From positions 1 through 64,000 of IMG/VR virus record IMGVR_UViG_3300005758_000037: DNA of 64,000 nucleotides; one strand, written 5' to 3'. The notes under the pieces are model-generated. The model did not search any database. It saw only the letters and a list, made by a program, of their open reading frames with translations, and was not told the origin of the DNA. This document shows positions 1 to 64,000 of this stretch, in pieces. Positions within the stretch are counted from its first letter, which is position 1, and each line of letters opens with the position of its first letter. Source of the DNA: a virus. Both the position numbers and the translations under genes were made by a program.

Positions 1-73
1 GAACCCGAGCTAGGTGCATGGGCTTGACTGTTAATCAATGGTTAGCTGAGTTCGAATCTCAGATGCGGAGCCA
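1..73 (+). tRNA. tRNA-Asn (anticodon GTT), 5' end cut by window edge
   Basis: Anticodon loop CTGTTAA on stem TTGA/TCAA. T-arm CTGAG-TTCGAAT-CTCAG. 3' acceptor ATGCGGA + G + encoded CCA (71-73). The matching 5' acceptor strand lies before position 1. Confidence 0.7.
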
Positions 74-80
74 TTTATAT

Positions 81-156
81 ATATCTGTAGCTCAATTGGC
101 AGAGCATCGGACTCCAAATCCGAGGGTTGAGGGTTCAAGTCCTTCCGGGTATGCCA
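81..156 (+). tRNA. tRNA-Trp (anticodon CCA)
   Basis: Acceptor ATATCTG/CGGGTAT (with G-U pairs). D-arm GTAGCTCAATTGGCAGAGC. Anticodon stem TCGGA/TCCGA with loop CTCCAAA. T-loop GGTTCAAGTCC. Encoded CCA at 154-156. Confidence 0.85.
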
Positions 157-161
157 AATAC

Positions 162-251
162 AGAAGATTGGTCGAGAGGTTTAAGGCAATGGTTTGCTAA
201 ACCATCGGTGACGAAAGTTGCCCACAGGTTCGAATCCTGTATCTTCTGCCA
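162..251 (+). tRNA. tRNA-Ser (anticodon GCT), class II
   Basis: Acceptor AGAAGAT/ATCTTCT. Anticodon stem ATGGT/ACCAT with loop TTGCTAA. Long variable arm. T-arm ACAGG-TTCGAAT-CCTGT. Discriminator G + encoded CCA. Confidence 0.85.
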
Positions 252-256
252 AACAT

Positions 257-334
257 CCGTTTTTAGGCTAGTCTGGTTAAGTCACCTGATTTGGGGTCAG
301 GATATCGTAGGTTCGAATCCTACAGAACGGACCA
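257..334 (+). tRNA. tRNA-Pro (anticodon TGG)
   Basis: Acceptor CCGTTTT/AGAACGG. Anticodon stem CCTGA/TCAGG with loop TTTGGGG. T-arm GTAGG-TTCGAAT-CCTAC. Encoded CCA at 332-334. Confidence 0.85.
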
Positions 335-344
335 TAAAATTTAT

Positions 345-421
345 TGCGGGGTACGTCAGTGGTCAGACTACCAGCCTCATAAGCTGGAGGACGTTGGTTC
401 GAATCCAACCCTACGCAACCA
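345..421 (+). tRNA. tRNA with CAT anticodon (Met or Ile2), irregular acceptor stem
   Basis: Anticodon stem CCAGC/GCTGG with loop CTCATAA. T-arm GTTGG-TTCGAAT-CCAAC. 3' ...CGCA-A-CCA. The acceptor strands (TGCGGGG vs CCTACGCA) do not pair cleanly, so the boundaries are approximate. Confidence 0.6.
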
Positions 422-452
422 CATTCGCTATTCGCAAATAGCAAACAACAAT

Positions 453-540
453 GGGTACTGAGTAGCATTGGTGACTGCAACGGACTGTAAATCCGTCACC
501 CTTCGGGGTATACTTGGTTCGACTCCAAGAGTGCCCACCA
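453..540 (+). tRNA. tRNA-Tyr (anticodon GTA), class II
   Basis: Acceptor GGGTACT/AGTGCCC. Anticodon stem ACGGA/TCCGT with loop CTGTAAA. Long variable arm (CACCCTTCGGGGTA..). T-arm CTTGG-TTCGACT-CCAAG. A + encoded CCA. Confidence 0.85.
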
Positions 541-633
541 GTTTTTTGTATTGAAGATCGTTAGCAAACTAACGGGCATCTCAGATAACCTGATGTGCGT
601 AGTTTAATTGAAAAACATCAATGCAATCTATTT

Positions 634-708
634 GGCTTCATCGTTCATCGGTTAGGATTCTACACTGTCACTGTAGAGAGATGGGTTCGATTCCCATTGA
701 AGCCGCCA
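634..708 (+). tRNA. tRNA-Asp (anticodon GTC)
   Basis: Acceptor GGCTTCA/TGAAGCC. Anticodon stem CTACA/TGTAG with loop CTGTCAC. T-arm ATGGG-TTCGATT-CCCAT. G + encoded CCA. Confidence 0.88.
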
Positions 709-894
709 TTAAGAATCCCTCTACCTTAGGGGCCGTTGTGACCTCGGTGTGAAAGTTTGCCAAAGCTTTCCGGTGTCAACAACAACTGCAATCTGTTGGC
801 AGTTTAAACAAAGGATACAGCGTGAGTTGCCGAGCCGTTAGGACGAAATGCTAACCCTGAATTCGGTAATCAGGACTAACAACTAGGAGATATT

Positions 895-1257
895 ATGGCT
901 TTTGTAAAAGGTAAATCTGGAAACCCTGCTGGTAGACCCCGCAGGGATAAACTGCTTGATAAACCAACAAATCGAGAATTAAAAGAACGTGAATTGATTA
1001 TGCTATTACGCAAGATCAAACCGCACGTTGCTGATGCTATTATTCAGGCAGCTAAGATCATGAAGAATGAAGAGGCTGCACACCAAAACCAATTAAAAGC
1101 TGCTGCTCTCCTATTGGATAGTTACAGAAAGCTTTCACTCGACCTTTACGGTGGTGAAGATGTTGCAGATGAAGAAGGTGAAGAAATTCAACAAAATAAT
1201 CCTGCGCCAATCTTTAGTTTAAAAGTAATTAATTCTGAAGAATCAAAGACTGAGTAA
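895..1257 (+). CDS. putative small terminase subunit
   Basis: 120-aa ORF with an AGGAG RBS, just upstream of HNH + large terminase. The N-terminal KGKSGNPAGRP box (GNPxGRP) is typical of small proteins encoded next to large terminases. Acidic C-terminus. Called from position and motif only. Confidence 0.5.
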   Translation: MAFVKGKSGNPAGRPRRDKLLDKPTNRELKERELIMLLRKIKPHVADAIIQAAKIMKNEEAAHQNQLKAAALLLDSYRKLSLDLYGGEDVADEEGEEIQQNNPAPIFSLKVINSEESKTE

Positions 1258-1401
1258 TTATGTGGATTATTATTCCAATTGTAATATTCATGATTTTGAT
1301 GAATGTTTAAGTTATTTGTGAACCGGCTAGGTTAGCTCCCGAAAAGTTCGACTATCCACCGAACCTGCCGATTTATTTTGTGGATTTGTTAGGATGACAA
1401 T

Positions 1402-1893
1402 ATGAAATTATGTAAGTGGTGTAACACTGAAAAACCTTTTTCAGATTTTTATAGAAGTAAGACAACAAAAGATGGTTGTCAATCACATTGTAAAGAATGT
1501 CATAGTAAATATAATAGTAAAAAATATTATGAAAATCATGAAGAAAATCGTGAAAGACTTTCTAATTATTACTATGAAAATCATGAAAAAGAAAAAGAAA
1601 ACCGTAGAAAACACTATACTAAAAATAAAGCAAAATACCTTGCTAATTTCTATAAAAGAGAAGAGAAAATTAAAAAGGCAACTCCTAGCTGGTTGACCAA
1701 AGAAATGCTTCTTACAATTGAAGAAATATACAGAGAACGACTAGAAATTTCTAATAAAACAGGAATTGAACACCATGTAGACCATATTGTACCGCTACAA
1801 GGTGAAAATGTTTGTGGTCTGCATGTACCTTGGAATCTTCAAATTATAACAGCAGAAGAAAATTTGAGGAAAAGTAATAAGTATGAACAATGA
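1402..1893 (+). CDS. HNH endonuclease (terminase-associated), family A
   Basis: C-terminal HNH core HHVDHIVPLQGENVCGLHVPWNLQIITAEENLRKSNK. N-terminal CKWC...CKEC zinc ribbon and a K/R/E/N/Y-rich linker. The stop overlaps the terL start. Confidence 0.9.
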   Translation: MKLCKWCNTEKPFSDFYRSKTTKDGCQSHCKECHSKYNSKKYYENHEENRERLSNYYYENHEKEKENRRKHYTKNKAKYLANFYKREEKIKKATPSWLTKEMLLTIEEIYRERLEISNKTGIEHHVDHIVPLQGENVCGLHVPWNLQIITAEENLRKSNKYEQ

Positions 1894-3349
1894 AATAGTA
1901 TTTGCTCCAGCGTCAAAGGCGCAAGAACAGTTTTTAAATAGTGATGCGGATATTACATTCTATGGTGGCGCTGCTGGAGCAGGTAAGTCACATTGCTTAC
2001 TCGGATCATTCTTAAAGTTCTGCCATCATCCTAGAACTCGTGGTGTTATTTTTCGTAAAACTACTAAACAATTATCAAATCCCGGCGGTTTATTTGACTC
2101 AGCAGTAAACTTGTATAAAAAAGTTGATCCAAAACTAAGAGTTAGAGTTAGGGAATTAGAAATAATTTTTAGTTCTGGAGCTACATTAAAATTTGGTTAC
2201 TTGGATAACACATCAGATAAATATAATTACCAAGGTGCAGAACTAACATTTATTGGTTTTGATGAAGTTCAGCAACTTAGTGAAGATAATGTAATGTACA
2301 TGCTTTCACGATTGCGTTCAACATCGGTTGATTATAAAAAGCAAGTGGTGGCTACTGGTAACCCTGATTATGACAGTTTTATCAGACATTGGGTTGAATT
2401 CGCTCTTGATGAACGAGGGATTCCAATTCGAAAAGAAGTCTACCCGACAAGGTATATGGTTCAGATTGAAGGTGGTAGGATTCAATGGGCTGACACCAGA
2501 GAAGAACTTGAAGAAGTTTTTGGTAAAGGTGATAAATCAGGCATTCTATCATTTAAATTTATTCCCGGTACGATTTACGATAATCCACCTTTGATGAAAG
2601 CTGATCCAACATATGTTTCAAAACTCAAGGCATTACCTAGAGTTGAAATGGAGCGATTGTTACTTGGTTCATGGTATGCTAGACAGGAATCGGCTGGTTT
2701 ATTTAAACGAGAATGGTGTAATCTTGTAGACCACCCGAATCCTAGAGCAACAAAACGAATTCGTGCATGGGATTTTGCTTTCACTAAACCCTCTGAACAA
2801 TATCCAAATCCAGATTGGACTCGGGGAATCTTGGTATCAAAAGATAAAAATAATATGTATACTATTGAAGATGTACAATCAATCCGAGATAGAGTGCATG
2901 AAGTTGAAAAGCTTGTATTTGATACAGCAATGAGAGATGGTCAGGAAGTAATAATCTCAATACCTATTGACCCTGCTGCTGCTGCTGGAGCATACGCAAG
3001 AGATTTACAAAGAAGATTAGCTGAGATGGGATTTAATGTTAGATTGACTAAACCTGTCAAATCTAAAATTACTCGTTTTGCACCGTTTTCCAGCGTAACA
3101 CAGGCTGGTTTTGTAAGTGTAGTAAAAGGTCACTGGAATGTACCGTTCTTTGACGAGTTAGAAGTCTTTGATGGTGATCCAAAGAAGAAAGATGACCAAG
3201 TTGACTGCTGTTCAGATGCAATGCTTTTACTCAATAAAGAAATGGTTATCCCTACATTCAGTCTACCAGATTTAACTGGTACTAACCCTTTTGATAGAAT
3301 GGCAAGCTCGTCAATCGACATGCCAGTGTATGCAAATATTGGAATTTAA
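1883..3349 (+). CDS. terL: terminase large subunit
   Basis: Walker A FYGGAAGAGKSH and Walker B LTFIGFDEVQQ, with a C-terminal nuclease-type acidic region. 488 aa, placed between HNH and portal. Confidence 0.93.
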   Translation: MNNEIVFAPASKAQEQFLNSDADITFYGGAAGAGKSHCLLGSFLKFCHHPRTRGVIFRKTTKQLSNPGGLFDSAVNLYKKVDPKLRVRVRELEIIFSSGATLKFGYLDNTSDKYNYQGAELTFIGFDEVQQLSEDNVMYMLSRLRSTSVDYKKQVVATGNPDYDSFIRHWVEFALDERGIPIRKEVYPTRYMVQIEGGRIQWADTREELEEVFGKGDKSGILSFKFIPGTIYDNPPLMKADPTYVSKLKALPRVEMERLLLGSWYARQESAGLFKREWCNLVDHPNPRATKRIRAWDFAFTKPSEQYPNPDWTRGILVSKDKNNMYTIEDVQSIRDRVHEVEKLVFDTAMRDGQEVIISIPIDPAAAAGAYARDLQRRLAEMGFNVRLTKPVKSKITRFAPFSSVTQAGFVSVVKGHWNVPFFDELEVFDGDPKKKDDQVDCCSDAMLLLNKEMVIPTFSLPDLTGTNPFDRMASSSIDMPVYANIGI

Positions 3350-3362
3350 GAAGGAGCCTTAG

Positions 3363-4844
3363 ATGGCATCAAAACGAAATATTACGCCTGTCACTAAGGC
3401 AATTGACGATACTCCTGAAAGATTTAAACTGAGTGAAGCTGGTTATCTCGGTCTTAATGTTTGGAATGGTATTACCCAAGACGAACTAAAGAAAGAATTA
3501 AACTTTCCACACAGTATCAAAACTTATAAACAGATGACATATCACAGCACAGTGAATGCATCGCTTACTTTGTTTGATAACTTAATTGGTAAAGTACAGT
3601 GGAACTTCAAGCCACCAAAAGACGCTACTGAGCAAGAAAAACGCCAAGCTGAAATCATTAATGAAATGATGCATGATATGCAAGATCAGACTTGGCAAGA
3701 GTTTATCAGTGAAGCACTTAGTTCCAATGTCTTCGGTTTCTCTGTTCATGAGAAAGTCTATCGTCGTAGAAGCAAATCAAACGGTTCAAAATATAATGAT
3801 AATATCATCGGTTGGAAACGTTTGCCTATTCGCAATCAAGAAACAATCGAAAAGTTTATCTTCTCTGAAGATGGCAACGATGTTATTGGTGTAAAGCAAA
3901 ACCTTTCTACAATTTCCGATCAGTACAATCGTTATACCAATCGTACTTTAAAAGAAGTTGTTCTACCTCGTAGTAAGATTATGCTGTTCCGTGCTGGAAA
4001 ACACAAGGGTGATCCTTTTGGTAAGTCCATGCTACGTGATGCATATTTGGCTTGGCGATTCCTTACTGTCATTGAAGAGATTGAAGCTAATGGTGTAGCA
4101 AAAGATTTAGCTGGTCTACCAGTTTTAAAGCTACCACCTCAGTATCTCTCACAAGATGCTTCACCAGAACAAAAAGCTATTCGTGCTTATTACGAAAACG
4201 TAATGCGTAACTTGCAGATGAATCAGCAATCCGCTTTGATTCTACCACAGGCATACGATCCTGATACTCGTAATCCTCTTTTTGAACTTGAGTTACTATC
4301 TCTCAATGGTAGTAAAGCAATGGATACAACGAAGATCAAAGAGTACTACAAAAACATGATCGTTACTGCATTGTTTGCTGACGTTCTTATCATGGGACAA
4401 CAAGGTAGTGGTTCACTTGCCTTAGGTCAAATTAAGAACTCACTTTCCGCAAGTGCAGCAGAAGCAATGCTTGACAAAATTGTTAATGTAATCAATAACG
4501 ATCTAATTAAGCAGACATATGAACTCAACGGTTGGGATACCGCTAGAATGGGTTCAATGGATTACGATAACCTAGAAAACGATGATCTAGAATCATTCTC
4601 TAAAGCTGTACAACGATTTGCAAGTACTTCAGTTATTGAAGTTGACCGTGCAGTTCTTAACCGTGTTCGTGAAAGTATTGGTGTCGATCCATTACCATTG
4701 GATCAGGAACCAAATAAAGAGTACATGCCAAAAGCAACATCACGATCTGGTGACGGTATGGCTGTTGGAACTACTGGTAACGGTACAGCAACCAGTGCAA
4801 CCGGTGCAGACACATCTAGTAACAATTTAGAAAACGCAGGTTAA
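3363..4844 (+). CDS. portal protein
   Basis: 493-aa ORF immediately after terL with an AAGGAG RBS. Size and position are typical of a portal, and the C-terminal tail is acidic/Gly-rich. Confidence 0.75.
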   Translation: MASKRNITPVTKAIDDTPERFKLSEAGYLGLNVWNGITQDELKKELNFPHSIKTYKQMTYHSTVNASLTLFDNLIGKVQWNFKPPKDATEQEKRQAEIINEMMHDMQDQTWQEFISEALSSNVFGFSVHEKVYRRRSKSNGSKYNDNIIGWKRLPIRNQETIEKFIFSEDGNDVIGVKQNLSTISDQYNRYTNRTLKEVVLPRSKIMLFRAGKHKGDPFGKSMLRDAYLAWRFLTVIEEIEANGVAKDLAGLPVLKLPPQYLSQDASPEQKAIRAYYENVMRNLQMNQQSALILPQAYDPDTRNPLFELELLSLNGSKAMDTTKIKEYYKNMIVTALFADVLIMGQQGSGSLALGQIKNSLSASAAEAMLDKIVNVINNDLIKQTYELNGWDTARMGSMDYDNLENDDLESFSKAVQRFASTSVIEVDRAVLNRVRESIGVDPLPLDQEPNKEYMPKATSRSGDGMAVGTTGNGTATSATGADTSSNNLENAG

Positions 4845-4848
4845 TATT

Positions 4849-5073
4849 ATGCCATATTCTATGTCAGGTGATATCCCTCAGTGGGCATCCAAGAAATCAA
4901 AAGCTGTTCAACGAGTAGCGATTGATGTGTTTAATCAGACTTTGAAAGATACAGGTTCTGAAGAGAAAGCAAGGATTGCTTCTCTAGCTGCTATGAAAAA
5001 TGCTGAAGAAGCATACAAAAAGAAAGTAGCTAAATCTGTTGAAGAAATTCTGAAATCAAAATATACTAACTAA
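4849..5073 (+). CDS. small ChaB-like protein (tentative)
   Basis: 74 aa. MPY..IP.W....S..AQ-like start and helical ...VFNQTLKDTGSEEKARIASLAAMKNAEE resemble the ChaB fold signature. Tightly packed after the portal gene. Confidence 0.5.
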   Translation: MPYSMSGDIPQWASKKSKAVQRVAIDVFNQTLKDTGSEEKARIASLAAMKNAEEAYKKKVAKSVEEILKSKYTN

Positions 5074-5084
5074 AGGAAATACTC

Positions 5085-6563
5085 ATGTCTAACAAGAAAT
5101 TCAGCGATACAAGCATTCCTCTTAACCTTAAAAATAAATCCGAAGAGATTAAGAAGATGTTTGTCAAAGTCGCAAATGAATCATACGATAAAGGCATGAG
5201 TATTACTCAATCTATTGCGAAGGCAAATCAGGTTGTGTTAGATTTCGAAAAAGAACAATTAAAGAAATCAGCAAAACCTGTAACTTCAGTAGAAGATAGA
5301 TTGAAACAAACAATTAAGAAAAGGCTTGAGGAAAGTAATTCTTATAGTTTTATTGAAGATGATAATGATGAAATCGTAGAAGTAGAAAAAGCTACTTTAG
5401 ACGAACAGTTGTCTGATGATATTGTTAGTGCAGATTTCGATGAATACGGTAGATTGATAATTACCCTCGAAAGTGGTAAACGAATTATCTCTAAGAAACC
5501 TAGATATAAAGAACAACAAGTCGAACAGAATATTGTAGTTACTAACGATTATCGACCTTTTCTTGAAATGCAAGAACCAACTGGTTTTAAAACTAGAACT
5601 ACAAGCCAGTTGAATTTTAATGACGCAACTAGAACTTTTACGATTTCTGCTAAAGCACCTGCTACTGAATTCAACGTGTGGCTTCACGCAAGAGAATTTA
5701 CGAGAGAGTCTGAATCTGTACAAATTCCTGACATTTCTGGTATCCATTTCTTTTATTTTGATTATCCAGATAATGAACTAAAAACTACAATGATTCCAAC
5801 AAGTGATTTATTCTTAAATACTGCACTTGTAGCGTTGGTATATTGGAGAGCAGATCAACAGCGTTCTATTTATTTCGCAGATGAAAGACATGGTATCGTA
5901 ATGGATGGTGCAACACACCAGCATTTACATTTGTCAATTGGAGCGCAATATAGAACTGGTCTGGGTCTTTATAATTTCCAAGCAGATCAAAATGGTAGTT
6001 TAGACTCTCATGCTCAATTTGCTTGTGAAAATGGTATCATTGCTGACGAAGATTTGACAATAAATATTGTAGATGGTTTACCACAGGAACTGGCTCCAAT
6101 TGCGAACATTCCCGTGTTCTACAGAATTGGTTCAACCACTAGTCCTTGGTACAAGAAAAATGCTAATGGTTTTCCTTTGATTATGTCGGGACAAGTTACG
6201 CATTATGCTACAGGAAGTAGACCTTGTTATAATTACCTTGTTGGTAATGAATGGCAAGTTGCTGAAGTACCCAATAACCAGTTTTTATTAGTACATGTTT
6301 TAGCAACAAACGACACTAACCATCCAATTATTGCTATTTTGGGTAATACTTATAATACAAAAAGCGCAGCAAGGGATGCAATTCAGAATGAAATTGGTTC
6401 TCTAACAAATTTGCCTGTTTTGGAATTCGTAAAGTTGGGTTCCGTCATTTATGAATGCGCTGATTCATATGCGAATTCTGTAAAATCAAGAGTTACTACA
6501 ATTGATGGCACTTTACCGTATTACGACTTCAGACAGACATTCTTCACATTTGTTAGATTTTAA
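5085..6563 (+). CDS. hypothetical 492-aa protein (ChaB-like N-terminus, unrecognised C-terminal domain)
   Basis: Long uninterrupted ORF with an AAAGGAAA RBS. The N-terminal IPLNLKNKSEEIKKMFVKVANESYDKG repeats the pattern of the preceding small ORF. No motif recognised in the remainder. Confidence 0.75.
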   Translation: MSNKKFSDTSIPLNLKNKSEEIKKMFVKVANESYDKGMSITQSIAKANQVVLDFEKEQLKKSAKPVTSVEDRLKQTIKKRLEESNSYSFIEDDNDEIVEVEKATLDEQLSDDIVSADFDEYGRLIITLESGKRIISKKPRYKEQQVEQNIVVTNDYRPFLEMQEPTGFKTRTTSQLNFNDATRTFTISAKAPATEFNVWLHAREFTRESESVQIPDISGIHFFYFDYPDNELKTTMIPTSDLFLNTALVALVYWRADQQRSIYFADERHGIVMDGATHQHLHLSIGAQYRTGLGLYNFQADQNGSLDSHAQFACENGIIADEDLTINIVDGLPQELAPIANIPVFYRIGSTTSPWYKKNANGFPLIMSGQVTHYATGSRPCYNYLVGNEWQVAEVPNNQFLLVHVLATNDTNHPIIAILGNTYNTKSAARDAIQNEIGSLTNLPVLEFVKLGSVIYECADSYANSVKSRVTTIDGTLPYYDFRQTFFTFVRF

Positions 6564-6572
6564 TTATTACTC

Positions 6573-6601
6573 TTGAAAATATTATATTTCTATGATATAA
6601 T
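6573..6601 (+). promoter_or_regulatory. sigma70-type promoter with extended -10
   Basis: TTGAAA (6573-6578), 17-nt spacer, TGa-TATAAT (6593-6601). Confidence 0.6.
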
Positions 6602-6613
6602 GAAACTTAGCAG

Positions 6614-6645
6614 CCCTCCGGTCATCGGAGGGTCTTTATTTGTTT
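6614..6645 (+). terminator. intrinsic terminator hairpin 12 nt downstream of the promoter -10
   Basis: CCCTCCG-gtcat-CGGAGGG (6614-6632) followed by TCTTTATTTGTTT. Confidence 0.7.
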
Positions 6646-6677
6646 ATAATATCGTAATCCTAAAGTAAGGAACAAAA

Positions 6678-7034
6678 ATGCAACCAGCGAGTTTAGATTT
6701 AACGATTTATAAAGGATCAACTTTTGTAAAAAGCATTCAGTGGAAAACTGGTGATCCTGCTGTTGCAGTTGATCTAACGGGTTGTACTGCAAGAATGCAG
6801 GTTAGAAAGAGTCCTTGTGATTCGGCTATTTTAGAATCATTGACTACTGAAAATGGTAAAATTGTAATCACTGAACCACTTAATGGTAAACTTGAAATTA
6901 GAATCTCTGCACAAACTTCCAGTGCTTATACATTTATTTCCGGTGTTTATGATTTAGAACTTGTATTTCCAAATAGTACAGTAGTCAGAATTATTGAAGG
7001 TGGATTTACTGCTGTACCGGAGGTAACTAAATGA
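6678..7034 (+). CDS. hypothetical virion protein, first gene of fibre module
   Basis: 118-aa ORF with a TAAGGA RBS. Beta-rich sequence (LTIYKGSTF...DLTGCTARMQVRK). ATGA overlap with the next ORF. Confidence 0.65.
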   Translation: MQPASLDLTIYKGSTFVKSIQWKTGDPAVAVDLTGCTARMQVRKSPCDSAILESLTTENGKIVITEPLNGKLEIRISAQTSSAYTFISGVYDLELVFPNSTVVRIIEGGFTAVPEVTK

Positions 7035-7270
7035 CAACAAACGTTATTGTAGAAAAAACACAAGAAACTGTTGTTATTGATAATGATGTAGTTACCATCA
7101 TTACATCAGCAGAACAGGGTCCACCCGGAGTTACAAGAATCAGCCAAGCTGATGATGTAAACGTATCGAATTTAGAAAATGGTTCAGTTTTAGTATATTC
7201 TGGATCAAGTGAAAAGTGGGTAGCAACAAGGTTGCTTGAGAACCAGAGCGTTGAATCTGGGCATTATTAA
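7031..7270 (+). CDS. hypothetical small virion protein
   Basis: 79-aa ORF translationally coupled (ATGA) to the previous one, directly 5' of a fibre gene. Confidence 0.55.
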   Translation: MTTNVIVEKTQETVVIDNDVVTIITSAEQGPPGVTRISQADDVNVSNLENGSVLVYSGSSEKWVATRLLENQSVESGHY

Positions 7271-7284
7271 TTTAAGGAAAAATT

Positions 7285-9567
7285 ATGGCTTCAATTGTAA
7301 GAATTAAACGCTCAGAGGTTTCTGGTAATCCAGCGATCCTAGCTCAAGGTGAATTAGCCTATTCTGCATTAACGGACAATGGTTCAAACGGTGGTGATCG
7401 TCTATACGTTGGTATGGGTACAGAAACCGCAGGTAACGCAGCCAACCACGTTGTAATCGGTGGTAAGTACTTTACCGACATGATGGACCACAACAAGGGT
7501 ACTTTGACACCTAACAGTGCAATCCTTGTAGATGCCAATAGCAAGATCGATAATCTAAAAGTAGATAACATCGATATTGATGGTAATACAATCAGTTCAA
7601 CCAATGCAAACGGTAATGTTGAACTAGCTCCAAACGGCTCAGGTTCAGTTGTACTAGACGGTCAAAATTGGCCTCAAACATCTGGTACAAACGGACAATA
7701 CCTACAAACAAACGGTGCTGGTCAAACTTCTTGGTCTACACTACCTCCAAGTGATTTTACAATCGCTGGTGATACAGGTAGCGACCTGTTTAGTACAGGT
7801 GGTACACTAAATTTTGTTGGCGTTGATCCAATCGATACTGCTGTAACTGACGATACTGTAACCATTTCAATCAAAGATGCTTCTAGCACAGTAAAAGGTG
7901 CTGCATCATTCAACGTAACAGACTTTAGCGTAACTGCTGGCGCTGTGAGCATCAACCATGAAGCGATTCAAGATATCGTTGGTGGTATGGTTTCATCAAA
8001 CGTTGAAAATGGTATTGCTGTAACATATGATGATGTAAATGGTAAACTCGACTTTGCTGTAAACAACCCAACAATCACAATCTCTGGTGATGTTGATGGT
8101 TCAGCAACAATGACCAATCTTGGTAACACAACAATTTCTGTTACTCTAGATACCGTAAACTCAAACGTAGGTACATTTGGTTCTGCTACCAGCATTCCAA
8201 TCATTACAGCAAACGAAAAAGGTCTAGTTACCAGCGTTGGTACTGCTGCGATTTCTACATCTTTCACTCTTGCCGCTGATACAGGTACTCCTGACGTTTT
8301 CAACAACGGTGAAACACTCTCAATCGTAGGTGGTGAAGGTATTGATACCAGCGTAAGCGGTGCTACTAATACTATCACAATTTCTGGTGAAGATGCAACT
8401 GATACCAATAAAGGTATCGCCAAATTTAACGCTGCAAGCTTTACAGTAACCTCTGGTGATGTAACAATTAAAGCTGGTGGTGTAACCAACACTCAACTTG
8501 TAAACTCACAAGTAACTCTTGGTACTTCTACAGTATCACTTGGTAGTACAATCACAAGTCTAGCTGGTTTAACTGAAGTTCAAGTAGATAACATCAACGT
8601 AAATGGTAACTCCATTAGTGCCACAGATGTAAATGGCAATGTCAATCTGGTTCCAAATGGTACAGGTGTTGTAGACGTTACTGATTCACGTATTGTAGGT
8701 GTTGCCGACCCAATTAATGGCAATGATGCTGCTAATAAAGCTTATGTAGATAATGCTGTTACTGGTCTTTCATTCAAACAAGCGGTAAATCTATTCGCTA
8801 ACACAAACGTAGCTCTAACCGGTTCTACAAGCACTCTAGTAATCGATGGTCACTCTGCTCTAGATCAGACAGATAATGGTTATCGCATTCTTCTAACTGG
8901 TCAAACTACTGATTCAGAAAACGGTATCTATGTTTACGCTGACAATGGTACAACATACTCTCTAACTCGTTCTGCTGATGCCGATGCTTACTCTGAACTA
9001 GATGGTGCATCAGTATTCGTTGTAGAAGGCGTAACATATGGTCAAACTGGTTGGGTTCAAACTAATCACTATCTAACAAGTTTTGCTGGTCAAACATGGG
9101 TTCAGTTCTCAGGTTCCGGTGCATACGTTGCTGGTGAAGGTCTAACACTCACAGGTACAACTTTTGATGTTGGTGCTGGTCTTGGTATCAGTGTAACAGC
9201 AAACGCTGTTAACCTAGCTAATTCCGTAGCTGGTGCTGGTCTAACATTTGATTCTGGTGTAATCAACGCTGTTGGTACAGCAAACAGAATCACTGTAAGT
9301 GCTGATTCAATTGACATTGCTTCAACATATGCTGGTCAAGCAAGTATTACAACTCTAGGTACTATCACAACCGGTACTTGGTCTGCTGATACAATCGCTA
9401 CTACCAAAGGTGGTACAGGCTTGACAAGTTATGCTACTGGTGATATACTATATGCTTCTGGTACTAATACTTTAGCAAAACTAAGTGCTGGTACAAACGG
9501 TAAGGTTTTACAAATTAATGGTAGCGGTGTCCCTGTTTGGGGTGATATCGACGGTGGTACATACTAA
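7285..9567 (+). CDS. tail-fibre-like protein 1 (760 aa)
   Basis: The N-terminal IVRIKRSEVSGNPAILAQGELAYS...LYVG motif is shared with many phage fibre N-termini. Gly/Thr/Asn/Val-rich beta repeats with an internal duplication. ...NDAANKAYVDNAV... motif and a globular C-terminal domain. Confidence 0.8.
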   Translation: MASIVRIKRSEVSGNPAILAQGELAYSALTDNGSNGGDRLYVGMGTETAGNAANHVVIGGKYFTDMMDHNKGTLTPNSAILVDANSKIDNLKVDNIDIDGNTISSTNANGNVELAPNGSGSVVLDGQNWPQTSGTNGQYLQTNGAGQTSWSTLPPSDFTIAGDTGSDLFSTGGTLNFVGVDPIDTAVTDDTVTISIKDASSTVKGAASFNVTDFSVTAGAVSINHEAIQDIVGGMVSSNVENGIAVTYDDVNGKLDFAVNNPTITISGDVDGSATMTNLGNTTISVTLDTVNSNVGTFGSATSIPIITANEKGLVTSVGTAAISTSFTLAADTGTPDVFNNGETLSIVGGEGIDTSVSGATNTITISGEDATDTNKGIAKFNAASFTVTSGDVTIKAGGVTNTQLVNSQVTLGTSTVSLGSTITSLAGLTEVQVDNINVNGNSISATDVNGNVNLVPNGTGVVDVTDSRIVGVADPINGNDAANKAYVDNAVTGLSFKQAVNLFANTNVALTGSTSTLVIDGHSALDQTDNGYRILLTGQTTDSENGIYVYADNGTTYSLTRSADADAYSELDGASVFVVEGVTYGQTGWVQTNHYLTSFAGQTWVQFSGSGAYVAGEGLTLTGTTFDVGAGLGISVTANAVNLANSVAGAGLTFDSGVINAVGTANRITVSADSIDIASTYAGQASITTLGTITTGTWSADTIATTKGGTGLTSYATGDILYASGTNTLAKLSAGTNGKVLQINGSGVPVWGDIDGGTY

Positions 9568-9576
9568 TTAAATAAC

Positions 9577-9600
9577 GGGCGGTTTTTACCGCCCTTTCTT
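9577..9600 (+). terminator. intrinsic terminator
   Basis: GGGCGGT-tttt-ACCGCCC followed by TTTCTT. Confidence 0.75.
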
Positions 9601-9621
9601 AACCTTTTTTAAGGATTGCGA

Positions 9622-11616
9622 ATGGCAAATAAGATCGTCTTAAAAAAATCATCTGTAGCTGCTAAAGTTCCAGTTGCTGGAGATTTAGATTTTGGTGAAT
9701 TAGCGATTAATTACACAGATGGTAAATTATATTTTAAGAAAGCAGATAATACAATTGATGCTTTTACAACAGCCGCTGCTTCTGCTCCGGTTACTTCTGT
9801 TGGTGGTAATATCGGTGATATTACAGATGCTCAACTTTTGGCATCTATCAAAAATGTAGATGGTACAGGTAGTGGTCTTGATGCTGATACACTAGATGGT
9901 AATCATGCTTCTGCTTTTTATCTTGCAAGCAATCCAAATGGTTATACAAGTAATACAGGTACAGTAACATCTGTTGGTGCTACTGCTCCTTTGGTATCTT
10001 CTGGTGGTACTGCTCCTTCTATTTCTATTCCTGCTGCTAATTCAACAACCAATGGTTATATGTCAAGTGCTTATGCAAGTAAACTTGATGGTATTGCTGC
10101 TGGTGCTACTGCAAATACAGGTACGGTTACTTCTGTTTCGGGTACTGGTGGTTATGGGGGTTTGACTTTAAGTGGTACTATAACTTCCTCTGGTAGCTTG
10201 ACTTTAGGTGGTACACCAACGGGTACATGGCCTATTAGTATAACCGGCAGTGCTGCTACAGTTGGTACTATAGGAACAACGCAGGTAACTACATTATACA
10301 GTCCAAATGGAGCTACTGTTGTCAATCCCGATACTGCTTCTGCAATGCCAGCACAAGGACAATCATTTATTCATACTCTAGGTACTGGACCTAGTGCGAA
10401 TGATGGTCATATTCTAGGTATGTCATGGGCAAATACAACTAGTGTTTATGGTGCTCAGATTTGGCTTGATACTGATCCAACTAACAGAATGGCAATTCGT
10501 TCACGCAGTAGTGCCGGTGTATGGAATGGATGGAGTGAAGTTTTAACTTCTAATAATTATACATCATACTCACCATCACTAACTGGTTCCGGTGCATCTG
10601 GTACTTGGGGCATTAATATCACTGGTAATGCAGCGACTGCTAGTAATTCATCTCAATTGAACGGACTATCATCTATCCAATTATTTAATAATATGGGTGG
10701 TGTCCACGGAACTCAAACAGATTTCAATGCGATTTCTGATTTCGGTGTTAGATATGTTCAAGGAACAACAAATGGTCCGGGTACAGGTTCGCAATATTAT
10801 GGTTTTACTCTTGGATTAGGTAATGATTACGCATACTCATCATATGCATCACAACTTTACTGGCCTCGCACACCTTTGTCTGGTTCACCTTATTTAAGTG
10901 TAAGATTTAGAGAAGGTGGTAGTTGGGGTAGTTGGTCTAAAATTTATGCAGGATATGCTGACTCTGCTGGTTCCGTAGCTTGGACAAACGTTTCTGGTAG
11001 ACCAACTGCTGTATCAAGTTTTACTAATGATAGTGGTTATTTAACTAGTTCAACAGGTGTAACTACAACCAACAACACCAGTTTAAACAGTGATACCCGA
11101 AATACTCGTGGTGTAACTCGCCTATATCGTCGTGATGATAATAGTGATTATTCTGTTCAAACTTATTGGACAGGTTCTCATTGGATGTTATATGGTTATG
11201 TTGGTGATAGTAATCACGCTGGTTGTCGTGTTGCGTATGCAGATTCCGCTGGTAATGGTGGTGTAACCTCTGTTAATGGAGCCACTGGTGCAGTTACTAT
11301 TAGTGCATTGACAGATGGTGGTGCGTCTTTTAGTGGATCAAGTGGCTATCAAAAACTATCAAATGGTTGGATTATTCAATGGGGATTATATGATAGAGGT
11401 GGTTGGACCGGTAACATGTATGAAAACGGTGAAAACATTTCTTTCCCTATAACATTCCCAAATGCATGTAGATCAATTACAACGTCACCGTATACCGGTG
11501 GAAATAACAACACAACATGGAGTTCTGAACCAAAAGTATATAGTTATACTAATAGTTCTTGGAAAAGAACAGGTGATGGTCACAGGTGGATTTTTTGGAT
11601 AGCGATTGGACATTAA
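9622..11616 (+). CDS. tail-fibre-like protein 2 with receptor-binding-type C-terminal tip
   Basis: ATG at 9622 preceded by AAGGA. N-terminal IVLKKSSVAAKVPVAGDLDFGELAINYTDGKLYFK fibre motif. Repeated GTVTSV / ITGNAATA units. The C-terminus (GYQKLSNGWIIQWG...FPITFPNAC...WIAIGH) is paralogous to the end of 29735..30841. Confidence 0.8.
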   Translation: MANKIVLKKSSVAAKVPVAGDLDFGELAINYTDGKLYFKKADNTIDAFTTAAASAPVTSVGGNIGDITDAQLLASIKNVDGTGSGLDADTLDGNHASAFYLASNPNGYTSNTGTVTSVGATAPLVSSGGTAPSISIPAANSTTNGYMSSAYASKLDGIAAGATANTGTVTSVSGTGGYGGLTLSGTITSSGSLTLGGTPTGTWPISITGSAATVGTIGTTQVTTLYSPNGATVVNPDTASAMPAQGQSFIHTLGTGPSANDGHILGMSWANTTSVYGAQIWLDTDPTNRMAIRSRSSAGVWNGWSEVLTSNNYTSYSPSLTGSGASGTWGINITGNAATASNSSQLNGLSSIQLFNNMGGVHGTQTDFNAISDFGVRYVQGTTNGPGTGSQYYGFTLGLGNDYAYSSYASQLYWPRTPLSGSPYLSVRFREGGSWGSWSKIYAGYADSAGSVAWTNVSGRPTAVSSFTNDSGYLTSSTGVTTTNNTSLNSDTRNTRGVTRLYRRDDNSDYSVQTYWTGSHWMLYGYVGDSNHAGCRVAYADSAGNGGVTSVNGATGAVTISALTDGGASFSGSSGYQKLSNGWIIQWGLYDRGGWTGNMYENGENISFPITFPNACRSITTSPYTGGNNNTTWSSEPKVYSYTNSSWKRTGDGHRWIFWIAIGH

Positions 11617-11617
11617 T

Positions 11618-12010
11618 ATGAAATATGCACATTATAACGAAGATACTTTTGAATTGATTGGTTGGTACACAAAAGATATACACGATCTGATTCCTGAACC
11701 AAACATGGAGGTTTCGGAAGAAGTTTGGCAGGAATCTTTAAAATACAATTATAACTGTGTTGACATTATTAATTCTTGTTTGATTAAAAAAGATTTTTCT
11801 ACATTAGAAGAACGCATGTCTACTGTAAGAAATTCAAGAAATTTTAAATTATCTGAACTAGATTTAATAATTGGAAATCCTTTTAGATTTCAAGAATTAT
11901 CTGATGATACGAAAAATAAGTTAAAAGAATATAGACAAAACTTATTAGATGTTCCACAACAAAGTGGATTTCCAGATAATGTTATTTGGCCTATAATGCC
12001 AAAAATTTGA
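11618..12010 (+). CDS. tail fibre assembly chaperone (Tfa/Caudo_TAP-like)
   Basis: Lies directly after a fibre gene. The C-terminal pattern ...LKEYRQNLLDVPQQSGFPDNVIWPIMP matches the W/YR..L..vpq...fP..v.WP..P signature of fibre assembly proteins. Confidence 0.65.
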   Translation: MKYAHYNEDTFELIGWYTKDIHDLIPEPNMEVSEEVWQESLKYNYNCVDIINSCLIKKDFSTLEERMSTVRNSRNFKLSELDLIIGNPFRFQELSDDTKNKLKEYRQNLLDVPQQSGFPDNVIWPIMPKI

Positions 12011-12027
12011 TAATATGAATATTACAC

Positions 12028-12056
12028 TTGATTTTCTTATAATTTTATGTTATAAT
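12028..12056 (+). promoter_or_regulatory. sigma70-type promoter with extended -10
   Basis: TTGATT (12028-12033), 17-nt spacer, TGt-TATAAT (12048-12056). Confidence 0.6.
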
Positions 12057-12085
12057 TACATTTATACGTTTATTATGAGGTGAGT

Positions 12086-12865
12086 ATGGAACAAGTAAAT
12101 AAAGCTAAAAGTTTCACTCCCACGCAAGCTATGCGAAATAACGCAAAAAGAGGACTTGCATTAAGAGAAAAGTGGAATAGAGGCGGTTTAAGTGCTTCTC
12201 AAGCTAAATCAGAAGGTGTAGGTTCCGGTGTTGCAAGAGCTAGAGATATCGCAAATGGTAATCTTACGCTCGACACTGTAAAGAGAATGCATGCGTTTTT
12301 CAGTAGGCACGAAAAGAACTTTAATCCTTCAAAGAAGGAATCTGATGGTGGTCCAACCGCAGGTACTATTGCTTGGTATCTTTGGGGTGGTTCAGCAGGT
12401 AAAGCTTGGGCTAGAAGTATTCTTAGACAAGAGAAATTATTAAAAGCTGTTGATGCTGAATTAAATCTAAATATTGAAGATTTAAAAGATAAGCTATCTG
12501 TTAGTAAAGCAGTTAACGAAGAATTAAAACAGGCTACATTCGTAGTAATGGTCCCAGACGAGATTGATGCTCATGGTGATATTACTACAGAAGAAGAGAT
12601 TCGTAAAGCTTGTTATAACTTCAACAAGCACTCAATGAAGGCTAATCTCTTTCATTTAGTAGAAACAAAAACATTTGAATTTTGCGAAAGCTATTGTTGT
12701 CCTACAGACTTCATCCTTGGTGATAAGTTAGTTAAAAAGGGAACTTGGTTAGCAACCATTCAAGCACTAGATGATGGTCTATGGGCATTGATTAAATCTG
12801 GTGATATTAACGGTCTTAGTATTGGTGCTTTAGCATCAGTAGAAAACATTGAAGAGGATGAATAA
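12086..12865 (+). CDS. prohead protease (XkdF-like C-terminal domain) with conserved N-terminal domain
   Basis: GAGG RBS. The C-terminal half (DAHGDITTEEEIRKACYNF...KGTWLATIQALDDGLWALIKSGDINGLSIGA) resembles XkdF-type phage serine peptidases. Precedes the scaffold and capsid genes. Confidence 0.65.
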   Translation: MEQVNKAKSFTPTQAMRNNAKRGLALREKWNRGGLSASQAKSEGVGSGVARARDIANGNLTLDTVKRMHAFFSRHEKNFNPSKKESDGGPTAGTIAWYLWGGSAGKAWARSILRQEKLLKAVDAELNLNIEDLKDKLSVSKAVNEELKQATFVVMVPDEIDAHGDITTEEEIRKACYNFNKHSMKANLFHLVETKTFEFCESYCCPTDFILGDKLVKKGTWLATIQALDDGLWALIKSGDINGLSIGALASVENIEEDE

Positions 12866-13833
12866 TGGCACGTAGAGCTAAAAGAAAACTCTCCGATATT
12901 AGCTTCCAGCACGAAGGTGCTCATGTTGCTCTAGTATCCAAAGAGCAAGGTGGTCCAGCTAATCTACACGATTATGCACTAGTTTTAAAAGCTAATAAGT
13001 TCAGTGAAGAGTTTGTAGAGAAAATGCAACAAGTTCGTGTAACAATGGAACTACCTGATTTTCTACAAAAGTTTTTCGGTATGTGGAGCGAAGATGCTAA
13101 AGTTCTTGCGACCATGATGGGTTATGTAGAACCTGCCGAAACACAAGAGATGGAAAATGAAGAAGCTCAAGCTGAAGTTGAAGACTGGATTAAGTCTCGC
13201 ATGGAAGCATTTGAAATTCTAAAAGCTGCACATGATTCAGATAATCTAGCTGCTGTTTTATCCGAACTCAGTGAAGAACAATATTTAGCTATGCTAAAAG
13301 ACCAAGAGCTAATCGAAAAAGCTTTTGAAAATGAATCTAAGCTATCTGCAAGTGCAGAGGCTGATGATACCTCACCCGCTAGCGAGGTTAAAGAAGAAGA
13401 GGTGTCTGCCTCTATTAACAAAGAAAACTTGGAGAAATCTACGATGGATGAAAACCAAAAAGAAATGGTAGAGAAAGCCACTCTAGACCTTCTACAGAAG
13501 TCATTTGACGAACAGAAGGTAGCTCTAGAAAAAGCTCTCGAAACTCTAGCTGTATATGAAGCTGAAAAGAAAGCTGCAATTGAGAAGGCCCGTAAGGATC
13601 AACTAGTTGCTGCCGTAAAAGACGAAGCTAAAGCTGAAACCCTATTTAAAGCAGTTAAGGATGTTGCCGACGAGGAATTCCAAGCTGTTGTTAAAACTCT
13701 AACAGAAATGCAAGAATCTGTAGAGAAGTCTGCTCTATTCCAAGAGCAAGGTAGCTCTGCTCAAGAAGAGACAGAAGTTATTCAAGAATCTGCTGTGGCG
13801 AAATTGCTAAAAGCCAAGCAAGCTAAAAAGTAA
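12865..13833 (+). CDS. scaffolding protein
   Basis: 322 aa, very acidic, Ala/Glu/Lys-rich predicted coiled coil, between the protease and decoration/capsid genes. TAATG overlap with the upstream gene. Confidence 0.7.
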   Translation: MARRAKRKLSDISFQHEGAHVALVSKEQGGPANLHDYALVLKANKFSEEFVEKMQQVRVTMELPDFLQKFFGMWSEDAKVLATMMGYVEPAETQEMENEEAQAEVEDWIKSRMEAFEILKAAHDSDNLAAVLSELSEEQYLAMLKDQELIEKAFENESKLSASAEADDTSPASEVKEEEVSASINKENLEKSTMDENQKEMVEKATLDLLQKSFDEQKVALEKALETLAVYEAEKKAAIEKARKDQLVAAVKDEAKAETLFKAVKDVADEEFQAVVKTLTEMQESVEKSALFQEQGSSAQEETEVIQESAVAKLLKAKQAKK

Positions 13834-13860
13834 TTTTAAATTTTATATTGGAGAATTAAT

Positions 13861-14259
13861 ATGGCTAACCCATTTGCCACAGAAGCTAAACGTCTATCTA
13901 ACGTTGTAAAGCAAGAACTATGGCCCGAAACTGGTTACACTCGTGCAGTTGTAACCGTAAATGATGCTGCTGCTACACTAGTACCCGGCACTGTTCTAGG
14001 TAAAGTAACTGCTACTGGTAAGTACAAAGTTGCTGTTCAAACTGCTGTTGACGGTTCTGAAGTTGCTGACGCTATCGTTATGCAAGAAATTGCTGTTCCT
14101 GCTACTACCGACACAAAGGTATTAGTTCTAATCAAGGGTCCAGCTATCGTTTCTAAGGCTGGTCTAGTACTAGACGCTTCTTACAATACTGCTGGTGAAC
14201 TAGCTGCTGTTTACGCTGCTCTAGAAGCTAAAGGTATTGCTTGCAACGATGCTGTCTAA
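13861..14259 (+). CDS. head decoration protein (lambda gpD-position)
   Basis: 132-aa Ala/Val/Gly-rich ORF immediately 5' of an E-type major capsid gene. GGAG RBS. Strongly biased (highly expressed-type) codon usage. Confidence 0.6.
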   Translation: MANPFATEAKRLSNVVKQELWPETGYTRAVVTVNDAAATLVPGTVLGKVTATGKYKVAVQTAVDGSEVADAIVMQEIAVPATTDTKVLVLIKGPAIVSKAGLVLDASYNTAGELAAVYAALEAKGIACNDAV

Positions 14260-14309
14260 TCCGACACATTGATTGTAACTATTGAATAACTATTTAAGGA
14301 ATATATAAC

Positions 14310-15326
14310 ATGGCACAAGTACGTAGCTTTGAAAAACCATTTGAGCTAGTTGACTACACAGAAGAACTACTTCTAGTTCCCAATAAGTGGGGTCTAATTA
14401 ACGAACTCGGCATCTTCCGTAACGAAGGTGTAGCTCAACACTCTATCACTGTTGAATCCAGCCAAGGTACTCTAGGTCTAGTAACCGACAAAGTACGTGG
14501 TGAGCGCAACAACGTAAACAAGGACGACACACGTAACCTACGTTCATTCGCTATCCCTCACTTCCCACTTGATGACGGTATCAAGCCTGAAGATGTACAG
14601 GGCAAGCGTGCTTACGGTTCTGCCGATGCTGCTGAAACCGAAGCTGCTGTAGTTGCACGTAAACTAGAACGTATTCGTATGAGCCACGCTGCTACTCTAG
14701 AAGCTGCTCGTGCTTACGCTCTAACCACTGGTGCTATCTACGCTCCTAACGGTACTGTTGCTGGTAACTTCTACACTGATTTCGGCGTAACCCGCAAAGA
14801 AATCGACTTCGCTCTAGGTACTACAACTACTGATGTTCTAGCCAAGTCTGAAGAAGCTATTGCTCACATTCAGGACAACATCCTATCTGGTGAAACCGTT
14901 TCTAACGTAACCGTTCTCTGTTCACCTGCCTTCTTCGGTAAACTAATCACCCAAGCTGGTGTTAAGGAAGCTTACAAGTACTACAGTTCTACTCAAGAAC
15001 CCCTACGTCAGCGTCTAGGCTCTGGTCTATATCGTCGCTTCGTACACGGTGGTGTGGAATATCTAGAATATCGTGGTAGCTACAACGGTCAGGCTCTAAT
15101 CCCTGCTGGTGATGCTTACGCAATGCCACTAGGTACTAGCGACATGTTCATTACTTATTTCTCTCCAGCAAATAAGTTTTCTCATGTCAACACCATTGGT
15201 GAAGAAGCATACGCATTTACCTACAGAGATCCCAAAGATAGCGAAATTCAGATTCAAACTGAGTCTAACTTCCTAAACTTGGTTCGTCGCCCACAAGCTC
15301 TAGTTCGTTTGTTTACAAGCAACTAA
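14310..15326 (+). CDS. major capsid protein (lambda gpE-like family)
   Basis: 338 aa. N-terminal ...NELGIFRNEGVAQHSITVESSQGTLGLVTDKVRGERNN...RNLRSFAIPHFP and the C-terminal pattern resemble lambda E-type capsid proteins. Synteny with the decoration protein and strong codon bias support the call. Confidence 0.8.
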   Translation: MAQVRSFEKPFELVDYTEELLLVPNKWGLINELGIFRNEGVAQHSITVESSQGTLGLVTDKVRGERNNVNKDDTRNLRSFAIPHFPLDDGIKPEDVQGKRAYGSADAAETEAAVVARKLERIRMSHAATLEAARAYALTTGAIYAPNGTVAGNFYTDFGVTRKEIDFALGTTTTDVLAKSEEAIAHIQDNILSGETVSNVTVLCSPAFFGKLITQAGVKEAYKYYSSTQEPLRQRLGSGLYRRFVHGGVEYLEYRGSYNGQALIPAGDAYAMPLGTSDMFITYFSPANKFSHVNTIGEEAYAFTYRDPKDSEIQIQTESNFLNLVRRPQALVRLFTSN

Positions 15327-15339
15327 TCAGCTTTAAGAT

Positions 15340-15357
15340 TGGCTCCTTCGGGAGCCA
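15340..15357 (+). terminator. stable hairpin after capsid gene (no clear U-tract)
   Basis: TGGCTCC-ttcg-GGAGCCA with a UUCG tetraloop. May act as a terminator or mRNA 3' stabiliser. Confidence 0.4.
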
Positions 15358-15370
15358 TCTAACATAAAGA

Positions 15371-15399
15371 TTGCATTCTAACATTACTTATGTTACAAT
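15371..15399 (+). promoter_or_regulatory. sigma70-type promoter with extended -10
   Basis: TTGCAT (15371-15376), 17-nt spacer, TGt-TACAAT (15391-15399). Confidence 0.55.
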
Positions 15400-15528
15400 T
15401 CAGTTTTTATGTTAGATAAACTTGCAGTCACATTGCAGTGTGATACTTATGTTCCGAAAAGAGTCTGCAAGCTCTGTTGTGCCGATCCACGACTAGGAAC
15501 TCCTTATTCAAATCTGACGGAGATCAAA

Positions 15529-16104
15529 ATGAAGAAATGTCGTGAATGTCTTATTGACAAAGAAGAATCTTGTTTCAGTAAAATGAAAGATTCATTAGAT
15601 GGTTTACAAAGGCGTTGTAAAGATTGCAATCGTAAATATCGTGAATTAAATAAAAATAAAGTCTCTGAAGCAAAGAAAAAGTGCTATTTAAAAGATAAAG
15701 AAAAATATAAAAATAGAATTCAAGCTGCTTATTTCGAAAATAGAGAAGATAGATTACTTTATGCAAAAAATTATAGAGAATCCAATTGTTTAGAAGTATC
15801 TGCTACTAAAAGAAAATGCTATGATTCTAACCCACCACTATACACATTTCTAAGAGCAAAATACAGAGCCTCTAAACTAAAAGCTACTCCACCTTGGTTA
15901 ACAAAGCAAGACTTCGAACAAATAAAAGAATTATACGAAGTTGCTAAAGCTTTTAAGTTGTACACAGGTGAAGAATATCACGTAGATCATGTTATTCCAT
16001 TACAGGGTGAAAATGTTTGCGGTTTGCACGTACCTTGGAATTTACAGGTAATTTCCGCAAAAGAAAATCTCAGTAAACATAACAAGTTGATACAGGAATT
16101 ATAA
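15529..16104 (+). CDS. HNH endonuclease, family A paralogue
   Basis: ATG at 15529 with a GGAG RBS (the ORF is open from 15409). CREC...CKDC zinc ribbon, basic linker, and HNH core [37 protein letters not shown], near-identical to the core of 1402..1893. Confidence 0.85.
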   Translation: [191 protein letters not shown]

Positions 16105-16511
16105 TGGCAACGATCCAAGACATAAGATATGAACTAGGTGATACTTCACCAGAATTCCCGATGATGACTGATGCTGAGATTAGATACTTTCTATATAAAA
16201 ACGATTGTAATCTACAACGCACTGCAATGGACGTAGCAAAATCTTTGTTACTAAAATTGAGCATGCGTAGTGATGAAACAGTTGACTTGTTCAGTGTCAA
16301 AGGTTCACAGGCTGCTAAAAATTACATGCAAGCTCTAAAGATGTATATTAGCAATCCTGACCTTAACAGAATTTATGACAGTGTTATGCCCTATGCTGGT
16401 GGTATTAGTAAATCTGACATGGAAGCAAATGATTCTGTAACAGATAACAATATTATTGTGCCTCCAACAAAATCACCAAGCTTACCTGTCAATGGTTACT
16501 TTGAGATTTGA
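16104..16511 (+). CDS. putative head-tail adaptor/head completion protein
   Basis: 135-aa ORF, TAATG-coupled, first of four small genes between the capsid and tail tube genes. Called from position only. Confidence 0.5.
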   Translation: MATIQDIRYELGDTSPEFPMMTDAEIRYFLYKNDCNLQRTAMDVAKSLLLKLSMRSDETVDLFSVKGSQAAKNYMQALKMYISNPDLNRIYDSVMPYAGGISKSDMEANDSVTDNNIIVPPTKSPSLPVNGYFEI

Positions 16512-16519
16512 GGTGCTAG

Positions 16520-16876
16520 ATGAATCAGTTTTTGCAATCTACTGTAAAATTAATTAATCTACACGGTCAACAAATGACTTATGTTGCTGTCACAGAGGGT
16601 GCTTATAATATTGAAACTGGTTCTAGTACAAATACAGATACTAACTATGCTGTAAAAATGTATAAGAAGCACATTAGAGCAAATCAGTATAATTATCCAA
16701 ACTTAATTGGTCAAGATGCTGCTCTATTTTATTTAGCTAATAATAAACTACAGTTTGTACCAAATGTAAGAGATAAAATTGTAGTTGATTCTAAAAGTTA
16801 TGTAATTGACAACATTACTGAACACAGAGCAAATGGTGTAATTGTACTTTACAGAATATTGGCTGTTAAGGGTTAA
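16520..16876 (+). CDS. putative head-tail joining protein
   Basis: 118-aa ORF with a GAGG RBS in the neck-gene position. Confidence 0.5.
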   Translation: MNQFLQSTVKLINLHGQQMTYVAVTEGAYNIETGSSTNTDTNYAVKMYKKHIRANQYNYPNLIGQDAALFYLANNKLQFVPNVRDKIVVDSKSYVIDNITEHRANGVIVLYRILAVKG

Positions 16877-16878
16877 TC

Positions 16879-17421
16879 ATGATTAGCTGTGATACTTCAA
16901 AATTAGAAGCTGAATTAAAGAAGTTTCACGAAGAAGCTACCCGTAAACTAGAAGGAATGGTAGAGAAATTTTCTTATTGGGTAACTTGGGAAGCTATTGA
17001 AAATACACCATTCGGTGACGATGTAGAATACGCTGCACTATACAATAATCCAGCTAGATTAACAGTAGCCAAAAATGCTAGAGCCGGTAATGCAAAAGGT
17101 GGTTGGGTTATAGAAATGAATAAACCCTATTCATCTTGGTGGTTCATGCAAGCAGATAATGAAAATGCTGAAAACGTAAAATGGGCTGCGGATCATCGAT
17201 CTTCTAATTATAAAATTGGTGATACAGTTTATATTACAAACAATGTACCTTATGTTAGTGCAGACGGTTGGCCCTACGATACATATAAAAATGGCGCACC
17301 AGTAAGATCGCTAGAATCAGGCGCATCTGCACAAGCTCCGTTTGGTATAATGGAACCAACTTTACATGCTGTGCTTGGTATATACCAATCCGATCTTAAA
17401 AAATATTATGAGGAAAGTTGA
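16879..17421 (+). CDS. putative neck/tail-completion protein
   Basis: 180-aa ORF in the neck-gene position, overlapping the next gene (TGATG). Confidence 0.5.
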   Translation: MISCDTSKLEAELKKFHEEATRKLEGMVEKFSYWVTWEAIENTPFGDDVEYAALYNNPARLTVAKNARAGNAKGGWVIEMNKPYSSWWFMQADNENAENVKWAADHRSSNYKIGDTVYITNNVPYVSADGWPYDTYKNGAPVRSLESGASAQAPFGIMEPTLHAVLGIYQSDLKKYYEES

Positions 17422-17831
17422 TGGCAATCGTAGATATTAAACGTGCTGCTGAAAGGCACTTAAATGGATTGACACCAACTGTACAAACTGGTTGGGAAAA
17501 CGTAAGTTTCGATCCACCTAAAGATCAATTATATCAACGTGTACAATTTCTTGTGCAACCTCCAGAAGACCCTGTATTGGGTACTGGCTTTCACAGAGAA
17601 AGAGTTACAATGCAAGTTTTTGTAGTTGGTATGATTAACAAAGGGACTTCAGAAGTCCTTTCTCGTGCTGAGTTAATCAGAGACAGATTTAAAAAAGGTT
17701 TAGTTCTTGTAGAAGACAATGTACGAATTCACGTATTAAGAACACCTCAGATTTCTGGAACAGCAATTGCATCTGACAGAATTATCTGTCCTGTAATTAT
17801 CGAACTAGTCGCAGAAGTGTATTCCGACTAA
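17418..17831 (+). CDS. putative tail terminator protein
   Basis: 137-aa ORF immediately 5' of the tail tube gene. Called from size and position. Confidence 0.5.
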   Translation: MMAIVDIKRAAERHLNGLTPTVQTGWENVSFDPPKDQLYQRVQFLVQPPEDPVLGTGFHRERVTMQVFVVGMINKGTSEVLSRAELIRDRFKKGLVLVEDNVRIHVLRTPQISGTAIASDRIICPVIIELVAEVYSD

Positions 17832-17894
17832 AGGTTTTCTGATACCTTAAATCAGTACATTTGCAAATGTCAAATCTAATTTGGAGAAAACAAT

Positions 17895-19103
17895 ATGCCT
17901 ATTTCAAAAGGTACAGCCAAGCAAGTTGGCTATAAGAAAGAAACAACTTGGGGTACACTAGCCGGTAATACTTCTGGTAAGCTACTACGTCGAGTAACAG
18001 CTAGTTTTAACCTAGTAAAAGATGCTTATGAATCTGGTGAGATTCGCACAGACCGTCAAATTGCTGATTATCGTCACGGTGTGCGCTCTGCTGAAGGTAG
18101 TCTAAATGGTGAATTATCACCTGCCACTTATGCTGATTTCATGGGTTCAATTGTTGGTAAAGACTTCGTTGCTGGTCCATCAGCCACTGGTCTTTCAGTA
18201 ACAATCGCTCAATCTGGTTCACTTTATACCGTAACTCGTGCCACTGGTTCATGGTTGGCAGAAGGTTTCCAAGTCGGTATGATTGTACGTTTGTCTGGTA
18301 CTGGTCTAGATGCTGCAAACGCCAGTAAAAACCTTCTGATTGCTTCTATGACCGCTACAGTACTAACAGTAGCTGTTGTAAATGGTTCAACACTAACCGC
18401 TGAAGGTCCAATCGCTTCTGTATCTGCGAATGGAACAGGTAAAGTAACTTATGTACCTGCTTCTGGTCATACTGACGATTCATATACTGTTGAAGAATGG
18501 TATGCTGACATTGCACAGTCTGAAGTATATACAGGCATGAAGCTAAACAGCATGGCAGTTCAACTTCCTGCTACTGGTCTAACAACTGTAGACTTTGGTT
18601 TTGCCGGTAAAGACCTAACACAAAAAGGTACGACTCAGTATTTCACTTCACCAACTGCTCAGAACTCAAACGGTATTTTTGCTGCTGTTAACGGTGTAAT
18701 GCTTGTTGCTGGTCAACCTGTTGCTCTAGTAACCTCTGCTGACTTTACAGTAGAACGTGCTACAGAAAATGCAACTGCTGTAGGTTCTAACTCTATTGCT
18801 GAAATTTTCACTGGTCGTATTCGTGTAACAGGTAACCTAAGTGTTTACTTCCAAGATGCTACTTTCCGTGGCTACTTTGATGCTGAAACACCCGTTACTC
18901 TAGTTCTAGCTCTAACTACAGATAGTACTGCTAACTCACAATTCGTAACCTTTACACTACCAAAAGTAAAACTAGGTAGTTTTACAAAGGATGATGGTGA
19001 ACTAGGTATCGTTGCATCTACAAGCTTCCAAGCTCTACTAAATGATGTAACTACTGCTGGTCTACCAGCTACTACAATCCAGATTCAAGACTCTGCTGCT
19101 TGA
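17895..19103 (+). CDS. major tail (tube) protein
   Basis: 402 aa with a GGAG RBS and strong codon bias. Followed by a terminator and then the chaperone and tape-measure genes, which is the canonical siphovirus order. Confidence 0.65.
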   Translation: MPISKGTAKQVGYKKETTWGTLAGNTSGKLLRRVTASFNLVKDAYESGEIRTDRQIADYRHGVRSAEGSLNGELSPATYADFMGSIVGKDFVAGPSATGLSVTIAQSGSLYTVTRATGSWLAEGFQVGMIVRLSGTGLDAANASKNLLIASMTATVLTVAVVNGSTLTAEGPIASVSANGTGKVTYVPASGHTDDSYTVEEWYADIAQSEVYTGMKLNSMAVQLPATGLTTVDFGFAGKDLTQKGTTQYFTSPTAQNSNGIFAAVNGVMLVAGQPVALVTSADFTVERATENATAVGSNSIAEIFTGRIRVTGNLSVYFQDATFRGYFDAETPVTLVLALTTDSTANSQFVTFTLPKVKLGSFTKDDGELGIVASTSFQALLNDVTTAGLPATTIQIQDSAA

Positions 19104-19114
19104 TAACTGACGTA

Positions 19115-19147
19115 AACCCGAGGGAGAAATCCTTCGGGTTTTTCTTT
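19115..19147 (+). terminator. intrinsic terminator
   Basis: AACCCGAGGG-agaaat-CCTTCGGGTT followed by TTTTCTTTGTTT. Confidence 0.75.
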
Positions 19148-19158
19148 GTTTACAACTC

Positions 19159-19187
19159 TTGATTTTATTTGTTATTTGTGCTATAAT
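19159..19187 (+). promoter_or_regulatory. sigma70-type promoter with extended -10
   Basis: TTGATT (19159-19164), 17-nt spacer, TGc-TATAAT (19179-19187). Confidence 0.6.
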
Positions 19188-19216
19188 GGTTACTTCATTA
19201 ACAATGAAAGGAAATT

Positions 19217-19630
19217 ATGTCACTAGATTTAGCAAAAACAAACCTAGCCGATGCTGCTGATGCTGGCTACGAATTCGAAGTAAAACTCCCCGGTACTGGC
19301 GATCCAACAGGTGCTTTTATCACCGTGCGTGGTGAAATGTCAAAGACTGTCAAAGCTTATGCTCGTCAGAAGTTTCGTGAGTTTCAACTAAAAGAACAAC
19401 AGGCAAAACGCCGTGGTAAGCAATCCGAAGAAATGACACTTGAAGAAGCTGAAGAACTTGCAGTAGAATCCGCAGTAGTTCGTGTCATTGGTTGGAAAGG
19501 TATTACCGAAAATGGTAAAGAAGTACCATTCACCAAAGAAAACGCAGAAAGAATCTTTACAGAACACTCATGGATTCGTGAGCAAGTTATGGAGGAATCA
19601 AATCAACTGCTAAACTTTCGACCCGAGTGA
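19217..19630 (+). CDS. tail assembly chaperone (gpG-like)
   Basis: 137-aa acidic ORF between the tail tube and tape measure genes, with an AAAGGAAA RBS. Confidence 0.7.
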   Translation: MSLDLAKTNLADAADAGYEFEVKLPGTGDPTGAFITVRGEMSKTVKAYARQKFREFQLKEQQAKRRGKQSEEMTLEEAEELAVESAVVRVIGWKGITENGKEVPFTKENAERIFTEHSWIREQVMEESNQLLNFRPE

Positions 19631-20000
19631 TGTAGAACAAACACTGGAATATGCCGAACAAGAATTTAAGTTATCTGTAACATTTAAAGATGGTAATACT
19701 TTACGTGATCAACTTAATAATGTTTGGCGACAAACTGGTGTAAAACCAAAAGAACTAAACGAGATGGTTGAATTACCATCAAGTTGTGAACATGTTTGGA
19801 AATGGTTTATTGATTTGCATAGCTCAAGATCAAGTAGTGGTTTTGGTATTAATCCTTTGTCTTATTCAGATATGTATTCGTACTTTAATTTAATTAACAT
19901 GCAACCAGAAGAGTGGGAACTTGATTTGATTAAATTAATAGATAGAAAAGTTTTGAATATACACGCTAAAGAAGCTGAAAAGAATTTAAATAAAAAATAA
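19614..20000 (+). CDS. gpT-like extension reading frame (expressed as a G-T fusion by frameshift, or from ATG 19764)
   Basis: The +1 frame is open from 19614 across the G stop (19628-19630) to 20000. The encoded ...CEHVWKWFIDLHSSR...INPLSYSDMYSYFNLINMQPEEWELDLIKLIDRKVL resembles the T-domain of tail chaperones. The -1 frame is closed (TAG at 19633-19635). Confidence 0.55.
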   Translation, partial: TFDPSDVEQTLEYAEQEFKLSVTFKDGNTLRDQLNNVWRQTGVKPKELNEMVELPSSCEHVWKWFIDLHSSRSSSGFGINPLSYSDMYSYFNLINMQPEEWELDLIKLIDRKVLNIHAKEAEKNLNKK

Positions 20001-20004
20001 ACCA

Positions 20005-20030
20005 GCCCCTTAATTGGGGCTTTTATCTTT
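20005..20030 (+). terminator. intrinsic terminator
   Basis: GCCCC-ttaatt-GGGGC followed by TTTTATCTTT. Confidence 0.7.
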
Positions 20031-20085
20031 GTGAATTATCTTTAGTTTATAAAGATAAAATCTTCCATACACACAGGAGACAATT

Positions 20086-23000
20086 ATGGAATTAACGCAA
20101 TTAAAGTTTGTCGTTGATACTTCAGATTTAAAGAATGCTTCCGCTGCAATTAAAGCATTGGCAGAAGACGTTAATAGACTGAACAAACCAATGCAAGAAG
20201 CTGCAAAGGCTTCTAGCAATCTAAATAAAGAACAGACCAAGAGTTCTAGCACTGCTAAAGAAGTCGAAGCAACAACAAAGAAACAAGTTAGCGTTTTAGA
20301 ACGTCAACAAATGATTCTTGAGTTCATGACTCAAGGTTTCTCCAAAGGTCAATCTTCACAGTTAGCATATGCCAAAGCCGCTGGTGCAGTTACTACGGAG
20401 ATCGAACAGTTGGGTAAAGTGCTTCAGACACAACGCACTTTGATGGGTACTGATCCATTCGATAAGAGTCTTGGTGCTATGCAAGCTCTTAAAAACGAAT
20501 ATACAGTAATTAAAGAAGTTCAAAGATTATACAATGCTGAGTTAGGTTTGAGCAAATCTCAAATGGAAGACTTGGCTCGTGAAAAACTTCGTTTAATCGA
20601 AAAGTTCAAGCTTGAAGGTGCATCATTAAATGATGTAAAGCAAGGTCTTAGAGATTTAAAGACAGCGTATGTTCAAAACGCAAATGCTGAAAATTCGATT
20701 ACTCAGTCGATCCGTTCAAGACAAAAGGCTATTCAAGATACTGCAAAAGCACAAGACTATGTATCTCGTGAATTTGAACGAGTAAATAGATTAACTGCCG
20801 ACAATGGTAATATTACTAGTGCTACAAATAACAAGCTTATCGCAATGGAAAAAGCTTTGCGTATGAGTGGTATGTCTGCTGCTGAACAGACAAGTAAGCT
20901 TGAAGCATACAGAAAGAGTCTAGAGTCAATTCAAAAAGCTTCTGGTCAAAGACAAGTTGATTACTTATCTCGTGCCCTCGGTCCACAGATTACCGATATT
21001 TTCGTCGGTCTTGCAACAGGTCAATCTCCAATGATGGTCTTGTTACAGCAAGGTGGTCAATTACGTGACCAATTTGCTCTAGCAGGTGTTGCTGGCGCTC
21101 AAATGGGTGATATGCTTGTTAAAGCAAGTAAGGCAATGGTTACCAGTGTAAAAGATATTGCTTTCGCTGTCGGTGATCTATTACTAAAAGCAATACTAGG
21201 TGTTGGATCAGCTATTGTCGGCTCTTTAATATCGCCGTTCAAAGTGCTATATACAACAATGGTTGGTATGGCAACTGGTACAATGACGGCAACTGCTGCT
21301 CTTGAGGCACTGAAGATTGCCACTTTAAATCTTGCTAAAACAGGTATTGGTGCAGTTCTAATTGGTCTTGGTGCGTTACTATATGAATACATTCAAGTAA
21401 CTAAAGCAAACACTGATTTATCACAAGCTATTGCACTAACAGGTGCTAGTTTGGGGATGTCTCGCAATGAAGCTATTGCATTTGCAGAAACTCTAAGTCA
21501 AAAGACAGGAACAAGTACATTAAAGTATATTGGAATCTTAACTGAATTTGCTAAGGCAGGTGCTAATGTTGATGAAGGTATCATCAAGTTGGCTTCTGAT
21601 ATGGATAAATATCTTGGTCAGTCAATAGATCAAACAGCACAACAGTATGCAGAATTATCTAATGAACCAACAAAGGCTTTAGTTAAGATTGCTCAACAAC
21701 AAGGTTTTGTAAATGAAGCAACTCTTCGTCAAGTTTATGAACTAGAAAGAGTCGGTAGAAAAACTGAAGCTGCTACAATAGCTCAAAAAGCTTATCAGGA
21801 GTCACAAAGAAATGCATTAGCAGATGCTAAAGCTAACTTAGACCCTTTACAAAAGTTGTGGATTGATGTAAAATCAGCAGTAAGTCAAGCAAGTGAAGCT
21901 GTCTATGATTTATTAAAGTCAGGTCCAGTAGTTGCAACTTTTAGAACTATTTGGGAAACAGTATCTGTTGTTGTATCAGAAGTTTGGTATGTTCTAAAGC
22001 AAACCGGTATTGAAATCGGTGGTATTGGCGCTCAAATTGCTGCTGTGATGCGAGGTGACTTTGCTGGTGCTAAGAGCATTGGTGAACAAATGAAGATTGA
22101 TGCTGATGCTGCTAGAAAATCACAAGATGAACTAGTTAAATCAATTCTAGATAGAAACAAAGCTGAATCCGAAGGTTCGAAGATAACAGCAGAACAGAGA
22201 AAAGCCAATTCTGATGCTGGTAAATCTTTCACTGATAGAATGCAACTTCAGAAAGAATCTTTAGACTTCTTCAATCAAACAATGAAAGAAGCTGCGAAGA
22301 TTGAAACTGAAGCTGCTTTTGCTGGTTATGAATTGAATGCTGCACAGCGAAAAATGATTGAGATTATTTCTGATGTTAAATTCCAGAAATTAACTCAGGA
22401 TAAGCAATCAGAACTTTTAGCTAGATTAGCCAATGCTAGTGCTGCAATTGAAGAAATAAAAGCTTTAGAGGAATTGAGAAAGCAAAACATAAAAGTAACT
22501 GAAGAATATATTAAACAACAAGAAGCTAAAGATAAGCTCTGGTTTGATTCAATGGAAGCTTCAGATGCTGCTACAAAAGCTGTTAGATTGGAAAGTGAAG
22601 CATTAGATTTTCAAATGCAAGTCCTTTCAAAGACTGAACGTGAAAGAAGTAGAGCATTGAAAATTAGACAAATTCAGCTTGAGCTAGACAAAGAAAATCT
22701 TGAGCTAGATAAAAAGCTAGGTCTAAGTGCTGTACAACGTGAAGAACTAAAAGCTGAAGCTGCGGAACGTGCTGCTCAAAAGATCGCAAATGTAAATAAG
22801 AGCATTGTACTTGAAGACGAAATGAAACGAGTAACTGCTTATGGCGATGCCTTTAAAAATGTATTTAATGGTATGGCCGATGCAATCGTTGATTTTGCCA
22901 AAACAGGTAAATTGAACTTCGGTGATCTAATCAATACCATGATTACTGATTTGATTAGATTTGAAATGCGTATGCAGATGATGAAAATCTATGAAGGTTT

Positions 23001-23445
23001 TGGTGGTTCTGCTGGTATAATCAGTGGTCTTACAAAAGCTTTTGGATTTGCAGACGGTGGTGCTTTCTCAGGTGGTGTTCAGAAGTTTGCTAATGGTGGT
23101 GCTTTCACAAACAGCATTGTCAGTCAACCAACCATGTTTAAGTTCGCCAAAGGTACAGGTCTAATGGGTGAAGCTGGTCCAGAAGCGATCATGCCTCTTA
23201 CAAGAGATTCTAGTGGTAAACTTGGTGTACAAGCATCTGGTTCTGGTTCAAATGTTTCTGTACAAGTTATAAACAATACAAACGCAACAGCAACAACAAA
23301 TGAAACGGTTGATTCTAAGGGTAATAGAAAGGTTGAAGTAGTAATTGGTGAAATGACTGCTGGTGAAATTTCACGCAGTGGTAGTGCTTCACAAAAATCA
23401 ATTCGATCAACATTTGGTATTACACCTCAACTAATTAGGAGATAA
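20086..23445 (+). CDS. tape measure protein
   Basis: 1119 aa, Ala/Gln/Lys/Glu-rich helical with a central hydrophobic segment and a C-terminal Gly-rich region, located after the chaperone pair. Confidence 0.9.
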   Translation: MELTQLKFVVDTSDLKNASAAIKALAEDVNRLNKPMQEAAKASSNLNKEQTKSSSTAKEVEATTKKQVSVLERQQMILEFMTQGFSKGQSSQLAYAKAAGAVTTEIEQLGKVLQTQRTLMGTDPFDKSLGAMQALKNEYTVIKEVQRLYNAELGLSKSQMEDLAREKLRLIEKFKLEGASLNDVKQGLRDLKTAYVQNANAENSITQSIRSRQKAIQDTAKAQDYVSREFERVNRLTADNGNITSATNNKLIAMEKALRMSGMSAAEQTSKLEAYRKSLESIQKASGQRQVDYLSRALGPQITDIFVGLATGQSPMMVLLQQGGQLRDQFALAGVAGAQMGDMLVKASKAMVTSVKDIAFAVGDLLLKAILGVGSAIVGSLISPFKVLYTTMVGMATGTMTATAALEALKIATLNLAKTGIGAVLIGLGALLYEYIQVTKANTDLSQAIALTGASLGMSRNEAIAFAETLSQKTGTSTLKYIGILTEFAKAGANVDEGIIKLASDMDKYLGQSIDQTAQQYAELSNEPTKALVKIAQQQGFVNEATLRQVYELERVGRKTEAATIAQKAYQESQRNALADAKANLDPLQKLWIDVKSAVSQASEAVYDLLKSGPVVATFRTIWETVSVVVSEVWYVLKQTGIEIGGIGAQIAAVMRGDFAGAKSIGEQMKIDADAARKSQDELVKSILDRNKAESEGSKITAEQRKANSDAGKSFTDRMQLQKESLDFFNQTMKEAAKIETEAAFAGYELNAAQRKMIEIISDVKFQKLTQDKQSELLARLANASAAIEEIKALEELRKQNIKVTEEYIKQQEAKDKLWFDSMEASDAATKAVRLESEALDFQMQVLSKTERERSRALKIRQIQLELDKENLELDKKLGLSAVQREELKAEAAERAAQKIANVNKSIVLEDEMKRVTAYGDAFKNVFNGMADAIVDFAKTGKLNFGDLINTMITDLIRFEMRMQMMKIYEGFGGSAGIISGLTKAFGFADGGAFSGGVQKFANGGAFTNSIVSQPTMFKFAKGTGLMGEAGPEAIMPLTRDSSGKLGVQASGSGSNVSVQVINNTNATATTNETVDSKGNRKVEVVIGEMTAGEISRSGSASQKSIRSTFGITPQLIRR

Positions 23446-23447
23446 TA

Positions 23448-23813
23448 ATGGCTTATACTTATATCTGGCCTCCTACACTTCCGCAAATGCCTCTGAACAA
23501 TTATTCAGAGACAACTGGTGTTTTAGTCATTAGGACACAACCAGATGTAGGTCCAGCTAAGATGCGTAGAAGAGGTCAACGACCAGACACACTTAGTGTA
23601 CAATATAACATGTCAACAGCACAGGTTGAAACCCTTCGGGGTTTCATCCAAGATACCTTGCGTGGTACTACCAGATTCGGTTATACTCACCCAAGAACAG
23701 GTCAAGTTGTAGAAGTTCGTGTTGTACCACAAGGTGATGGTCAGATGTTTACGACTGCTTACATCTTACCTGATTATTGGCAAGTATCTTTACAACTGGA
23801 GGTATTACCTTGA
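23448..23813 (+). CDS. minor tail protein (gpM-position)
   Basis: 121-aa ORF directly after the tape measure gene, with an AGGAG RBS. Confidence 0.5.
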   Translation: MAYTYIWPPTLPQMPLNNYSETTGVLVIRTQPDVGPAKMRRRGQRPDTLSVQYNMSTAQVETLRGFIQDTLRGTTRFGYTHPRTGQVVEVRVVPQGDGQMFTTAYILPDYWQVSLQLEVLP

Positions 23814-24331
23814 GTAGATTAGCTTCAATGTCGCCGTCAGCATTAAAGGCAGTCTTTTCACCTGATGCAGATGATGATCTGATTATTCTTCTTACGATTT
23901 ATGATCCGGTTAATGAAGCACAAGTGATTGCTAGGCTTGCTGATGGATATACCAAGCGAATATCTGAAACTGAATCAGATGTTATTTATGGTGTTACAAG
24001 TAACGGTTATGATTATACATTCCTTCCGATGGAAATATCTTTACCATCAGAAGATGAAGCACAAGCTCCAAAGTGCTCAATTACAATGTATGATGTAACT
24101 AGATATTTGACACCAATTATTCGTACAATTACATCGCCGCCAAAAGTAAAAATGGAGTTGGTTTTAAGTAAGACTCCAAATGTAGTGGAAGTTTCTTTTT
24201 CTGATTTTTTCATTAGTAATTTCAATTATAATGCAGACTCAGTTTCTGCTGAATTATCAATGATTGATTACGAAAGAGAACCATTTCCAATGCACTCTTT
24301 TACTCCGCAATATTTCCCCGGAATGTTCTAA
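23810..24331 (+). CDS. minor tail protein (DUF1833/gpL-position)
   Basis: TTG start at 23810 six nt after GGAGG (alternative ATG at 23828). ...LIILLTIYDP...YTFLPMEISLPSEDE... resembles the DUF1833 pattern. Sits between the M-like gene and the tip protein. Confidence 0.55.
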   Translation: MSRLASMSPSALKAVFSPDADDDLIILLTIYDPVNEAQVIARLADGYTKRISETESDVIYGVTSNGYDYTFLPMEISLPSEDEAQAPKCSITMYDVTRYLTPIIRTITSPPKVKMELVLSKTPNVVEVSFSDFFISNFNYNADSVSAELSMIDYEREPFPMHSFTPQYFPGMF

Positions 24332-24341
24332 TAGGATTAAT

Positions 24342-27300
24342 ATGCAATTAGAAAAGTACATAGGCTTAAAATATAAAGAAAAAGGTAGAGACTTCGATGG
24401 AGTTGATTGTTGGGGATTGGTGCGCCTATTCTACAAAAATGAATTCAAGATCGATCTACCTAGCTTTAGCTCAGAATATACACAGACAGATGTTCAGCGT
24501 ATCGAAGAGCTAATTGCACAATACAAAGAAGGTTGGGAATCTAGCGAACAACCTGAAGAGGGTTCTATTGTACTTTTCAGAGTTCTTGGTTCAGAATCCC
24601 ACGTTGGTATTGTCGTAAACAAAGAACAATTCTTGCATGTTCGTGAAAACCAAGATAGTGCTATTGAGAATTTTGATTCTCCTTTTTGGAAAAAACGAAT
24701 TGTTGGATATTTTAAATATTCAGAAAATAAAAGTGTAGTATTAAATGCTGTTCCACATCCATTGAGAACAGAACGTTATACTATGCCTATTCTTCCCGGT
24801 ACAACACTTGATTTGTTAGCCAATGGATTAAACAAAGAATATGGTGTTGCTGAAGAATTAAAATCAAAAGTAAGTATTGTTTTAAATGGCAGAGTTATTG
24901 ACGAAAAAGATTGGTCATCTACAGTTCTAAAAGAAGGTGACACAGTAGAATATCGTGCTGTACCAAAAGGTTCGGCGGGTAGGATGCTTGCTTTATTGGC
25001 TTTAACTTATGTGGCCCCATATTTGGCAGGTTACGCTGAATTTGCGTACATGGGTACGGCTGGTGCAACTATTGCTGGTTCAACTGCTGTTTATGCTACA
25101 GCGTATGCGGCAACAATCTTAGTCGGTACAGCATTAATCAATGCTATTGCACCGATTCGTCCACCAGTAGATGCTGCTGGTAAAGACCCCGGTTCTGCTG
25201 AACGTCAATTAATGGTCAACGGAGGTTCTAACCGTCAAAACCCATATGGTTCAATTCCTGTTGTACTTGGTAAAGTTCGTGTAACACCTTTGCTTGGTTC
25301 TACAAATTATTTGACATATGAAAATGAACGTGATAGCTATGTTTCAATGCTATTGGTTTGGGGTTATGGTCCACTCAGTATTGATGCATCTACATTAAAA
25401 ATTGGTGATATTCCATTAACTAATTACACCGATTATAACATTATTACTCTTGATCGTAAGACAGAACCAACTATCACAGAGAAAAATGCATTCGATGCTA
25501 TCTATGGTAAAGATATTACACAGGTTCAAGTATCAACAGAATTGACTTGTGATGGCAACCCTGAAATTATTACAAGAAATTATTCAGGTATTCAAACTGT
25601 TGAAGGTGATCAAGAATCAGGATATTCAACTGTTCTTAATGTTAATTTCACAAATACAGTTAGTGGTCAGAATATTGAAGCAACATTTGTTTCCAATACA
25701 ACATCTTGGTCATTGTCCCATAATAATTTATCAAATGTAGTAATTACAAACATAAATTCTACAACTAAAAAAGTTACAGCAACAGTAAATGATAATTATA
25801 GTAATTTTGATAAAACATATTTAAAATATACTATTGATAGTGTTGCAACGGGTTCATATACTGCTACAGCATTCGGTGTTTCTCCCGGTCCTTGGTTACA
25901 AGCTGCTACAACTGAAAATGTAGACTCTTATACTGTGGCTTTGCACTTTCCACAAGGTTTACGTAGAATTAAAATAAAAGGTGATAATGCAGGTGATTCA
26001 TTTGCTGCATCAGTTCAGTTTAGAATTGAATATTCTACAAATAATGGTGCTACTTGGAATTTACAAGAAACATTAACCATTGGTGGCGATACACCTAAAA
26101 AGGATGGTTTTACTACAACTAAAACATATTCTTTCCCTTCCAAACCTGCTCAAATGATTGTACGGGTTAGAAGAGAAACAGGTGACAATACTGAAGATAA
26201 TCCTGACAATCGTTACTACTTTACCAGTGTATTACAAAACGTAACTTTTACTAGAAACGCAAATCCTGCTGTTGATCCATTAAATGCAAAAATTGCTAAA
26301 ACAGCATTTAAGATCAAAGCCACGGATCAATTGAACGGTAGAGTAGATGGTATTAGTGCAGTAGTTCAAACTTGGTGTAAAATATGGAATGGTTCTGCAT
26401 GGGTAGATGGTGCAACAAGTAACCCTGCTGCGCTGTTTAGATATGTTTTAGAACATCCAGCTAACCCAAGAAGAATAACCGATGCTTCTACACAGATCAA
26501 TCTTACACAATTACAATATTTCTATAACTATTGTGCGTCAAAAGGATTCGAATACAACTCTGTAATGGGTGATAGTCGGAGTGTTCTTGATGTATTGCGT
26601 GACATTTGTGCTGCTGGTCGAGCAAGTCCTGCTATTGTAGATGGTAAGTGGACAGTTGTTATCGATGAAGTGAAGCCAAACGTAATCCAGCATTTCACAC
26701 CACACAATAGTTGGGGTTTTGAAGGTAGCAAACCACTACCAAAGAAACCCGATGGTTTACGTGTAACTTACTTTGATCAGGATCAGGATTATCAGGAAAG
26801 TGAAATCATTGTATATGACATTGGTAAGAATGCATCAAATTCTACATTATTTGAAAGCATTACACTTCCGGGTGTAACTAAAAAATCATTAGTGATTGAT
26901 CATGCACGTTGGCATATGGCTCAAATAAAACTTCGTCCTGAAGTCTACACAGTCAATGCTGATATTGAATATCTCGTTTGCAATCGTGGTGATCGTGTGA
27001 AAGTAACCCATGATGTACCGATGTGGGGTCTTGGTAGCGGTCGAATCAAAAATCGAATCAGTGCGACTAAGTTTGAATTGGACGAAGAAATGCCAATGCA
27101 AGCGGGTAAGCAATATACAATACGCATTCGAAGTGTAGATGGCAGTTCTGTCGTTAGAACAGTAGTCACTAAAACCACTGATGGTTATTATAGTGAGATT
27201 GATCTTACCACATCTACTACTTCAACAGAAGTTCAATCTGGTGATCTATTCTTGTTTGGTGAATTGGGTCAAGAATCACAAGATTTAATTGTATTGAGTG

Positions 27301-29732
27301 TAGAACCATCTAATAATAAATCTGCAAGATTAACTCTTGTTGATTATGGTGTTACTTCACAATATAATATCTTCAGTGATTATTTAAATTTGACTGCTTC
27401 CACTGTATTTGAATCTCAAATTACTAATACACCGATTTTACAGCAAGAAAATTTTGGTATTAAAACACCATTGATTACTGGTTTTGTAAGTGACGAATCT
27501 GTAATGGAAAGAATATCAAAAGGTATCTTCCGCTATAATATTAATATTGCATATGTTAATGCAAGTCAATTACCACAAATCACTGAAACAGTAGAAGTTC
27601 AATATGATCTTTTGTCTTCTACCAGTACTGTAAATGCAAAATCTGTTTTTGTACCTTATCAAAAAGGTTCTGTTCAAATTTCGGATGTAGCACAAGGCGA
27701 GACTTATAAAGTTAGAATGCGCTATATTGGTAGAAATGGTAAATTAGGTGATTGGTCATCTTATAGTAATCACACCGTGATTGGTAAGATTAACCCACCA
27801 TCTTCTGTTACTCAGTTTACAGTATCTGCGGATAAATCAAGTGGTCAATTATTGTTAACATGGGCTGAAAATCCAGAATTAGATACTTATACTTATGAAG
27901 TCAGAACACAAGACGCTAATTGGGGTGCTAATGATATTTATCGAGTATTTCATGGTGATTCAAATCGTTGCTTCTCAAAATATTCTGGTTCTGGTGCTAT
28001 AACTTTTTATATAAAAGCAATAGACAGTTCCGGTAACTATAGTGTAAATAGTACATTTGTAAATTTTACACCAAGCAATGTTCCGAACATAACAAGTATA
28101 AGATATTCTTATGCAGATACTTCCTTGACCAGTGCTACGGTTACTTTGGATTGGGATGAAGTGACAACTTCACAATTCCCAATAAGTTCTTATGAAGTTA
28201 CATATAATGGTACGGTTCGAAGTGTAAAAGCCAATAATATTATTCTTCCAGCAGATTGGGTTGGTAATAGAGCTTTTACAATTAAGGCAGTTGATGTTCA
28301 CGGAAATAAATCCAGTGGATATACTGAGTTAGTTAGTAAATCTGCTCCTAATCCTGTCTATGACGTAAGAGCGCAAGTTATTGACAACACTGTTATGTTG
28401 TACTGGTCTTTACCAGATAGAACATCTTTGCCGATTGACCACGTTATGCTAAAGAAAGGTTCGACCTTTGAAACAGCTACAGTTATTGGTGATAAGAAGG
28501 GTGCTTTCACAACAATTACAGAAAGTCAAGGCGGTAATTATACTTACTGGTTATCTGCTGTGGATACAGATGGTATTGAAAGTGATCCAGTATCTGTTAC
28601 AACGGTTGTTTCTGAACCACCAGATTTTGTATTCAATGCTGAATTTTTAAGTTCTTTTACTGGAACAAAATCTTCTGCTGAATATGATGGTGTGAGTTTA
28701 GTATTACCAGTTAATACAACAGAAACATGGTCTGACCACTTTACATCAAGAAGCTGGACAACACCTCAAGATCAAATTGATGCAGGATACCCTATATTTA
28801 TTCAACCGTCTACTTCTATTGGTTATTATGAAGAGACATTTGATTTTGGTCAATTGCTAGCTTCAAGTAGAGTTACATTAAACTTCCGTGGTACTGTAAT
28901 TGCAGGTTCACCAAGTGTAAATACGAAAATTAGCTTGTCTGTTGACAATGTTACTTTTGTAGATTATAATGGTGTTACTGATGTTTATGGTTTGAATTTT
29001 AGATATGTTAAAATTAGAATTACTGTAACTGCTCCGGTAAACATTGGTTTGTATTCAATTCAAGATTTAACAGTTAGATTGGATGCTAAACTAAAAAATG
29101 ATGCAGGTACAACTTTTGCTCTTGCTGCAAATGCAGGAACATATTCACAATCTGTAAACACAATCACTGTAACATCTTCAAGTCATGGATTGGTTGCTGG
29201 TTCAAAAGTATTTCTGACATTCACCAGTGGTGCTGCACAAAGTGGTTACTATACTGTTGTTACAGCAAACACAAATACATTTACTGTTACCTCTACAATT
29301 TCACAGACAACTTCTGGAAACGTTGTTTTGGATCAGGAAGGTACTATCGTGAACTTTAATAAAGAGTTCATTGATGTTCAGAGTATTACGCTTTCACCAG
29401 CGGGTACAACACCTTCTATTCCGGTATATGATTTTAAAGACAACTTGGCTTCTGCCACATACTCAATTACATCTAATGTTTGTACAGTCACCCTGAACAA
29501 TCATGGATTAATAAGTGGTCAGAAAGTTAAGATGTTCTTTGCAAGTGGTACAGGTATTTCAGATACATATACTATTTCATCTTATACAACTAACACTTTC
29601 AGTTTTGATTTAACTGCTAGTAACGGTTCAGGTAGCTGTACAGTTTACCCGCAATCATTCAGAATATACTTGTTCAACAATTCTGGTTCAAGAGTTTCAT
29701 CAAATGTTTCTTGGGCAATTAAAGGATATTAA
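24342..29732 (+). CDS. fused tail tip protein: NlpC/P60 (gpK-like) + gpI-like + gpJ-like host-specificity protein
   Basis: ATG at 24342 after AGGA. NlpC/P60 Cys-His motifs (GVDCWGLV, SHVGIV, FLHV). Ubiquitin-like + hydrophobic segment (VSIVLNGRVIDEKDW...GDTVEYRAVPKG, then an Ala/Gly/Thr-rich TM stretch) as in lambda gpI. J-type core (RQNPYGSIPVVLGKVRVTP...). Three FN3-like repeats and two ~55-aa C-terminal repeats. Confidence 0.85.
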   Translation: MQLEKYIGLKYKEKGRDFDGVDCWGLVRLFYKNEFKIDLPSFSSEYTQTDVQRIEELIAQYKEGWESSEQPEEGSIVLFRVLGSESHVGIVVNKEQFLHVRENQDSAIENFDSPFWKKRIVGYFKYSENKSVVLNAVPHPLRTERYTMPILPGTTLDLLANGLNKEYGVAEELKSKVSIVLNGRVIDEKDWSSTVLKEGDTVEYRAVPKGSAGRMLALLALTYVAPYLAGYAEFAYMGTAGATIAGSTAVYATAYAATILVGTALINAIAPIRPPVDAAGKDPGSAERQLMVNGGSNRQNPYGSIPVVLGKVRVTPLLGSTNYLTYENERDSYVSMLLVWGYGPLSIDASTLKIGDIPLTNYTDYNIITLDRKTEPTITEKNAFDAIYGKDITQVQVSTELTCDGNPEIITRNYSGIQTVEGDQESGYSTVLNVNFTNTVSGQNIEATFVSNTTSWSLSHNNLSNVVITNINSTTKKVTATVNDNYSNFDKTYLKYTIDSVATGSYTATAFGVSPGPWLQAATTENVDSYTVALHFPQGLRRIKIKGDNAGDSFAASVQFRIEYSTNNGATWNLQETLTIGGDTPKKDGFTTTKTYSFPSKPAQMIVRVRRETGDNTEDNPDNRYYFTSVLQNVTFTRNANPAVDPLNAKIAKTAFKIKATDQLNGRVDGISAVVQTWCKIWNGSAWVDGATSNPAALFRYVLEHPANPRRITDASTQINLTQLQYFYNYCASKGFEYNSVMGDSRSVLDVLRDICAAGRASPAIVDGKWTVVIDEVKPNVIQHFTPHNSWGFEGSKPLPKKPDGLRVTYFDQDQDYQESEIIVYDIGKNASNSTLFESITLPGVTKKSLVIDHARWHMAQIKLRPEVYTVNADIEYLVCNRGDRVKVTHDVPMWGLGSGRIKNRISATKFELDEEMPMQAGKQYTIRIRSVDGSSVVRTVVTKTTDGYYSEIDLTTSTTSTEVQSGDLFLFGELGQESQDLIVLSVEPSNNKSARLTLVDYGVTSQYNIFSDYLNLTASTVFESQITNTPILQQENFGIKTPLITGFVSDESVMERISKGIFRYNINIAYVNASQLPQITETVEVQYDLLSSTSTVNAKSVFVPYQKGSVQISDVAQGETYKVRMRYIGRNGKLGDWSSYSNHTVIGKINPPSSVTQFTVSADKSSGQLLLTWAENPELDTYTYEVRTQDANWGANDIYRVFHGDSNRCFSKYSGSGAITFYIKAIDSSGNYSVNSTFVNFTPSNVPNITSIRYSYADTSLTSATVTLDWDEVTTSQFPISSYEVTYNGTVRSVKANNIILPADWVGNRAFTIKAVDVHGNKSSGYTELVSKSAPNPVYDVRAQVIDNTVMLYWSLPDRTSLPIDHVMLKKGSTFETATVIGDKKGAFTTITESQGGNYTYWLSAVDTDGIESDPVSVTTVVSEPPDFVFNAEFLSSFTGTKSSAEYDGVSLVLPVNTTETWSDHFTSRSWTTPQDQIDAGYPIFIQPSTSIGYYEETFDFGQLLASSRVTLNFRGTVIAGSPSVNTKISLSVDNVTFVDYNGVTDVYGLNFRYVKIRITVTAPVNIGLYSIQDLTVRLDAKLKNDAGTTFALAANAGTYSQSVNTITVTSSSHGLVAGSKVFLTFTSGAAQSGYYTVVTANTNTFTVTSTISQTTSGNVVLDQEGTIVNFNKEFIDVQSITLSPAGTTPSIPVYDFKDNLASATYSITSNVCTVTLNNHGLISGQKVKMFFASGTGISDTYTISSYTTNTFSFDLTASNGSGSCTVYPQSFRIYLFNNSGSRVSSNVSWAIKGY

Positions 29733-29734
29733 AA

Positions 29735-30841
29735 ATGGCAGATCATTTAAAACCGACATTAACTAGCAATTACTCTAGTTTTGTAACGGAATTAGATGGG
29801 CGTTTTGATGATTTGACAGTGGGGCTTGACCCCGCTGTCACTACGGCAACAAACGTACCAACTAATTCTATTCGATGGAGTAGTGCTGTAAATAAATGGC
29901 AAAAGTACAATGGTACTTCTTGGGCAGATTTGACTGCTCTATATAATATCAGTATTTCAGGTAATGCTGCTACTGTAACCAATGGTGTTTATACTACTGG
30001 TTCATATGCTAACCCATCATGGATTACGTCTTTAGCTGGTTCTAAGATTACTGGTGATATTGCTGGTAATGCAGGTAGTGCTACTAGACTTGCTACCGCT
30101 AGAAACATTAACGGTGTTGCTTTCGATGGTACAGCAGCGATTAGTGTTAATCTAAATAACTCTGTAACATTTAATAATACTGGTACAGGTTCTACATCCG
30201 GTTCAACATTTAACGGTGGAACAGGTTTGACTGTAAGTTATAACACAATTGGCGCACCGAGTACGACTGGAGCTAACGCAAGTGGTACTTGGGGTATCTC
30301 AATCTCAGGTAATGCTGCTACTGTAACCAATGGTGTTTATAATAACGGTGGAACATATGGAATTAACATTTCAGGTAATGCTGCTACTGTAACCAATGGT
30401 GTTTATAATAACGGAGCTACTTATAATATTAATATTAGCGGTAATTCAAACTATGCCACTTCATCAGGATATGCTACTTCAGCAGGTAATGGTGGTGTGA
30501 CCAGTGTAAATTCTATAACAGGTTCTGTAGTTTTATCTAATCTGAGTGACTTTCAGAGAAGTTTAACAAACTACGGTTATCAAAAATTACCGGGTGGCAT
30601 GATTATTCAATGGGGTGTATATGATCATGGTTATTACAGTGGGAACCAATATGAAAACGGTCCAACGATATCATTTCCTATAAGTTTTCCAAATCAAATT
30701 AGGGTGATTACTCTTTCAACAGAAGGTACTCAATATACAGACTGGTCTTCTGAAACGAAAATATATTCTAAAGATAATTCTGGTTTTAAAATAACGGGAG
30801 ATGTGCGAAGATTTGTACATTGGATTGCAATTGGTAGTTAA
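29735..30841 (+). CDS. tail-fibre-like protein 3 with receptor-binding-type tip
   Basis: 368 aa with repeated ISGNAATVTNGVY units. The C-terminus (GYQKLPGGMIIQWG...FPISFPNQ...WIAIGS) is paralogous to the end of 9622..11616. Confidence 0.8.
   Translation: MADHLKPTLTSNYSSFVTELDGRFDDLTVGLDPAVTTATNVPTNSIRWSSAVNKWQKYNGTSWADLTALYNISISGNAATVTNGVYTTGSYANPSWITSLAGSKITGDIAGNAGSATRLATARNINGVAFDGTAAISVNLNNSVTFNNTGTGSTSGSTFNGGTGLTVSYNTIGAPSTTGANASGTWGISISGNAATVTNGVYNNGGTYGINISGNAATVTNGVYNNGATYNINISGNSNYATSSGYATSAGNGGVTSVNSITGSVVLSNLSDFQRSLTNYGYQKLPGGMIIQWGVYDHGYYSGNQYENGPTISFPISFPNQIRVITLSTEGTQYTDWSSETKIYSKDNSGFKITGDVRRFVHWIAIGS
30302..30433 (+). repeat. 66-bp tandem duplication inside fibre gene (2 full units + diverged third)
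   Basis: Units start at 30302 and 30368 and share an almost identical ~45-nt core, tcaggtaatgctgctactgtaaccaatggtgtttataataacgg. A further 40-nt copy of the core lies at 29954-29993. Confidence 0.85.
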
Positions 30842-30853
30842 CTTATTTAAGCC

Positions 30854-30882
30854 TTGATTTTCATCAATAATTGTGATATAAT
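30854..30882 (+). promoter_or_regulatory. sigma70-type promoter with extended -10 upstream of lysis cassette
   Basis: TTGATT (30854-30859), 17-nt spacer, TGa-TATAAT (30874-30882). Confidence 0.6.
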
Positions 30883-30894
30883 TATACTTAACAC

Positions 30895-30925
30895 GCCTGT
30901 CTTATTAGCATAAGACGGGCTTTTT
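30895..30925 (+). terminator. strong intrinsic terminator 12 nt downstream of the promoter -10
   Basis: GCCTGTCTTAT-tagc-ATAAGACGGGC (11 bp, one G-U) followed by TTTTTATTTT. Confidence 0.8.
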
Positions 30926-30959
30926 ATTTTGTCAATTTATTAATTTAGCGGGTTATATT

Positions 30960-31217
30960 ATGTCAGTAGAATCTCATGGTGCGACAGCGTTTGATACAAC
31001 AATGGCTGCTATTGGCAGTAAAGCAACATATACTGGTGCGACCACAAGTGTTTTAGGGTGGATCATGTCTTCAGAATTTGGTGTATTAATCGGTATTATA
31101 CTTGGTGTCGGTGGTTTCTTAATTAATTGGTATTACAAGTACAAACAAGACAAGCGTGAGCAAGAACTGCACGATCAACGCATGAAAAATGAGGTTAAAC
31201 CTTTCGGTTTAGAATAA
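30960..31217 (+). CDS. holin
   Basis: 85 aa with two hydrophobic segments (..TTSVLGWIMSS / EFGVLIGIILGVGGFLINWYY) and a highly charged C-terminus. Immediately 5' of the endolysin. Confidence 0.65.
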   Translation: MSVESHGATAFDTTMAAIGSKATYTGATTSVLGWIMSSEFGVLIGIILGVGGFLINWYYKYKQDKREQELHDQRMKNEVKPFGLE

Positions 31218-31218
31218 C

Positions 31219-31692
31219 ATGATTAATCGTCAAGGTGTAGCTGCACTGGTATTGAGTGCGTCAGCTTTAATTGGAATTGCTGTTCACGAAGGTTATAGAG
31301 AAGAGGCGTATATTCCCGTACCCGGAGATGTGCCTACAATCGGTTTTGGCAGCACAACTAACCTTGATGGTAGTCCAGTACGTCTAGGTCAACGAACAAC
31401 GTCTGTAGAGGCTTTAAAGCGGCTTGGTAAGGATGTTGAGAAGTTTGAAACAGCAGTCAAAACCTGCGCTCCTGTTCCGATGTATCAATATGAATTTGAT
31501 GCTTACGTATCACTGACATACAACATTGGACCAAATGCATTCTGCAAAAGTACACTCGCTAAAAAATTAGTACAATATGATTATGAAGGAGCTTGCAAGG
31601 AAATTCTTCGTTGGGATAGATTTCAAGGTAAACCACTAAAAGGTTTAACAATTCGTAGACAAGAAGAATATAAAACTTGCATTGGAGAATGA
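31219..31692 (+). CDS. endolysin, lysozyme-like with SAR-type N-terminus
   Basis: EGYREEAYIPVPGDVPTIGFGST resembles the GH24 (T4/P21-type) lysozyme catalytic region. The N-terminal GVAALVLSASALIGIAV is a weakly hydrophobic Gly/Ala-rich signal-anchor-release-like segment. Confidence 0.78.
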   Translation: MINRQGVAALVLSASALIGIAVHEGYREEAYIPVPGDVPTIGFGSTTNLDGSPVRLGQRTTSVEALKRLGKDVEKFETAVKTCAPVPMYQYEFDAYVSLTYNIGPNAFCKSTLAKKLVQYDYEGACKEILRWDRFQGKPLKGLTIRRQEEYKTCIGE

Positions 31693-32171
31693 TGACTTGG
31701 CAAACTAAATTAATAGCAATATTGTTAGTAGTCGCTAGCTTATTTGCTTGGTATAAATATGAAGTTAATAAGGCAGTCAATAGAACCATTGCTGAACAAA
31801 CTGCTATTTATAAAAAGCAAGTTGATGAACTAACGATTAAAAGCCTAAAGGTTGAATCTGAATTAAAAACTCAGGTTTCAACAATCAAAGGAGAGAAAGA
31901 TGCTCAGATTAAAACTCTTGATACTAAGTATCGTATTGCTATTGACAGCTTGCGCCAGCGTCAAGAAAGAAGTTCCTCAAGCAATTCTACCGGAAATTCC
32001 TGTAATGCAGAAAGCACCAAAGGAGCTACTGGAGCAGAACTATATCGAGAAGATGCAGAGTTTCTTATCCGGTTCGCTAGAGACACAGAAGAACTTAAAA
32101 CGCAATTAAATGCATGTTATGCTCAATATGATATTGTATATGAGCAATTAAATAATTACAAATCCAAATAA
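31689..32171 (+). CDS. Rz: i-spanin (Rz-like)
   Basis: ATG at 31689 after GGAG. N-terminal TM (LIAILLVVASLFAWY) followed by a coiled-coil periplasmic domain. Last gene of the lysis cassette. Confidence 0.7.
   Translation: MMTWQTKLIAILLVVASLFAWYKYEVNKAVNRTIAEQTAIYKKQVDELTIKSLKVESELKTQVSTIKGEKDAQIKTLDTKYRIAIDSLRQRQERSSSSNSTGNSCNAESTKGATGAELYREDAEFLIRFARDTEELKTQLNACYAQYDIVYEQLNNYKSK
31900..32109 (+). CDS. Rz1: o-spanin (Rz1-like lipoprotein) embedded in the i-spanin gene
   Basis: +1-frame ORF wholly inside 31689..32171 with an AGGAG RBS. Signal peptide with lipobox LLLTAC and a Pro-rich mature part. Confidence 0.75.
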   Translation: MLRLKLLILSIVLLLTACASVKKEVPQAILPEIPVMQKAPKELLEQNYIEKMQSFLSGSLETQKNLKRN

Positions 32172-32221
32172 AAAGACCCCTGAGGGATTCCATTACGGTT
32201 TCCTTCAGGGGTTTTTCTTTT
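32171..32221. terminator. bidirectional terminator at convergence of late (+) and leftward (-) blocks
   Basis: CCCCTGAGGG (32177-32186) pairs with CCTTCAGGGG (32202-32211). A-run on the left and TTTTTCTTTTT on the right. Confidence 0.8.
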
Positions 32222-32223
32222 TG

Positions 32224-32466
32224 TTAAGCTACAAAATCTTTGAGTTGTTGTGCAGTCATTGCACCTGATTTGCGTTTAACAACTTGATTATCTTCGATTA
32301 GAAGCAATGTAGGTACACCAGTGATTGCGTACTCTTTTACTGCTTCCAAGTCTTCGTCTACGTCTACTGTCGATACTGGAATACCTAGATCGGTATTCGC
32401 TAAAACCATTGATAGACCTTTACATGGTTGACACCATGCAGCTTTAAACACTACTAGATTTTTCAT
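32224..32466 (-). CDS. thioredoxin-like protein
   Basis: 80 aa with the WCQPCK redox motif and a Trx-fold pattern (..GVPTLLL..). AAAGGAG RBS. Adjacent to the RNR genes. Confidence 0.85.
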   Translation of the reverse strand: MKNLVVFKAAWCQPCKGLSMVLANTDLGIPVSTVDVDEDLEAVKEYAITGVPTLLLIEDNQVVKRKSGAMTAQQLKDFVA

Positions 32467-32475
32467 ATTTCTCCT

Positions 32476-34176
32476 TTATTGACAAGCTTCACATTCACCT
32501 TTAGCAGCTTGTACGCCAGCCTGAGTGTAGATATAGTATAACGCAAGAATATTCGGATCAGCAAATGCTTCCTGATGAACTTCAGCAATCCATGCAGGGT
32601 CTTCATCGGCAGCAAAGAATAAATTCAAAGACTGCCACTGATCAATATAACGACTACGAGCAGATGCTAAACGTAGAACAGCTTTTTGGTTGATTTCAAA
32701 GGCTGTCTTAAATACAGCTTTCTCTTCGTCGGTCAACCAATCCACATGCTGAACAGAACCTTGTTTATCTGTAATTTCTTGAATGTGTTTCTTGGTGTAG
32801 ACACCTTTTTGTTTCATTAGCTCAAGTAGTACAGGATTCAAACGATCAACTTCACCAGCAGCGGTCATCTGAGTATAACTCATTGCAGGATCAGGATTGA
32901 TACCCTCAGATACACCACCCATTAGAAGTGCAGTGGATTTTGTTGGTGCAATAGCAATCAAATGTGTATTGCGAACACCGTAACCTTTACACCATTCTGG
33001 TTCACCTAATAGTTCAGCCATTCTTACCGTAGCAAGATTTGCATGTTCCCAAATCTTAGCTTGAATTGTTTGGCTTAGACTATGCGCTTGGAATCCTTCA
33101 AATGGCAGCATCTTTTGCATGAACAAAGTATGAATACCACACAGTCCAAGACCTAACGCTCGACCTTTTTCAGTGAATCGTACAGCTTTCTCTAAGCCGG
33201 GAACATTTTTAGCACGTTCAACAAATTCACTTGCTACACAGTCTAGGAAGATCGTTGCCCAATATGCAGCATTCGTATCTTTCCATTCATCCCACTTAGC
33301 AGCATTCATAGAAGATAGAACACAAGTATATGTATGTTCGTCATCATTGAATAGCATAATCTCTGAACATAGCTGAGAGTTGTTAATAAACAAATCCTTA
33401 TCACGGTACATAATCGGGCGTTTAGCGTTAGCTTTATCCACGAAGAAGAAGTACCCCTTACCAGTGACCATCTTGATCTTCATGGCCTTCTGGAAGCGTT
33501 CTAGAGCCTCTTGATCACCAGAGTTTAGACGGTCAATGAAAGTCTGCTTAATTGTCCATCCAATATTCAAATCATCGGGTTCAGCTAGGATGTGGTCAGC
33601 AACTTCGTTGAAATCACCGTGTTCAATATTTAGATAACATGCCCATGCACCACGACGAGCAGTGCCTTGTGCAATATTACGCATTGCATTTACGTGTTCT
33701 TTGATTACTGGTAGAACACCACTGGCCTTACCACCAATGCTAATCTTTGCACCACGAGGGCGAACATTACTTAGATCGGTAGCTGTACCAAAACCATACT
33801 TTGTTAGTAGTGCAACTTCACGTAGGTTACTGTAGAAACCATCTACAGAATCATCTGCGATAGTACCAGAGCAAGATACAGGCATACCACGGGAAGTACC
33901 CATGTTAGCAAGCACAGGAGTAGAAGGAGAGAGCCATCCTTTCCAAAGTAGGTTAAAGAACTCTTCTTCAGCTTCTGGTAGCATCGGCACATGCTTTGCA
34001 GCAGTTTTTGCAATACGCTCAAATTGACCACGAACTGAACGACCTTGTGTTTCATATTCGTACTTTTCTTTAAATAACTGATATCCAGCAGTGGTATACC
34101 ATTCAGGAACTAGACCTTGATTTTGGAATTCTTTACGTTCTTCACTTAATTTTTTATAAATATTTTCAATCATCAT
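32476..34176 (-). CDS. nrdA: ribonucleotide reductase class I alpha subunit
   Basis: 566 aa. Active-site NSQLCSEI (N-x-C-x-E), a conserved RNR core, and a C-terminal CEACQ redox pair. No ATP-cone-length N-terminus. Confidence 0.9.
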   Translation of the reverse strand: MMIENIYKKLSEERKEFQNQGLVPEWYTTAGYQLFKEKYEYETQGRSVRGQFERIAKTAAKHVPMLPEAEEEFFNLLWKGWLSPSTPVLANMGTSRGMPVSCSGTIADDSVDGFYSNLREVALLTKYGFGTATDLSNVRPRGAKISIGGKASGVLPVIKEHVNAMRNIAQGTARRGAWACYLNIEHGDFNEVADHILAEPDDLNIGWTIKQTFIDRLNSGDQEALERFQKAMKIKMVTGKGYFFFVDKANAKRPIMYRDKDLFINNSQLCSEIMLFNDDEHTYTCVLSSMNAAKWDEWKDTNAAYWATIFLDCVASEFVERAKNVPGLEKAVRFTEKGRALGLGLCGIHTLFMQKMLPFEGFQAHSLSQTIQAKIWEHANLATVRMAELLGEPEWCKGYGVRNTHLIAIAPTKSTALLMGGVSEGINPDPAMSYTQMTAAGEVDRLNPVLLELMKQKGVYTKKHIQEITDKQGSVQHVDWLTDEEKAVFKTAFEINQKAVLRLASARSRYIDQWQSLNLFFAADEDPAWIAEVHQEAFADPNILALYYIYTQAGVQAAKGECEACQ

Positions 34177-34675
34177 TTTCCTTAAAATTGTTAAATACCC
34201 ATTCTGCGAACAACATCAATTCTTCAACAGATGCGTTAGTTTTCATACTATTTGCAAGCTTTGATATGACCTGAATATTACCAACAACATATCCGAGTTC
34301 TGGAATTATTTTATCTAAGCTTGGTGAATTATTTAGAGCAATTCCATCGTTTACCTCTAACTTTATTTTTAAAATTGGACAGTATTCAGGAATATCAAAA
34401 TCATCAACTGTAATAGAAAATGGTAAATCGTTTTTCTTGGCCCTGTGTTTTGCGGTAGCTAACATATTTGCTTTTGGGTTATTTTTTCTTTTTATTTTGT
34501 TAGTACTTATTACTCTGTCTCTATTTTTAAGATACCATTCATATTTGCTCTTGTTGTTTTGTTTGTGTTTTTGGTGACAAGTTTTACAAGCGGAATATGG
34601 TTTATTGGTATCTTTTCTTAAATAAAACTCAGATATTAATTTTAACTCTCCACATTTTGAGCAGTATTTTTCCAT
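34166..34675 (-). CDS. homing-endonuclease-like protein, family B (HNH/EndoVII-superfamily-like)
   Basis: N-terminal CSKC...CKTC zinc ribbon and basic linker. C-terminal YCPILKIKL...NSPSLDKIIPELGYVVGNIQVISKLANSMKTNAS module shared with 37620..38180 and 40094..40534. Overlaps both the nrdB stop and the nrdA start. Confidence 0.75.
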   Translation of the reverse strand: MEKYCSKCGELKLISEFYLRKDTNKPYSACKTCHQKHKQNNKSKYEWYLKNRDRVISTNKIKRKNNPKANMLATAKHRAKKNDLPFSITVDDFDIPEYCPILKIKLEVNDGIALNNSPSLDKIIPELGYVVGNIQVISKLANSMKTNASVEELMLFAEWVFNNFKENDD

Positions 34676-35637
34676 ACAAAATCTGTTTCACTCCAATTTC
34701 TATGATACTGGTTACCCATACCACTGAAGAAGTCGTTAAAAGTATAGTCATTGATACCTTTATAGAACCATTCAGCAATGGGGTTGTACTTCACATCGTA
34801 TTCTTTTGTAAACCCTAACTGTTTCAAGCATTCGTTAATGCGAGACTGTACAAAGTTTTCTAACTGATGTGCAGTGATACCTTCAATCTTACCCTTCTCA
34901 AATAACATCGCAATGATCTGACATTCGTGTTCATAAATCTTACGTGCTACTTGACGAATCTTTTCTTCAATATTCTTTTTATATAAATCAAAGTCAGTCG
35001 TTGTACCCTTCATCTTTTCGAGCGCATATCTAAATGCCCATGCACCAGCAACAGAGTGTAAGTTTTCATCACGAACACTGAAGTTGATACCACGTACAAC
35101 ATTCATTAGTTTGTTCTTACCTTGTGACTGATAGTGCTTCAAGAAAGCAAACGAACTGTATAGAATCGCACCTTCAACCATTGAGAATGCTGCTAATGAA
35201 ACAAGGTCATCGGGATCATCAATAATTTCACCAATGTGTTTTACTCGCTCTTTTAGAACTTCACTGTCTAGATATGACATGTAGAACTCTGGTGTGTCAA
35301 TATGCAACAACTGGTTGATCTTGTTATAGAACGGAGCATGTACAGCAAGTTCAAACATGGCGAATACACTAGCCATGCGATGGAATTCTGCACCATCGAA
35401 CATTTGCTTAAACCGACCACCCCAATATTCATCACCCGCATGAGTTTCATAGATGCTGAAAAGCTTTAGAGTTGTAATAACTGCATGCTTCTCAGCTTCC
35501 GTAAAATTCACTAGTACATCTTGCACATCTTTCTCTACCTTAATTTCATCAGGTAACCAGAAAATCTTCAGTTGTTTATCTGCAAACTCAACTGGTTCAT
35601 TCGTTTCATTAATTGGTAGTAGATGTTTTTGTAGCAT
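34642..35637 (-). CDS. nrdB: ribonucleotide reductase class I beta subunit
   Basis: 331 aa. Di-iron/radical-site motifs (..TEAEKHAV.., SMVEGAILYSSFAFL, VRDENLHS). Confidence 0.9.
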   Translation of the reverse strand: MLQKHLLPINETNEPVEFADKQLKIFWLPDEIKVEKDVQDVLVNFTEAEKHAVITTLKLFSIYETHAGDEYWGGRFKQMFDGAEFHRMASVFAMFELAVHAPFYNKINQLLHIDTPEFYMSYLDSEVLKERVKHIGEIIDDPDDLVSLAAFSMVEGAILYSSFAFLKHYQSQGKNKLMNVVRGINFSVRDENLHSVAGAWAFRYALEKMKGTTTDFDLYKKNIEEKIRQVARKIYEHECQIIAMLFEKGKIEGITAHQLENFVQSRINECLKQLGFTKEYDVKYNPIAEWFYKGINDYTFNDFFSGMGNQYHRNWSETDFVWKNTAQNVES

Positions 35638-36056
35638 TAAATTTCCTCTTTTACTTCTGTATATTTATCTCTTGCTTCCAATAACGCTTGGGCATCTTCT
35701 GTTAGATACTTACTACGATATAGGTCTTCAAGAATTTTACTACCGCTTGCTTTATCAATTGCTTCTTTGCTGGCATAACCGGTGCTGATCCAATCCGAAT
35801 CAATACGCTCTTCACCAACCCATCGACTACATACTACGACTTCATTGAATCTATTACGATGCTGTAAACCATCTTGTCTCTGATATGGTTTATGCGTGTC
35901 CATACCTAGACTAAATAGAAACTTCTTAAAGTTTTCATCGTCACTTTCAAATTCAGCAGAGTAATTTGGCATTACTTTTACAATTTCTGATTCTGAAATA
36001 ATACACAAGGCAACAATTGCACTTGGACGAATATATTTTTTAGGTTTTAGGGCCAT
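35637..36056 (-). CDS. hypothetical protein
   Basis: 139-aa ORF with an AAGGA RBS, ATG/stop-coupled to nrdB, downstream of the promoter at 36090-36118. Confidence 0.65.
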   Translation of the reverse strand: MALKPKKYIRPSAIVALCIISESEIVKVMPNYSAEFESDDENFKKFLFSLGMDTHKPYQRQDGLQHRNRFNEVVVCSRWVGEERIDSDWISTGYASKEAIDKASGSKILEDLYRSKYLTEDAQALLEARDKYTEVKEEI

Positions 36057-36089
36057 TACTACAATCCTTAAAAAGAAGCGGAACTTACG

Positions 36090-36118
36090 AGTATATCACA
36101 ACATTCATGATATTTCAA
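36090..36118 (-). promoter_or_regulatory. sigma70-type promoter with extended -10 (minus strand)
   Basis: Reverse complement reads TTGAAA (36118-36113), 17-nt spacer, TGa-TATACT (..36090). Confidence 0.55.
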
Positions 36119-36124
36119 GGTTGA

Positions 36125-36277
36125 TTAAAGCATTTCAATATGCTTATTTTCACCGTTGAATAAAGTTCCACTGTATTTGAAATCTAGAATAAATTTGATA
36201 ACGGCAACTGCCATGCTACCGAAAATAACCACCATGATTGCCATTAAAACTAATGGTAACAAAATTGTTTGCATCAT
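36125..36277 (-). CDS. small membrane protein (50 aa, below ORF-track cutoff)
   Basis: The ATG overlaps the stop of 36274..36855 (ATGA). MMQTILLPLVLMAIMVVIFGSMAVAVIKFIL... is a single TM helix. Confidence 0.5.
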   Translation of the reverse strand: MMQTILLPLVLMAIMVVIFGSMAVAVIKFILDFKYSGTLFNGENKHIEML

Positions 36278-36855
36278 TTTTCCTTCAAATCGGGATTGAG
36301 CATAAATTCTAGCAGAAACATTGCATTAACGGCTACAGCAGCTAAATGCGGCATGTCTGGTACGGAGCTATCAGGATCATAGATTTCACCCTTTCTATGG
36401 GCTTCTAAGTGCCTATAAAGGGCATCTAGATAACGCTGTTCTGCATTCGGTACTTTCTTCCAGTTGTCTCGTTCTTTGTACTTCTTTAGACCGATTGTAA
36501 GGTTACGAGCAACTTCAGCAAGAGCATGTGGAGGAATCAGTGTGTACTGAAGCTTATCCTGATCATACTTTGTACCGGGAATTTGTTGATCCAAATTTAT
36601 ACCGTTTAGTATCTTTAGATTGAAATCTTGGATTTCTTGCGTGATTGATTTGTGTAGCATTTCGATTGGTTTCCAAATTTTGTTATTGCTAATACAATAA
36701 GAATTTGTTACATCACAAGCTTCGTGGCATTTTGAATAGTCACCATTGCTTAAAGTTAAATTAAACATGCAGCCATCACAACCTTCATATTCATCTACAG
36801 GATAATATTGTTTACCCTGAACAGTAAGATTAGTTATTACTTTTGTTTCTGTCAT
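36274..36855 (-). CDS. Cys-rich N-domain + phage NTP diphosphohydrolase-like domain (MazZ/DUF5664-type, tentative)
   Basis: The C-terminal KYDQDKLQYTLIPPHALAEVARNLTIGLKKYKERDNWKKV...YLDALYRHLEAHRKGEIYDPDS..PHLAAVAVNAMFLLEF matches, by eye, the K.D..K..L.P..AL...A.vl..G..KY...NW......Y..A..RHL pattern of phage dATP/dGTP diphosphohydrolase-type domains. Confidence 0.55.
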   Translation of the reverse strand: MTETKVITNLTVQGKQYYPVDEYEGCDGCMFNLTLSNGDYSKCHEACDVTNSYCISNNKIWKPIEMLHKSITQEIQDFNLKILNGINLDQQIPGTKYDQDKLQYTLIPPHALAEVARNLTIGLKKYKERDNWKKVPNAEQRYLDALYRHLEAHRKGEIYDPDSSVPDMPHLAAVAVNAMFLLEFMLNPDLKEK

Positions 36856-37397
36856 TTAATTTCATCCAAATTAATTAATACAAGATTATAACCAAAAGGT
36901 TTCCAATCTGGAAAAACTGTTTGCAGATTCTCTGGAATACAATCTTTCAGATCGTTGCTGACAAAATCACTTGGCTTACGAACTTTATCATTTGCATCTT
37001 TGATGACGTAAACATCATATTTGGATTTGAACTCTGCTACTACATCAATTCCTTGACGTTCGTACATTTCAACAGTTTCAATCGCTACAGCTTCTGTAGT
37101 TGGAAACTTACTTAGATTGTTTACTGCTGTTTTATACAGTGCTTTGTTAACGTTCATTCCTAGATTCTCTAGTTTCTGTAATAGACCAATTGCAGTAACC
37201 ATTACATCTACTGTACCATCCAGAACTTCTTCAGGGTTGTTTGTTGCTAGACCATCACAGGTTTCCTTTAGTTCTTCAACAATCAATTTAAACTGTTCTG
37301 TTAGGTCTTTATGAGATACAAGAGTATCTTTACCTGCTAGTTTATTAAACAAATAGCAGTCAGATTGAAAATCTTGCATGTCGTATTCTAGTTCCAT
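36852..37397 (-). CDS. MazG-like all-alpha NTP pyrophosphohydrolase (tentative)
   Basis: 181 aa with acidic helix pairs (IVEELKETCDG...EEVLDGTVDVMVTAIG) and ..NNLSKF.., typical of the MazG/HisE-type fold. ATGA-coupled to the downstream gene. Confidence 0.5.
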   Translation of the reverse strand: MELEYDMQDFQSDCYLFNKLAGKDTLVSHKDLTEQFKLIVEELKETCDGLATNNPEEVLDGTVDVMVTAIGLLQKLENLGMNVNKALYKTAVNNLSKFPTTEAVAIETVEMYERQGIDVVAEFKSKYDVYVIKDANDKVRKPSDFVSNDLKDCIPENLQTVFPDWKPFGYNLVLINLDEIK

Positions 37398-37422
37398 TAT
37401 TGTCCTTTCTTTGCAGATTTAA

Positions 37423-37566
37423 TTAGATCAAAAGCATATTCTGCATCATCCATTGCTTCACGGATGTAAGCAAACAGAAAAGCGGCAATGATACAACTAG
37501 GATTGTATACAGAACAACTTTCAGATTATGATCAACGAACCATTGTACCCAAGGTCTTACCATCAT
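37423..37566 (-). CDS. possible 47-aa membrane peptide
   Basis: AAGGAG RBS + ATGATG immediately after the terminator. Hydrophobic core VVLYTILVVSLPLFCLL. Short, so weakly supported. Confidence 0.3.
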   Translation of the reverse strand: MMVRPWVQWFVDHNLKVVLYTILVVSLPLFCLLTSVKQWMMQNMLLI

Positions 37567-37583
37567 TTTCTCCTTTACTTAAC

Positions 37584-37610
37584 AAAAAATCCCTACGACT
37601 GAGCGTAGGG
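37584..37610 (-). terminator. intrinsic terminator after homing-endonuclease gene (minus strand)
   Basis: Reverse complement reads CCCTACG-ctcagt-CGTAGGG followed by ATTTTTTGTT. Confidence 0.75.
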
Positions 37611-37619
37611 AGAATTATA

Positions 37620-38180
37620 TCAGATTTTATTGTATGTTTGCAATACCCATTCAGCAAATTTTAATAAATCTTCTGGCGTAGCATTACTTTTCATTGCATT
37701 TGCAAGTTGACTAATAATTTGAATATTGTCTTTAGTGTAACCTTTGTTTGGATCAATCCTATCGACGGAAGGGGAATTTTTTGTCACAGCACCATTTCCT
37801 TTTATTAAGGGAATACCTAGTATTGGACAAAAATCGGGGATAATAATATCTTCTTCTGTAAGATCGAATTCCAAAGAGTTTTTATTTGCCCTCTTTTTAC
37901 AACGAGCTACAATATAATGTTCATATTCTTTTTCGCATCTATCTCTGTAATATTTTGAACGATATTGCTTTTTCTTTTTTAAGACTTCTGGGTCATTTTT
38001 TGTTTTTTCATAGTATTGCCTAGATTTCTCAATTATTAATTCTTTATTTTCTGAATATCGTTGTAAATCATAATCTTTTCTACAAGATTTACATTCACTA
38101 CGATATCCTGTTTTTGAATTGGCTTTTCTATGAAAATTAGAAAAATCTAAAGTTTTATTACATTTTATACAAGTTAACAT
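37620..38180 (-). CDS. homing-endonuclease-like protein, family B
   Basis: ATG at 38180 four nt after AGGAGG. CIKC...CKSC zinc ribbon and basic linker. FCPILGIPLIKGNG...NSPSVDRIDPNKGYTKDNIQIISQLANAMKSNAT module. Confidence 0.8.
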   Translation of the reverse strand: MLTCIKCNKTLDFSNFHRKANSKTGYRSECKSCRKDYDLQRYSENKELIIEKSRQYYEKTKNDPEVLKKKKQYRSKYYRDRCEKEYEHYIVARCKKRANKNSLEFDLTEEDIIIPDFCPILGIPLIKGNGAVTKNSPSVDRIDPNKGYTKDNIQIISQLANAMKSNATPEDLLKFAEWVLQTYNKI

Positions 38181-38199
38181 ATGGCCTCCTAATGAATTT

Positions 38200-38228
38200 A
38201 TTATATCATAATTTGGCCGAAAAATCAA
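38200..38228 (-). promoter_or_regulatory. sigma70-type promoter with extended -10 (minus strand)
   Basis: Reverse complement reads TTGATT (38228-38223), 17-nt spacer, TGa-TATAAT (..38200). Confidence 0.6.
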
Positions 38229-38229
38229 G

Positions 38230-39219
38230 TTAAATAATTAAACTTTCCAACTTTTCTTTAGATGTAGTTGATTTTCTTGTCCTGTGAACAGAACCACAAC
38301 AACCACATCTTACTTCTTCAAATGTGCTAACAGATGTTGTAATTTTACGACCCGTTTTTACTAGATCAATACTACCACACGTTCTGCACCTTTTTTCTTC
38401 ATCATCAAAATATAATGCCGCATTAAAATCAGACCCTGCTTTACCAGCTTGACGAATTTTAACATATACATCGTAGAGTAATTCAACATCTTGCATGCAA
38501 TATAATTGCATCTTTTTCATTGCATCTTCATCACCAGACTGGACTTCTTTCCACAAATTAATTCCACCAGTAGATAGCTTACGACCAAGATTAAAATATT
38601 CTCCAATGGAATCAAGTTTATTGCTTGGAAGCTTTAGATTTTTTTTGGCTAATGCAAGGGTGTCGAGAATCTTTACAGATGGTAATGCTGGAAAACCATG
38701 ATATAATGCTCTTGTTTGTACCACTTTATGATCAAAACCAAGCGAATTATGAGCAAGAATCGCATCTGCTTGTTCATACAATTCAAACAATTCTGCTACT
38801 ATTCTTCCATCGTCTTGTTGTTTAATTTCATTTGGTGTAAGTGCTAGTGAAAAAGTTGTTGGTGAACCAAACCAACGCCAAGATGCACACAGAATCCAAC
38901 CCCCTTCAGTGACTATATTGTCTTGTGAAAGATTAATGTTGTATCTACCAAATGTCATTACAGTTGATGCTGCTGTTTCTAAATCAAGTACCAGAATTCG
39001 TGGACCTTTCTTTTTGAAAGCTACATTTTCTGGATTGTATTCTGGTGTTGGAACTTCTGCATCCCATTCCCAATCAATGAGTTCTGCATTAGTAGTTCTA
39101 TTGTAGATATCGTTTACGGTTGATTTACCAATACCTAAAATTGCACCAATTGCACGACTAGACAGACCTTCAGCTTTTAATGCAATTACTTTATCGATTG
39201 TTTCTTGTGAATGTTTCAT
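38230..39219 (-). CDS. HTH + DnaQ-like 3'-5' exonuclease + zinc-ribbon protein
   Basis: N-terminal HTH (LSSRAIGAILGIGKSTVNDIY). Exo motifs ILVLDLETA, LAHNSLGFDHKV, YCMQDVELLY. C-terminal CRTCGS...CGCCGS. Confidence 0.7.
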   Translation of the reverse strand: MKHSQETIDKVIALKAEGLSSRAIGAILGIGKSTVNDIYNRTTNAELIDWEWDAEVPTPEYNPENVAFKKKGPRILVLDLETAASTVMTFGRYNINLSQDNIVTEGGWILCASWRWFGSPTTFSLALTPNEIKQQDDGRIVAELFELYEQADAILAHNSLGFDHKVVQTRALYHGFPALPSVKILDTLALAKKNLKLPSNKLDSIGEYFNLGRKLSTGGINLWKEVQSGDEDAMKKMQLYCMQDVELLYDVYVKIRQAGKAGSDFNAALYFDDEEKRCRTCGSIDLVKTGRKITTSVSTFEEVRCGCCGSVHRTRKSTTSKEKLESLII

Positions 39220-39228
39220 TCTATTCCT

Positions 39229-39426
39229 TTAACATGTAATTCTATTTGGATTAATTTCATCGAAACTTCTTTGTCCCGGTGCAAAATAGAATGGGTTATT
39301 TACGTTATTGACTTTATTTAAAGCTACACCTAATGCAGAATATAATGATTCAGCTTCGGTTTTCGTCATTGAAATCGTTGTTCCATCTTCAAGGGTGACT
39401 ACAATGTTATTTTCAACTTTTATCAT
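39229..39426 (-). CDS. hypothetical protein (65 aa)
   Basis: ATG at 39426 overlaps the upstream stop (ATGA). The ORF track shows a longer 79-aa version. Confidence 0.5.
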   Translation of the reverse strand: MIKVENNIVVTLEDGTTISMTKTEAESLYSALGVALNKVNNVNNPFYFAPGQRSFDEINPNRITC

Positions 39427-39605
39427 ACATTGCCCTCTACAATTGTAGTATCTTCTTTGTACACCCAATTTAGTGCATTAAATACACCGTCACGCTCTCT
39501 TGTCCAATATGCTTTATCATCAATAAAACGCACTTCAAATTCTTCACCAACATGTTTGTTGTACCAAAGCAACGGATTACTGCATTTCAAAATTTTAATC
39601 TTCAT
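39423..39605 (-). CDS. hypothetical protein (60 aa)
   Basis: Tightly packed ORF overlapping the end of 39595..40101. Confidence 0.5.
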   Translation of the reverse strand: MKIKILKCSNPLLWYNKHVGEEFEVRFIDDKAYWTRERDGVFNALNWVYKEDTTIVEGNV

Positions 39606-40101
39606 TAGTTATTTCTCCTATGAATGTCCGAATTGTATCATAGTCGTAGTTCTTTGTCAAGATACCCTTTTGAAACAATCGTTTGCGTTCTGCATCGTTT
39701 TTACCTTTTTCTAAACCCATACGTTCTAATACTCTATCTTTTTGTGAACTCTTAAGTTTATTAAAAGCAGTGTTAATCTTTTTAATCCACATATCGTGTC
39801 GCCATCTAGTATCTGGTTCTCTTTCGAGATAATTAGCACACTGTCTCAAAAAATCACTGAGAGTTCCTTTATACCACCATTTCATGTACCTAATCCACAT
39901 TTTTTCAATAACTCCAAGCGCACTATTAGCTTGCCTACTCGTTACACCACGAATATACATTTGATCATCATGTGCATGTTCAAGAATGTGTTGTTTTGGT
40001 TCAATGGGGAGATTTGTTATGGCGCACAGATTATTTTGTTCTTTGGTGAGAAATTCTCTAACTTCTTTTTTATCAGAGGTTGTGTATAAGTCTCTAGTCA
40101 A
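39595..40101 (-). CDS. endonuclease VII-like protein (degenerate Zn ligands), tentative resolvase
   Basis: LCAITNLPIEPKQHILEHAHDDQMYIRGVTSRQANSALG parallels the C..C...DHDH.TG..RG..C..CN..LG core of T4 endo VII-type nucleases, but several cysteines are replaced. Confidence 0.45.
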   Translation of the reverse strand: MTRDLYTTSDKKEVREFLTKEQNNLCAITNLPIEPKQHILEHAHDDQMYIRGVTSRQANSALGVIEKMWIRYMKWWYKGTLSDFLRQCANYLEREPDTRWRHDMWIKKINTAFNKLKSSQKDRVLERMGLEKGKNDAERKRLFQKGILTKNYDYDTIRTFIGEITNED

Positions 40102-40534
40102 GATAATTCTCCAATACCCATATTGAAAACAAAATCATTTCATCTTTTGTAGCATTAGATTTCATTGTGTTTGCTTTAAAACTTATTACTTGAATATTCT
40201 CTTTTATGTATCCTAATTCTGGAATTATTCTATCCAAACTCGGTGAATTGGCTGTTGGTCTACCAGAACCTTTAAATAAAGGAATTCCCAATATTTTACA
40301 ATATTTAGGTATCACAACATCTGAAATTTCTATATCAAATGGTAAATTAAATTTCAAAGCTCTATCTTTAGCACTTTGCCATAAAATTCTTTCTGGATTT
40401 GATTTTTTATTGTCTAAATTAATTTTATTCAGTTTTTCTTTATTTAATAAATAATAATTTCTAGCATATTCTTTTGCCTTTTCTTTATACTTTTCTCTAT
40501 AAATCTTTTGATAGTCTTTTTGATTAAAACTCAT
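40094..40534 (-). CDS. homing-endonuclease-like protein, family B (lacks N-terminal zinc ribbon)
   Basis: YCKILGIPLFKGSGRPTANSPSLDRIIPELGYIKENIQVISFKANTMKSNAT module and an N-terminal K/E/Y-rich basic region. Confidence 0.75.
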   Translation of the reverse strand: MSFNQKDYQKIYREKYKEKAKEYARNYYLLNKEKLNKINLDNKKSNPERILWQSAKDRALKFNLPFDIEISDVVIPKYCKILGIPLFKGSGRPTANSPSLDRIIPELGYIKENIQVISFKANTMKSNATKDEMILFSIWVLENYLD

Positions 40535-40743
40535 CAGAAACCACCCAATCTATGTTCTAGTCTAGCTACAGTCAACTCATAGTTATAAATGGCTTCCTGC
40601 AATTCTTCAATTTCATTGGCAGCTTCATCAAGTAAATCAGCAATACGATCAGGTTTACCTTCTTGCACAGACTTACGGTGTGGAATGTTTCTTCGAATTT
40701 CTGCACGTTTACGTAGTCTATAAATCAACGATTCTTCTTTCAT
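40534..40743 (-). CDS. hypothetical protein (69 aa)
   Basis: ATG at 40743 overlaps the upstream stop (ATGA). LIYRLRKRAEIRRNIPHRKSVQEGKPDRIADLLDEAANEIEEL is a motif recurring in small phage proteins. Confidence 0.55.
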   Translation of the reverse strand: MKEESLIYRLRKRAEIRRNIPHRKSVQEGKPDRIADLLDEAANEIEELQEAIYNYELTVARLEHRLGGF

Positions 40744-40973
40744 GATAAATATAGATACCTTTCTTGAATTGTTTTTTGTGCAATGCGACTGGTATCTAGT
40801 TCTACGAACTGAATAGTTACTTCCGTAATTCTCCAAAATGTAGAACCTTTTCCCCATTTAATCTTTTTATAAGATTCTTTCGCTTCATCAAAAGTAGTAA
40901 AACGTGTACCACCTTCAAACCAACTTATTCCACCAGACCAACCAGTATTATCTACCCTATAATATTTAATCAT
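40740..40973 (-). CDS. hypothetical protein (77 aa)
   Basis: ORF coupled at both ends (ATGA overlaps). Confidence 0.55.
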   Translation of the reverse strand: MIKYYRVDNTGWSGGISWFEGGTRFTTFDEAKESYKKIKWGKGSTFWRITEVTIQFVELDTSRIAQKTIQERYLYLS

Positions 40974-41947
40974 ATTGCGATCTTTCTTTCGTCCATGAAA
41001 TCATAAATATCACTAGGGTCTTTCCAGCTTCGTTTCATGTAAGCACATTGCCAATACATTTGTAGCATCTTCTGCCAAGTACCTTCCTGTTCAACACCGT
41101 GACAATCTGTATAAGCGAATGGTTGAGGATAGAGGCGCTTAAATTCACTGAACAGTACCTGCATAACGTCTTGCTCTGTTCGTGCGTCCTGAAGGGCTTT
41201 CATGGCCTTTGCTGGACCGTATTTAACTTCAGACAGATCGTAACCACAATAAGTATCGGCTGTATCACCAGCTAAGACTTGCAGTGCTAGGAACTTTAGA
41301 CCAGTACCTTTTACGGTCTGCTTGTCTTTGTACAGTTCACCAACATCTGGAATGACCTCAAGCTTCCAATCGTCTTTTTCATACAACCAGTTAAAAATCG
41401 TAACACCTTGACATTGATAGCTGTCTTTGTCAACACTACACAATACAGCTTCTCTGTTTGCGTTCAAGTACTCATATGCTCGGATAGTTACAACATCATC
41501 AACTTCATAGTCTGTTACAATTTGCGCCCCGTACTTTTTACGCATGTGATTTCTTGTTGCTTCAAGATGCACAGGTTTAATCATATCAGCACGATTGCTT
41601 TTATAGGGTTTTGGTAGTGCTAATCTATGTCTGAATGTCTCTCCACCACCTAAATAGACTTCAACATTATCACACCAAGTAAACTTCTGAATACTTTCCA
41701 TGAACTTGTTCACTGTGCTTAGTGCAATTGATACATCTACTTCCTTTTGAACATCTTCAATTTCGTAATCATCTGGATTGAATTCAAACCCTTTGTCAAT
41801 TACGAATTTCTTTAGTTCTGTACGATTCTTGAATTCTTTAGTATTGCCTGATTTTTTAATGGTAGCAATGATTGACCTTTGTTCAGCACCAGCAGCGAAT
41901 CTGTAGGCTATTAAGTCGCCATCTACGATTAGTGTTCTGTCACTCAT
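40970..41947 (-). CDS. 5'-3' exonuclease (T7 gp6-like/FEN-type)
   Basis: Motif series LIVDGDLIAYR, YKSNR, EVDDVV, SVDKDSYQ, AGDTADTYCG as in T7 gene 6-type exonucleases. Confidence 0.75.
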   Translation of the reverse strand: MSDRTLIVDGDLIAYRFAAGAEQRSIIATIKKSGNTKEFKNRTELKKFVIDKGFEFNPDDYEIEDVQKEVDVSIALSTVNKFMESIQKFTWCDNVEVYLGGGETFRHRLALPKPYKSNRADMIKPVHLEATRNHMRKKYGAQIVTDYEVDDVVTIRAYEYLNANREAVLCSVDKDSYQCQGVTIFNWLYEKDDWKLEVIPDVGELYKDKQTVKGTGLKFLALQVLAGDTADTYCGYDLSEVKYGPAKAMKALQDARTEQDVMQVLFSEFKRLYPQPFAYTDCHGVEQEGTWQKMLQMYWQCAYMKRSWKDPSDIYDFMDERKIAI

Positions 41948-42299
41948 TCTTTACACCCTTGATTAGATAAATGAATACGTCTAGACCCTTTTGTCTAGCT
42001 TGTACGATCATGTTTGCAGTACCTTTACTTTCACCATCCCATACTGCGATTAAGGCATCGGCATAGTTTGCCATTTCTGCATTGCGAATTGGACCTGCAC
42101 GTTTACCGTGTGTATTCCAGTCAGCAGGGAATCGCTTGACTGCAATATTTAAATTCTTTGCGAGAAGTTCACCAAGGTAGTCTACACCTCGTGCAGCACC
42201 GGAAACAATCTCTGTAGCTTTAAAACCAGATTTCTCATAGGCAATCTTCACAGCATTGAAGTCTGTAATTTCTCTACCACCAGCAATAATAACTTTCAT
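41940..42299 (-). CDS. SLOG-superfamily (DUF2493-like) Rossmann protein
   Basis: ATG at 42299 after the terminator and an AGGGG RBS. MKVIIAGGREITDF...IVSGAARGVDYLGE...PADW...GPIRNAEM...ALIAVWDGESKGT pattern. Confidence 0.6.
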   Translation of the reverse strand: MKVIIAGGREITDFNAVKIAYEKSGFKATEIVSGAARGVDYLGELLAKNLNIAVKRFPADWNTHGKRAGPIRNAEMANYADALIAVWDGESKGTANMIVQARQKGLDVFIYLIKGVKNE

Positions 42300-42310
42300 A
42301 ACAACCCCTA

Positions 42311-42341
42311 AAGAAAAACCCGAAGGTTTTATCCTCCGGGT
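42311..42341 (-). terminator. intrinsic terminator (minus strand)
   Basis: Reverse complement reads ACCCGGAGG-ataaaa-CCTTCGGGT followed by TTTTTCTTT. Confidence 0.7.
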
Positions 42342-42349
42342 CACTGAAA

Positions 42350-42568
42350 TTAACTACGAGCTACATCAATGGTTTCGATAATCTCATTACTCTTTTTCTT
42401 GAGGTCATCGACTTTATTGCTAACGATTGCTTTGGCTACTGCCGAAAGGATCGCTGGTTCCAAACCAGATTCTTTAGCTTCAGTTTTGATTTCTTTAATC
42501 TGTTCAGCAAGTGATTGCTCTTCAGAATAAAGACGTACTAGTTTTGCGATTGCTTCTTTCTTTTGCAT
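42350..42568 (-). CDS. GapR/DUF2312-like small DNA-binding protein (tentative)
   Basis: 72 aa. ...EEQSLAEQIKEIKTEAKESGLEPAILSAVAKAIV... parallels the ...EEKK.l.ddiKevyaEAKg.GfD.kalr.vi.lRk signature. Confidence 0.45.
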   Translation of the reverse strand: MQKKEAIAKLVRLYSEEQSLAEQIKEIKTEAKESGLEPAILSAVAKAIVSNKVDDLKKKSNEIIETIDVARS

Positions 42569-42569
42569 T

Positions 42570-42776
42570 TCAATCCTTTTTAATTACAGACTTACTCATC
42601 CATGTTAGATTCAATAGAACAACTGCAAACCAAGTATAGAAGTTATACGGAATCGCTAGGATGGGAAACAATGTATTGAGTGACCAGATCACAGCCAAGG
42701 GTCCAAACACAATGAGTAGACCCAAGAAGGCAATGAAAACTAGTGTGCTAACAATATCAGCAGTATATTTTGTCAT
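42570..42776 (-). CDS. small membrane protein
   Basis: 68 aa with two clear TM helices. Confidence 0.6.
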   Translation of the reverse strand: MTKYTADIVSTLVFIAFLGLLIVFGPLAVIWSLNTLFPILAIPYNFYTWFAVVLLNLTWMSKSVIKKD

Positions 42777-42791
42777 TTACCTTCTCCTTGA

Positions 42792-43427
42792 TTAAAAGGG
42801 CATGTCTTCTTCGTCAGCAGTTTCAGCAGCGGGTTTTGCTTTAGGTGCTTTTGCTGGCTTCTCAGCCTTTGCTGGTGCAGGAGCAGCAGAACCTTCATCG
42901 CTGAATTCATCACCGGGATTGTAATCACTTTCTTGAGCAACGTATTCGATCATGTTAGTGACTAGAACGTTCTTTAGATAGAGTGAAGCAGTGCCGTTGT
43001 TACGATCAAAACGATCAATGCTAATAGAACCAAGAGAACCATTAGCAGGTAGTTTGCTATTAGTTACATCAACTAGAGTTGAACCGACCTTTTCGAAGAC
43101 CTTGGGCTTGTATAGATCAGGAACAGGCTTGCCAGTTTTACCTAGCTCTGTTGACTTACGTAGAGTAATAACCCATACGTTCTTGCCAGCATCTTCTGGA
43201 GGTGCTACTTTGTAGATACCTTCAAAATCACTGGTTTTAACTTTCTTGACAGAGACTTTAGAATCTACGCTTTTAGCGAACTCTTCAAAGGCATCAACAG
43301 TGTCTTCATCAGCAATAGCAATAGAAGCTTTCCATTCATCTGGCTTTGGGTCTTGTCCGGGTTTTACATAAGCTTTTACTGGTTTGTTGATGCAAACATA
43401 TAGAAGCATACCTGTTAGTTTGTTCAT
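42792..43427 (-). CDS. ssb: single-stranded DNA-binding protein (T7 gp2.5-type)
   Basis: 211 aa with a low-complexity PAPAKAEKPAKAPKAKP linker and an acidic tail ending ADEEDMPF (SSB-type D-x-P-F tip). Driven by a consensus promoter. Confidence 0.7.
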   Translation of the reverse strand: MNKLTGMLLYVCINKPVKAYVKPGQDPKPDEWKASIAIADEDTVDAFEEFAKSVDSKVSVKKVKTSDFEGIYKVAPPEDAGKNVWVITLRKSTELGKTGKPVPDLYKPKVFEKVGSTLVDVTNSKLPANGSLGSISIDRFDRNNGTASLYLKNVLVTNMIEYVAQESDYNPGDEFSDEGSAAPAPAKAEKPAKAPKAKPAAETADEEDMPF

Positions 43428-43493
43428 AATTATTTCCTTTCGACTAATTATTTAAAGACTACTCTTAGAACGGTAAGAGTCAACCGAAATGAG

Positions 43494-43522
43494 ATTATAG
43501 CAAATCTCAGATTCATTGTCAA
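43494..43522 (-). promoter_or_regulatory. consensus sigma70 promoter with extended -10 (minus strand)
   Basis: Reverse complement reads TTGACA (43522-43517), 17-nt spacer, TGc-TATAAT (..43494). The leader contains the hairpin ACTCTTA-ccgttc-TAAGAGT. Confidence 0.7.
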
Positions 43523-43523
43523 G

Positions 43524-43600
43524 TGGTGGGACCAACTGGATTCGAACCAGTGACCAACCGATTATGAGTCGGCTGCTACTTACCACTGAGCTATAGTCCC
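43524..43600 (-). tRNA. tRNA with CAT anticodon (Met or Ile2)
   Basis: Sense strand GGGACTA-TA-GCTCAGTGGTAAGTAGC-A-GCCGA-CTCATAA-TCGGT-TGGTC-ACTGG-TTCGAAT-CCAGT-TGGTCCC-A-CCA. Canonical cloverleaf. Confidence 0.85.
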
Positions 43601-43606
43601 ACTTGA

Positions 43607-43960
43607 TTAAACTCGTGCAAATTTAGTAACTTGTACTTGTCGTGGCTCAACGAAGAACCATTCTTCATATTCTGAACCGTTGTATGATTCATACCAACCA
43701 TCAAACTGCACATATAGACTTTCAGTGCTAGTAAAGAACTTATATACAGACCAGTATTCCCGACCCATTTCTTCACCACCATAATTATCTACATGTTCAA
43801 AACTTACATTAGCATCAGATAGTTTCTTTCGGAAATCTGTTACTTTGTCAGAATCCCATCTGGTATTTTCAGTAAGTTCTGAATGAAAAAACTCATGAAT
43901 AATATCTGAATCTGCTTCATTTAGAAGATCGGTTACTTTTTGTTTTAAAGACATGTTCAA
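43607..43960 (-). CDS. hypothetical protein, paralogue of 43966..44463
   Basis: The C-terminal YVQFDGWYESYNGSEYEEWFFVEPRQVQVTKF aligns with YIRINCHYSSYNGNEYSNWSFVKPTEITCKVF of the neighbouring gene. Confidence 0.65.
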   Translation of the reverse strand: MNMSLKQKVTDLLNEADSDIIHEFFHSELTENTRWDSDKVTDFRKKLSDANVSFEHVDNYGGEEMGREYWSVYKFFTSTESLYVQFDGWYESYNGSEYEEWFFVEPRQVQVTKFARV

Positions 43961-43965
43961 TCCTT

Positions 43966-44463
43966 TCAGGGTTTATATGCTGAAAATACCTTGCAGGTAA
44001 TTTCTGTTGGTTTAACAAAAGACCAGTTGCTATATTCATTACCATTATAAGATGAGTAATGACAATTAATACGAATATAACCTTTTACGTCAGTTCCTTC
44101 ATATACAGCAAATACTGTATAAACAGGATATTCGCTTAGATCATATGAATCTACAAGACTATTCGTTTGACCTTGATTATACAGGTCATTGTCAAACGTA
44201 GAAGAATCATATGAAACTCTTAGATTTACGTCAGCTAGAGCAGTATTGATCTTGTCTTCGAAATCATTTTCTGGTTTGTGACCAATGAAACCAACAGCAA
44301 TATCATTTGAATTATATTTTACATACTCATTGAATGCAGTCTTAAAACGTTCATGCCATGATAGAGAATTACGAAGTTGTTTAATCTTATCTTGTGCTTC
44401 TTTTTGAATCTTAGCGATCTGTTCTTCAACAGTCAATTCAGTCGTGGATTTAGTTCGTGCCAT
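43966..44463 (-). CDS. hypothetical protein, paralogue of 43607..43960
   Basis: ATG at 44463 with an AAAGGAA RBS. Shares the C-terminal G/C.Y.SYNG.EY..W.FV.P motif. Confidence 0.65.
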   Translation of the reverse strand: MARTKSTTELTVEEQIAKIQKEAQDKIKQLRNSLSWHERFKTAFNEYVKYNSNDIAVGFIGHKPENDFEDKINTALADVNLRVSYDSSTFDNDLYNQGQTNSLVDSYDLSEYPVYTVFAVYEGTDVKGYIRINCHYSSYNGNEYSNWSFVKPTEITCKVFSAYKP

Positions 44464-45262
44464 TTTCAAGTTCCTTTCTAATGTTCTCAAACCTCATTGT
44501 ATCACACAAATCGAATACCTGAGGATAATAATCAATTGCCCAATCTCTGAACCAACCGCTACATAATGTAGTACATACTTTATCTAGTGCTTTGATGTAT
44601 GCATGTCGTACTGGATATTGCCAGTCTCTAGGTACAAGAAAACGCTCGATAGCAATGACTTGTGTTTCTTCAGCTACGCATTTGATTTTATCGTCTGTTG
44701 ACAGCTTATCCCACAAATCTTTGTCACACCATGCGCTACTTGGATCACGCTGAAGTTGAGTATACAACGGTTTGTCGTGATATGCAACAAGTTCGTGCAA
44801 ATAATCATGATTATATTTCTTAGTCACATAATCATCAAAGAAATCGTCAACTGACTTTTTCAAACTAGGGTGACCTTGTGGAAATTCTTTCATTGTCATT
44901 TCAATGCGTTGCTGCAAAAATCCTTTATCTGCAACAGACAGGTTGATACACTTGTATTTTTCAGGAATGTATTTGTGATAGTGCGTGATGTGTTTCTGAA
45001 AGCTCAGATTACGCCACAAATGACTACGTTTGATAATTGACAAACCACGCAAATTCATTACGTTTAGTTCATGACCATTGAAGTTTACTTTATGATGTGA
45101 ACCATAATAAAATGCAAGTTTAGCATTATTCAGAAATTTAGGATCGTGCCATTCAGAACCTTCGATTGGTTCATCACTGATGATATCCCAATCAGTAGTA
45201 TCCTTGATTTTTAATTCAGGATTCCAATATGCTAATGCTCGTGAACCAATCAAAACTTTCAT
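44450..45262 (-). CDS. hypothetical protein with possible minimal nucleotidyltransferase motif
   Basis: ATG at 45262 with an AAGGAAAG RBS; the longer ORF-track start runs into a tRNA-like gene. The N-terminal MKVLIGSRALAYWNPELKIKDTTDWDIISD resembles hG[GS]-x(n)-D-x-D of Pol-beta-type NTases. Lies immediately 3' of the tRNA island. Confidence 0.6.
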   Translation of the reverse strand: MKVLIGSRALAYWNPELKIKDTTDWDIISDEPIEGSEWHDPKFLNNAKLAFYYGSHHKVNFNGHELNVMNLRGLSIIKRSHLWRNLSFQKHITHYHKYIPEKYKCINLSVADKGFLQQRIEMTMKEFPQGHPSLKKSVDDFFDDYVTKKYNHDYLHELVAYHDKPLYTQLQRDPSSAWCDKDLWDKLSTDDKIKCVAEETQVIAIERFLVPRDWQYPVRHAYIKALDKVCTTLCSGWFRDWAIDYYPQVFDLCDTMRFENIRKELENGTN

Positions 45263-45275
45263 GACTTTCCTTATT

Positions 45276-45358
45276 TGGTGTGTATTACGGGATTCGAACC
45301 CGCATCTCAAGGTCATTAGCCCTGCGTCATGATGCCCTAACATTTAGACCAAATACAC
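45276..45358 (-). tRNA. non-canonical tRNA-like gene 1 (isotype unresolved; possible AAT anticodon)
   Basis: Sense strand has a perfect 7-bp acceptor GTGTATT/AATACAC, T-arm GCGGG-TTCGAAT-CCCGT and A + CCA. The D/anticodon region is about 6-7 nt too long. Candidate arm: CAGGG-CTAATGA-CCTTG. Confidence 0.5.
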
Positions 45359-45391
45359 GTTGTTCAATATACTGAAGTGTACCACTGAAAT

Positions 45392-45465
45392 TGGTGGATA
45401 GTAGCGGAGTCGAACCGCTGACAAGGTTATTCACCTCCTGTTAGCCATTTACACAGTCACTACCC
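45392..45465 (-). tRNA. non-canonical tRNA-like gene 2 (G3-U70 acceptor, AGGAGGTGA in place of anticodon arm)
   Basis: Sense strand GGGTAGT-GA-CTGT-GTAAATGGCTA-ACAG-GAGGTGAATAACCTTGTC-AGCGG-TTCGACT-CCGCT-ACTATCC-A-CCA. The acceptor, D and T arms are canonical. The anticodon arm is reduced to a 3-4 bp stem, or a 5-bp stem with an 11-nt loop. Confidence 0.5.
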
Positions 45466-45906
45466 AATATACTTCAAGATACTACCACGGCATTTTCTGC
45501 TGTGTTTCAAGCAACATTACCATGTCTACCCATTGTGCATGTAGTATCTTGAAGTATATCACCAGTCCCTAAACTGGATCAATACTGTCTTGTTACATCC
45601 GGGCGACGACCCTTTGGCCTTTGAACTCCGCAGTGTACCACGCCATCAGCACATCTGTTTTTCCAATCCATTCCGCTACGCAGTTTGGGTTTGACGGGGC
45701 TTACACCCGCCTCGCTTGAAGTGTGCCGCTAACTCTAGGGATGTGAGCAACAGGCATAAGCGGGATTACTTATAGGTGCTGGTTACGTTCTCCAGCTTGA
45801 TATTTCGTCATCAACGTAGCAAATACGCTATTCTAAGTACCTTTCGGTTGCCAGCTACGGCTCTTAGTGAAGAATAGCATCACCGTTCCCATCCCGAATG
45901 GGTTCT
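45466..45906 (-). ncRNA. candidate structured stable RNA(s) embedded in tRNA island
   Basis: No ORF of 60 aa or more in any frame between 45344 and 46071. Visibly more G+C-rich than its surroundings. Multiple helices, including ACC-GAAA-GGT (GNRA loop), an 8-bp stem GCTATTCT/AGAATAGC and a 19-bp perfect inverted repeat. Flanked by tRNA genes on the same strand. Confidence 0.4.
45467..45559. repeat. 19-bp perfect inverted repeat with 55-nt spacer
   Basis: atatacttcaagatactac (45467-45485) and gtagtatcttgaagtatat (45541-45559). Confidence 0.9.
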
Positions 45907-45981
45907 TGGTGCGACTAGATGGAATCGAACCACCATTCAGTGCTTAGAAGGCACTTGCATTCTCCGTTATACTATAGTCGC
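45907..45981 (-). tRNA. tRNA-Arg (anticodon TCT)
   Basis: Sense strand GCGACTA-TA-GTAT-AACGGAGA-ATGC-A-AGTGC-CTTCTAA-GCACT-GAAT-GGTGG-TTCGATT-CCATC-TAGTCGC-A-CCA. Confidence 0.85.
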
Positions 45982-45988
45982 AATATTC

Positions 45989-46066
45989 TGGTACGAGAGG
46001 ACGGATTCGAACCGACACTTTAATGATTTTAAGTCATTTGCCTACTACCTATTGGGCTACTCTCGC
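45989..46066 (-). tRNA. tRNA with TAA anticodon (Leu codons UUA/UUG) but short variable arm
   Basis: Sense strand GCGAGAG-TA-GCC-CAATAGGTAGTA-GGC-A-AATGA-CTTAAAA-TCATT-AAAGT-GTCGG-TTCGAAT-CCGTC-CTCTCGT-A-CCA. Class I shape with one T-T mismatch in the T stem. Confidence 0.7.
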
Positions 46067-46076
46067 AATACTTGGA

Positions 46077-46247
46077 TTATACCTCAGAATCTTCTTTCTT
46101 GTCAACCTCTCTCAAAATATTTTCTTTGATGTTTAGTCGAGCAATTAAATTCAGATCACTCTTTGGCATGCTCATGCTAGAACGTAGTATACCATGTTCA
46201 TCCCATTGTTGCAAAGTTTTATATTCATCGTTGTATTTATACAACAT
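46077..46247 (-). CDS. hypothetical protein (56 aa)
   Basis: ATG at 46247, two nt after the upstream stop. Last ORF before the tRNA island. Confidence 0.5.
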   Translation of the reverse strand: MLYKYNDEYKTLQQWDEHGILRSSMSMPKSDLNLIARLNIKENILREVDKKEDSEV

Positions 46248-46248
46248 A

Positions 46249-46452
46249 TTAGAATTCCTTTTCGCATTGATAATTCCAACCACCTACATCCCAAGTGTTA
46301 AATGTAGATTTTGAAATCTTTATCACATGTCCGGGTAATACCTTGGATGTACCAGAAAACCACTCTTCCTCAAAAGCACAAGACATGGAAGCTAACCAAT
46401 GTTCATGTTCCAATTCGTAGAACCACCAAGGTAATGCATTGTTCCAACTCAC
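46249..46452 (-). CDS. hypothetical protein (67 aa, Trp-rich)
   Basis: Tightly packed ORF whose start overlaps the upstream stop. Confidence 0.55.
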   Translation of the reverse strand: MSWNNALPWWFYELEHEHWLASMSCAFEEEWFSGTSKVLPGHVIKISKSTFNTWDVGGWNYQCEKEF

Positions 46453-46649
46453 TATGCTATCCTTTCAATTATATGAAAATCAGTTTCCACAAATTGACCA
46501 ACTTCAAGTTTTAAAACATGATCCCTGAAAAACCATGATGTGTCCATTGTAGAGTTTGGAATTTGATTTTTACAAGTTAACCAATCTGGTGCATCTTCTT
46601 CAGAAAACATAATTACTTTATCAAGAAAATGCGTTGCCTTAAATATCAT
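46452..46649 (-). CDS. hypothetical protein (65 aa)
   Basis: ATG at 46649 just after the polymerase stop, preceded by GGGGG. Confidence 0.55.
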   Translation of the reverse strand: MIFKATHFLDKVIMFSEEDAPDWLTCKNQIPNSTMDTSWFFRDHVLKLEVGQFVETDFHIIERIA

Positions 46650-46650
46650 A

Positions 46651-48831
46651 TTAACCCCCAATTACAAGCTTTTCCGCTTCCTGCACATAGTAATCAAAGT
46701 CGATATCACCATCAAAGTCTTTCATATTGTTACATGTCTTGACATTCCAAGCAGTATCGATGCCCAAACGACGATCACCATCATCTTCCTTACCTTCCAG
46801 TGCTGGCATCAACTTAATAAGTTTACCACCATTTTTAGAAGGATAGTAGCGACAGATATTTTGCTGTGGTACAACTCGACCATCTTCGTATTCTAACACT
46901 AGCGAAGAACTACGAGGTACTTTTGTGCGTAGCATGAAATCAAAGATGTTTCCGGCACTGAAGTGATTTTCAACGAATTGACGGATATCAGCACCATGTA
47001 GCATTACAGCTTCAGCAGCCATTGGAATGACCAATGCAGATTGATTTTGATGCCATCCTAGACCTTCGTATTGGTATGCGCCCTTGCGTTTTGTCTTACC
47101 GTTAGTGTATACAGCAATGTAGTTGTTAACATCACGAATGATCATCTTTGAATAGTCTACAAATTCAAGTTCAAGACCTACATCTTTTTGCCACTGAGTA
47201 CAAATTTCTTTGTACTGCTCTTCGGTTTCACGAAGCATAGCAACGGTCAAACCATCAGTGTTCAACTGAATAAGCTTTAGACCGTCAATCTGCAATAGAC
47301 GATCAGCAAGCATCAGCAGTGATAACTGACCGTTGATTGTAATCGACATAGTGAACTTTGGATCATAGAACACAGAGTACTTGTCGTTGGACTTACCATA
47401 CGTACCGTTCAGTGCAAGCTTGAGCATAGCATTCTCAGCAGTGCCTTTTGCATAAGACTTGCGCTGTTCATACATGTCTTTGTAAATCACACAGAAATCT
47501 TTACTCAAATGCTCAGGATAAATCTCATTTGAGATCGCAATGTTCGGATACATAGAACTTACGTCAGCATCACGAATCATATACTTAGATGTTTCTTTTG
47601 CAATACGTTCAGACAGTGAAGCATGAACACCACCTACACCGAAATCGATGCGATAACCGTCTACAACAACGTTTAGAGTCTCAGCCACACGGTAACATCC
47701 CCAATACGATTTCTTGGGCACACGGACCTTTTTAGGCTTCTTTGTGAGGTCTGGTAGACCATCAGCATCAAGAGGGTATTCGGTCACATGGTTACCTTGT
47801 GCATCAAACAGGTATTCAGTAGCCTTTAGCTCTTCTTCTTCAATCCAACCCATAGGGTGTTCACGCTTGAATTCTGAAAGCTCTTTATCGTCTGGTTTAC
47901 TCTTGAACTTCTTGCGCTTGACAGTCATTTCTGCGTACTTTGCAACATCACCTAGTTCATGCTCTTCAAGCTCAGAAAATACACCTTTGGTTTCGGTGAT
48001 TACCTGACGAGAAAACCAATCATAGACGGCCTGAAATTCTGGACGATCAAACCTGTAGTACTTGAACAGGCAGTCAGCAATAGCGATTTTGGTGCGCTTG
48101 GTTTGGTTCAGAACTTTCTTACCGTCCTTGAATACATGCAGTTTTACACCCGCTTCATCTAGTTTCATCTGGAAGTACTCAGCACCGATCTTTGTATCGT
48201 CTGCATTCAATACAACATTACCCATTGTCTCTGACATTTTGAATCGGAAGTCAACTTGTTCCTGAGATTTCAGCAGGAATTGTCGAGTTGCTTCTACGTC
48301 ATGCTCGTTGTAAGCTACAATCTTTGCAATGTCTTCTTCTGACAGTTCAGCATTGATATCGAATGGTAGGTCTTCGATGTTATCAAGACGCATGTTGAAT
48401 TCCAGCATTTTAAGGCTGGTTGACTTTGCTTTGTTGTTGAAGTGATGGATACGATAGAGGTCCAACTGCTTTATGAACTGCTCTTCAGAACGGACGGTGT
48501 TACCGAAACCGTTATCTTTGAAAGAGTCAATCTGTTCTTGTGCCCATGCAAACACTTTGTGTGCAATACCTAGACCTGTCTTTGGTAGACGATCACGCTG
48601 TAGGATGAACTTATGAACAATTGGGTAGTCGAATCCAATGTTGTTAAAACCAACAAGGAAATGCTCGTTTTCAGCAATGTAGTCAACGCATTTTAGGATA
48701 CCTTGATAATCATTCTGGAACTTAGAACATACAAAGGTTTTCTTGAACTTACCATCAGCACGAACAACACTGAAGGTGAAAGCTTCTTTGTATGTCTCAA
48801 TGTCATATACCCATAGCTTTGTCAATTCCAT
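46651..48831 (-). CDS. DNA polymerase, family B, with 3'-5' exonuclease domain
   Basis: Exo I VYDIET, Exo II GFNNIGFDYPIV, Exo III AYNEHDVEAT. Pol motif A DADVSSMYPNIAI, motif B KLALNGTYGKSN, motif C LNTDGLTV. Confidence 0.88.
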   Translation of the reverse strand: MELTKLWVYDIETYKEAFTFSVVRADGKFKKTFVCSKFQNDYQGILKCVDYIAENEHFLVGFNNIGFDYPIVHKFILQRDRLPKTGLGIAHKVFAWAQEQIDSFKDNGFGNTVRSEEQFIKQLDLYRIHHFNNKAKSTSLKMLEFNMRLDNIEDLPFDINAELSEEDIAKIVAYNEHDVEATRQFLLKSQEQVDFRFKMSETMGNVVLNADDTKIGAEYFQMKLDEAGVKLHVFKDGKKVLNQTKRTKIAIADCLFKYYRFDRPEFQAVYDWFSRQVITETKGVFSELEEHELGDVAKYAEMTVKRKKFKSKPDDKELSEFKREHPMGWIEEEELKATEYLFDAQGNHVTEYPLDADGLPDLTKKPKKVRVPKKSYWGCYRVAETLNVVVDGYRIDFGVGGVHASLSERIAKETSKYMIRDADVSSMYPNIAISNEIYPEHLSKDFCVIYKDMYEQRKSYAKGTAENAMLKLALNGTYGKSNDKYSVFYDPKFTMSITINGQLSLLMLADRLLQIDGLKLIQLNTDGLTVAMLRETEEQYKEICTQWQKDVGLELEFVDYSKMIIRDVNNYIAVYTNGKTKRKGAYQYEGLGWHQNQSALVIPMAAEAVMLHGADIRQFVENHFSAGNIFDFMLRTKVPRSSSLVLEYEDGRVVPQQNICRYYPSKNGGKLIKLMPALEGKEDDGDRRLGIDTAWNVKTCNNMKDFDGDIDFDYYVQEAEKLVIGG

Positions 48832-48845
48832 CTTTTACTGCTCCA

Positions 48846-48880
48846 AATAAAGAAAACCTAGAGTCTATCACAACTCTAGG
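48846..48880 (-). terminator. hairpin + U-tract between primase-helicase and polymerase genes (minus strand)
   Basis: Reverse complement reads CCTAGAGT-tgtgatag-ACTCTAGG followed by TTTTCTTTATTT. Confidence 0.6.
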
Positions 48881-48890
48881 CTTCTGTCAA
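48862..48890 (-). promoter_or_regulatory. possible promoter overlapping the terminator hairpin
   Basis: Reverse complement reads TTGACA (48890-48885), 17-nt spacer, TAGACT (48867-48862). Confidence 0.35.
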
Positions 48891-48892
48891 CT

Positions 48893-50665
48893 TCAATTTG
48901 CGTTGTTGTTCAACCATTCGTCAAGGTTGTGCAACGTGTGTGTTTCGTTATCATAGTATACCATACCAGCAGGACCGGTGATACCACAAATACGATTCTT
49001 ACTGAGTACAACTTTTGTAGTGTTGCGCTCAACGGGGTCTTCAGCATACTTATTCCGACTTAGCAGAATGTTAGCAGATGCAGACTTAATGATAGTAGAA
49101 CTACCTTGAATTTCTTCTTCGGTGAAGTTAGCACCTTGTGAAGAATTCGCAGTACCAGCAGCAGATTTACGAACGTGGTTGATAAAGATCAAAGTTACAT
49201 TGTGACTCTTGATGATGCCTTTAGCCCACTTCATAAACAATGCTTGTTCATCAATACCTAAACCATCCAGAATATCCTGCAATGGATCAAGCACAATGAT
49301 TCTGCAACCGCACGACACTACCAGTTCTTCAACAGTATCTTGAATTTCTTCAATACTACCATCACGGTTATCCAATAGAAAGAATCGGTGTTGACCATCT
49401 TCATTGTAGAACAATTCATTTGCTTTTTCACGAACATTGTCAGATTCTAGCAATTGCTTCTTTGCACCATCGTCCTGAATCAACGATAGCTTACGACTCA
49501 AATGCCGACCTAGCAAAGTTTCACCATATTGACCAGAATCAAGTTCCATAGAAACGATACCAATCTTATGTGGTGAATTGAAAATCCAGTAGTAAATCAT
49601 TTCGTTAACGAATGATGTTTTACCTAGACCAGTACCAGCAGCAACGTTAATAATGTGACCCAATGGAAGACCACCAACCAACATGTCGTTCAATGTCTTC
49701 ATGAATGGTGGAAATGGTACTTTAGGAATTACTGCCTGTTCCAAAATCTTGGAGTATAGATCACCAGAACCAACCACGCCAACAGGCGTATAACGTTTTG
49801 CATTGTAGAAGTCTGCAACAAAATCTTTGCCAGCATCATTCTCAAGGTATTCATTTGCGTCCTTATAACGTAGACCCATTACTTTGACTTTACCTTTTGG
49901 TAGTGCCTTAACTACGTTCTCAATTGCTTCTTTACCAGCCTTGTCATTGTCATAGCATAGAATGATATTATCAAACGAATCAAAGAACTTGTATTGACCG
50001 GCAATTTGTTTGTGCGAGTTTGCACCGGTAGTTGGACTAACGACAGCAGTTTCAAACGTACTACCACGAGTTTTAGCATAGTCAGCAAGCATTTGATATG
50101 CAGACAACGCATCAACTTCACCTTCGGTAATTACGATGTACTTACCACCACGATTGAATCGGAATTGACCGAATAGCTCACAGTCAGCACCAGTACGACC
50201 AATAGAACGGAAATTCTTTGGTACTTCACGAATCTTGTAACCAGTCAATTGACCTTCTTGTGTTACAGGATAATATTGTTCGATTACTTCACCAGTAGCT
50301 TCTGAATACGCATAACGAACACCATAACCTTTACTAGTTTCAAGTGAAATACCACGAAAACCTTTAGGATCAGGTGAAGTTTCAGATTTAATCTCGTTGC
50401 GTTGTTCTTCAGTAATCACCGGCTTGTTACTAGGTTTCACTTCCATAATTTCTTCCTTTCCTACAGTCGATTTCACTCTCGATGGTTTTGATTTCTTGAA
50501 TTCAGATTTTATCTCATTGGACAAGGTTTTATCACTACAAACCCAACAGTAGTGGCTTCCGTCTTCATAAATTGCCTTACCATCGGAGGAACCGCAAACT
50601 TTACATTCTTCATGTCTTACGAAATTTCCCACCAATTCTTCCTTTCTGAGATTTATGAACACCAT
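48893..50665 (-). CDS. bifunctional primase-helicase (T7 gp4-like)
   Basis: Zn finger CKVCGS...HYCWVC. TOPRIM ITEGEVDALS and YDNDKAGKEA. DnaB-type Walker A AAGTGLGKTSF and later helicase motifs. Confidence 0.88.
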   Translation of the reverse strand: MVFINLRKEELVGNFVRHEECKVCGSSDGKAIYEDGSHYCWVCSDKTLSNEIKSEFKKSKPSRVKSTVGKEEIMEVKPSNKPVITEEQRNEIKSETSPDPKGFRGISLETSKGYGVRYAYSEATGEVIEQYYPVTQEGQLTGYKIREVPKNFRSIGRTGADCELFGQFRFNRGGKYIVITEGEVDALSAYQMLADYAKTRGSTFETAVVSPTTGANSHKQIAGQYKFFDSFDNIILCYDNDKAGKEAIENVVKALPKGKVKVMGLRYKDANEYLENDAGKDFVADFYNAKRYTPVGVVGSGDLYSKILEQAVIPKVPFPPFMKTLNDMLVGGLPLGHIINVAAGTGLGKTSFVNEMIYYWIFNSPHKIGIVSMELDSGQYGETLLGRHLSRKLSLIQDDGAKKQLLESDNVREKANELFYNEDGQHRFFLLDNRDGSIEEIQDTVEELVVSCGCRIIVLDPLQDILDGLGIDEQALFMKWAKGIIKSHNVTLIFINHVRKSAAGTANSSQGANFTEEEIQGSSTIIKSASANILLSRNKYAEDPVERNTTKVVLSKNRICGITGPAGMVYYDNETHTLHNLDEWLNNNAN

Positions 50666-51143
50666 TAGTTTTCAACACACTAGCAATGGTTTCACTCGTT
50701 TTACCTAATGCTCTACCAATTTTTGCATTAGACCACCCCTGATTTCGCAATAACAGAACTACTTCAACATAATCAGAATAATTTTCTTTTCCTGTCAAAC
50801 CCATTCTTACAGCATGTTGAGCATTACCTTTATGAGTTGTCCATTCCAAATTGGATATTGCGTTATTATCTCTAGTACCATCTAGATGATTGACAAGCAA
50901 AGATTCACACCCTTCTTGATAATTAAAGCACATCATTATTAATCTGTGAATTCTATGTAGAGTACCAACGCCATTTTCATCATATAAGGTGACGTATTTG
51001 TAACCATTACCATCTGTCCGATGTTTTAAGGTCTTACCTTTCACAGTACGCCACCCATTACTACATCGAACTAATTTATCGAATGAGGTAATAGTACCAT
51101 CACGATCAATCTTGTATTGTCCATTGTACAAATATACAAACAT
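50610..51143 (-). CDS. HNH homing endonuclease (HNH_3-type) with C-terminal HTH
   Basis: ...LHRIHRLIMMCF...LLVNHLDGTRDNNAISNLEWTTHKGNAQHA core and C-terminal QGWSNAKIGRALGKTSETIASVL. Overlaps the primase-helicase start. Confidence 0.8.
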   Translation of the reverse strand: MFVYLYNGQYKIDRDGTITSFDKLVRCSNGWRTVKGKTLKHRTDGNGYKYVTLYDENGVGTLHRIHRLIMMCFNYQEGCESLLVNHLDGTRDNNAISNLEWTTHKGNAQHAVRMGLTGKENYSDYVEVVLLLRNQGWSNAKIGRALGKTSETIASVLKTNGVHKSQKGRIGGKFRKT

Positions 51144-52162
51144 TACTCTCCTGTTTTAAGTAGCCATTTATTTGAAATAGCTTTGAAGCTCCGATCATGA
51201 ACACTTTCTGACTTAAACACGATACCTTCACGTTCAGAACCATTCAAACGTGACTTACCTTCAGCTTCACTGAGGATGCTCTGAATGCTACTACCGACTA
51301 GGGTAATACCTTCAGCTAGAATTGGTATGTGATTCAGACCAAGACGTTCACAAGCCGCTTTAAGCTGTGAAGGCAAAATATATTCACCTGTCCTAGTATT
51401 GTACATGTCGTAAACGTAGAAGTCAAGTACAACTTTATACTGATTTCCTTGGATACCTTCACCAATCATTTCACCTTGAATAGCCATTCCCTTCATGTTG
51501 TTTCGACGCATAATACCTTCGATATCATACTTTTTGGCAGTCTTCCAGAAACTATTGTTTTCATCTTCTTTCAGATCAAGGTTGCGTGAACACACATGGA
51601 ACTGATCTTCGTCATCAAGATAGAAGGTACAAGACGAACCATCAAGTTTTTCTGTAACAGACCAAGTATCTTCCATGAACTTATCGAACTGCTTACTGAG
51701 GTTTTGAATGCGCTCCTGATCAGTTTTTGGTACTAGTGCAGGGAAATTACCACGCACTTGACCAGCAAGCTGTGCAGGAATCGGACGTTCCCACTTTTGC
51801 ACATTCAATGGTACAGATACATCTAGGTCTTCAAATAGAAGACTTTCAATATTCTTACAAGTTGGCTCAAGAGGTAGCAATAGACCTTGTGAGATTTGAC
51901 CACGTAGTTTTACTGTACGCAGACGTTCGCCTTTAACACCATTGTATTCACGAGGTTCAGTACCTTTAGTTAGAAATGGTGCTAGTTCGTTTGGAACCCA
52001 AGAATCGATTTCTAGGTACACCGCAAGCGAATTTACTTCAAATTCATTTTTCTTTACTACAACTTTCCAACCACCAACTGTTGCTACTTCAATTTGATCT
52101 GCACCTTCAATGGGATCGATAGCATCGATTTTACGAATTGTTGCCATTGCACGTTCTGACAT
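51143..52162 (-). CDS. RNA ligase (DRB0094/Rnl5-like, N-terminal OB domain)
   Basis: N-terminal ATIRKIDAIDPIEGADQIEVATVGGWKVVVKKNEF...VYLEIDSWVP and adenylyltransferase motif I TEKLDGSS. Confidence 0.7.
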   Translation of the reverse strand: MSERAMATIRKIDAIDPIEGADQIEVATVGGWKVVVKKNEFEVNSLAVYLEIDSWVPNELAPFLTKGTEPREYNGVKGERLRTVKLRGQISQGLLLPLEPTCKNIESLLFEDLDVSVPLNVQKWERPIPAQLAGQVRGNFPALVPKTDQERIQNLSKQFDKFMEDTWSVTEKLDGSSCTFYLDDEDQFHVCSRNLDLKEDENNSFWKTAKKYDIEGIMRRNNMKGMAIQGEMIGEGIQGNQYKVVLDFYVYDMYNTRTGEYILPSQLKAACERLGLNHIPILAEGITLVGSSIQSILSEAEGKSRLNGSEREGIVFKSESVHDRSFKAISNKWLLKTGE

Positions 52163-53061
52163 TACATATCTCCTTCTGCACGAATTCCTACAAAAACTGG
52201 AAATCTCGGTACTTTGTATCCATTGCCTACATCAAAATATTTGACTTTAGCTAACTTACCAATCAATCCGTCACGTTCAGCCCACATTGTATCACGAAGT
52301 TTGTCCGTAAAACCACTACCGCATGTAAAAACTTCACCTTCTTTTGTCTGCAAGATCAATGCTCCCATTGTATCAAGTGCTTTCATACCTGCTTTTGCAG
52401 TGCTACGCTCAGTACGACCTAGTTCATTAATCTTAGCTTCATTCGTGTTTGTGTACTTTGGTTCAAAACCAATGACCAAGAACTCGTTGTCAACAAAGCG
52501 TTTTACTTTTTGTAGTTCTGGATTCTTTGTGCCAGAACGACCACACTTGTATTTAGCGTCAGAATCTCTCAACATAACACCTTCTGCACCCTGCGCTAGC
52601 ATCTCAGCTTCAAAGTCGTCAATATCAGACATTTGATCTACAGCAAAATGCTCCAGCAATACAACTCGATCAATTGGTGAGTCTTTTAGTTTATTTTTGA
52701 CATAAGCATACCGAGCCAACCAACTTTCAGTAGGATGATATTTATCAAATACCCAAAAAGTGAAATCGGGTTCTCCATCGTGCCGCATTACACCGCTTGT
52801 GCTTTGATTAAACACATCAGGAGCGTTTTTATTACCTACGATAAGCTCACCGTCCATACCTTCGAAGAAATCAGCATGGCGCTTGAAATAAGCCTGAATA
52901 AAGCTATTTGGAATTGGTTTGAGACTGCGTGAGTATCCTACACCACCAAAAACTACACAGCGAATGCCATCTAGCTTTTCAGACATGTACATGTTTGCTG
53001 GCGCAGTCTTTACTTTGCTATGCTCGATAGCGAGAAGTGGTTTGAAACCTTCTGGAATCAT
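52162..53061 (-). CDS. ATP-dependent DNA ligase
   Basis: Motif I SEKLDGIRC, motif IV EGVMLR, motif V ..LQKVKRF. 299 aa (minimal phage ligase size). Confidence 0.8.
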   Translation of the reverse strand: MIPEGFKPLLAIEHSKVKTAPANMYMSEKLDGIRCVVFGGVGYSRSLKPIPNSFIQAYFKRHADFFEGMDGELIVGNKNAPDVFNQSTSGVMRHDGEPDFTFWVFDKYHPTESWLARYAYVKNKLKDSPIDRVVLLEHFAVDQMSDIDDFEAEMLAQGAEGVMLRDSDAKYKCGRSGTKNPELQKVKRFVDNEFLVIGFEPKYTNTNEAKINELGRTERSTAKAGMKALDTMGALILQTKEGEVFTCGSGFTDKLRDTMWAERDGLIGKLAKVKYFDVGNGYKVPRFPVFVGIRAEGDM

Positions 53062-53399
53062 TCTTGATCCTCCTTAGGAATTGAACATGCAATGATTGTA
53101 CCATAACTTGGTGTAGAAATGTAACCCATGTAGCATGCATCACCTTCTTTTAATGATTCATCAAATTCTTTTCTGTCATAAGAAATATTATGAATCACTT
53201 GGTATGGATACTGTTTAGTGAAGTCTTTTACTTGTGGTTCGCTATCAAGATAGTTTTGTTTGAAAATACCGCACTTTGGTGCAGCGTAACCAACAAAGAA
53301 AGCACGAGGGTGAATGTGATTGATACTTCTTACATTGTGCTTATTTCTTTTTGCAAACTCTAACAACGCCTTCTTTGCTCTTTGTTCAGCTTTTGTCAT
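53058..53399 (-). CDS. hypothetical protein
   Basis: 113-aa ORF, ATGA-coupled to the ligase gene. Confidence 0.6.
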   Translation of the reverse strand: MTKAEQRAKKALLEFAKRNKHNVRSINHIHPRAFFVGYAAPKCGIFKQNYLDSEPQVKDFTKQYPYQVIHNISYDRKEFDESLKEGDACYMGYISTPSYGTIIACSIPKEDQE

Positions 53400-53492
53400 C
53401 GTGGACCTACTTTCATAATTCGATATCGCTTGTTACCAATCTTCAGATAAAGACCTGCGTAGTAAAACATCTTTGGTGATTGCCAGATTAAT

Positions 53493-53834
53493 TTAGGAAC
53501 CACCATAAGAAAGATTCTCCAATGTTTTAATAATAGCATCTGCAATTTTGGTTAAATGCTCTACACGTAGTTTTTCTGTCGGGAACTGACCGAGCCAACC
53601 CGAGTATTCTTTGAAGTGATACTCATAAACTTTAGTTCCACCAACATCAGGGAACGCACAATATAGCATACCATAACGAAGTCTGACGTAACCAACAATG
53701 TATGTTACACCATCAAGACCTTCGTAAATTACATCATACTGTTCTGGACAAGCACCACAAGTACCGATGAATTTTAAACCATTGATTACATAATCAGGTT
53801 TGTTATTTGCATATTGACTGTCGTAAGGTTTCAT
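53493..53834 (-). CDS. hypothetical protein
   Basis: 113-aa ORF overlapping the upstream stop. Confidence 0.6.
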   Translation of the reverse strand: MKPYDSQYANNKPDYVINGLKFIGTCGACPEQYDVIYEGLDGVTYIVGYVRLRYGMLYCAFPDVGGTKVYEYHFKEYSGWLGQFPTEKLRVEHLTKIADAIIKTLENLSYGGS

Positions 53835-54016
53835 TCTTCATCCTTTTTGTACAATTCTTTTCTTCTTTTGTTCCACATTTTCATTGCTTTATTGTAACCC
53901 GTCCAATTATCAACACCAGAATCTTCAAGTGCTTCAAGGATCAATGATCTGGATTCGAGTTCTTTAAAATATTCTTCGTCAACCATTATAATTTTATCAC
54001 CAACTTTCATTTTCAC
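53831..54016 (-). CDS. hypothetical protein (61 aa)
   Basis: Tightly packed ORF. Confidence 0.5.
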   Translation of the reverse strand: MKMKVGDKIIMVDEEYFKELESRSLILEALEDSGVDNWTGYNKAMKMWNKRRKELYKKDEE

Positions 54017-54356
54017 CTTTCAGTTTATTGATTTCTTCTTGCAATTTTAGCTCAACAAGTTCAAGCGTTTGTTTACCAATATTGCTTTCTGCGACTTTTT
54101 CTGTAGCGTAAGCACCTGCCATCAACCACATTGTTTTCTCAGATGGTAGGAAAACTTTAAATATACCACAGCAGATCAAAAGTACAAAGGGCCACTTGTA
54201 GAATTTACCACGATTCTTCCAATTTGACTCGTTCGCAATAAGATAACCGAAAACATATAGTGCATAAATAATTGCTGTTGATACAAAAACAACACTAAGG
54301 AAATTAGACATGGAACTAATAACACCTGCGAAATAAACTAACAATGCCAATGTCAT
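53997..54356 (-). CDS. membrane protein
   Basis: 119 aa with three hydrophobic helices followed by a coiled-coil tail. Confidence 0.6.
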   Translation of the reverse strand: MTLALLVYFAGVISSMSNFLSVVFVSTAIIYALYVFGYLIANESNWKNRGKFYKWPFVLLICCGIFKVFLPSEKTMWLMAGAYATEKVAESNIGKQTLELVELKLQEEINKLKGENESW

Positions 54357-54487
54357 TTCAGTACTCCCAAAATCATATTAATGCCTTGTATAACTTGCAT
54401 TTGTTCCATAGGATTCAATTGTTGCCAGCTACGGCTTACACCAAACTTTGCTGATACAGCTTGCCAGAATTTCTCTACGTCACTCAT
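54353..54487 (-). CDS. small protein (44 aa, below ORF-track cutoff)
   Basis: ATGA overlaps at both ends fill an otherwise empty 130-nt gap: MSDVEKFWQAVSAKFGVSRSWQQLNPMEQMQVIQGINMILGVLK. Confidence 0.5.
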   Translation of the reverse strand: MSDVEKFWQAVSAKFGVSRSWQQLNPMEQMQVIQGINMILGVLK

Positions 54488-54909
54488 TGTTCAACCTTTC
54501 GAATGTTGTGTTTCAGTCTATATTCTACTTCACTTCCGAAGAGTTTTTCAACATATGTACCTTCGATATGATGTTGAGTACGAAGAATATTTCCAATGTG
54601 ATCATCTGTCATATCACATAGTGCAATATAAATACCTTGTGGATGTTCACCGTTCTTACCATATGACCGCCACACAAACGCCATACGTACTACTTCAAAA
54701 TTATCGTCTGAGTATACCGTCAAATCTTCTGCTGGAACAATGTTAATTGATCTACGAAGATAGTGATTGCCACCATCTACAATATAAGTTTCACCAGTAA
54801 TTGTATCTACATGTTCAACATAGTCATGCACATGATAACTACGCAGATAAGTACCATCGGGCGTAATAATTGCATTACGAATAATAAAATTGTCAGTCTT
54901 CATCTTCAT
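54484..54909 (-). CDS. hypothetical protein
   Basis: About 141-aa ORF with several in-frame ATG/GTG starts at 54912-54901. No motif recognised. Confidence 0.65.
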   Translation of the reverse strand: MKMKTDNFIIRNAIITPDGTYLRSYHVHDYVEHVDTITGETYIVDGGNHYLRRSINIVPAEDLTVYSDDNFEVVRMAFVWRSYGKNGEHPQGIYIALCDMTDDHIGNILRTQHHIEGTYVEKLFGSEVEYRLKHNIRKVEQ

Positions 54910-55051
54910 CACTCCATACTTCTACAAGTTCAGAATCAAGTGCAGTTGAGTCGAATTGTTCAAACGCAAGTTTGATTGCTTCATCTTCAGTCATTGCGGT
55001 ATCAATCACAAGTGTTTCTTCAACTTTGATTGTAACATAATAAGTTGCCAT
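54893..55051 (-). CDS. small acidic protein (52 aa, below ORF-track cutoff)
   Basis: AAAGG RBS + ATG at 55051. MATYYVTIKVEETLVIDTAMTEDEAIKLAFEQFDSTALDSELVEVWSDEDED. The stop overlaps the next gene's start region. Confidence 0.5.
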   Translation of the reverse strand: MATYYVTIKVEETLVIDTAMTEDEAIKLAFEQFDSTALDSELVEVWSDEDED

Positions 55052-55171
55052 GATTACCTTTCGATTTTAGGGTTGACGATTGCGCCGGGACTCTTACGTA
55101 GTTGCATCAAATGCCACATTGCATCTTGCTGGTTGCAAACATACATCTTGTCCTGAATTGTACCACAGGAT

Positions 55172-55498
55172 TTAACTTCCTGCCAAACCAGTTTGACTGT
55201 ATGTTGACTTGTTGTTTTCTTCCAACCACTTCCTGATCGATTCTGCACGTTCATTGATTTGCCTTTCGTATTCACACTTCATTTCTTCGGTTGCTGGAAC
55301 GTACATTGTATTACGAGTTTCAAAGCTTCCATCAGGAAATTTCTTTAGAACCGTAGATGTACGTACATTAGGACAAGAACCAAGGTGAGGATGATCAAGA
55401 ACTACTTCTAAACCAGCTACTTCATTCTTTGAATCCCACATCCAATAGTGCGGTTCACCTAGATAGTATACAGTAGGTTTTTCACTTTGTGTTGTCAT
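55172..55498 (-). CDS. hypothetical protein, first gene of leftward block
   Basis: 108-aa ORF with an AAAGGAAA RBS, downstream of the minus-strand promoter candidates. Confidence 0.65.
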   Translation of the reverse strand: MTTQSEKPTVYYLGEPHYWMWDSKNEVAGLEVVLDHPHLGSCPNVRTSTVLKKFPDGSFETRNTMYVPATEEMKCEYERQINERAESIRKWLEENNKSTYSQTGLAGS

Positions 55499-55527
55499 GT
55501 TACAATTTCCTTTCGATGTTACGTCAG

Positions 55528-55556
55528 TTAATACTGAAGTTATAAAAATAATTCAA
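55528..55556 (-). promoter_or_regulatory. candidate leftward early promoter
   Basis: Reverse complement reads TTGAAT (55556-55551), 17-nt spacer, TATTAA (55533-55528). A second candidate, TTGAAC-N17-TTATAA, lies 12 nt upstream (55568-55540). Confidence 0.4.
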
Positions 55557-55679
55557 CCCTGAGTTCAACCCTTGAGACAAACCCTCTCGACTCCCCCTGA
55601 TCCCCCTCAGGGACTGAATTGTACAGAGTTTCGCAAACCTTGTCAAGAGGGTGGCAACAAAATATTTTTACACTGGGTC

Positions 55680-55708
55680 TTGCACACCTGCATTGTATGT
55701 GCTATGAT
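55680..55708 (+). promoter_or_regulatory. rightward early promoter with extended -10
   Basis: TTGCAC (55680-55685), 17-nt spacer, TGc-TATGAT (55700-55708). A weaker TTGTCA-N17-TATTTT lies at 55640-55668. Confidence 0.55.
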
Positions 55709-55741
55709 TCGTTCATGTCAACACTCATGAAAGGAACAGAC

Positions 55742-56161
55742 ATGCTACTCAAGGAACAATTTGAAGCAACCATCGCACGTATTGGTATTGACGATGACAC
55801 CGACTATGATCTTGCCAGTATCATCTGGAAACGCTGTGAAGATGCCATGATTGGTAAGACCTCACAAGAACCTGTACTCTTGCACAAACCAACCAAGTAT
55901 CGCACGAGTAATGAGCAACTTACTCTGCAAGAGATTCAGTTTCTGAACCAAATCTTTGCTGGAATGCTCACCATTAGCTCGTATAACATTCGTGAACTCA
56001 AAGCAGTGACGCAAGAATTTTGGCTTCAATGCGATCCTGATAATTCTGAAACACAAGAATATTTTGAACATTTGAATCAACTTCGCAGCCTACAACGCAA
56101 ATTCAAGAAATCGCACAACCAACTGGCTACGATCCAACGCAAACTGAAGAAAAGTCGCTGA
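55742..56161 (+). CDS. hypothetical protein, first gene of rightward early block
   Basis: ATG at 55742 after AAAGGAA. The ORF-track version starting at 55619 would begin upstream of the promoter. Confidence 0.6.
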   Translation: MLLKEQFEATIARIGIDDDTDYDLASIIWKRCEDAMIGKTSQEPVLLHKPTKYRTSNEQLTLQEIQFLNQIFAGMLTISSYNIRELKAVTQEFWLQCDPDNSETQEYFEHLNQLRSLQRKFKKSHNQLATIQRKLKKSR

Positions 56162-56508
56162 TGAAACCAAAGAAACGCTATACACTGGTTGCTACTTGTT
56201 TTGACCGAAAAGGTCGTGTAATCGGTACTGGTACAAATGAATACCATCGGTCACATCCCTTGATGCAAGAATTTGCAGTGAAAGCTGGTGAATCTGAAGA
56301 GAAAATCTACAGACATGCTGAATTCAATGCAGTACTTGGTGCTGGTCGAAAAGATGTAGATAGTATCCTTGTACAGCGTTTCCATGCGAATGGTGATATG
56401 GCAAATGCAATGCCTTGTCCTACTTGCCAACAAATGCTAAAATCTTTCGGTGTTCGTCTTGTGCGCTATACACATCCAGATGGAATCAAGGAGTATGAAA
56501 TTGGCTGA
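56161..56508 (+). CDS. small CDA-fold zinc deaminase
   Basis: HAEFNAV ... PCPTCQQML (H-A-E / P-C-x-x-C zinc site) in a 115-aa protein. Confidence 0.7.
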   Translation: MKPKKRYTLVATCFDRKGRVIGTGTNEYHRSHPLMQEFAVKAGESEEKIYRHAEFNAVLGAGRKDVDSILVQRFHANGDMANAMPCPTCQQMLKSFGVRLVRYTHPDGIKEYEIG

Positions 56509-56947
56509 TCAAAAACAACTAGATGAAACGTACATGGGTACTGCCCTGCTGCATGCAAAGCTTTCCAAAGCCCGTAGAGCGCAGGTAGGAGCCATTTTGG
56601 TGACTAGTCATGGGGTAACCCTCACCGGATACAATGGAACCGCTACAGGACGTTCTAATGAATGTGAAGAATTGAAAGCTCAACCATTTCCACATGAACC
56701 TGCACTTGAAACAAAACCAGAAGTAATCCATGCAGAATTAAACTGCGTTCTCAAAGCTGCTCGTGAGGGTGTTAGTTGTATTGGTGCAACAGTCTATGTT
56801 ACACTTAGTCCTTGTATTCAATGCAGTGCAATGCTGGTTCAAGCTGGTGTTAAACGTGTTGTATACAAACAACAGTATCGTGATAATTCTGGTGTAGAAC
56901 TTCTGAAAAGCTGTGGTATACTTGTGCAATCCTATAACGAACTCTGA
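56495..56947 (+). CDS. dCMP deaminase
   Basis: ATG at 56495 after AAGGAG. ...VGAILVTSHGVTLTGYNG..., HAELNCV, TLSPCIQCSAMLVQAGVKRVVY. Confidence 0.85.
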   Translation: MKLADQKQLDETYMGTALLHAKLSKARRAQVGAILVTSHGVTLTGYNGTATGRSNECEELKAQPFPHEPALETKPEVIHAELNCVLKAAREGVSCIGATVYVTLSPCIQCSAMLVQAGVKRVVYKQQYRDNSGVELLKSCGILVQSYNEL

Positions 56948-56957
56948 AAGGTAAATT

Positions 56958-57278
56958 ATGCATCCAACACACGTTATTGATTTTGTAGATTTTAAATTGA
57001 AGCAATATCAAGAAAAGCATGATATCAGCTATGCCAAGTATTTAGAATATAAAGCCGAATACGATGCTAAATGGTATAATAAATTAGTTGGTTCAAAATA
57101 TACCGGAATGTGGGATTTTTGGGATTGGTTTCGATATTCACACTGGATTGATGAACTAAATGAAATTCGCAGAGAAGCAATTTATAAATCTAAGATGGAT
57201 TATACTGTAATGACTATTGATTCTAAATGGCATACTCATTTTTATAAATGGGCACAAGAGAATAACATTCCTTATTGA
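56958..57278 (+). CDS. hypothetical protein (Trp/Tyr-rich)
   Basis: 106-aa ORF in a tight gene array. Confidence 0.6.
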   Translation: MHPTHVIDFVDFKLKQYQEKHDISYAKYLEYKAEYDAKWYNKLVGSKYTGMWDFWDWFRYSHWIDELNEIRREAIYKSKMDYTVMTIDSKWHTHFYKWAQENNIPY

Positions 57279-57287
57279 AAGTAAATT

Positions 57288-57578
57288 ATGAAAATTTCAG
57301 CAGAAGTAAGACAATCAGTACATGTACAATTTGAGTTAAATCCGAATGAAGATTTTGATACACTACTAAAAGAATTCAATGAAACTATTTTTGAAACTGA
57401 TGAAGCCGGTTTGATTGATTTTATTTGTGGACAACTTACGAGCGACCCTTATTTTGTTGAAGGTATCGGTCCTGTTCAATATTCTAATAGTTTGAATTGG
57501 GAACTGGCAGATGAAGGTACAGTTTTGATGTATAATACATACAAAGATGAGCAGGAAGTAGAAGCACATTATGAGTAA
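57288..57578 (+). CDS. hypothetical acidic protein
   Basis: 96-aa ORF overlapping the next start. Confidence 0.6.
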   Translation: MKISAEVRQSVHVQFELNPNEDFDTLLKEFNETIFETDEAGLIDFICGQLTSDPYFVEGIGPVQYSNSLNWELADEGTVLMYNTYKDEQEVEAHYE

Positions 57579-57975
57579 AGCAACTTTGTATCTAATTCGT
57601 GGTGTACCGGGGGCAGGTAAGACTACTTTTGCTAACATGCTAAACAGTCGTTTGCTTGTTGATCGTGTATACGAAGCTGATCAATGGTTTTATGAGTATG
57701 ATGGTGTTTATAAATTTGATGCTACAAAACTCAGTGACGCACATGAACAATGCCAACGTAATACTCGAAAAGCATTGTCTGAAGGTTTGAATGTAGCTGT
57801 ATCTAATACTTCTTGTAGTGAATGGGAAGTAGCTACTTATGAACTAATTGCTAAAGAATTTGATGCTAATTTTGTGAGTATTATCATTGAGAATCGTCAT
57901 TGTAACGATAGTATTCACAATGTACCAAAAGAAAAAGTAGAACAGATGAAAAGGAAATTCAGTGTACGACTGTAA
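57571..57975 (+). CDS. P-loop polynucleotide-kinase-like protein
   Basis: Walker A LIRGVPGAGKTTFA followed by ..VYEADQWF.. (catalytic Asp position) in a compact 134-aa kinase-domain-only protein. Confidence 0.65.
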   Translation: MSKATLYLIRGVPGAGKTTFANMLNSRLLVDRVYEADQWFYEYDGVYKFDATKLSDAHEQCQRNTRKALSEGLNVAVSNTSCSEWEVATYELIAKEFDANFVSIIIENRHCNDSIHNVPKEKVEQMKRKFSVRL

Positions 57976-57986
57976 GGAGTTATGGA

Positions 57987-58841
57987 ATGTTAAACTATGA
58001 TCAACAAATGAATCTTGTCAATCGTGGTCTTGCAACCATGAAAAACGATGGTAAGTACACTACGTTCAAGTATGCTCGTAAAGCAATGTATGAGTATCTT
58101 TGGTTTGAAGTACCTGATCTTATGGAGTGCAGAGGTCATGTTTATGATAATGCTACGCATGAATTAGTACAGGCAGCACCACGTAAATCATTTAATTACC
58201 TTGAGCGTGGCTGGTGGGCCAATGCCTCTAGAACTACTCAAGTTGAAATGTTTAAAAAGATTAATGGATATATGGCATGTGCTACAATCCACAATGGTGA
58301 ACTTGTTGTATCAACTACAGGTACTACCACATCAGATTATGCAAAGTGGGCTAAAGAACTGATTGAAAAAGACTGGAAACTTTACGACATGGTTATCGAT
58401 TGTGAAGCCACTACTCTATTCGAAGTTGTAGTACCGCAAGACCCTCATATTGTCGAAGAACGAGAAGGTTTACATCTACTTGGTTGGCGTGAAAAAGAAA
58501 ACGGTAAATTTCACCCTAATGGTAGACCAATTGTTTGCGATCTAGAATCTGCTCTGCAAATGGCAGATGAAGACAAAGGTGAAGGTTTTATGGTATACCC
58601 TGTCGGAGTTCATAATACATGTTGTAAAATCAAGACACCTTACTATATTGGTAAGAAAAAATTGATGCGTATGACAGCAAAAAATGTAGAGTTGATGTAT
58701 ACTCAAACACGAACCATCGAGAATCAACTTCCTGAAATGTGGAAGTTTGCACCTCAGATGATTATGGAGCATCATACGAAAGAAGTCTGGTCAAATTCTA
58801 CTGATCAAGAACGTAGAAAGTTTTTGGAGTATATTGAATAA
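57987..58841 (+). CDS. RNA-ligase-like nucleotidyltransferase
   Basis: Covalent-NTase motif series: I FKKINGYMA (K-x-N-G variant), III TLFEVVV, IV GEGFMVY, V CKIKTPYY. Confidence 0.6.
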   Translation: MLNYDQQMNLVNRGLATMKNDGKYTTFKYARKAMYEYLWFEVPDLMECRGHVYDNATHELVQAAPRKSFNYLERGWWANASRTTQVEMFKKINGYMACATIHNGELVVSTTGTTTSDYAKWAKELIEKDWKLYDMVIDCEATTLFEVVVPQDPHIVEEREGLHLLGWREKENGKFHPNGRPIVCDLESALQMADEDKGEGFMVYPVGVHNTCCKIKTPYYIGKKKLMRMTAKNVELMYTQTRTIENQLPEMWKFAPQMIMEHHTKEVWSNSTDQERRKFLEYIE

Positions 58842-59023
58842 TGAACTACCCAATTAAAACACCAAGTGGAAAGAGTTATATTACAATTATTGATGTTAAT
58901 AAAAATATATTTAATATAAGACTTGATGAATATCAAAATCTTTCGGTAGTACTTGATAAAAAGTGCATCCCTGATATGATTAAAATTTTACAGGAGATAA
59001 ATGGTGAAAATTTTCACAAGTGA
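58841..59023 (+). CDS. hypothetical protein (60 aa)
   Basis: ORF coupled to the ligase-like gene (TAATG) and overlapping the phosphoesterase start. Confidence 0.5.
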   Translation: MNYPIKTPSGKSYITIIDVNKNIFNIRLDEYQNLSVVLDKKCIPDMIKILQEINGENFHK

Positions 59024-59579
59024 TCTGCATTTTGGACATAACCGAATTGTAGAATTTACAAATCGTGCTGTTGATTGTGGTTCGCAAAGTAATCACACGC
59101 AATGGCTCATTGATCTTTGGAATACTGAAGTGTCTGCTGGTGATGTTGTCTATCACCTTGGTGACTTTTCATTCTTTAAAAAGTACGAAGATGTTGCTGG
59201 CGTAGCATGTCAACTTAAAGGCAATAAGATTTTTATCAAGGGTAACCATGATCGTCGTGAGCATTTGGATCAACTTGTAAAAGATGATCTTATTACAGCA
59301 TGGTATGATTACAAGGAAATCAAACTTGGTGATACTTCTGTAGTACTTTTCCATTTTCCTATTGCCTCGTGGCACAAGCAAGGATATGGTGCATACCATT
59401 TACATGGTCATTGTCATGGTAATTTTAAGGATTCACATGGGAAAATGCTTGACGTAGGTATCGATAGCATGTATAATTTATATGGAGTTCATGGTTTTAT
59501 TGACGAGCATCAGATTCATACAATCATGAAAGAAAAAGAATTATATCTTGCAGATCAACATAGAAAGGATTTATCTTGA
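59001..59579 (+). CDS. calcineurin-like metallophosphoesterase
   Basis: AGGAG RBS. Motifs SDLHFGH, HLGDF, GNHD, FHFP, HGHCHG. Confidence 0.8.
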   Translation: MVKIFTSDLHFGHNRIVEFTNRAVDCGSQSNHTQWLIDLWNTEVSAGDVVYHLGDFSFFKKYEDVAGVACQLKGNKIFIKGNHDRREHLDQLVKDDLITAWYDYKEIKLGDTSVVLFHFPIASWHKQGYGAYHLHGHCHGNFKDSHGKMLDVGIDSMYNLYGVHGFIDEHQIHTIMKEKELYLADQHRKDLS

Positions 59580-60487
59580 CAATTAGCGCAACCGTAATCG
59601 CAGATAGCATTAGTCCAGAAGGTGTACGTATCACCACACTGGAACTGGAATACCCTCGTTTCATTCATGCTGAATTAATGACACATCGTGTGTTTAGTCG
59701 CAATAGTGCATCGAGTCGTGCTATTCCAATTAAGACAATGCTCGATACCATTATGTTTAATCCAGCCACACCTGTGCATTGGGGTAAAAACCAAGCGGGT
59801 ATGCAAGCTAAAGAAGAGTTGGAGCAACCACAAAAGATTCGGGCACAAGCTCTTTGGAATACGGCAAAATCTGCTGCTGTAAAATATTCAGATATGATGC
59901 ACGAAGCTGGTGTACACAAGCAAATTGCTAATCGTATCACTGAACCGTTCCAACACATGAAGGTAGTCGTAACATCTACTGAGTGGAATAATTGGGACTG
60001 GTTACGTTATCATCCTGATGCACAACCTGAAATTAAAGAACTGGCATACATGACAATTCTAGCTAGAAAAGATTCTATCCCTCAGAAACTAAAGCATGGT
60101 GAATGGCATGTACCTTATGTACAAACCAAGCGTCATGAAGCTGGTTATCTAGAATATTTTGATGAAACCGGTAAGCAAATCTCTGCACATGAAGCCATTA
60201 TGATCAGTGCCAGTTGCTGTGCCCAAACATCATATCGTAAATCAGATACCAGTCTAGAAAAGGCAGAAACGATCTACAAGCGATTAATTGAGAGTGAACC
60301 GTGTCATGCCTCACCTGTAGAGCATCAAGCCGCTGTGATCGATTTTACCTATGCACAAGCTTGGGATTCAAATAGTTGGCCTGTTGGTGTAACACATGTT
60401 GATCGCTATGGTGTTTTCTGGTCTGGTAATTTCCGTGGTTGGGTGCAGTATCGCCAACTCGTACCTAATAACGCAAAGAAAGGTTAA
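59576..60487 (+). CDS. thyX: flavin-dependent thymidylate synthase
   Basis: ThyX signature ELMTHRVFSRNSASSRAIP (RHR..S....S.R variant). 303 aa. TTG start overlapping the upstream stop. Confidence 0.85.
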   Translation: MTISATVIADSISPEGVRITTLELEYPRFIHAELMTHRVFSRNSASSRAIPIKTMLDTIMFNPATPVHWGKNQAGMQAKEELEQPQKIRAQALWNTAKSAAVKYSDMMHEAGVHKQIANRITEPFQHMKVVVTSTEWNNWDWLRYHPDAQPEIKELAYMTILARKDSIPQKLKHGEWHVPYVQTKRHEAGYLEYFDETGKQISAHEAIMISASCCAQTSYRKSDTSLEKAETIYKRLIESEPCHASPVEHQAAVIDFTYAQAWDSNSWPVGVTHVDRYGVFWSGNFRGWVQYRQLVPNNAKKG

Positions 60488-60489
60488 TT

Positions 60490-60717
60490 ATGATTAACGA
60501 AATTGACATTAAAGATTGGCAGATGCTAACCGAACCATTACAACTGAAAGAACTAAAAGAAAAAGACTTATTTAGTTTTGAGGGTAGTGATTGTATTTTT
60601 GAATATTATGCAAAACTAGGTGAAAGAATTATTGCAACTTTTCATGCTGATAACATTCCAATTACTTTTACATTTCCAGAATTCATTAAAGTATACAAAT
60701 GGCAAAAGCTGGTGTAA
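60490..60717 (+). CDS. hypothetical protein (75 aa)
   Basis: Tightly packed ORF. Confidence 0.55.
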   Translation: MINEIDIKDWQMLTEPLQLKELKEKDLFSFEGSDCIFEYYAKLGERIIATFHADNIPITFTFPEFIKVYKWQKLV

Positions 60718-61106
60718 ATAAAAGCAAGGCACACAAACAACTCATGAAGATGGTAGCTGAAAGTTCTGGCTATCTTCTTTATGAAGTTGAAGATGTATTA
60801 GATCACTTAATTGGTAATATTCAACTACTTCTTGCAGAAGGTGTAGATGTGAAGTTATCAGGTCTTGGTACGATTAGGGTTTCTCCTATGAATGTAAATA
60901 ATACGCTGAACGGTAAAAAAGTGTGTTATACTACGCATCGTCTGTCGTTAGCAACAGATGAACCAATGCGTAGATATTTACAGGAGAACTATGTTGGAAG
61001 ATCAAATCCCGATGAATTGCAAGACGAGCGAAAGCAAGTCGGTGTGGCCCTTTCCCATGCACAACGGACAGAGAACGGAGGAAAGTCAGAAGCTTCTGAA
61101 CACTAA
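60699..61106 (+). CDS. HU/IHF-like DNA-binding protein with C-terminal extension
   Basis: ...LMKMVAESSGY...VLDHLIGNIQLLLAEGVDVKLSGLGTIRVSPMN...GKKV... parallels the HU-fold pattern (..L.GFG.F.V..R...). About 45 extra charged C-terminal residues. Confidence 0.55.
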   Translation: MAKAGVNKSKAHKQLMKMVAESSGYLLYEVEDVLDHLIGNIQLLLAEGVDVKLSGLGTIRVSPMNVNNTLNGKKVCYTTHRLSLATDEPMRRYLQENYVGRSNPDELQDERKQVGVALSHAQRTENGGKSEASEH

Positions 61107-61163
61107 GCGTTTTCCTAAACAAAAGGAAGACCTTTCAGATTGTGAAGAAGCTCTGCTATAATA

Positions 61164-61598
61164 ATGAAAATACTAAGTGTAGATAGAATCCTAAGTACAA
61201 AAGGATTACCATCGTGGATTTATAAGGCTGCATTTGAATTAAAAGTAGGTGGTTATCTTCCGACTGGAGAATTCTTTGAGAAACTAGATGATGTAGAATT
61301 ACAACATTTACGAGAGTGTGCAAAGAATGTAAGTACAAAAGATTTTTTTAGTTTTGAAACAATGTCACGAGAAGCTGAAGAAAATCTTGAATTCTTATCT
61401 TTACTGTGCTTTATTCTTGCTATTGGTGAAGGTGAAGTAGAAGTAACACCAGATATGCTTTCTACATTACTTGAATCACTGTTTATTTTCATCAGTATTG
61501 AGCATATGTATCGTCAATCAGAAATTGATGTTCTGCGTGAAAACTATTCTCTAATCGATGGTAATAAGTCTGTCATTAAAGCGAAAGGATCAAAATGA
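61164..61598 (+). CDS. hypothetical protein
   Basis: 144-aa ORF, ATGA-coupled to the next gene. Confidence 0.6.
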   Translation: MKILSVDRILSTKGLPSWIYKAAFELKVGGYLPTGEFFEKLDDVELQHLRECAKNVSTKDFFSFETMSREAEENLEFLSLLCFILAIGEGEVEVTPDMLSTLLESLFIFISIEHMYRQSEIDVLRENYSLIDGNKSVIKAKGSK

Positions 61599-62071
61599 GA
61601 GTTCATATTGGTAGATTTCCAAAAAATGGAAGCAATCGCAAAATTTCTGTTAAACTCCATAAGTGGGATAGTTGGAATGCAGATAATACAATTGCTATAA
61701 TTGCACATCCTCTTTTGATTCAATTAAAAGAAAAAAAACATGGCGCACCATTGGTTGATGATGAAGATGTTCCAGATGAATTAAAATCAACATCAGCACC
61801 TCCAAAAGAAAATGATTATGACGTAGATGGTAATCACTTTAAACGGTGGGATTGGGTAATGGATGAAATGATCTTTGCAATGCAAGAAATTGCACGAGAA
61901 GATGATGGTGATTCACAATTTTATGATCATTCAGAAGTTGATGACTCTACTGATATAAATACACAAGTAAAGCAAATCAAAGTTGATCGTGCAGGTCTTG
62001 AGGCATATCATAAACGTATTCAAAATGGATGTGTTTTATTCGGTAAATATTTTCAAAATCTTTGGGATTAA
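61595..62071 (+). CDS. hypothetical protein
   Basis: 158-aa ORF. Confidence 0.6.
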   Translation: MRVHIGRFPKNGSNRKISVKLHKWDSWNADNTIAIIAHPLLIQLKEKKHGAPLVDDEDVPDELKSTSAPPKENDYDVDGNHFKRWDWVMDEMIFAMQEIAREDDGDSQFYDHSEVDDSTDINTQVKQIKVDRAGLEAYHKRIQNGCVLFGKYFQNLWD

Positions 62072-62073
62072 TC

Positions 62074-62340
62074 ATGAAAACATATGAAGATTTAGAACGT
62101 GAAGCTTATATTCGTGGTGATATTGCACTTGCTAATTTATATTCAAAAGCAATTGAATTAGATGAAGCTCTTGAAGAATTAGATGATGGAAGTCATTCAC
62201 GATATGAAATTGATCGACTTGAAGACGAAATTAGTGATCTAGAAGCTGATTTAGAGTATTATAGAGAACGAGCAATTAGAGCAGAGGCAGCACTTGAAGA
62301 AATTGAATTACAAAACGAAGAATTCCAACAAAAAGATTGA
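62074..62340 (+). CDS. hypothetical highly acidic coiled-coil protein
   Basis: ATG at 62074, 88 aa, rich in Glu/Asp/Leu. Confidence 0.55.
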   Translation: MKTYEDLEREAYIRGDIALANLYSKAIELDEALEELDDGSHSRYEIDRLEDEISDLEADLEYYRERAIRAEAALEEIELQNEEFQQKD

Positions 62341-62366
62341 CAAAGCGATTGAAATTGATGTATACT
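62337..62366 (+). promoter_or_regulatory. sigma70-type promoter
   Basis: TTGACA (62337-62342, overlapping the upstream stop codon), 18-nt spacer, TATACT (62361-62366). Confidence 0.5.
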
Positions 62367-62471
62367 CTAGGTTCTCTGAATCTGACTTAGAGTTTGTACA
62401 TAAAGAAGATGAAGAAAGTGCATTGTATCTAATGGATAGTTACAATGAGTTTAACCAAGAAAGGAAATATT

Positions 62472-62678
62472 ATGACTGAACAAGAATTCAAACAAGCCCT
62501 AGACAAAGTAGTACTAGAAGGTATTAACAAACTTGGCCCCGGTGTAGTACTGGGTGGTCTAGCAATCGTAAGTCGTTTTACTGAAGTTGTATACGACATG
62601 AATACTGTTGCTAATCTACAGGCCGCAACTCAAAAAGCAGCAGAAGAATCTGGTTCACTAAGCAAAGCCAATGACTGA
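62472..62678 (+). CDS. hypothetical protein (68 aa)
   Basis: ATG at 62472 after AAAGGAAA. Contains a hydrophobic Gly-rich segment. Confidence 0.55.
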   Translation: MTEQEFKQALDKVVLEGINKLGPGVVLGGLAIVSRFTEVVYDMNTVANLQAATQKAAEESGSLSKAND

Positions 62679-62838
62679 AGATGAATTTGAGTACAGACTT
62701 CAAGAATTGGTTTATGAAGCTAATCAAGAAGAAGTACCAATTGATTACATTTATTCAATTCTAAATCGTCAAACAATCATTGCCGAAACCATATTGCGTC
62801 TAGGCATTGAAAAAGCATACAAAGAAAGGTTTCACTGA
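62671..62838 (+). CDS. small protein (55 aa, below ORF-track cutoff)
   Basis: The ATG overlaps the upstream stop. MTEDEFEYRLQELVYEANQEEVPIDYIYSILNRQTIIAETILRLGIEKAYKERFH. Confidence 0.45.
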   Translation: MTEDEFEYRLQELVYEANQEEVPIDYIYSILNRQTIIAETILRLGIEKAYKERFH

Positions 62839-62969
62839 TGAAATACGTAGTTAAGTTCACAAACGGATACTGGAAAGTTTTTGATACTGTTCAGTATTCT
62901 GACTTCATGCTCTGCAACCTCAAGACTGAGGCAGAGTTTCACTGCAAGCGTTTGAACGCTAAAGGTTAA
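62838..62969 (+). CDS. small protein (43 aa, below ORF-track cutoff)
   Basis: ATGA-type overlap with the previous ORF, followed by a terminator. Confidence 0.4.
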   Translation: MKYVVKFTNGYWKVFDTVQYSDFMLCNLKTEAEFHCKRLNAKG

Positions 62970-62978
62970 AACCTTTCT

Positions 62979-63009
62979 GCCTGTGGGGTTATTCCTACAG
63001 GCTATTTTT
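62979..63009 (+). terminator. intrinsic terminator
   Basis: GCCTGTGGG-gttatt-CCTACAGGC followed by TATTTTT. Confidence 0.7.
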
Positions 63010-63012
63010 CTG

Positions 63013-63021
63013 TGCTACAAT
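63013..63021 (+). promoter_or_regulatory. possible extended -10 promoter element
   Basis: TGc-TACAAT immediately after the terminator, with no good -35. Confidence 0.3.
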
Positions 63022-63080
63022 ACACCCACAGTCAGCCAACAAAGTTGACTTCTCATCATCAACAAACAAGGAGTAATCTG

Positions 63081-63251
63081 ATGAAACACCAAGCCGAATA
63101 CGAAGTACTGATTGTTCGCAACACTTGCATCAATCGTTTGTACGATGTGGTTCGTGTAGACTACATGAATGAAGATGTAGAATTCATTGCACAAGCACTT
63201 GAATATGAAGATGCTGTGGGTCTTGTTGTCGAACTTGAAGAAACCAACTAA
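63081..63251 (+). CDS. hypothetical protein (56 aa)
   Basis: ATG at 63081 after AAGGAG. Confidence 0.5.
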   Translation: MKHQAEYEVLIVRNTCINRLYDVVRVDYMNEDVEFIAQALEYEDAVGLVVELEETN

Positions 63252-63264
63252 TTGATTGAGTAAA

Positions 63265-63417
63265 ATGCAATCCTCTTACTTTAAAACCAGCAAAGAAAAA
63301 ACCCGTAAATTTCGTCGTGAGTACGATGATGAACATCAGAATCGCCAATTTGAAAAGAAACGTGAGAAATATCGTGATGAACGTAGGAAACAAAAACGTC
63401 CTGAAAATTGGAGTTAA
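63265..63417 (+). CDS. small very basic protein (50 aa, below ORF-track cutoff)
   Basis: MQSSYFKTSKEKTRKFRREYDDEHQNRQFEKKREKYRDERRKQKRPENWS. Its composition resembles the basic linker of the HNH paralogues. Confidence 0.35.
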   Translation: MQSSYFKTSKEKTRKFRREYDDEHQNRQFEKKREKYRDERRKQKRPENWS

Positions 63418-63418
63418 T

Positions 63419-63931
63419 ATGTTCTGGAAAATCGCTATAGTTGTTTTCATTGGTTGGGCACTCGTTGACTACAATCAAACTGTCAACGAAGAGCGTTTAA
63501 AGCGACAATCTATCGAGCGAGAATTTAAAGAAAGAGAAAAGCAGTGCATTGTAGATGCTTTGTATCATGAAGCTCGTGGTGAAGGTGAGTTTGGTATGAA
63601 AGCTGTAGCAAATGTAATTCACAATCGCTATGAGCATCCTGCCTTTCCCAATACCTATTGTGGTATAATCAACCAGCGTAAACAGTTCAGTTATACGCTG
63701 GAAAATAAACCGCAGGGTGGCATGCTCAAGGCATTGCACCGTGATCGTCAAGCGTATAAAACCGCAGAACAAATTGCCGATGAAATGCTAGAAGGTAATT
63801 TCCAAAAGTTTCTACCATCTACTGTTTTGTGGTATACTACGAACAAGGTTAAAAATTATTGGACTAAAACCAAAAAGGTTGTAGCTCAGATTGGCAACCA
63901 CAAGTTTTACTCTGATAAGGAAAAGAAATGA
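63419..63931 (+). CDS. membrane-anchored SleB-like cell-wall hydrolase
   Basis: ATG at 63419 after GGAG. N-terminal TM FWKIAIVVFIGWALV, then DALYHEARGEGEFGMKAVANVIHNRYEHPAFPNTYCGIINQRKQFSY (Hydrolase_2/SleB signature). Confidence 0.75.
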   Translation: MFWKIAIVVFIGWALVDYNQTVNEERLKRQSIEREFKEREKQCIVDALYHEARGEGEFGMKAVANVIHNRYEHPAFPNTYCGIINQRKQFSYTLENKPQGGMLKALHRDRQAYKTAEQIADEMLEGNFQKFLPSTVLWYTTNKVKNYWTKTKKVVAQIGNHKFYSDKEKK

Positions 63932-64000
63932 AAATTAATCCACAAGATCATCCTGACTATGTTGGTGGATGGATATGGACAGAGTTGGAAATTCGATGGA
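63928..64000 (+). CDS. 5' end of a further ORF (truncated by window)
   Basis: ATGA overlap with the previous stop. Open to the end of the window. Confidence 0.4.
   Translation, partial: MKINPQDHPDYVGGWIWTELEIRW

What the first reader, a model, noticed from the sequence alone, without database searches (positions are those of the whole stretch)
30854..30925. Consensus promoter followed 12 nt later by a strong terminator, directly upstream of the lysis cassette (pR'-tR'-like unit)
After the fibre gene stop (30841) the order is as follows. First comes TTGATT-N17-TGa-TATAAT (30854-30882). Then come 12 nt, an 11-bp hairpin GCCTGTCTTAT/ATAAGACGGGC with a TTTTTATTTT tail (30895-30930), and holin at 30960. 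A transcript started here would meet an intrinsic terminator within about 40 nt. In lambdoid phages the late promoter pR' is followed by tR', and lysis and late genes are expressed only when the Q antiterminator modifies RNA polymerase at the promoter. The same architecture, with the same 12-nt spacing and a shared ACTTAnCA motif after the -10, recurs at 6573-6645. This argues for a designed regulatory unit rather than a chance juxtaposition. No Q-like gene is recognisable in the window, so the antitermination factor (protein or RNA) would be new or located elsewhere.
Basis: partly seen in the sequence, partly recalled or inferred. Interest (0 to 1): 0.7.

Follow-up and report, generated by a model that had tools for sequence, protein, structure and literature searches.

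The report
Conserved promoter-then-terminator unit before lysis genes
A near-perfect promoter followed about 11 bases later by a transcription terminator sits just upstream of the lysis genes in this freshwater phage and its relatives, so it is a real, selected throttle on lysis-gene transcription, but nothing shows it is a lambda-style switch opened by a phage factor.

Summary
TTGATT-N17-TGaTATAAT (30854-30882) is followed after 12 nt by an 11-bp hairpin (30895-30920) and a T-tract. The unit lies between the tail-fibre gene and the holin/endolysin/spanin cassette. A second unit lies at 6573-6645.

Comparison with Limnohabitans phage DC31 and over 200 metagenomic loci shows a conserved architecture:
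- Lysis junction: 32 of 38 distinct lineages have a promoter, and in all 32 a hairpin with a T-tract follows it. None has the reverse order or one element alone.
- Spacing: of 57 promoter-to-terminator units, 52 have a gap of 9-14 nt (mode 11).
- Stems differ between lineages and covary.
- Controls: the tail-gene junction is terminator-then-promoter in 10 of 10 lineages, and the head-gene junction is never promoter-then-terminator.

The order is therefore junction-specific and selected, and the terminator is meant to act on the adjacent promoter's own transcripts.

The lambda Q analogy is only partly supported. I found no Q, AlpA or other antiterminator family, no conserved binding or pause element, and the ACTTAnCA motif is absent from relatives. 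Two other late promoters have no terminator. Factor-independent precedents exist (E. coli greA leader; 5'UTR terminators in Pseudomonas phages).

Best reading: a leaky leader terminator that also ends the tail operon. Regulated antitermination remains a live rival.

The parts
29735..30841 (+). Tail-fibre gene, the last gene of the tail operon that starts at promoter 19159. Its transcripts have no terminator other than the 30895 hairpin.
   Evidence: ORF. PHROG tail-fibre and virion structural families. No other terminator-like site between 30841 and 30960.
30854..30882 (+). Sigma-70-type extended -10 promoter: -35 TTGATT (30854-30859), 17-nt spacer, TGa (30874-30876), -10 TATAAT (30877-30882).
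   Evidence: Orthologous promoters with the same -35, spacing and -10 occur in DC31 and in 32 of 38 related lineages.
30883..30894 (+). AT-rich 12-nt segment holding the predicted transcription start, about 30889-30891 (7-9 nt after the -10). This gives a 4-6 nt unpaired 5' leader. The start site is inferred, not measured.
   Evidence: using the general rule for sigma-70 start sites (own knowledge). The sequence is not conserved in relatives.
30895..30920 (+). Terminator hairpin: 11-bp stem (one G.U pair), loop TAGC.
   Evidence: -16.1 kcal/mol, z = -3.15. The same position in relatives holds stems of different sequence but similar stability.
30921..30930 (+). T-tract TTTTTATTTT. RNA release is predicted at about 30927-30929, giving a terminated RNA of about 37-41 nt.
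   Evidence: A T-tract follows the stem in all 57 units. The release point is inferred from the usual 7-9 nt rule (PMC2836576 introduction).
30931..30959 (+). Remaining 5' UTR of the holin gene, with only a weak Shine-Dalgarno-like GGG at 30950-30952.
30960..32171 (+). Lysis cassette served by the unit: holin 30960-31217, endolysin 31219-31692, Rz-like spanin 31677-32171.
32177..32221 (.). Bidirectional terminator region closing the lysis transcription unit, between it and the convergent minus-strand genes.
   Evidence: CCCCTGAGG ... CCTTCAGGGG followed by TTTTTCTTTTT; the minus-strand counterpart is listed.
6573..6645 (+). Second unit of the same kind: TTGAAA-N17-TGaTATAAT (6573-6601), 11 nt, hairpin 6613-6633, then CTTTATTTGTTT. 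It lies upstream of gene 6678-7034 and a cluster of fibre-like genes.
   Evidence: Close relatives L088-90 keep it. A homologous unit family (TTGAAT ... ACCCCG/CGGGGT ... TATTGTTGTT) occurs in 18 lineages including DC31 8618, with covarying stems.
19114..19187 (+). Contrast junction in the opposite order: terminator 19114-19141, then 17 nt, then promoter TTGATT-N17-TGcTATAAT 19159-19187, before the tail genes.
   Evidence: The terminator-then-promoter order holds in 10 of 10 distinct related lineages.
12028..12056 (+). Contrast promoter of the same class (TTGATT-N17-TGtTATAAT) before the head genes, with no hairpin after it.
   Evidence: Relatives have a promoter only, or terminator-then-promoter, and never promoter-then-terminator.

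Best explanation
The unit is a composite junction in which one intrinsic terminator does two jobs.
1. It ends the long tail and tail-fibre operon coming from upstream.
2. It prematurely terminates most transcripts started at the adjacent consensus extended -10 promoter, about 35-40 nt after they start.

Only the fraction of polymerases that read through the hairpin transcribes holin, endolysin and spanin. The cassette is therefore insulated from heavy late structural transcription and expressed at a throttled level from a promoter that is itself very strong. Placing the hairpin as close to the start site as promoter melting allows (stem beginning at about +4 to +6) keeps the discarded RNA as short as possible and frees polymerase quickly.

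Shown:
- the promoter and terminator motifs;
- their strict order and spacing;
- stem covariation;
- the junction-specific conservation of order;
- the absence of any other promoter for the lysis genes.

Inferred:
- the start site;
- that the hairpin terminates in the host;
- that read-through is partial and constant rather than switched on by a phage factor.
For: Motifs and fold.

The unit is conserved as a unit.
- DC31 has the same layout at its lysis junction: promoter 58140, gap 11, hairpin 58100-58079.
- Of 38 distinct upstream regions of the cassette's first gene, 32 have the promoter, and all 32 have a hairpin with a T-tract after it. None has the reverse order, a promoter only or a terminator only.
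- Of 93 distinct TTGnnn-N17-TGnTATAAT promoters in all held sequence, 57 are followed by a local terminator. 52 of those have gaps of 9-14 nt, with a mode of 11.

Structure, not sequence, is kept.
- At least six unrelated stem classes occur at the lysis junction.
- In the 18-sequence orthologous family, 90.9% of cells are paired against 28-65% for slid controls. Two pairs show compensatory changes (C-G x14 / U-A x3; A-U / G-U / C-G).

The order is selected, not a habit of the clade. The tail junction is terminator-then-promoter in 10 of 10 lineages, and the head junction is never promoter-then-terminator.

There is no room for a cis antiterminator. The leader before the stem is only 4-6 nt, and the fold shows one hairpin.

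Precedents for factor-independent leader termination this close to a promoter:
- greA/GraL: 11-bp stem, 40-60 nt RNAs, about 60-66% termination in vivo and in vitro, stem conserved by compensatory changes (PMC2836576).
- 42 terminators inside 5'UTRs directly after promoters in virulent Pseudomonas phages, giving a dominant short RNA plus read-through mRNA (PMC10914365).

No known antiterminator family was found. The genes behind promoter-then-terminator units are low-copy or dose-sensitive (lysis; fibre-like genes with conserved N-termini and variable C-termini). The head operon, including the major capsid and tail-tube genes, follows a promoter with no terminator.
Against: - No transcript data exist. 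The start site, the termination efficiency and its constancy are all unmeasured.
- By E. coli criteria the window's terminator looks strong (11-bp stem, 9 T in 10). A strong terminator in front of an essential cassette is exactly what an antitermination system would use.
- A weak promoter would throttle expression more simply, so the design may have a further purpose.
- About 20 window proteins and many DC31 early proteins have no recognisable family, so an unknown factor cannot be excluded.
- The tail operon behind the terminator-then-promoter junction also encodes low-copy proteins, so the stoichiometry argument is imperfect.
- The host polymerase (a betaproteobacterium, by analogy with DC31) has not been studied.
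Confidence: 0.5

Rival explanations
1. Regulated antitermination, which is the reader's model in a broader form. The promoter fires from the start of infection, but nearly all transcripts stop at the hairpin. Later, a phage-made factor renders polymerase terminator-resistant and switches the lysis cassette on. The factor could load at the promoter like Q or AlpA, or modify polymerase globally like P23-45 gp39.
For: - The architecture and position are the same as lambda pR'-tR' before the lysis genes (own knowledge).
- The terminator is strong-looking and read-through is obligatory for an essential function.
- The exclusive promoter-then-terminator order means the terminator is meant to act on this promoter's transcripts.
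- All late-strand promoters are extended -10 with a weak -35. That is the promoter class left active by phage factors that block -35 recognition, and one such factor, gp39, also antiterminates (PMC3351154 abstract).
- About half of the lysis promoters carry a TTGAT-N4-ATCAA palindrome over the -35 that could be a protein site.
- Many small early proteins have unknown function.
Against: - No Q, AlpA, N or other antitermination family was found in the window or in the DC31 early region that the window lacks.
- The palindrome is missing from the other half of the lineages and cannot be separated from shared ancestry.
- No -10-like pause element sits at a consistent position in the early transcribed region.
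- ACTTAnCA is not conserved.
- The head and tail operons use the same promoter class with no terminator behind it, so this could not be the general early-to-late switch.
- The same unit precedes fibre-like genes, which have no obvious need for extra delay.
Confidence: 0.27
2. The short terminated RNA, about 37-41 nt and consisting of a 5' leader, the hairpin and a U tail, is itself the selected product. It would be made in large amounts from a consensus promoter, for example as a decoy or sponge for an RNA-binding host protein. Lysis-gene expression would then be a by-product of leakage.
For: - A strong promoter placed immediately before a terminator is how small RNAs are made.
- Abundant short 5'UTR RNAs from the same layout are seen in Pseudomonas phages and were proposed as ncRNA candidates (PMC10914365).
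- GraL overexpression has fitness effects (PMC2836576).
- The hairpin energies fall in a narrow band, about -14 to -18 kcal/mol.
- In the second unit family the leader AGTTTACAAAT and the tail TTATTGTTGTTT are nearly invariant while the promoter spacer varies.
Against: - At the lysis junction neither the leader, the stem nor the loop sequence is conserved between lineages, so there is no sequence-specific target.
- The RNA would contain little beyond a generic terminator.
- No Rfam family matches above noise.
- The units always sit immediately before genes that have no other promoter, which points to a cis role.
Confidence: 0.08
3. The hairpin serves only the upstream operon as its terminator and serves the downstream mRNA as a 5'-end stabiliser. 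Polymerases started at the adjacent promoter largely ignore it, so there is no real attenuation.
For: - The hairpin is the only terminator for the tail-fibre operon.
- The stem starts only a few nt from the predicted 5' end in 52 of 57 units, reminiscent of protective 5' stem-loops (own knowledge: ompA, T7 gene 10 leaders).
- Elsewhere in these genomes, promoters are placed so that their transcripts escape a terminator: window 37643 and L120 with a 2-nt gap, and 48890, where the start falls in the T-tract.
Against: - RppH and RNase E need only 2 or more unpaired 5' nt and prefer 3 or more (PMC8833179), and RNase E bypasses simple stem-loops (PMC9943677). The predicted 4-6 nt leader would therefore not protect the mRNA.
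- Four lineages have gaps of 17-39 nt.
- The full hairpin and T-tract are within the transcript, and termination at +40-60 works for E. coli polymerase.
- If escape were the aim, the gap-2 or embedded layouts that these phages use elsewhere would be expected here, or the terminator-then-promoter order. Neither is seen in 32 lineages.
Confidence: 0.1

Closest known systems
Lambda-type late unit: pR' promoter, tR' terminator and Q antiterminator upstream of the lysis genes (own knowledge; related AlpA system in PMC9371919)
   Same: A strong, apparently constitutive sigma-70 promoter is followed by an intrinsic terminator before the first lysis gene. Downstream genes can be expressed only by read-through.
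   Different: - The terminator is much closer. The stem starts at about +5 and the RNA is about 40 nt, against 194 nt for lambda 6S RNA (own knowledge).
- There is no Q or AlpA homologue, no conserved binding element and no consistent -10-like pause element.
- The unit serves only a 1.3-kb lysis cassette in a virulent-type genome, not the whole late operon.
- Other late operons have promoters without terminators.
E. coli greA leader terminator and GraL RNAs (PMC2836576)
   Same: Strong promoters are followed within tens of nt by an 11-bp-stem intrinsic terminator in the leader. The terminated RNAs are very short (40-60 nt) and the rest read through into the gene. The stem is conserved by compensatory changes. 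No cis antiterminator is present.
   Different: GraL is cellular rather than phage-borne. The unit here also serves as the terminator of an upstream operon. The spacing to the promoter is even shorter and tightly conserved. The termination efficiency here is unknown.
Terminators inside 5'UTRs directly after promoters in virulent Pseudomonas phages, found by ONT-cappable-seq (PMC10914365)
   Same: This is a phage-encoded promoter followed at once by a terminator. The outputs are a dominant short RNA plus a longer read-through mRNA, and the mechanism of read-through is unknown.
   Different: Those were found experimentally and give RNAs of about 70-250 nt in unrelated phages. Here there are no transcript data, but there is deep comparative evidence for fixed order, spacing of about 11 nt and junction specificity, and the predicted RNA is about 40 nt.
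Thermus phage P23-45 gp39: inhibitor of -35-dependent initiation that also antiterminates (PMC3351154, abstract)
   Same: It would fit a genome whose late promoters are extended -10 type and whose late genes lie behind intrinsic terminators.
   Different: No gp39-like protein was identified. The promoters here also keep a partial -35 (TTGATT). This is a functional analogy only.

Membership tests
Sigma-70 extended -10 promoter | -35 TTGnnn, 17-nt spacer, TGn, and a -10 matching TATAAT | tested here: met
   30854-30882 matches 10 of 12 hexamer positions plus TG. The exact pattern occurs 6 times in the window against 0.11 expected.
Sigma-70 extended -10 promoter | Conserved at orthologous positions in relatives | tested here: met
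   DC31 58140 and 32 of 38 lineages at the lysis junction.
Sigma-70 extended -10 promoter | Mapped transcription start about 7 nt after the -10 | not testable with these tools
   No transcript data are available. The start is predicted at 30889-30891.
Intrinsic (Rho-independent) terminator | GC-rich stem, short loop, and a U-tract immediately 3' of the stem | tested here: met
   11-bp stem, 4-nt loop, TTTTTATTTT. -16.1 kcal/mol, z = -3.15.
Intrinsic (Rho-independent) terminator | Pairing maintained by evolution (covariation) | tested here: met
   Different stems occupy the same place across lineages. In alignment A1, 90.9% of cells are paired and two pairs show compensatory changes, well above the slid controls.
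Intrinsic (Rho-independent) terminator | RNA release at the U-tract | not testable with these tools
   Needs Term-seq or in vitro transcription.
Lambda-type Q (or AlpA) antitermination unit | Promoter followed by a terminator upstream of the late or lysis genes | tested here: met
Lambda-type Q (or AlpA) antitermination unit | A Q-family or AlpA-family protein encoded by the phage | tested here: not met
   No such family was found with PHROGs (60 window proteins), Pfam (30 window proteins) or PHROGs on 20 DC31 proteins from the region missing from the window. Caveat: many small proteins have no family at all.
Lambda-type Q (or AlpA) antitermination unit | A conserved factor-binding DNA element in or next to the promoter | tested here: inconclusive
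   A TTGAT-N4-ATCAA palindrome overlaps the -35 in the window and in about half of the lineages. It is absent from the rest, and the whole spacer is similar in those that have it, so shared ancestry cannot be excluded.
Lambda-type Q (or AlpA) antitermination unit | A -10-like element in the early transcribed region causing a sigma-dependent pause | tested here: not met
   -10-like hexamers (TATACT, TATCAT, AATCAT) occur 0-2 nt after the -10 in many units. That places them mostly upstream of the predicted start, at no fixed position, and they are absent from several lineages.
Lambda-type Q (or AlpA) antitermination unit | Read-through depends on the factor | not testable with these tools
   Needs reporter or infection time-course experiments.
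Constitutive leader terminator (greA/GraL-like attenuator) | A strong promoter with an intrinsic terminator within about 60 nt of the start, before the first gene | tested here: met
Constitutive leader terminator (greA/GraL-like attenuator) | No alternative (antiterminator) RNA structure available | tested here: met
   Only 4-6 nt precede the stem, and the fold of 30890-30962 shows a single stable hairpin.
Constitutive leader terminator (greA/GraL-like attenuator) | A constant, partial termination fraction | not testable with these tools
   Needs quantitative transcript mapping.
Protective 5'-terminal stem-loop | Fewer than about 2-3 unpaired nt at the 5' end | tested here: not met
   The predicted leader is 4-6 nt here and about 3-6 nt in most units, and the promoter-to-stem gap is 17-39 nt in four lineages. 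RppH and RNase E act with 2 or more unpaired nt and prefer 3 or more (PMC8833179). This depends on the predicted start site.

The most novel reading that the evidence does not exclude
The unit is an on-switch for lysis in a virulent-type freshwater phage, worked by an antitermination factor of a new kind (protein or RNA). The factor must act on polymerase within the first 35 nt or so of transcription, without a Q or AlpA homologue, a recognisable binding element or a pause signal. The same factor would also open the second unit in front of the fibre-like genes.
Probability: 0.25. Interest if true: 0.7.

Novelty: new variant of a known kind. Interest (0 to 1): 0.45.

Why it matters
It shows that in a whole clade of uncultured freshwater phages, plus the cultured Limnohabitans phage DC31, lysis genes are reached only by reading through a terminator placed at the very start of the transcript. 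The order of promoter and terminator is a selected, junction-specific property rather than an accident of tight packing.

That gives a simple, testable handle on lysis timing and gene dosage in phages that use only host polymerase. It also offers a comparative rule, promoter-then-terminator with a gap of about 11 nt, for finding such throttles in metagenomic phage genomes. DC31 provides a cultured system in which the choice between constant attenuation and a new antitermination factor can be settled. The short, strong promoter-terminator modules could also serve as compact expression-tuning parts.

Tried and rejected
1. ACTTAnCA as a functional motif. It is present at the same offset in both window units but absent from all relatives, including L088 (85% protein identity in the adjacent gene). 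Rejected as coincidence.
2. Known antiterminators. PHROGs and Pfam screens of 60 non-structural window proteins (Pfam on 30 of these and related ORFs) and 20 DC31 proteins found none.
3. Known RNA families. Rfam at gathering threshold finds only tRNAs. Permissive scans of both units give only sub-threshold hits typical of any terminator.
4. Cis riboswitch or attenuator with an alternative structure. The leader is too short and there is a single hairpin.
5. 5' stabiliser as the main role. Weakened by the RppH and RNase E requirements and by the long-gap lineages.
6. Relic of a deleted moron, or chance. Rejected by conservation of order, spacing and pairing in dozens of lineages.
7. Palindrome over the -35 as an operator, and tandem -10-like hexamers as a pause signal. 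Neither is consistent across lineages.
8. The first automated classification of units, using global minimum-energy folds, mis-scored many units because of long-range pairs. It was replaced by a local stem-loop and T-tract detector.
9. The search with the central tail-fibre protein reached only 5 close relatives. The cassette's first gene from DC31 was a much better anchor.
10. A megablast of the region against cultured phages found only the ribonucleotide reductase gene of DC31.

Full report
**1. What is in the window.** The window is an AT-rich (37.6% GC) phage genome segment.
- The plus strand from about 0.9 to 32.2 kb carries packaging, fibre-like, head, tail and lysis genes.
- The minus strand from 32.2 to 55.5 kb carries nucleotide-metabolism and replication genes.
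- The plus strand from 55.6 kb onward carries further nucleotide-metabolism and small genes of unknown function, probably expressed early.

The nearest cultured relative is Limnohabitans phage DC31 (PQ492658). Its large terminase is 63% identical in protein and the genome is syntenic.

The finding lies in the 118-nt gap between the tail-fibre gene (stop at 30841) and the holin gene (ATG at 30960). Endolysin and an Rz-like spanin follow, and a bidirectional terminator at 32177-32221 closes the unit.

**2.
- TTGATT (30854-30859), a 17-nt spacer ending in TGa, and TATAAT (30877-30882) form a near-consensus extended -10 promoter.
- Twelve nt later comes an 11-bp hairpin (30895-30920, one G.U pair, loop TAGC), followed by TTTTTATTTT.
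- Folded from the predicted start, the leader forms only this hairpin: -16.1 kcal/mol, z = -3.15.
- The second site exists at 6573-6645, with 11-nt rather than 12-nt spacing.
- The exact promoter pattern occurs six times in the window against 0.11 expected, always in front of genes.
- Two strong promoters ending 9-14 nt before strong terminators are observed where 0.01 is expected.

**3. The unit is conserved as an architecture.** DC31 has the same layout at its own lysis junction: TTGATT-N17-TGaTATAAT, 11 nt, TAGGTCACC/ttcg/GGTGGCCTA, then TTTTCATTT. It also has a second unit at 8618.

Using the endolysin, the holin and the first cassette gene of DC31 as anchors, I collected related metagenomic loci.
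- Among 38 distinct upstream regions of the cassette's first gene, 32 carry the promoter.
- In all 32, a hairpin with a T-tract follows it.
- None shows the reverse order, a promoter alone or a terminator alone.
- The other six have no intergenic spacer at all.

The stems fall into at least six unrelated sequence classes with similar predicted stability, about -14 to -18 kcal/mol in the 13 units folded individually.

Over all held sequence, 93 distinct promoters match TTGnnn-N17-TGnTATAAT, and 57 are followed by a local terminator. The gap between the -10 and the first paired base is 9-14 nt in 52 of them, with a mode of 11. The exceptions are one of 2 nt, three of 17-20 nt and one of 39 nt.

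The second unit belongs to a family of 18 alignable sequences. Its stem is paired in 90.9% of cells, against 28-65% when the partner is slid. Two pairs show compensatory changes. This unit is patchy and mobile relative to genes. It lies before the homologue of gene 5085 in DC31 and most relatives, but after that gene in the window and its closest relatives.

**4. The order is junction-specific.** This is the most informative result.
- The window's other late junctions differ: terminator-then-promoter before the tail genes (19114-19141, then 19159-19187), and a promoter with no terminator before the head genes (12028).
- In relatives, the tail junction is terminator-then-promoter in 10 of 10 distinct lineages.
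- The head junction is a promoter alone or terminator-then-promoter, never promoter-then-terminator.

If the hairpin existed only to end the upstream operon and the promoter only to start the next one, terminator-then-promoter would be the better order. It would protect the promoter from incoming polymerases and lose no transcripts. Its complete absence at the lysis junction means the terminator is selected to act on the adjacent promoter's own transcripts. No other promoter lies between the T-tract and the holin gene, so the lysis genes can be expressed only by read-through. The same holds for genes 9616-12010, which lie behind the terminator at 9577.

**5. How it most likely works.** The start site is predicted 7-9 nt after the -10 (about 30889-30891; inference from the general rule).
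- The stem would then begin at about +4 to +7.
- The whole hairpin lies within the transcript.
- Release is expected in the T-tract at about +37 to +41.

The 4-6 nt leader leaves no room for a competing RNA structure. Any modulation must therefore come from the polymerase or a trans factor, or there is none.

Termination this close to a promoter is known to work without factors. The greA leader terminator of E. coli has an 11-bp stem, yields 40-60 nt RNAs, and stops about 60-66% of transcripts both in vivo and with pure polymerase, at a constant level through growth (PMC2836576). In virulent Pseudomonas phages, 42 terminators lie in 5'UTRs directly after promoters and give a dominant short RNA plus read-through mRNA (PMC10914365).

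I therefore favour a leaky leader terminator that doubles as the terminator of the tail operon. It insulates the lysis cassette from heavy late transcription and passes a small fraction of initiations from a very strong promoter.

The tight gap is explained if the hairpin is placed as close to the start as promoter melting allows, which minimises wasted RNA and polymerase time. This step is an inference.

The genes behind such units are dose-sensitive or low-copy: the lysis genes, and fibre-like proteins whose N-termini are conserved and C-termini variable. The major capsid and tail-tube genes lie behind a promoter with no terminator. The match to expected dosage is suggestive but not perfect.

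The resemblance to pR'-tR' before the lysis genes is real, and a strong-looking terminator in front of an essential cassette is what an antitermination system would use.

No defining feature beyond the layout could be confirmed.
- No Q, AlpA, N or other antitermination family was found among 60 non-structural window proteins (PHROGs), 30 proteins that were unknown or only weakly matched (Pfam), or 20 proteins from the DC31 early region that the window lacks.
- No sequence element is conserved across lineages in the spacer or the early transcribed region.
- The ACTTAnCA motif is missing from all relatives.
- -10-like hexamers occur right after the -10 in many units but at no consistent position.
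- A TTGAT-N4-ATCAA palindrome over the -35 is present in about half of the lineages and may simply be inherited.
- Two late promoters of the same class have no terminator, so antitermination could at most gate the lysis and fibre-like modules.

Many small early proteins remain uncharacterised. A global polymerase modifier like gp39 of Thermus phage P23-45 (PMC3351154) would leave no DNA signature. I therefore keep this rival at about one chance in four.

**7. Other readings.**
- A protective 5' stem-loop is unlikely to be the main role. RppH and RNase E act on ends with two or more unpaired nucleotides and prefer three or more, and RNase E steps over simple stem-loops (PMC8833179, PMC9943677). 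Four lineages also have much longer leaders.
- The short RNA as a functional product cannot be excluded. At the lysis junction nothing but the generic terminator shape is conserved, and Rfam finds no family.
- Chance, or a relic of a deletion, is excluded by the comparative data.

**8. Comparison and novelty.**
- As a kind of element, this is a promoter-proximal intrinsic terminator. That kind is already known from lambda-type late units, from the greA leader, and from recent phage transcriptomes.
- It is not shown to be a member of the Q-type family: one defining feature is met, two are not, one is inconclusive and one is untestable here.
- Four features are new: the extremely short and conserved spacing; the fact that one hairpin serves two transcription units; the strict junction-specific order across a clade; and the position before the lysis cassette of a phage with no recognisable antiterminator.

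I rate it a new variant of a known kind, of moderate interest. It would become considerably more interesting if read-through proves to be switched by a new factor. DC31 and its host make that experiment feasible.

Noticed in passing
window 48853-48890 (minus strand); DC31 41624-41668 (plus strand): A promoter-like site, TTGACA-N17-TGaTAGACT, has a spacer that is itself the stem of a 13-bp terminator hairpin, so the predicted start falls in the T-tract. Terminator and promoter are superimposed between the primase/helicase and DNA polymerase genes. The sequence is nearly identical in DC31.
   Followed up: partly
window 37590-37643 (minus strand); L120 minus strand near 662; DC31 51382-51463: Here a promoter (TTGCAA-N18-TGaTATAAT) ends only 2 nt before a terminator hairpin. 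The start would fall inside the 5' arm, so its transcripts should escape the terminator. The same 2-nt layout with a different stem occurs in L120. DC31 has a promoter-like site 24 nt before its hairpin.
   Followed up: partly
window 9421-9449 and 9577-9594: A near-consensus promoter-like site lies inside ORF 7285-9567, 127 nt before a bidirectional hairpin (GGGCGGT/tttt/ACCGCCC). Both are conserved in DC31 (4856 and 4695-4678) and L090. However, the site encodes a conserved fibre peptide (LTSYATGDILYASGTNTLAKL), so the conservation may be at the protein level. Genes 9616-12010 have no promoter after this terminator.
   Followed up: partly
window 1402-1893, 34166-34675, 37620-38228, 40094-40534, 50610-51143: Five free-standing HNH / endonuclease VII-like (homing-endonuclease-type) genes. 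The one at 37620-38228 has its own TTGATT-N17-TGaTATAAT promoter (38228-38200) and is absent from the orthologous site in DC31.
   Followed up: partly
window 30854-30867: The palindrome TTGAT-N4-ATCAA overlaps the -35 of the lysis promoter. It is present in DC31 (as TTGA-N6-TCAA) and about half of the related lysis promoters, but not in the other TTGATT promoters of the window. It may be a protein-binding site or just shared ancestry.
   Followed up: partly
window 5085-6563, 7285-9567, 9616-11616 versus DC31: These large proteins share only their N-terminal parts with the DC31 homologues (for example residues 1-68 at 82% and residues 3-44 at 81%), and the rest diverges. That is the pattern of modular receptor-binding fibres. 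They lie between the portal and head genes, behind the second promoter-terminator unit.
   Followed up: no
window 81-705 (plus strand) and 43527-46066 (minus strand): Ten tRNA genes in two clusters. The one at 45279-45358 overlaps the start of ORF 44450-45343.
   Followed up: no
window 63317-63931; DC31 25946-26488: A second endolysin-like or transglycosylase-like gene (phrog_938) lies far from the lysis cassette and is conserved in DC31.
   Followed up: no
window 32274-33000 versus DC31 55309-56040: The ribonucleotide reductase large-subunit gene was the only stretch of the 29-33 kb query similar enough to DC31 for megablast (82% nucleotide identity). It is much closer than the surrounding genes, hinting at strong constraint or recent exchange.
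   Followed up: no
window 30907-30935 (minus strand): An antisense promoter-like site (TTGACA-N17-TATGCT) overlaps the hairpin and T-tract and points back into the fibre gene. The TTGACA is not present in relatives, so it is probably chance.
   Followed up: partly
window 42350-42568 (minus strand) and 60699-61106 (plus strand): A GapR-like DNA-binding protein (Pfam PF10073, above cut-off) and an HU-like protein (PF00216, above cut-off). These were the only recognisable DNA-binding regulators among the small genes.
   Followed up: no
L175-L180, about 14 nt after the tail-junction promoter: In one sub-clade the terminator-then-promoter tail junction also has a weak GC hairpin (for example GGGGTTAACCCC) followed by an AT-rich stretch after the promoter. 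This may be an incipient or decayed promoter-then-terminator unit.
   Followed up: no

What the first reader, a model, noticed from the sequence alone, without database searches (positions are those of the whole stretch)
45392..45465. tRNA-like gene with alanine identity pair (G3-U70) and a perfect 9-nt Shine-Dalgarno sequence where the anticodon arm should be
The sense (minus) strand reads GGGTAGT GA CTGT GTAAATGGCTA ACAG GAGGTGAATAACCTTGTC AGCGG TTCGACT CCGCT ACTATCC A CCA. The acceptor stem, D-arm (with GG in the loop), T-arm, A73 and encoded CCA are all canonical. The third acceptor pair is G-T, that is G3-U70, the major determinant for alanyl-tRNA synthetase. Only 18 nt lie between the D and T arms. 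They cannot form a normal 5-bp/7-nt anticodon arm; the options are AGG-TGAATAA-CCT or ACAGG-[11 nt]-CTTGT. They contain AGGAGGTGA, the exact complement of the 16S rRNA 3' tail. A chargeable tRNA-shaped RNA that displays an SD sequence instead of an anticodon could interact with the 30S anti-SD, act as a decoy for tRNA-targeting nucleases, or be a degenerate tRNA. tRNA-like gene 1 has a clearly related central segment (CAGG-G-CTAATGA-CCTTG versus CAGG-AGGTGAATAA-CCTTG), so the two are paralogues rather than random decay products.
Basis: partly seen in the sequence, partly recalled or inferred. Interest (0 to 1): 0.7.

Follow-up and report, generated by a model that had tools for sequence, protein, structure and literature searches.

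The report
Orphan crippled alanine-type tRNA-like gene
A freshwater phage carries a one-off tRNA-shaped gene that keeps the alanine-type top half of a tRNA but has a stunted anticodon arm. It is most likely a non-decoding leftover of tRNA-cassette shuffling, not a device that displays a ribosome-binding site.

Summary
The sequence is as described: 74 nt on the minus strand with a 7-bp acceptor stem (G3·U70), A73, encoded CCA, a canonical T arm, a D-like arm, and only 18 nt where about 22 belong. AGGAGGTGA occurs once in the window. No standard tool calls it: ARAGORN finds nothing and Rfam tRNA gives 23.3 bits against a 29-bit threshold.

The 18 nt fold best as a 5-bp stem with a 5-nt loop (GAGGU-GAAUA-ACCUU). 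In that fold seven of the nine SD-like bases are paired, so the motif is buried, not displayed.

The 3' third resembles phage tRNA-Ala genes. E. coli tRNA-Ala itself contains AGGAGGT.

The element is an orphan. Seventeen close relatives of this phage have the same tRNA-Leu/tRNA-Arg/structured-RNA/DUF7275 locus but lack it. Pattern scans of IMG/VR, JGI metagenomes and GTDB genomes, and a BLAST of GenBank phages, found no homologue of its 5' half or centre. Conservation of the nonamer therefore cannot be tested.

It lies in a cassette-shuffling hotspot, downstream of a consensus σ70 promoter.

Best reading: a recently acquired, tRNA-Ala-derived, non-decoding tRNA-like gene, probably processed and possibly alanylated. 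A dedicated function is unproven.

The parts
45392..45465 (-). tRNA-like gene (74 nt including the encoded CCA)
   Evidence: Sequence read. Rfam tRNA 23.3 bits, below the 29-bit threshold, aligned end to end. Not called by ARAGORN.
45459..45465 (-). Acceptor stem, 5' strand GGGUAGU (carries G3)
   Evidence: Pairs 7/7 with 45396-45402. The third pair is G·U.
45396..45402 (-). Acceptor stem, 3' strand ACUAUCC (carries U70)
   Evidence: Together with the T arm it resembles phage tRNA-Ala genes.
45438..45456 (-). D-like arm: stem CUGU/ACAG with the 11-nt loop GUAAAUGGCUA
   Evidence: GG is present in the loop, but positions 8 and 14 are G/G instead of U/A.
45423..45437 (-). Third arm, replacing the anticodon arm: GAGGU-GAAUA-ACCUU (5 bp, 5-nt loop). 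Rfam reads it instead as a 3-bp AGG/CCU stem with a 7-nt loop UGAAUAA.
   Evidence: Constrained minimum-free-energy fold, -23.1 kcal/mol. Rfam alignment.
45431..45439 (-). SD-like nonamer AGGAGGUGA. It spans the end of the D stem, the 5' strand of the third arm and two loop bases.
   Evidence: Unique in the window, 0.20 expected. Duplex -15.2 kcal/mol. Opening cost 7.9 kcal/mol.
45403..45419 (-). T arm: AGCGG-UUCGACU-CCGCU
   Evidence: 26/29 identity (variable loop, T arm and acceptor 3' strand) to cyanophage tRNA-Ala genes, E 0.2.
45392..45395 (-). Discriminator A73 and encoded CCA
45344..45424 (-). Mechanical 26-codon ORF starting at a TTG 6 nt after the nonamer. It runs through the T arm and spacer into tRNA-like gene 1.
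   Evidence: It has no homologue and overlaps structured RNA, so I consider it incidental.
45467..45559 (-). Long hairpin 1 nt upstream of the element: perfect 19-bp arms (45541-45559 and 45467-45485) with a 55-nt interior
   Evidence: Self-matches and fold. Hairpins at the same place, with different arm sequences, occur in DC31, L036, L004, L007 and L012.
45363..45384 (-). Repeated promoter-like motif UGGUACACUUCAGUAUAUUGAA in the 33-nt spacer. A related CUUGAAGUAUAUU abuts the 5' end of the element.
   Evidence: In relatives the same motif directly precedes the DUF7275 gene. It is duplicated around the L011 insertion.
45276..45358 (-). tRNA-like gene 1, the neighbouring second insertion: anticodon loop CUAAUGA (AAU), 8 extra nt between the D arm and the anticodon stem
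   Evidence: Rfam tRNA 51 bits. ARAGORN calls it only at lowered thresholds. Absent from the same relatives.
46076..46105 (-). Consensus σ70 promoter TTGACA-18-TATAAT upstream of tRNA-Leu. It is the likely promoter of the whole tRNA/RNA/DUF7275 unit.
   Evidence: 12/12 match. No minus-strand terminator-like site lies between it and the DUF7275 gene.
45553..45582 (-). Second promoter-like site, TTGATC-18-TATACT with TG, inside the 5' arm of the hairpin
   Evidence: This is a consensus match only.

Best explanation
The element is a lineage-specific gene derived from an alanine-type tRNA. It sits on a recently acquired cassette in the hypervariable leader between the phage's tRNA-Leu/tRNA-Arg genes and its DUF7275 gene.

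Its top half is intact: acceptor stem with G3·U70, A73, CCA, T arm, and the D/T-loop elbow. Its anticodon arm has collapsed to a 5-bp stem with a 5-nt loop, so it cannot decode.

Inferred steps, not shown:
- It is co-transcribed from the consensus promoter at 46105-46076.
- RNase P and 3' trimming release it, because they recognise the acceptor/T-arm half.
- AlaRS may charge it, because G3·U70 minihelices are AlaRS substrates (established knowledge: Hou & Schimmel 1988; Francklyn & Schimmel 1989).

It has no demonstrable role of its own. It is best seen as a by-product of tRNA-cassette shuffling at repeated promoter/stem-loop motifs. The SD-like nonamer is a by-product of the purine-rich strand of the stem. 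Comparable AGGAGGU strings occur in genuine tRNA-Ala.
For: Structure:
- The Rfam tRNA model aligns it end to end but below threshold, with two anticodon-stem pairs missing.
- The best cloverleaf has a 5-bp/5-nt third arm.
- G8/G14 replace U8/A14.

Alanine ancestry:
- The only database similarity is the variable loop, T arm and acceptor 3' strand matching phage tRNA-Ala genes.
- E. coli tRNA-Ala contains GCAGGAGGTCTGCGG.

Orphan status:
- Seventeen relatives whose flanking protein is 84-97% identical lack the hairpin, this element and gene 1. These are L003, L009, L010, L031-L035 and L057-L065, from many samples.
- Nothing was found in IMG/VR, JGI metagenomes, GTDB genomes or GenBank phages.

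Hotspot:
- L011 has a different insertion at the same point, flanked by a duplicated motif and holding two broken tRNA-like units.
- Relatives swap tRNA genes and HNH genes in the same locus.

Expression context: consensus promoter and no intervening terminator.

SD motif: it is buried.
Against: - All four stems are perfectly paired and CCA is kept. That is more order than expected of an old pseudogene.
- Reaching the present arm from a normal one needs about three indels (loop -2, position 26 -1, variable loop -1). Yet the result is a neat 5-bp helix capped by a GNRNA-type pentaloop. This could indicate selection for a stable non-decoding shape.
- The nonamer is the strongest anti-SD complement in the window and is statistically unexpected.
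- A covariation-supported family of non-decoding, mostly G3·U70 tRNA-like RNAs exists in Bacteroidales phages. Functional RNAs of this general design therefore do occur in phages.
- With a single sequence, selection cannot be measured either way.
Confidence: 0.55

Rival explanations
1. It is a functional, non-decoding tRNA mimic that uses only the top half. Possible roles: an RNase P punctuation signal separating the upstream structured RNA from the downstream mRNA, as with mascRNA or mitochondrial t-elements; a decoy for tRNA-targeting host nucleases; or an alanine-accepting RNA used off the decoding pathway, in the manner of the tmRNA tRNA-like domain.
For: - Acceptor, T arm and elbow are intact, with perfect stems and encoded CCA.
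- The third arm is closed by a stable-looking pentaloop.
- It sits inside a transcription unit between a conserved structured RNA and an ORF.
- The phage encodes an RNA ligase, which suggests exposure to tRNA-cleaving defences.
- A separate phage family of tRNA-like RNAs with G3·U70 in 21 of 26 members and no anticodon loop is supported by covariation.
Against: - Seventeen close relatives do without it.
- No homologue is known, so there is no evidence of selection.
- The tertiary-core positions are disturbed (G8, G14, no position 26).
- Kinship to the Bacteroidales family is not established. The family model scores the element 36.3 bits, but it scores a genuine tRNA-Ala 38.2 bits.
- The tmRNA models and ARAGORN's tmRNA mode are negative.
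Confidence: 0.28
2. The SD-like nonamer is the functional part. Either the RNA binds the anti-SD of 30S subunits as a sponge or recruiter, or the nonamer is the ribosome-binding site of the 26-codon TTG ORF at 45344-45424.
For: - It is a perfect 9-nt complement of the 16S tail and unique in the window.
- Its duplex energy of -15.2 kcal/mol exceeds every ORF start examined.
- A TTG lies 6 nt downstream.
- Net binding after opening would still be about -7 kcal/mol.
Against: - Seven of the nine bases are paired in every low-energy fold, and the probability of all nine being open is about 2.5e-6.
- The ORF runs through the T arm and acceptor strand into the next tRNA-like gene and has no homologue.
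- AGGAGGU occurs natively in tRNA-Ala.
- The possible relative in L011 has CAAGAGGC instead.
- No conservation data exist.
Confidence: 0.05
3. It is a working decoder with an unusual anticodon arm: a 3-bp stem with the 7-nt loop UGAAUAA, anticodon AAU like gene 1.
For: - The Rfam alignment gives a 7-nt loop with AAU in the anticodon position.
- The neighbouring gene 1 also has AAU.
- The central segments of the two genes are similar.
Against: - Position 33 is G, not the universal U.
- The stem is 3 bp, and the 5-bp/5-nt alternative is 4.3 kcal/mol better.
- The score is below the tRNA threshold, and ARAGORN is negative.
- G3·U70 would charge alanine onto an Ile anticodon.
Confidence: 0.03

Closest known systems
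Canonical tRNA-Ala (Rfam RF00005), including phage-encoded tRNA-Ala genes
   Same: - 7-bp acceptor stem with G3·U70, G2-C71, A73 and CCA.
- T arm AGCGG-UUCGACU-CCGCU and variable loop UGUC, nearly identical to cyanophage tRNA-Ala.
- GG in the D loop.
- A purine-rich AGGAGGU-type string, also present in E. coli tRNA-Ala.
   Different: - No 5-bp/7-nt anticodon arm and no U33.
- No position 26 and a 3-nt variable loop.
- G8/G14 instead of U8/A14.
- 23.3 bits against a 29-bit threshold.
- Not called by ARAGORN.
tRNA pseudogenes and fragments in prokaryotic and phage genomes (for example van der Gulik et al. 2023, PMC9897764)
   Same: A sub-threshold tRNA-like sequence in a region of recombination and mobile DNA. 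It is lineage-specific and absent from close relatives.
   Different: The fragments described there are partial genes made by integration events or CRISPR acquisition. This one is full length, with both acceptor strands, perfect stems and CCA. Only its anticodon arm is remodelled.
tmRNA tRNA-like domain, including the reduced mitochondrial tmRNA of jakobids (own knowledge)
   Same: Alanine identity (G3·U70, A73), a GGUUCGACUCC-type T loop, and no anticodon.
   Different: - It is contiguous at 74 nt and has a D stem.
- It has no P2 helix, pseudoknots or tag reading frame.
- ARAGORN's tmRNA mode is negative.
- Rfam tmRNA families reach 12.8 bits or less.
'GGCUGAAAC' tRNA-like family found here in Bacteroidales phage and prophage contigs (apparently undescribed)
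   Same: - Ala-type acceptor (GGGCGGU/ACCGUCC, G3·U70 in 21 of 26), A73 and the same T loop.
- D loop UGGCUGAAAC, against UGGCUAAC in the element.
- A purine-rich GAGG(U)G in a third arm that is not an anticodon arm.
   Different: - The family's third arm is 22-27 nt and carries an 8-nt palindrome (GGUGCACC or GGCGCGCC) that the element lacks.
- Most members have no encoded CCA.
- Host and context differ: ORF-less DNA upstream of recombination genes.
- The family model does not separate the element (36.3 bits) from a true tRNA-Ala (38.2 bits).
YrlA / bacterial Y RNA tRNA-like modules (Chen et al. 2014, PMC4201824)
   Same: A non-decoding tRNA mimic with T arm, D arm and acceptor-like stem. Members are found in phages.
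   Different: - YrlA is circularly permuted (T arm, closed acceptor hairpin, D arm) and attached to a Ro60-binding stem.
- The element has free acceptor ends.
- There is no YrlA hit at E<=10.
- None of the ORFs I scanned against Pfam matched a Ro60/TROVE protein. That covers about half of the window's large ORFs. The structural-gene block and ORFs under 250 aa outside 41.9-46.7 kb were not scanned.
mascRNA and mitochondrial t-elements (tRNA-like RNase P processing signals; own knowledge)
   Same: A tRNA-like fold with a degenerate anticodon arm, embedded in a longer transcript next to another RNA or ORF.
   Different: No evidence of processing here. The Rfam mascRNA model does not hit the element.

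Membership tests
tRNA (Rfam RF00005 / ARAGORN) | Score at or above the curated threshold; called by a standard tRNA finder | tested here: not met
   23.3 bits against a 29-bit gathering score. Missed at gathering threshold and in the 3-kb E<=10 scan. ARAGORN default finds none. At -ps80 it gives only a forced tRNA-Pro fold with a shifted, mismatched acceptor. tRNAscan-SE was not available.
tRNA (Rfam RF00005 / ARAGORN) | 7-bp acceptor stem, 5-bp T stem with a UUCRANY loop, discriminator and CCA | tested here: met
tRNA (Rfam RF00005 / ARAGORN) | 5-bp anticodon stem with a 7-nt loop and U33 | tested here: not met
   The arm is either 5 bp with a 5-nt loop or 3 bp with a 7-nt loop that has G at position 33.
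tRNA (Rfam RF00005 / ARAGORN) | Core tertiary positions U8, A14, position 26 and a 4-5-nt variable loop | tested here: not met
   G8 and G14. No nucleotide lies between the D stem and the third arm in the best fold, and the variable loop is 3 nt.
Alanine identity (AlaRS substrate) | G3·U70 in a 7-bp acceptor helix, plus A73 and G2-C71 | tested here: met
   Read directly from the sequence. Actual charging cannot be tested with these tools.
tmRNA | A tRNA-like domain whose two halves are separated by a P2 helix, pseudoknots and a tag reading frame; detected by ARAGORN or the Rfam tmRNA models | tested here: not met
   No tmRNA call. cyano_tmRNA reaches 12.8 bits and tmRNA_permuted 6.9 bits, on the T arm only.
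Functional Shine-Dalgarno site | Complementarity to the 16S 3' tail, with a start codon 5-10 nt downstream | tested here: met
   9/9 complementarity, -15.2 kcal/mol. TTG lies 6 nt after the nonamer. The host 16S was not examined. The E. coli tail was used, on the established conservation of the CCUCC core.
Functional Shine-Dalgarno site | Accessible (single-stranded) and followed by a conserved coding ORF | tested here: not met
   Opening cost is 7.9 kcal/mol and the probability of all nine bases being open is 2.5e-6. The 26-codon ORF overlaps two structured RNAs, and no homologous locus exists.
'GGCUGAAAC' phage tRNA-like family (defined here) | A family-specific third arm (stem plus GAGG plus an 8-nt palindrome), and a model score above that of ordinary tRNAs | tested here: inconclusive
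   The element scores 36.3 bits, best in the window. A genuine tRNA-Ala scores 38.2 and another tRNA 34.1. The palindrome is absent from the element.
YrlA (Y RNA-like) | Permuted order (T arm, closed acceptor hairpin, D arm), a Ro60-binding stem, and a Ro60 gene nearby | tested here: not met
   The order is the normal tRNA order. No YrlA hit. No TROVE-domain match among the ORFs scanned against Pfam, which is about half of the window's large ORFs.

The most novel reading that the evidence does not exclude
The element is an expressed, alanine-chargeable tRNA mimic whose remodelled third arm carries a super-consensus Shine-Dalgarno sequence. On partial unfolding, or while still part of the precursor, it engages the anti-SD of 30S subunits and so ties a tRNA-shaped, possibly aminoacylated RNA to the small subunit. 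It may belong to a wider, undescribed class of phage Ala-type tRNA-like RNAs with GAGG-rich third arms, such as the Bacteroidales-phage family seen here.
Probability: 0.05. Interest if true: 0.8.

Novelty: new member of a known kind. Interest (0 to 1): 0.3.

Why it matters
If it is only a relic, it is a clean snapshot of how phage tRNA cassettes are gained and degraded at repeated promoter/stem-loop motifs. It is also a caution that SD-like strings arise naturally in tRNA-Ala-type sequences.

If the top half is used, it would add to the few known non-decoding tRNA mimics in phages. Possible uses are RNase P punctuation, a decoy for tRNA-directed defences, or an alanine acceptor. In vitro charging and RNase P assays could test this directly.

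The by-products may be more valuable than the element itself. They are a covariation-supported structured RNA conserved in this whole phage group, and a tRNA-like family in Bacteroidales phages that matches no Rfam model.

Tried and rejected
1. ARAGORN default and Rfam at gathering threshold do not call it. The Rfam alignment confirms that two anticodon-stem pairs are missing. Low-threshold ARAGORN folds are forced.

2. tmRNA, one-piece or permuted: rejected.

3. Searches for homologues all came back empty:
- Megablast and blastn against GenBank phages.
- Three exact or gapped patterns in IMG/VR. The single hit, L008, was a chance match in coding DNA.
- A structured pattern in JGI metagenomes.
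- A pattern in GTDB genomes.
- blastn-short against all fetched loci.
- Gene 1 also has no exact relative in IMG/VR.

4. Flank-based search. Twenty-two metagenome loci, five IMG/VR loci and fifteen loci fetched by exact protein look-up were inspected. None carries the element.

5. L011 unit A as a homologue: not established. It ranks only 10th of 124 tRNAs in similarity.

6. Membership in the 'GGCUGAAAC' family: the apparent 36.3-bit hit collapsed under the control with genuine tRNA-Ala.

7. Y-RNA reading of the neighbouring hairpins: there is no YrlA hit in the window, only a 22.6-bit match at E 1.9 in L011, and none of the ORFs scanned against Pfam matched Ro60.

8. Literature searches for anticodon-less phage tRNA-like RNAs found nothing specific.

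Full report
WHAT IS THERE

It has:
- a 7-bp acceptor stem GGGUAGU/ACUAUCC whose third pair is G·U;
- GA at positions 8-9;
- a 4-bp stem CUGU/ACAG around an 11-nt loop with GG;
- 18 further nucleotides;
- a canonical T arm AGCGG-UUCGACU-CCGCU;
- A73 and an encoded CCA.

AGGAGGTGA occurs once on both strands of the 64-kb window, where 0.20 copies are expected. It is a stronger complement to the 16S 3' tail (-15.2 kcal/mol) than the region upstream of any of 41 long ORFs, whose median is -5.6 and best -12.8.

Two details need correcting. Positions 8 and 14 are G and G rather than the nearly universal U8/A14, so the D region is not fully canonical. With the acceptor and T arms fixed, the optimum is a 5-bp stem GAGGU/ACCUU with a 5-nt loop GAAUA and a 3-nt variable loop.

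WHAT THE STANDARD TOOLS SAY

ARAGORN finds nine tRNAs in the window but not this element, and finds no tmRNA. Rfam at gathering threshold finds the neighbouring 'tRNA-like gene 1' (51 bits) but not this one.

On a 111-nt slice the Rfam tRNA model aligns the element end to end at 23.3 bits. That is below the 29-bit threshold, and two pairs of the anticodon stem are missing. The tmRNA models reach at most 12.8 bits, on the T arm alone. ARAGORN with lowered thresholds gives only a forced fold that starts 7 nt upstream and has mismatches in the acceptor.

tRNAscan-SE was not available.

THE SD-LIKE NONAMER

In the best cloverleaf the nonamer occupies the last two bases of the D stem, the whole 5' strand of the third arm and two loop bases.

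In the thermodynamic ensemble the per-base probabilities of being unpaired are 0.23, 0.66, 0.38, 0.24, 0.03, 0.14, 0.15, 1.0 and 1.0. Opening all nine bases costs 7.9 kcal/mol, so the probability that all are open is about 2.5e-6. The figures are the same in a 319-nt context. The motif is buried rather than displayed. Net binding to the anti-SD (about -7 kcal/mol) is not thermodynamically excluded.

An AGGAGGT string is not exotic in this setting. E. coli tRNA-Ala(UGC), verified at 100% identity in 5,408 genomes, reads GCAGGAGGTCTGCGG across the 3' strand of its anticodon stem and its variable loop.

A TTG lies 6 nt after the nonamer and opens a 26-codon ORF. That ORF runs through the T arm, the acceptor strand and the spacer into the next tRNA-like gene. 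I regard it as incidental.

ANCESTRY

The only database similarity is in the 3' third. The variable loop UGUC, the T arm and the acceptor 3' strand match tRNA-Ala genes of cyanophages and Brevundimonas phages (26/29 identity, E 0.2). Phage tRNA-Ala genes are among the element's most similar tRNAs overall, though that comparison set was biased by my search patterns. G3·U70 is thus most simply inherited from a tRNA-Ala ancestor.

The central segments align CAGGAGGTGAATAACCTTG with CAGG-GCT-AATGACCTTG, with a local score of 20 against 14 or less for the other nine tRNAs. The shuffle p is 0.016, or 0.12 after allowing for the best of ten comparisons.

CONTEXT

The window belongs to a phage related to Limnohabitans phage DC31 and Curvibacter phage P26059A. 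Its DNA polymerase is 75% and 70% identical to theirs.

A perfect σ70 consensus promoter, TTGACA-18-TATAAT, lies at 46105-46076 on the minus strand. Downstream of it, in order, are:
- tRNA-Leu and tRNA-Arg;
- about 440 nt without ORFs;
- a 19-bp-armed hairpin;
- the element;
- a 33-nt spacer;
- gene 1;
- the DUF7275 gene.

No terminator-like site on that strand lies in between. The element is therefore probably transcribed as part of this unit. The phage also encodes an RNA ligase.

ORPHAN STATUS

Seventeen loci from many samples keep the tRNAs and the ORF-less RNA-like stretch, and their DUF7275 protein is 84-97% identical to the window's. After the conserved hairpin CCGG-UUUAGGGA-CCGG they run straight into '...ctaaagtgcatcaaagtatggtacacttcagtatgttgaaaggaaagtcATG'. 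They lack the long hairpin, the element and gene 1.

More distant relatives (DC31, L036, L004, L007, L012) have a long hairpin at that place but no tRNA-like gene after it. L011 has a different insertion at the same point. It is flanked by a duplicated 40-nt promoter-like motif and contains two tRNA-like units without anticodon arms.

The slot is therefore a recombination hotspot. In the window it holds two separate insertions, each next to a copy of the motif CUU(C/GA)AGUAU(A/G)UU.

The following searches found no homologue of the element's 5' half or centre:
- pattern scans of IMG/VR;
- a pattern scan of JGI metagenomes;
- a pattern scan of one genome per GTDB species;
- BLAST against GenBank phages;
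- blastn-short against all fetched loci.

The one possible relative is L011 unit A. It has CAAGAGGC at that place, but its homology is not established: it ranks 10th of 124 tRNAs in similarity.

A LEAD THAT DID NOT HOLD

A looser pattern turned up a family of 81-86-nt tRNA-like RNAs in Bacteroidales phages and prophages. It gave 93 IMG/VR stretches and hits in Muribaculaceae, Bacteroides and Parabacteroides genomes. Its features are:
- an Ala-type acceptor (G3·U70 in 21 of 26, A-U in 4, G-C in 1), A73 and the same T loop;
- a D loop UGGCUGAAAC;
- a third arm that is not an anticodon arm and carries a conserved GAGG and an 8-nt palindrome;
- seven pairs with compensatory changes.

It has no Rfam match and no ARAGORN call.

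A covariance model of this family scored the element at 36.3 bits, the best hit in the window and well above the true tRNAs at 8-24 bits. As a control, a genuine tRNA-Ala with a similar acceptor scored 38.2 bits and another tRNA 34.1 bits. The score therefore reflects the shared Ala-type acceptor and T arm, which my patterns had partly selected for. Membership is not shown.

The family does show that non-decoding, mostly G3·U70 tRNA-like RNAs can be maintained in phages. That keeps a functional reading of the element alive.

INTERPRETATION

Most likely (about 0.55), the element is a recently acquired tRNA-Ala derivative. Its top half still looks like a substrate for RNase P, 3' trimming and possibly AlaRS, all of which recognise the acceptor/T-arm half (established knowledge). 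It cannot decode and has no dedicated role. The nonamer is then a by-product of the purine-rich stem strand.

The main rival (about 0.28) is a functional top-half mimic: a processing signal, a decoy or an alanine acceptor. In its favour are the perfect stems, the retained CCA and the tidy pentaloop arm, which would need about three indels to derive from a normal arm.

A function that depends on the SD motif (about 0.05) and an unusual decoder (about 0.03) are unlikely, for the reasons given above.

The remaining probability covers readings I have not thought of.

VERDICT

I classify it as a new member of a known kind, namely aberrant or pseudo-tRNA genes in phage tRNA clusters. Interest is modest.

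Noticed in passing
window 45562-45742 (minus strand), within the ORF-less stretch 45466-45906: A conserved structured RNA lies upstream of the DUF7275 gene in every relative examined. Compensatory changes occur in at least three helices. An invariant UCCCUAGA is complementary to an invariant UUUAGGGA about 200 nt downstream. That UUUAGGGA is itself the loop of a hairpin whose 4-bp stem covaries in four versions (CCAG/CUGG, CUGG/CCAG, GCAG/CUGC, CCGG/CCGG), which suggests a pseudoknot. There is no Rfam match at E<=10. Variable modules are inserted between the conserved blocks.
   Followed up: partly
window 45276-45358 (minus strand): tRNA-like gene 1 scores 51 bits with Rfam tRNA but is missed by default ARAGORN. 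It has 8 extra nt between the D arm (GUCU/GGGC) and the anticodon stem. Its anticodon loop is CUAAUGA, giving anticodon AAU, which is unusual for bacteria. It has an encoded CCA. It is inserted exactly between the promoter-like motif and the SD of the DUF7275 gene, and is absent from the 17 close relatives.
   Followed up: partly
window 45467-45485 and 45541-45559: A perfect 19-bp inverted repeat with a 55-nt interior ends 1 nt before the tRNA-like gene. Its 5' arm contains a promoter-like TTGATC-18-TATACT. Hairpins at the same place, with different arm sequences and variable interiors, occur in DC31, L036, L004, L007 and L012. This resembles the promoter/stem-loop recombination motifs of T4-type phages (own knowledge).
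   Followed up: partly
L011 about 2793-2945 (Logan ERR12320369): At the same slot in a related phage there are two tandem tRNA-like units, each lacking an anticodon arm. The 3' acceptor strand of unit 1 (ACUGUCC) pairs with the 5' strand of unit 2 (GGGCGGU, giving G·U at position 3:70). The outer ends (CCCGUGG and CCACaauGGG) also pair. This is either a permuted, YrlA-like arrangement or a pair of decayed tandem tRNA-Ala copies. Rfam tRNA gives 27.5 bits for unit 1, and YrlA gives 22.6 bits at E 1.9.
   Followed up: partly
L016-L030 and L066-L148 (IMG/VR); L150, L152, L157, L158, L162, L164, L174-L176, L184, L189, L191, L194, L195, L198 (Bacteroidales genomes): An apparently undescribed family of 81-86-nt tRNA-like RNAs. 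Features: acceptor GGGCGGU/ACCGUCC with G3·U70 in 21 of 26 members, A73, D loop UGGCUGAAAC, and a third arm carrying a conserved GAGG plus a covarying 8-nt palindrome (GGUGCACC or GGCGCGCC). Most members have no CCA. The family lies in about 800 nt of ORF-less DNA upstream of genes that look like recombination genes from their sequence alone (no domain search run). It has no ARAGORN call and no Rfam hit.
   Followed up: partly
L001 4473-4548 (Limnohabitans phage DC31): An unannotated tRNA-Arg(UCU)-like gene. It has a very short D region and a 20-nt stretch between the anticodon and T arms. Rfam tRNA gives 44 bits, but ARAGORN does not call it and the GenBank record does not annotate it.
   Followed up: no
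L002 9834-9932 (Curvibacter phage P26059A): A 99-nt structure that ARAGORN calls tRNA-Pyl(CUA). It has a roughly 16-bp terminal stem and a T arm. Rfam tRNA gives only 24.7 bits. Several further long-stem hairpins follow it in a 990-nt unannotated gap upstream of the DUF7275 homologue.
   Followed up: no
L055 9917-9987 (IMG/VR 3300020185_003648): A canonical-looking tRNA with anticodon CCG (Arg) but the acceptor stem GGGUAGU/ACUAUCC, that is G3·U70 with A73. This combination would be expected to invite alanine mischarging.
   Followed up: no
window 51143-52162 (minus strand): The phage encodes an RNA ligase (PF09414 plus the PHA02142 OB fold) next to an ATP-dependent DNA ligase. This is consistent with tRNA or RNA repair during infection.
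   Followed up: no
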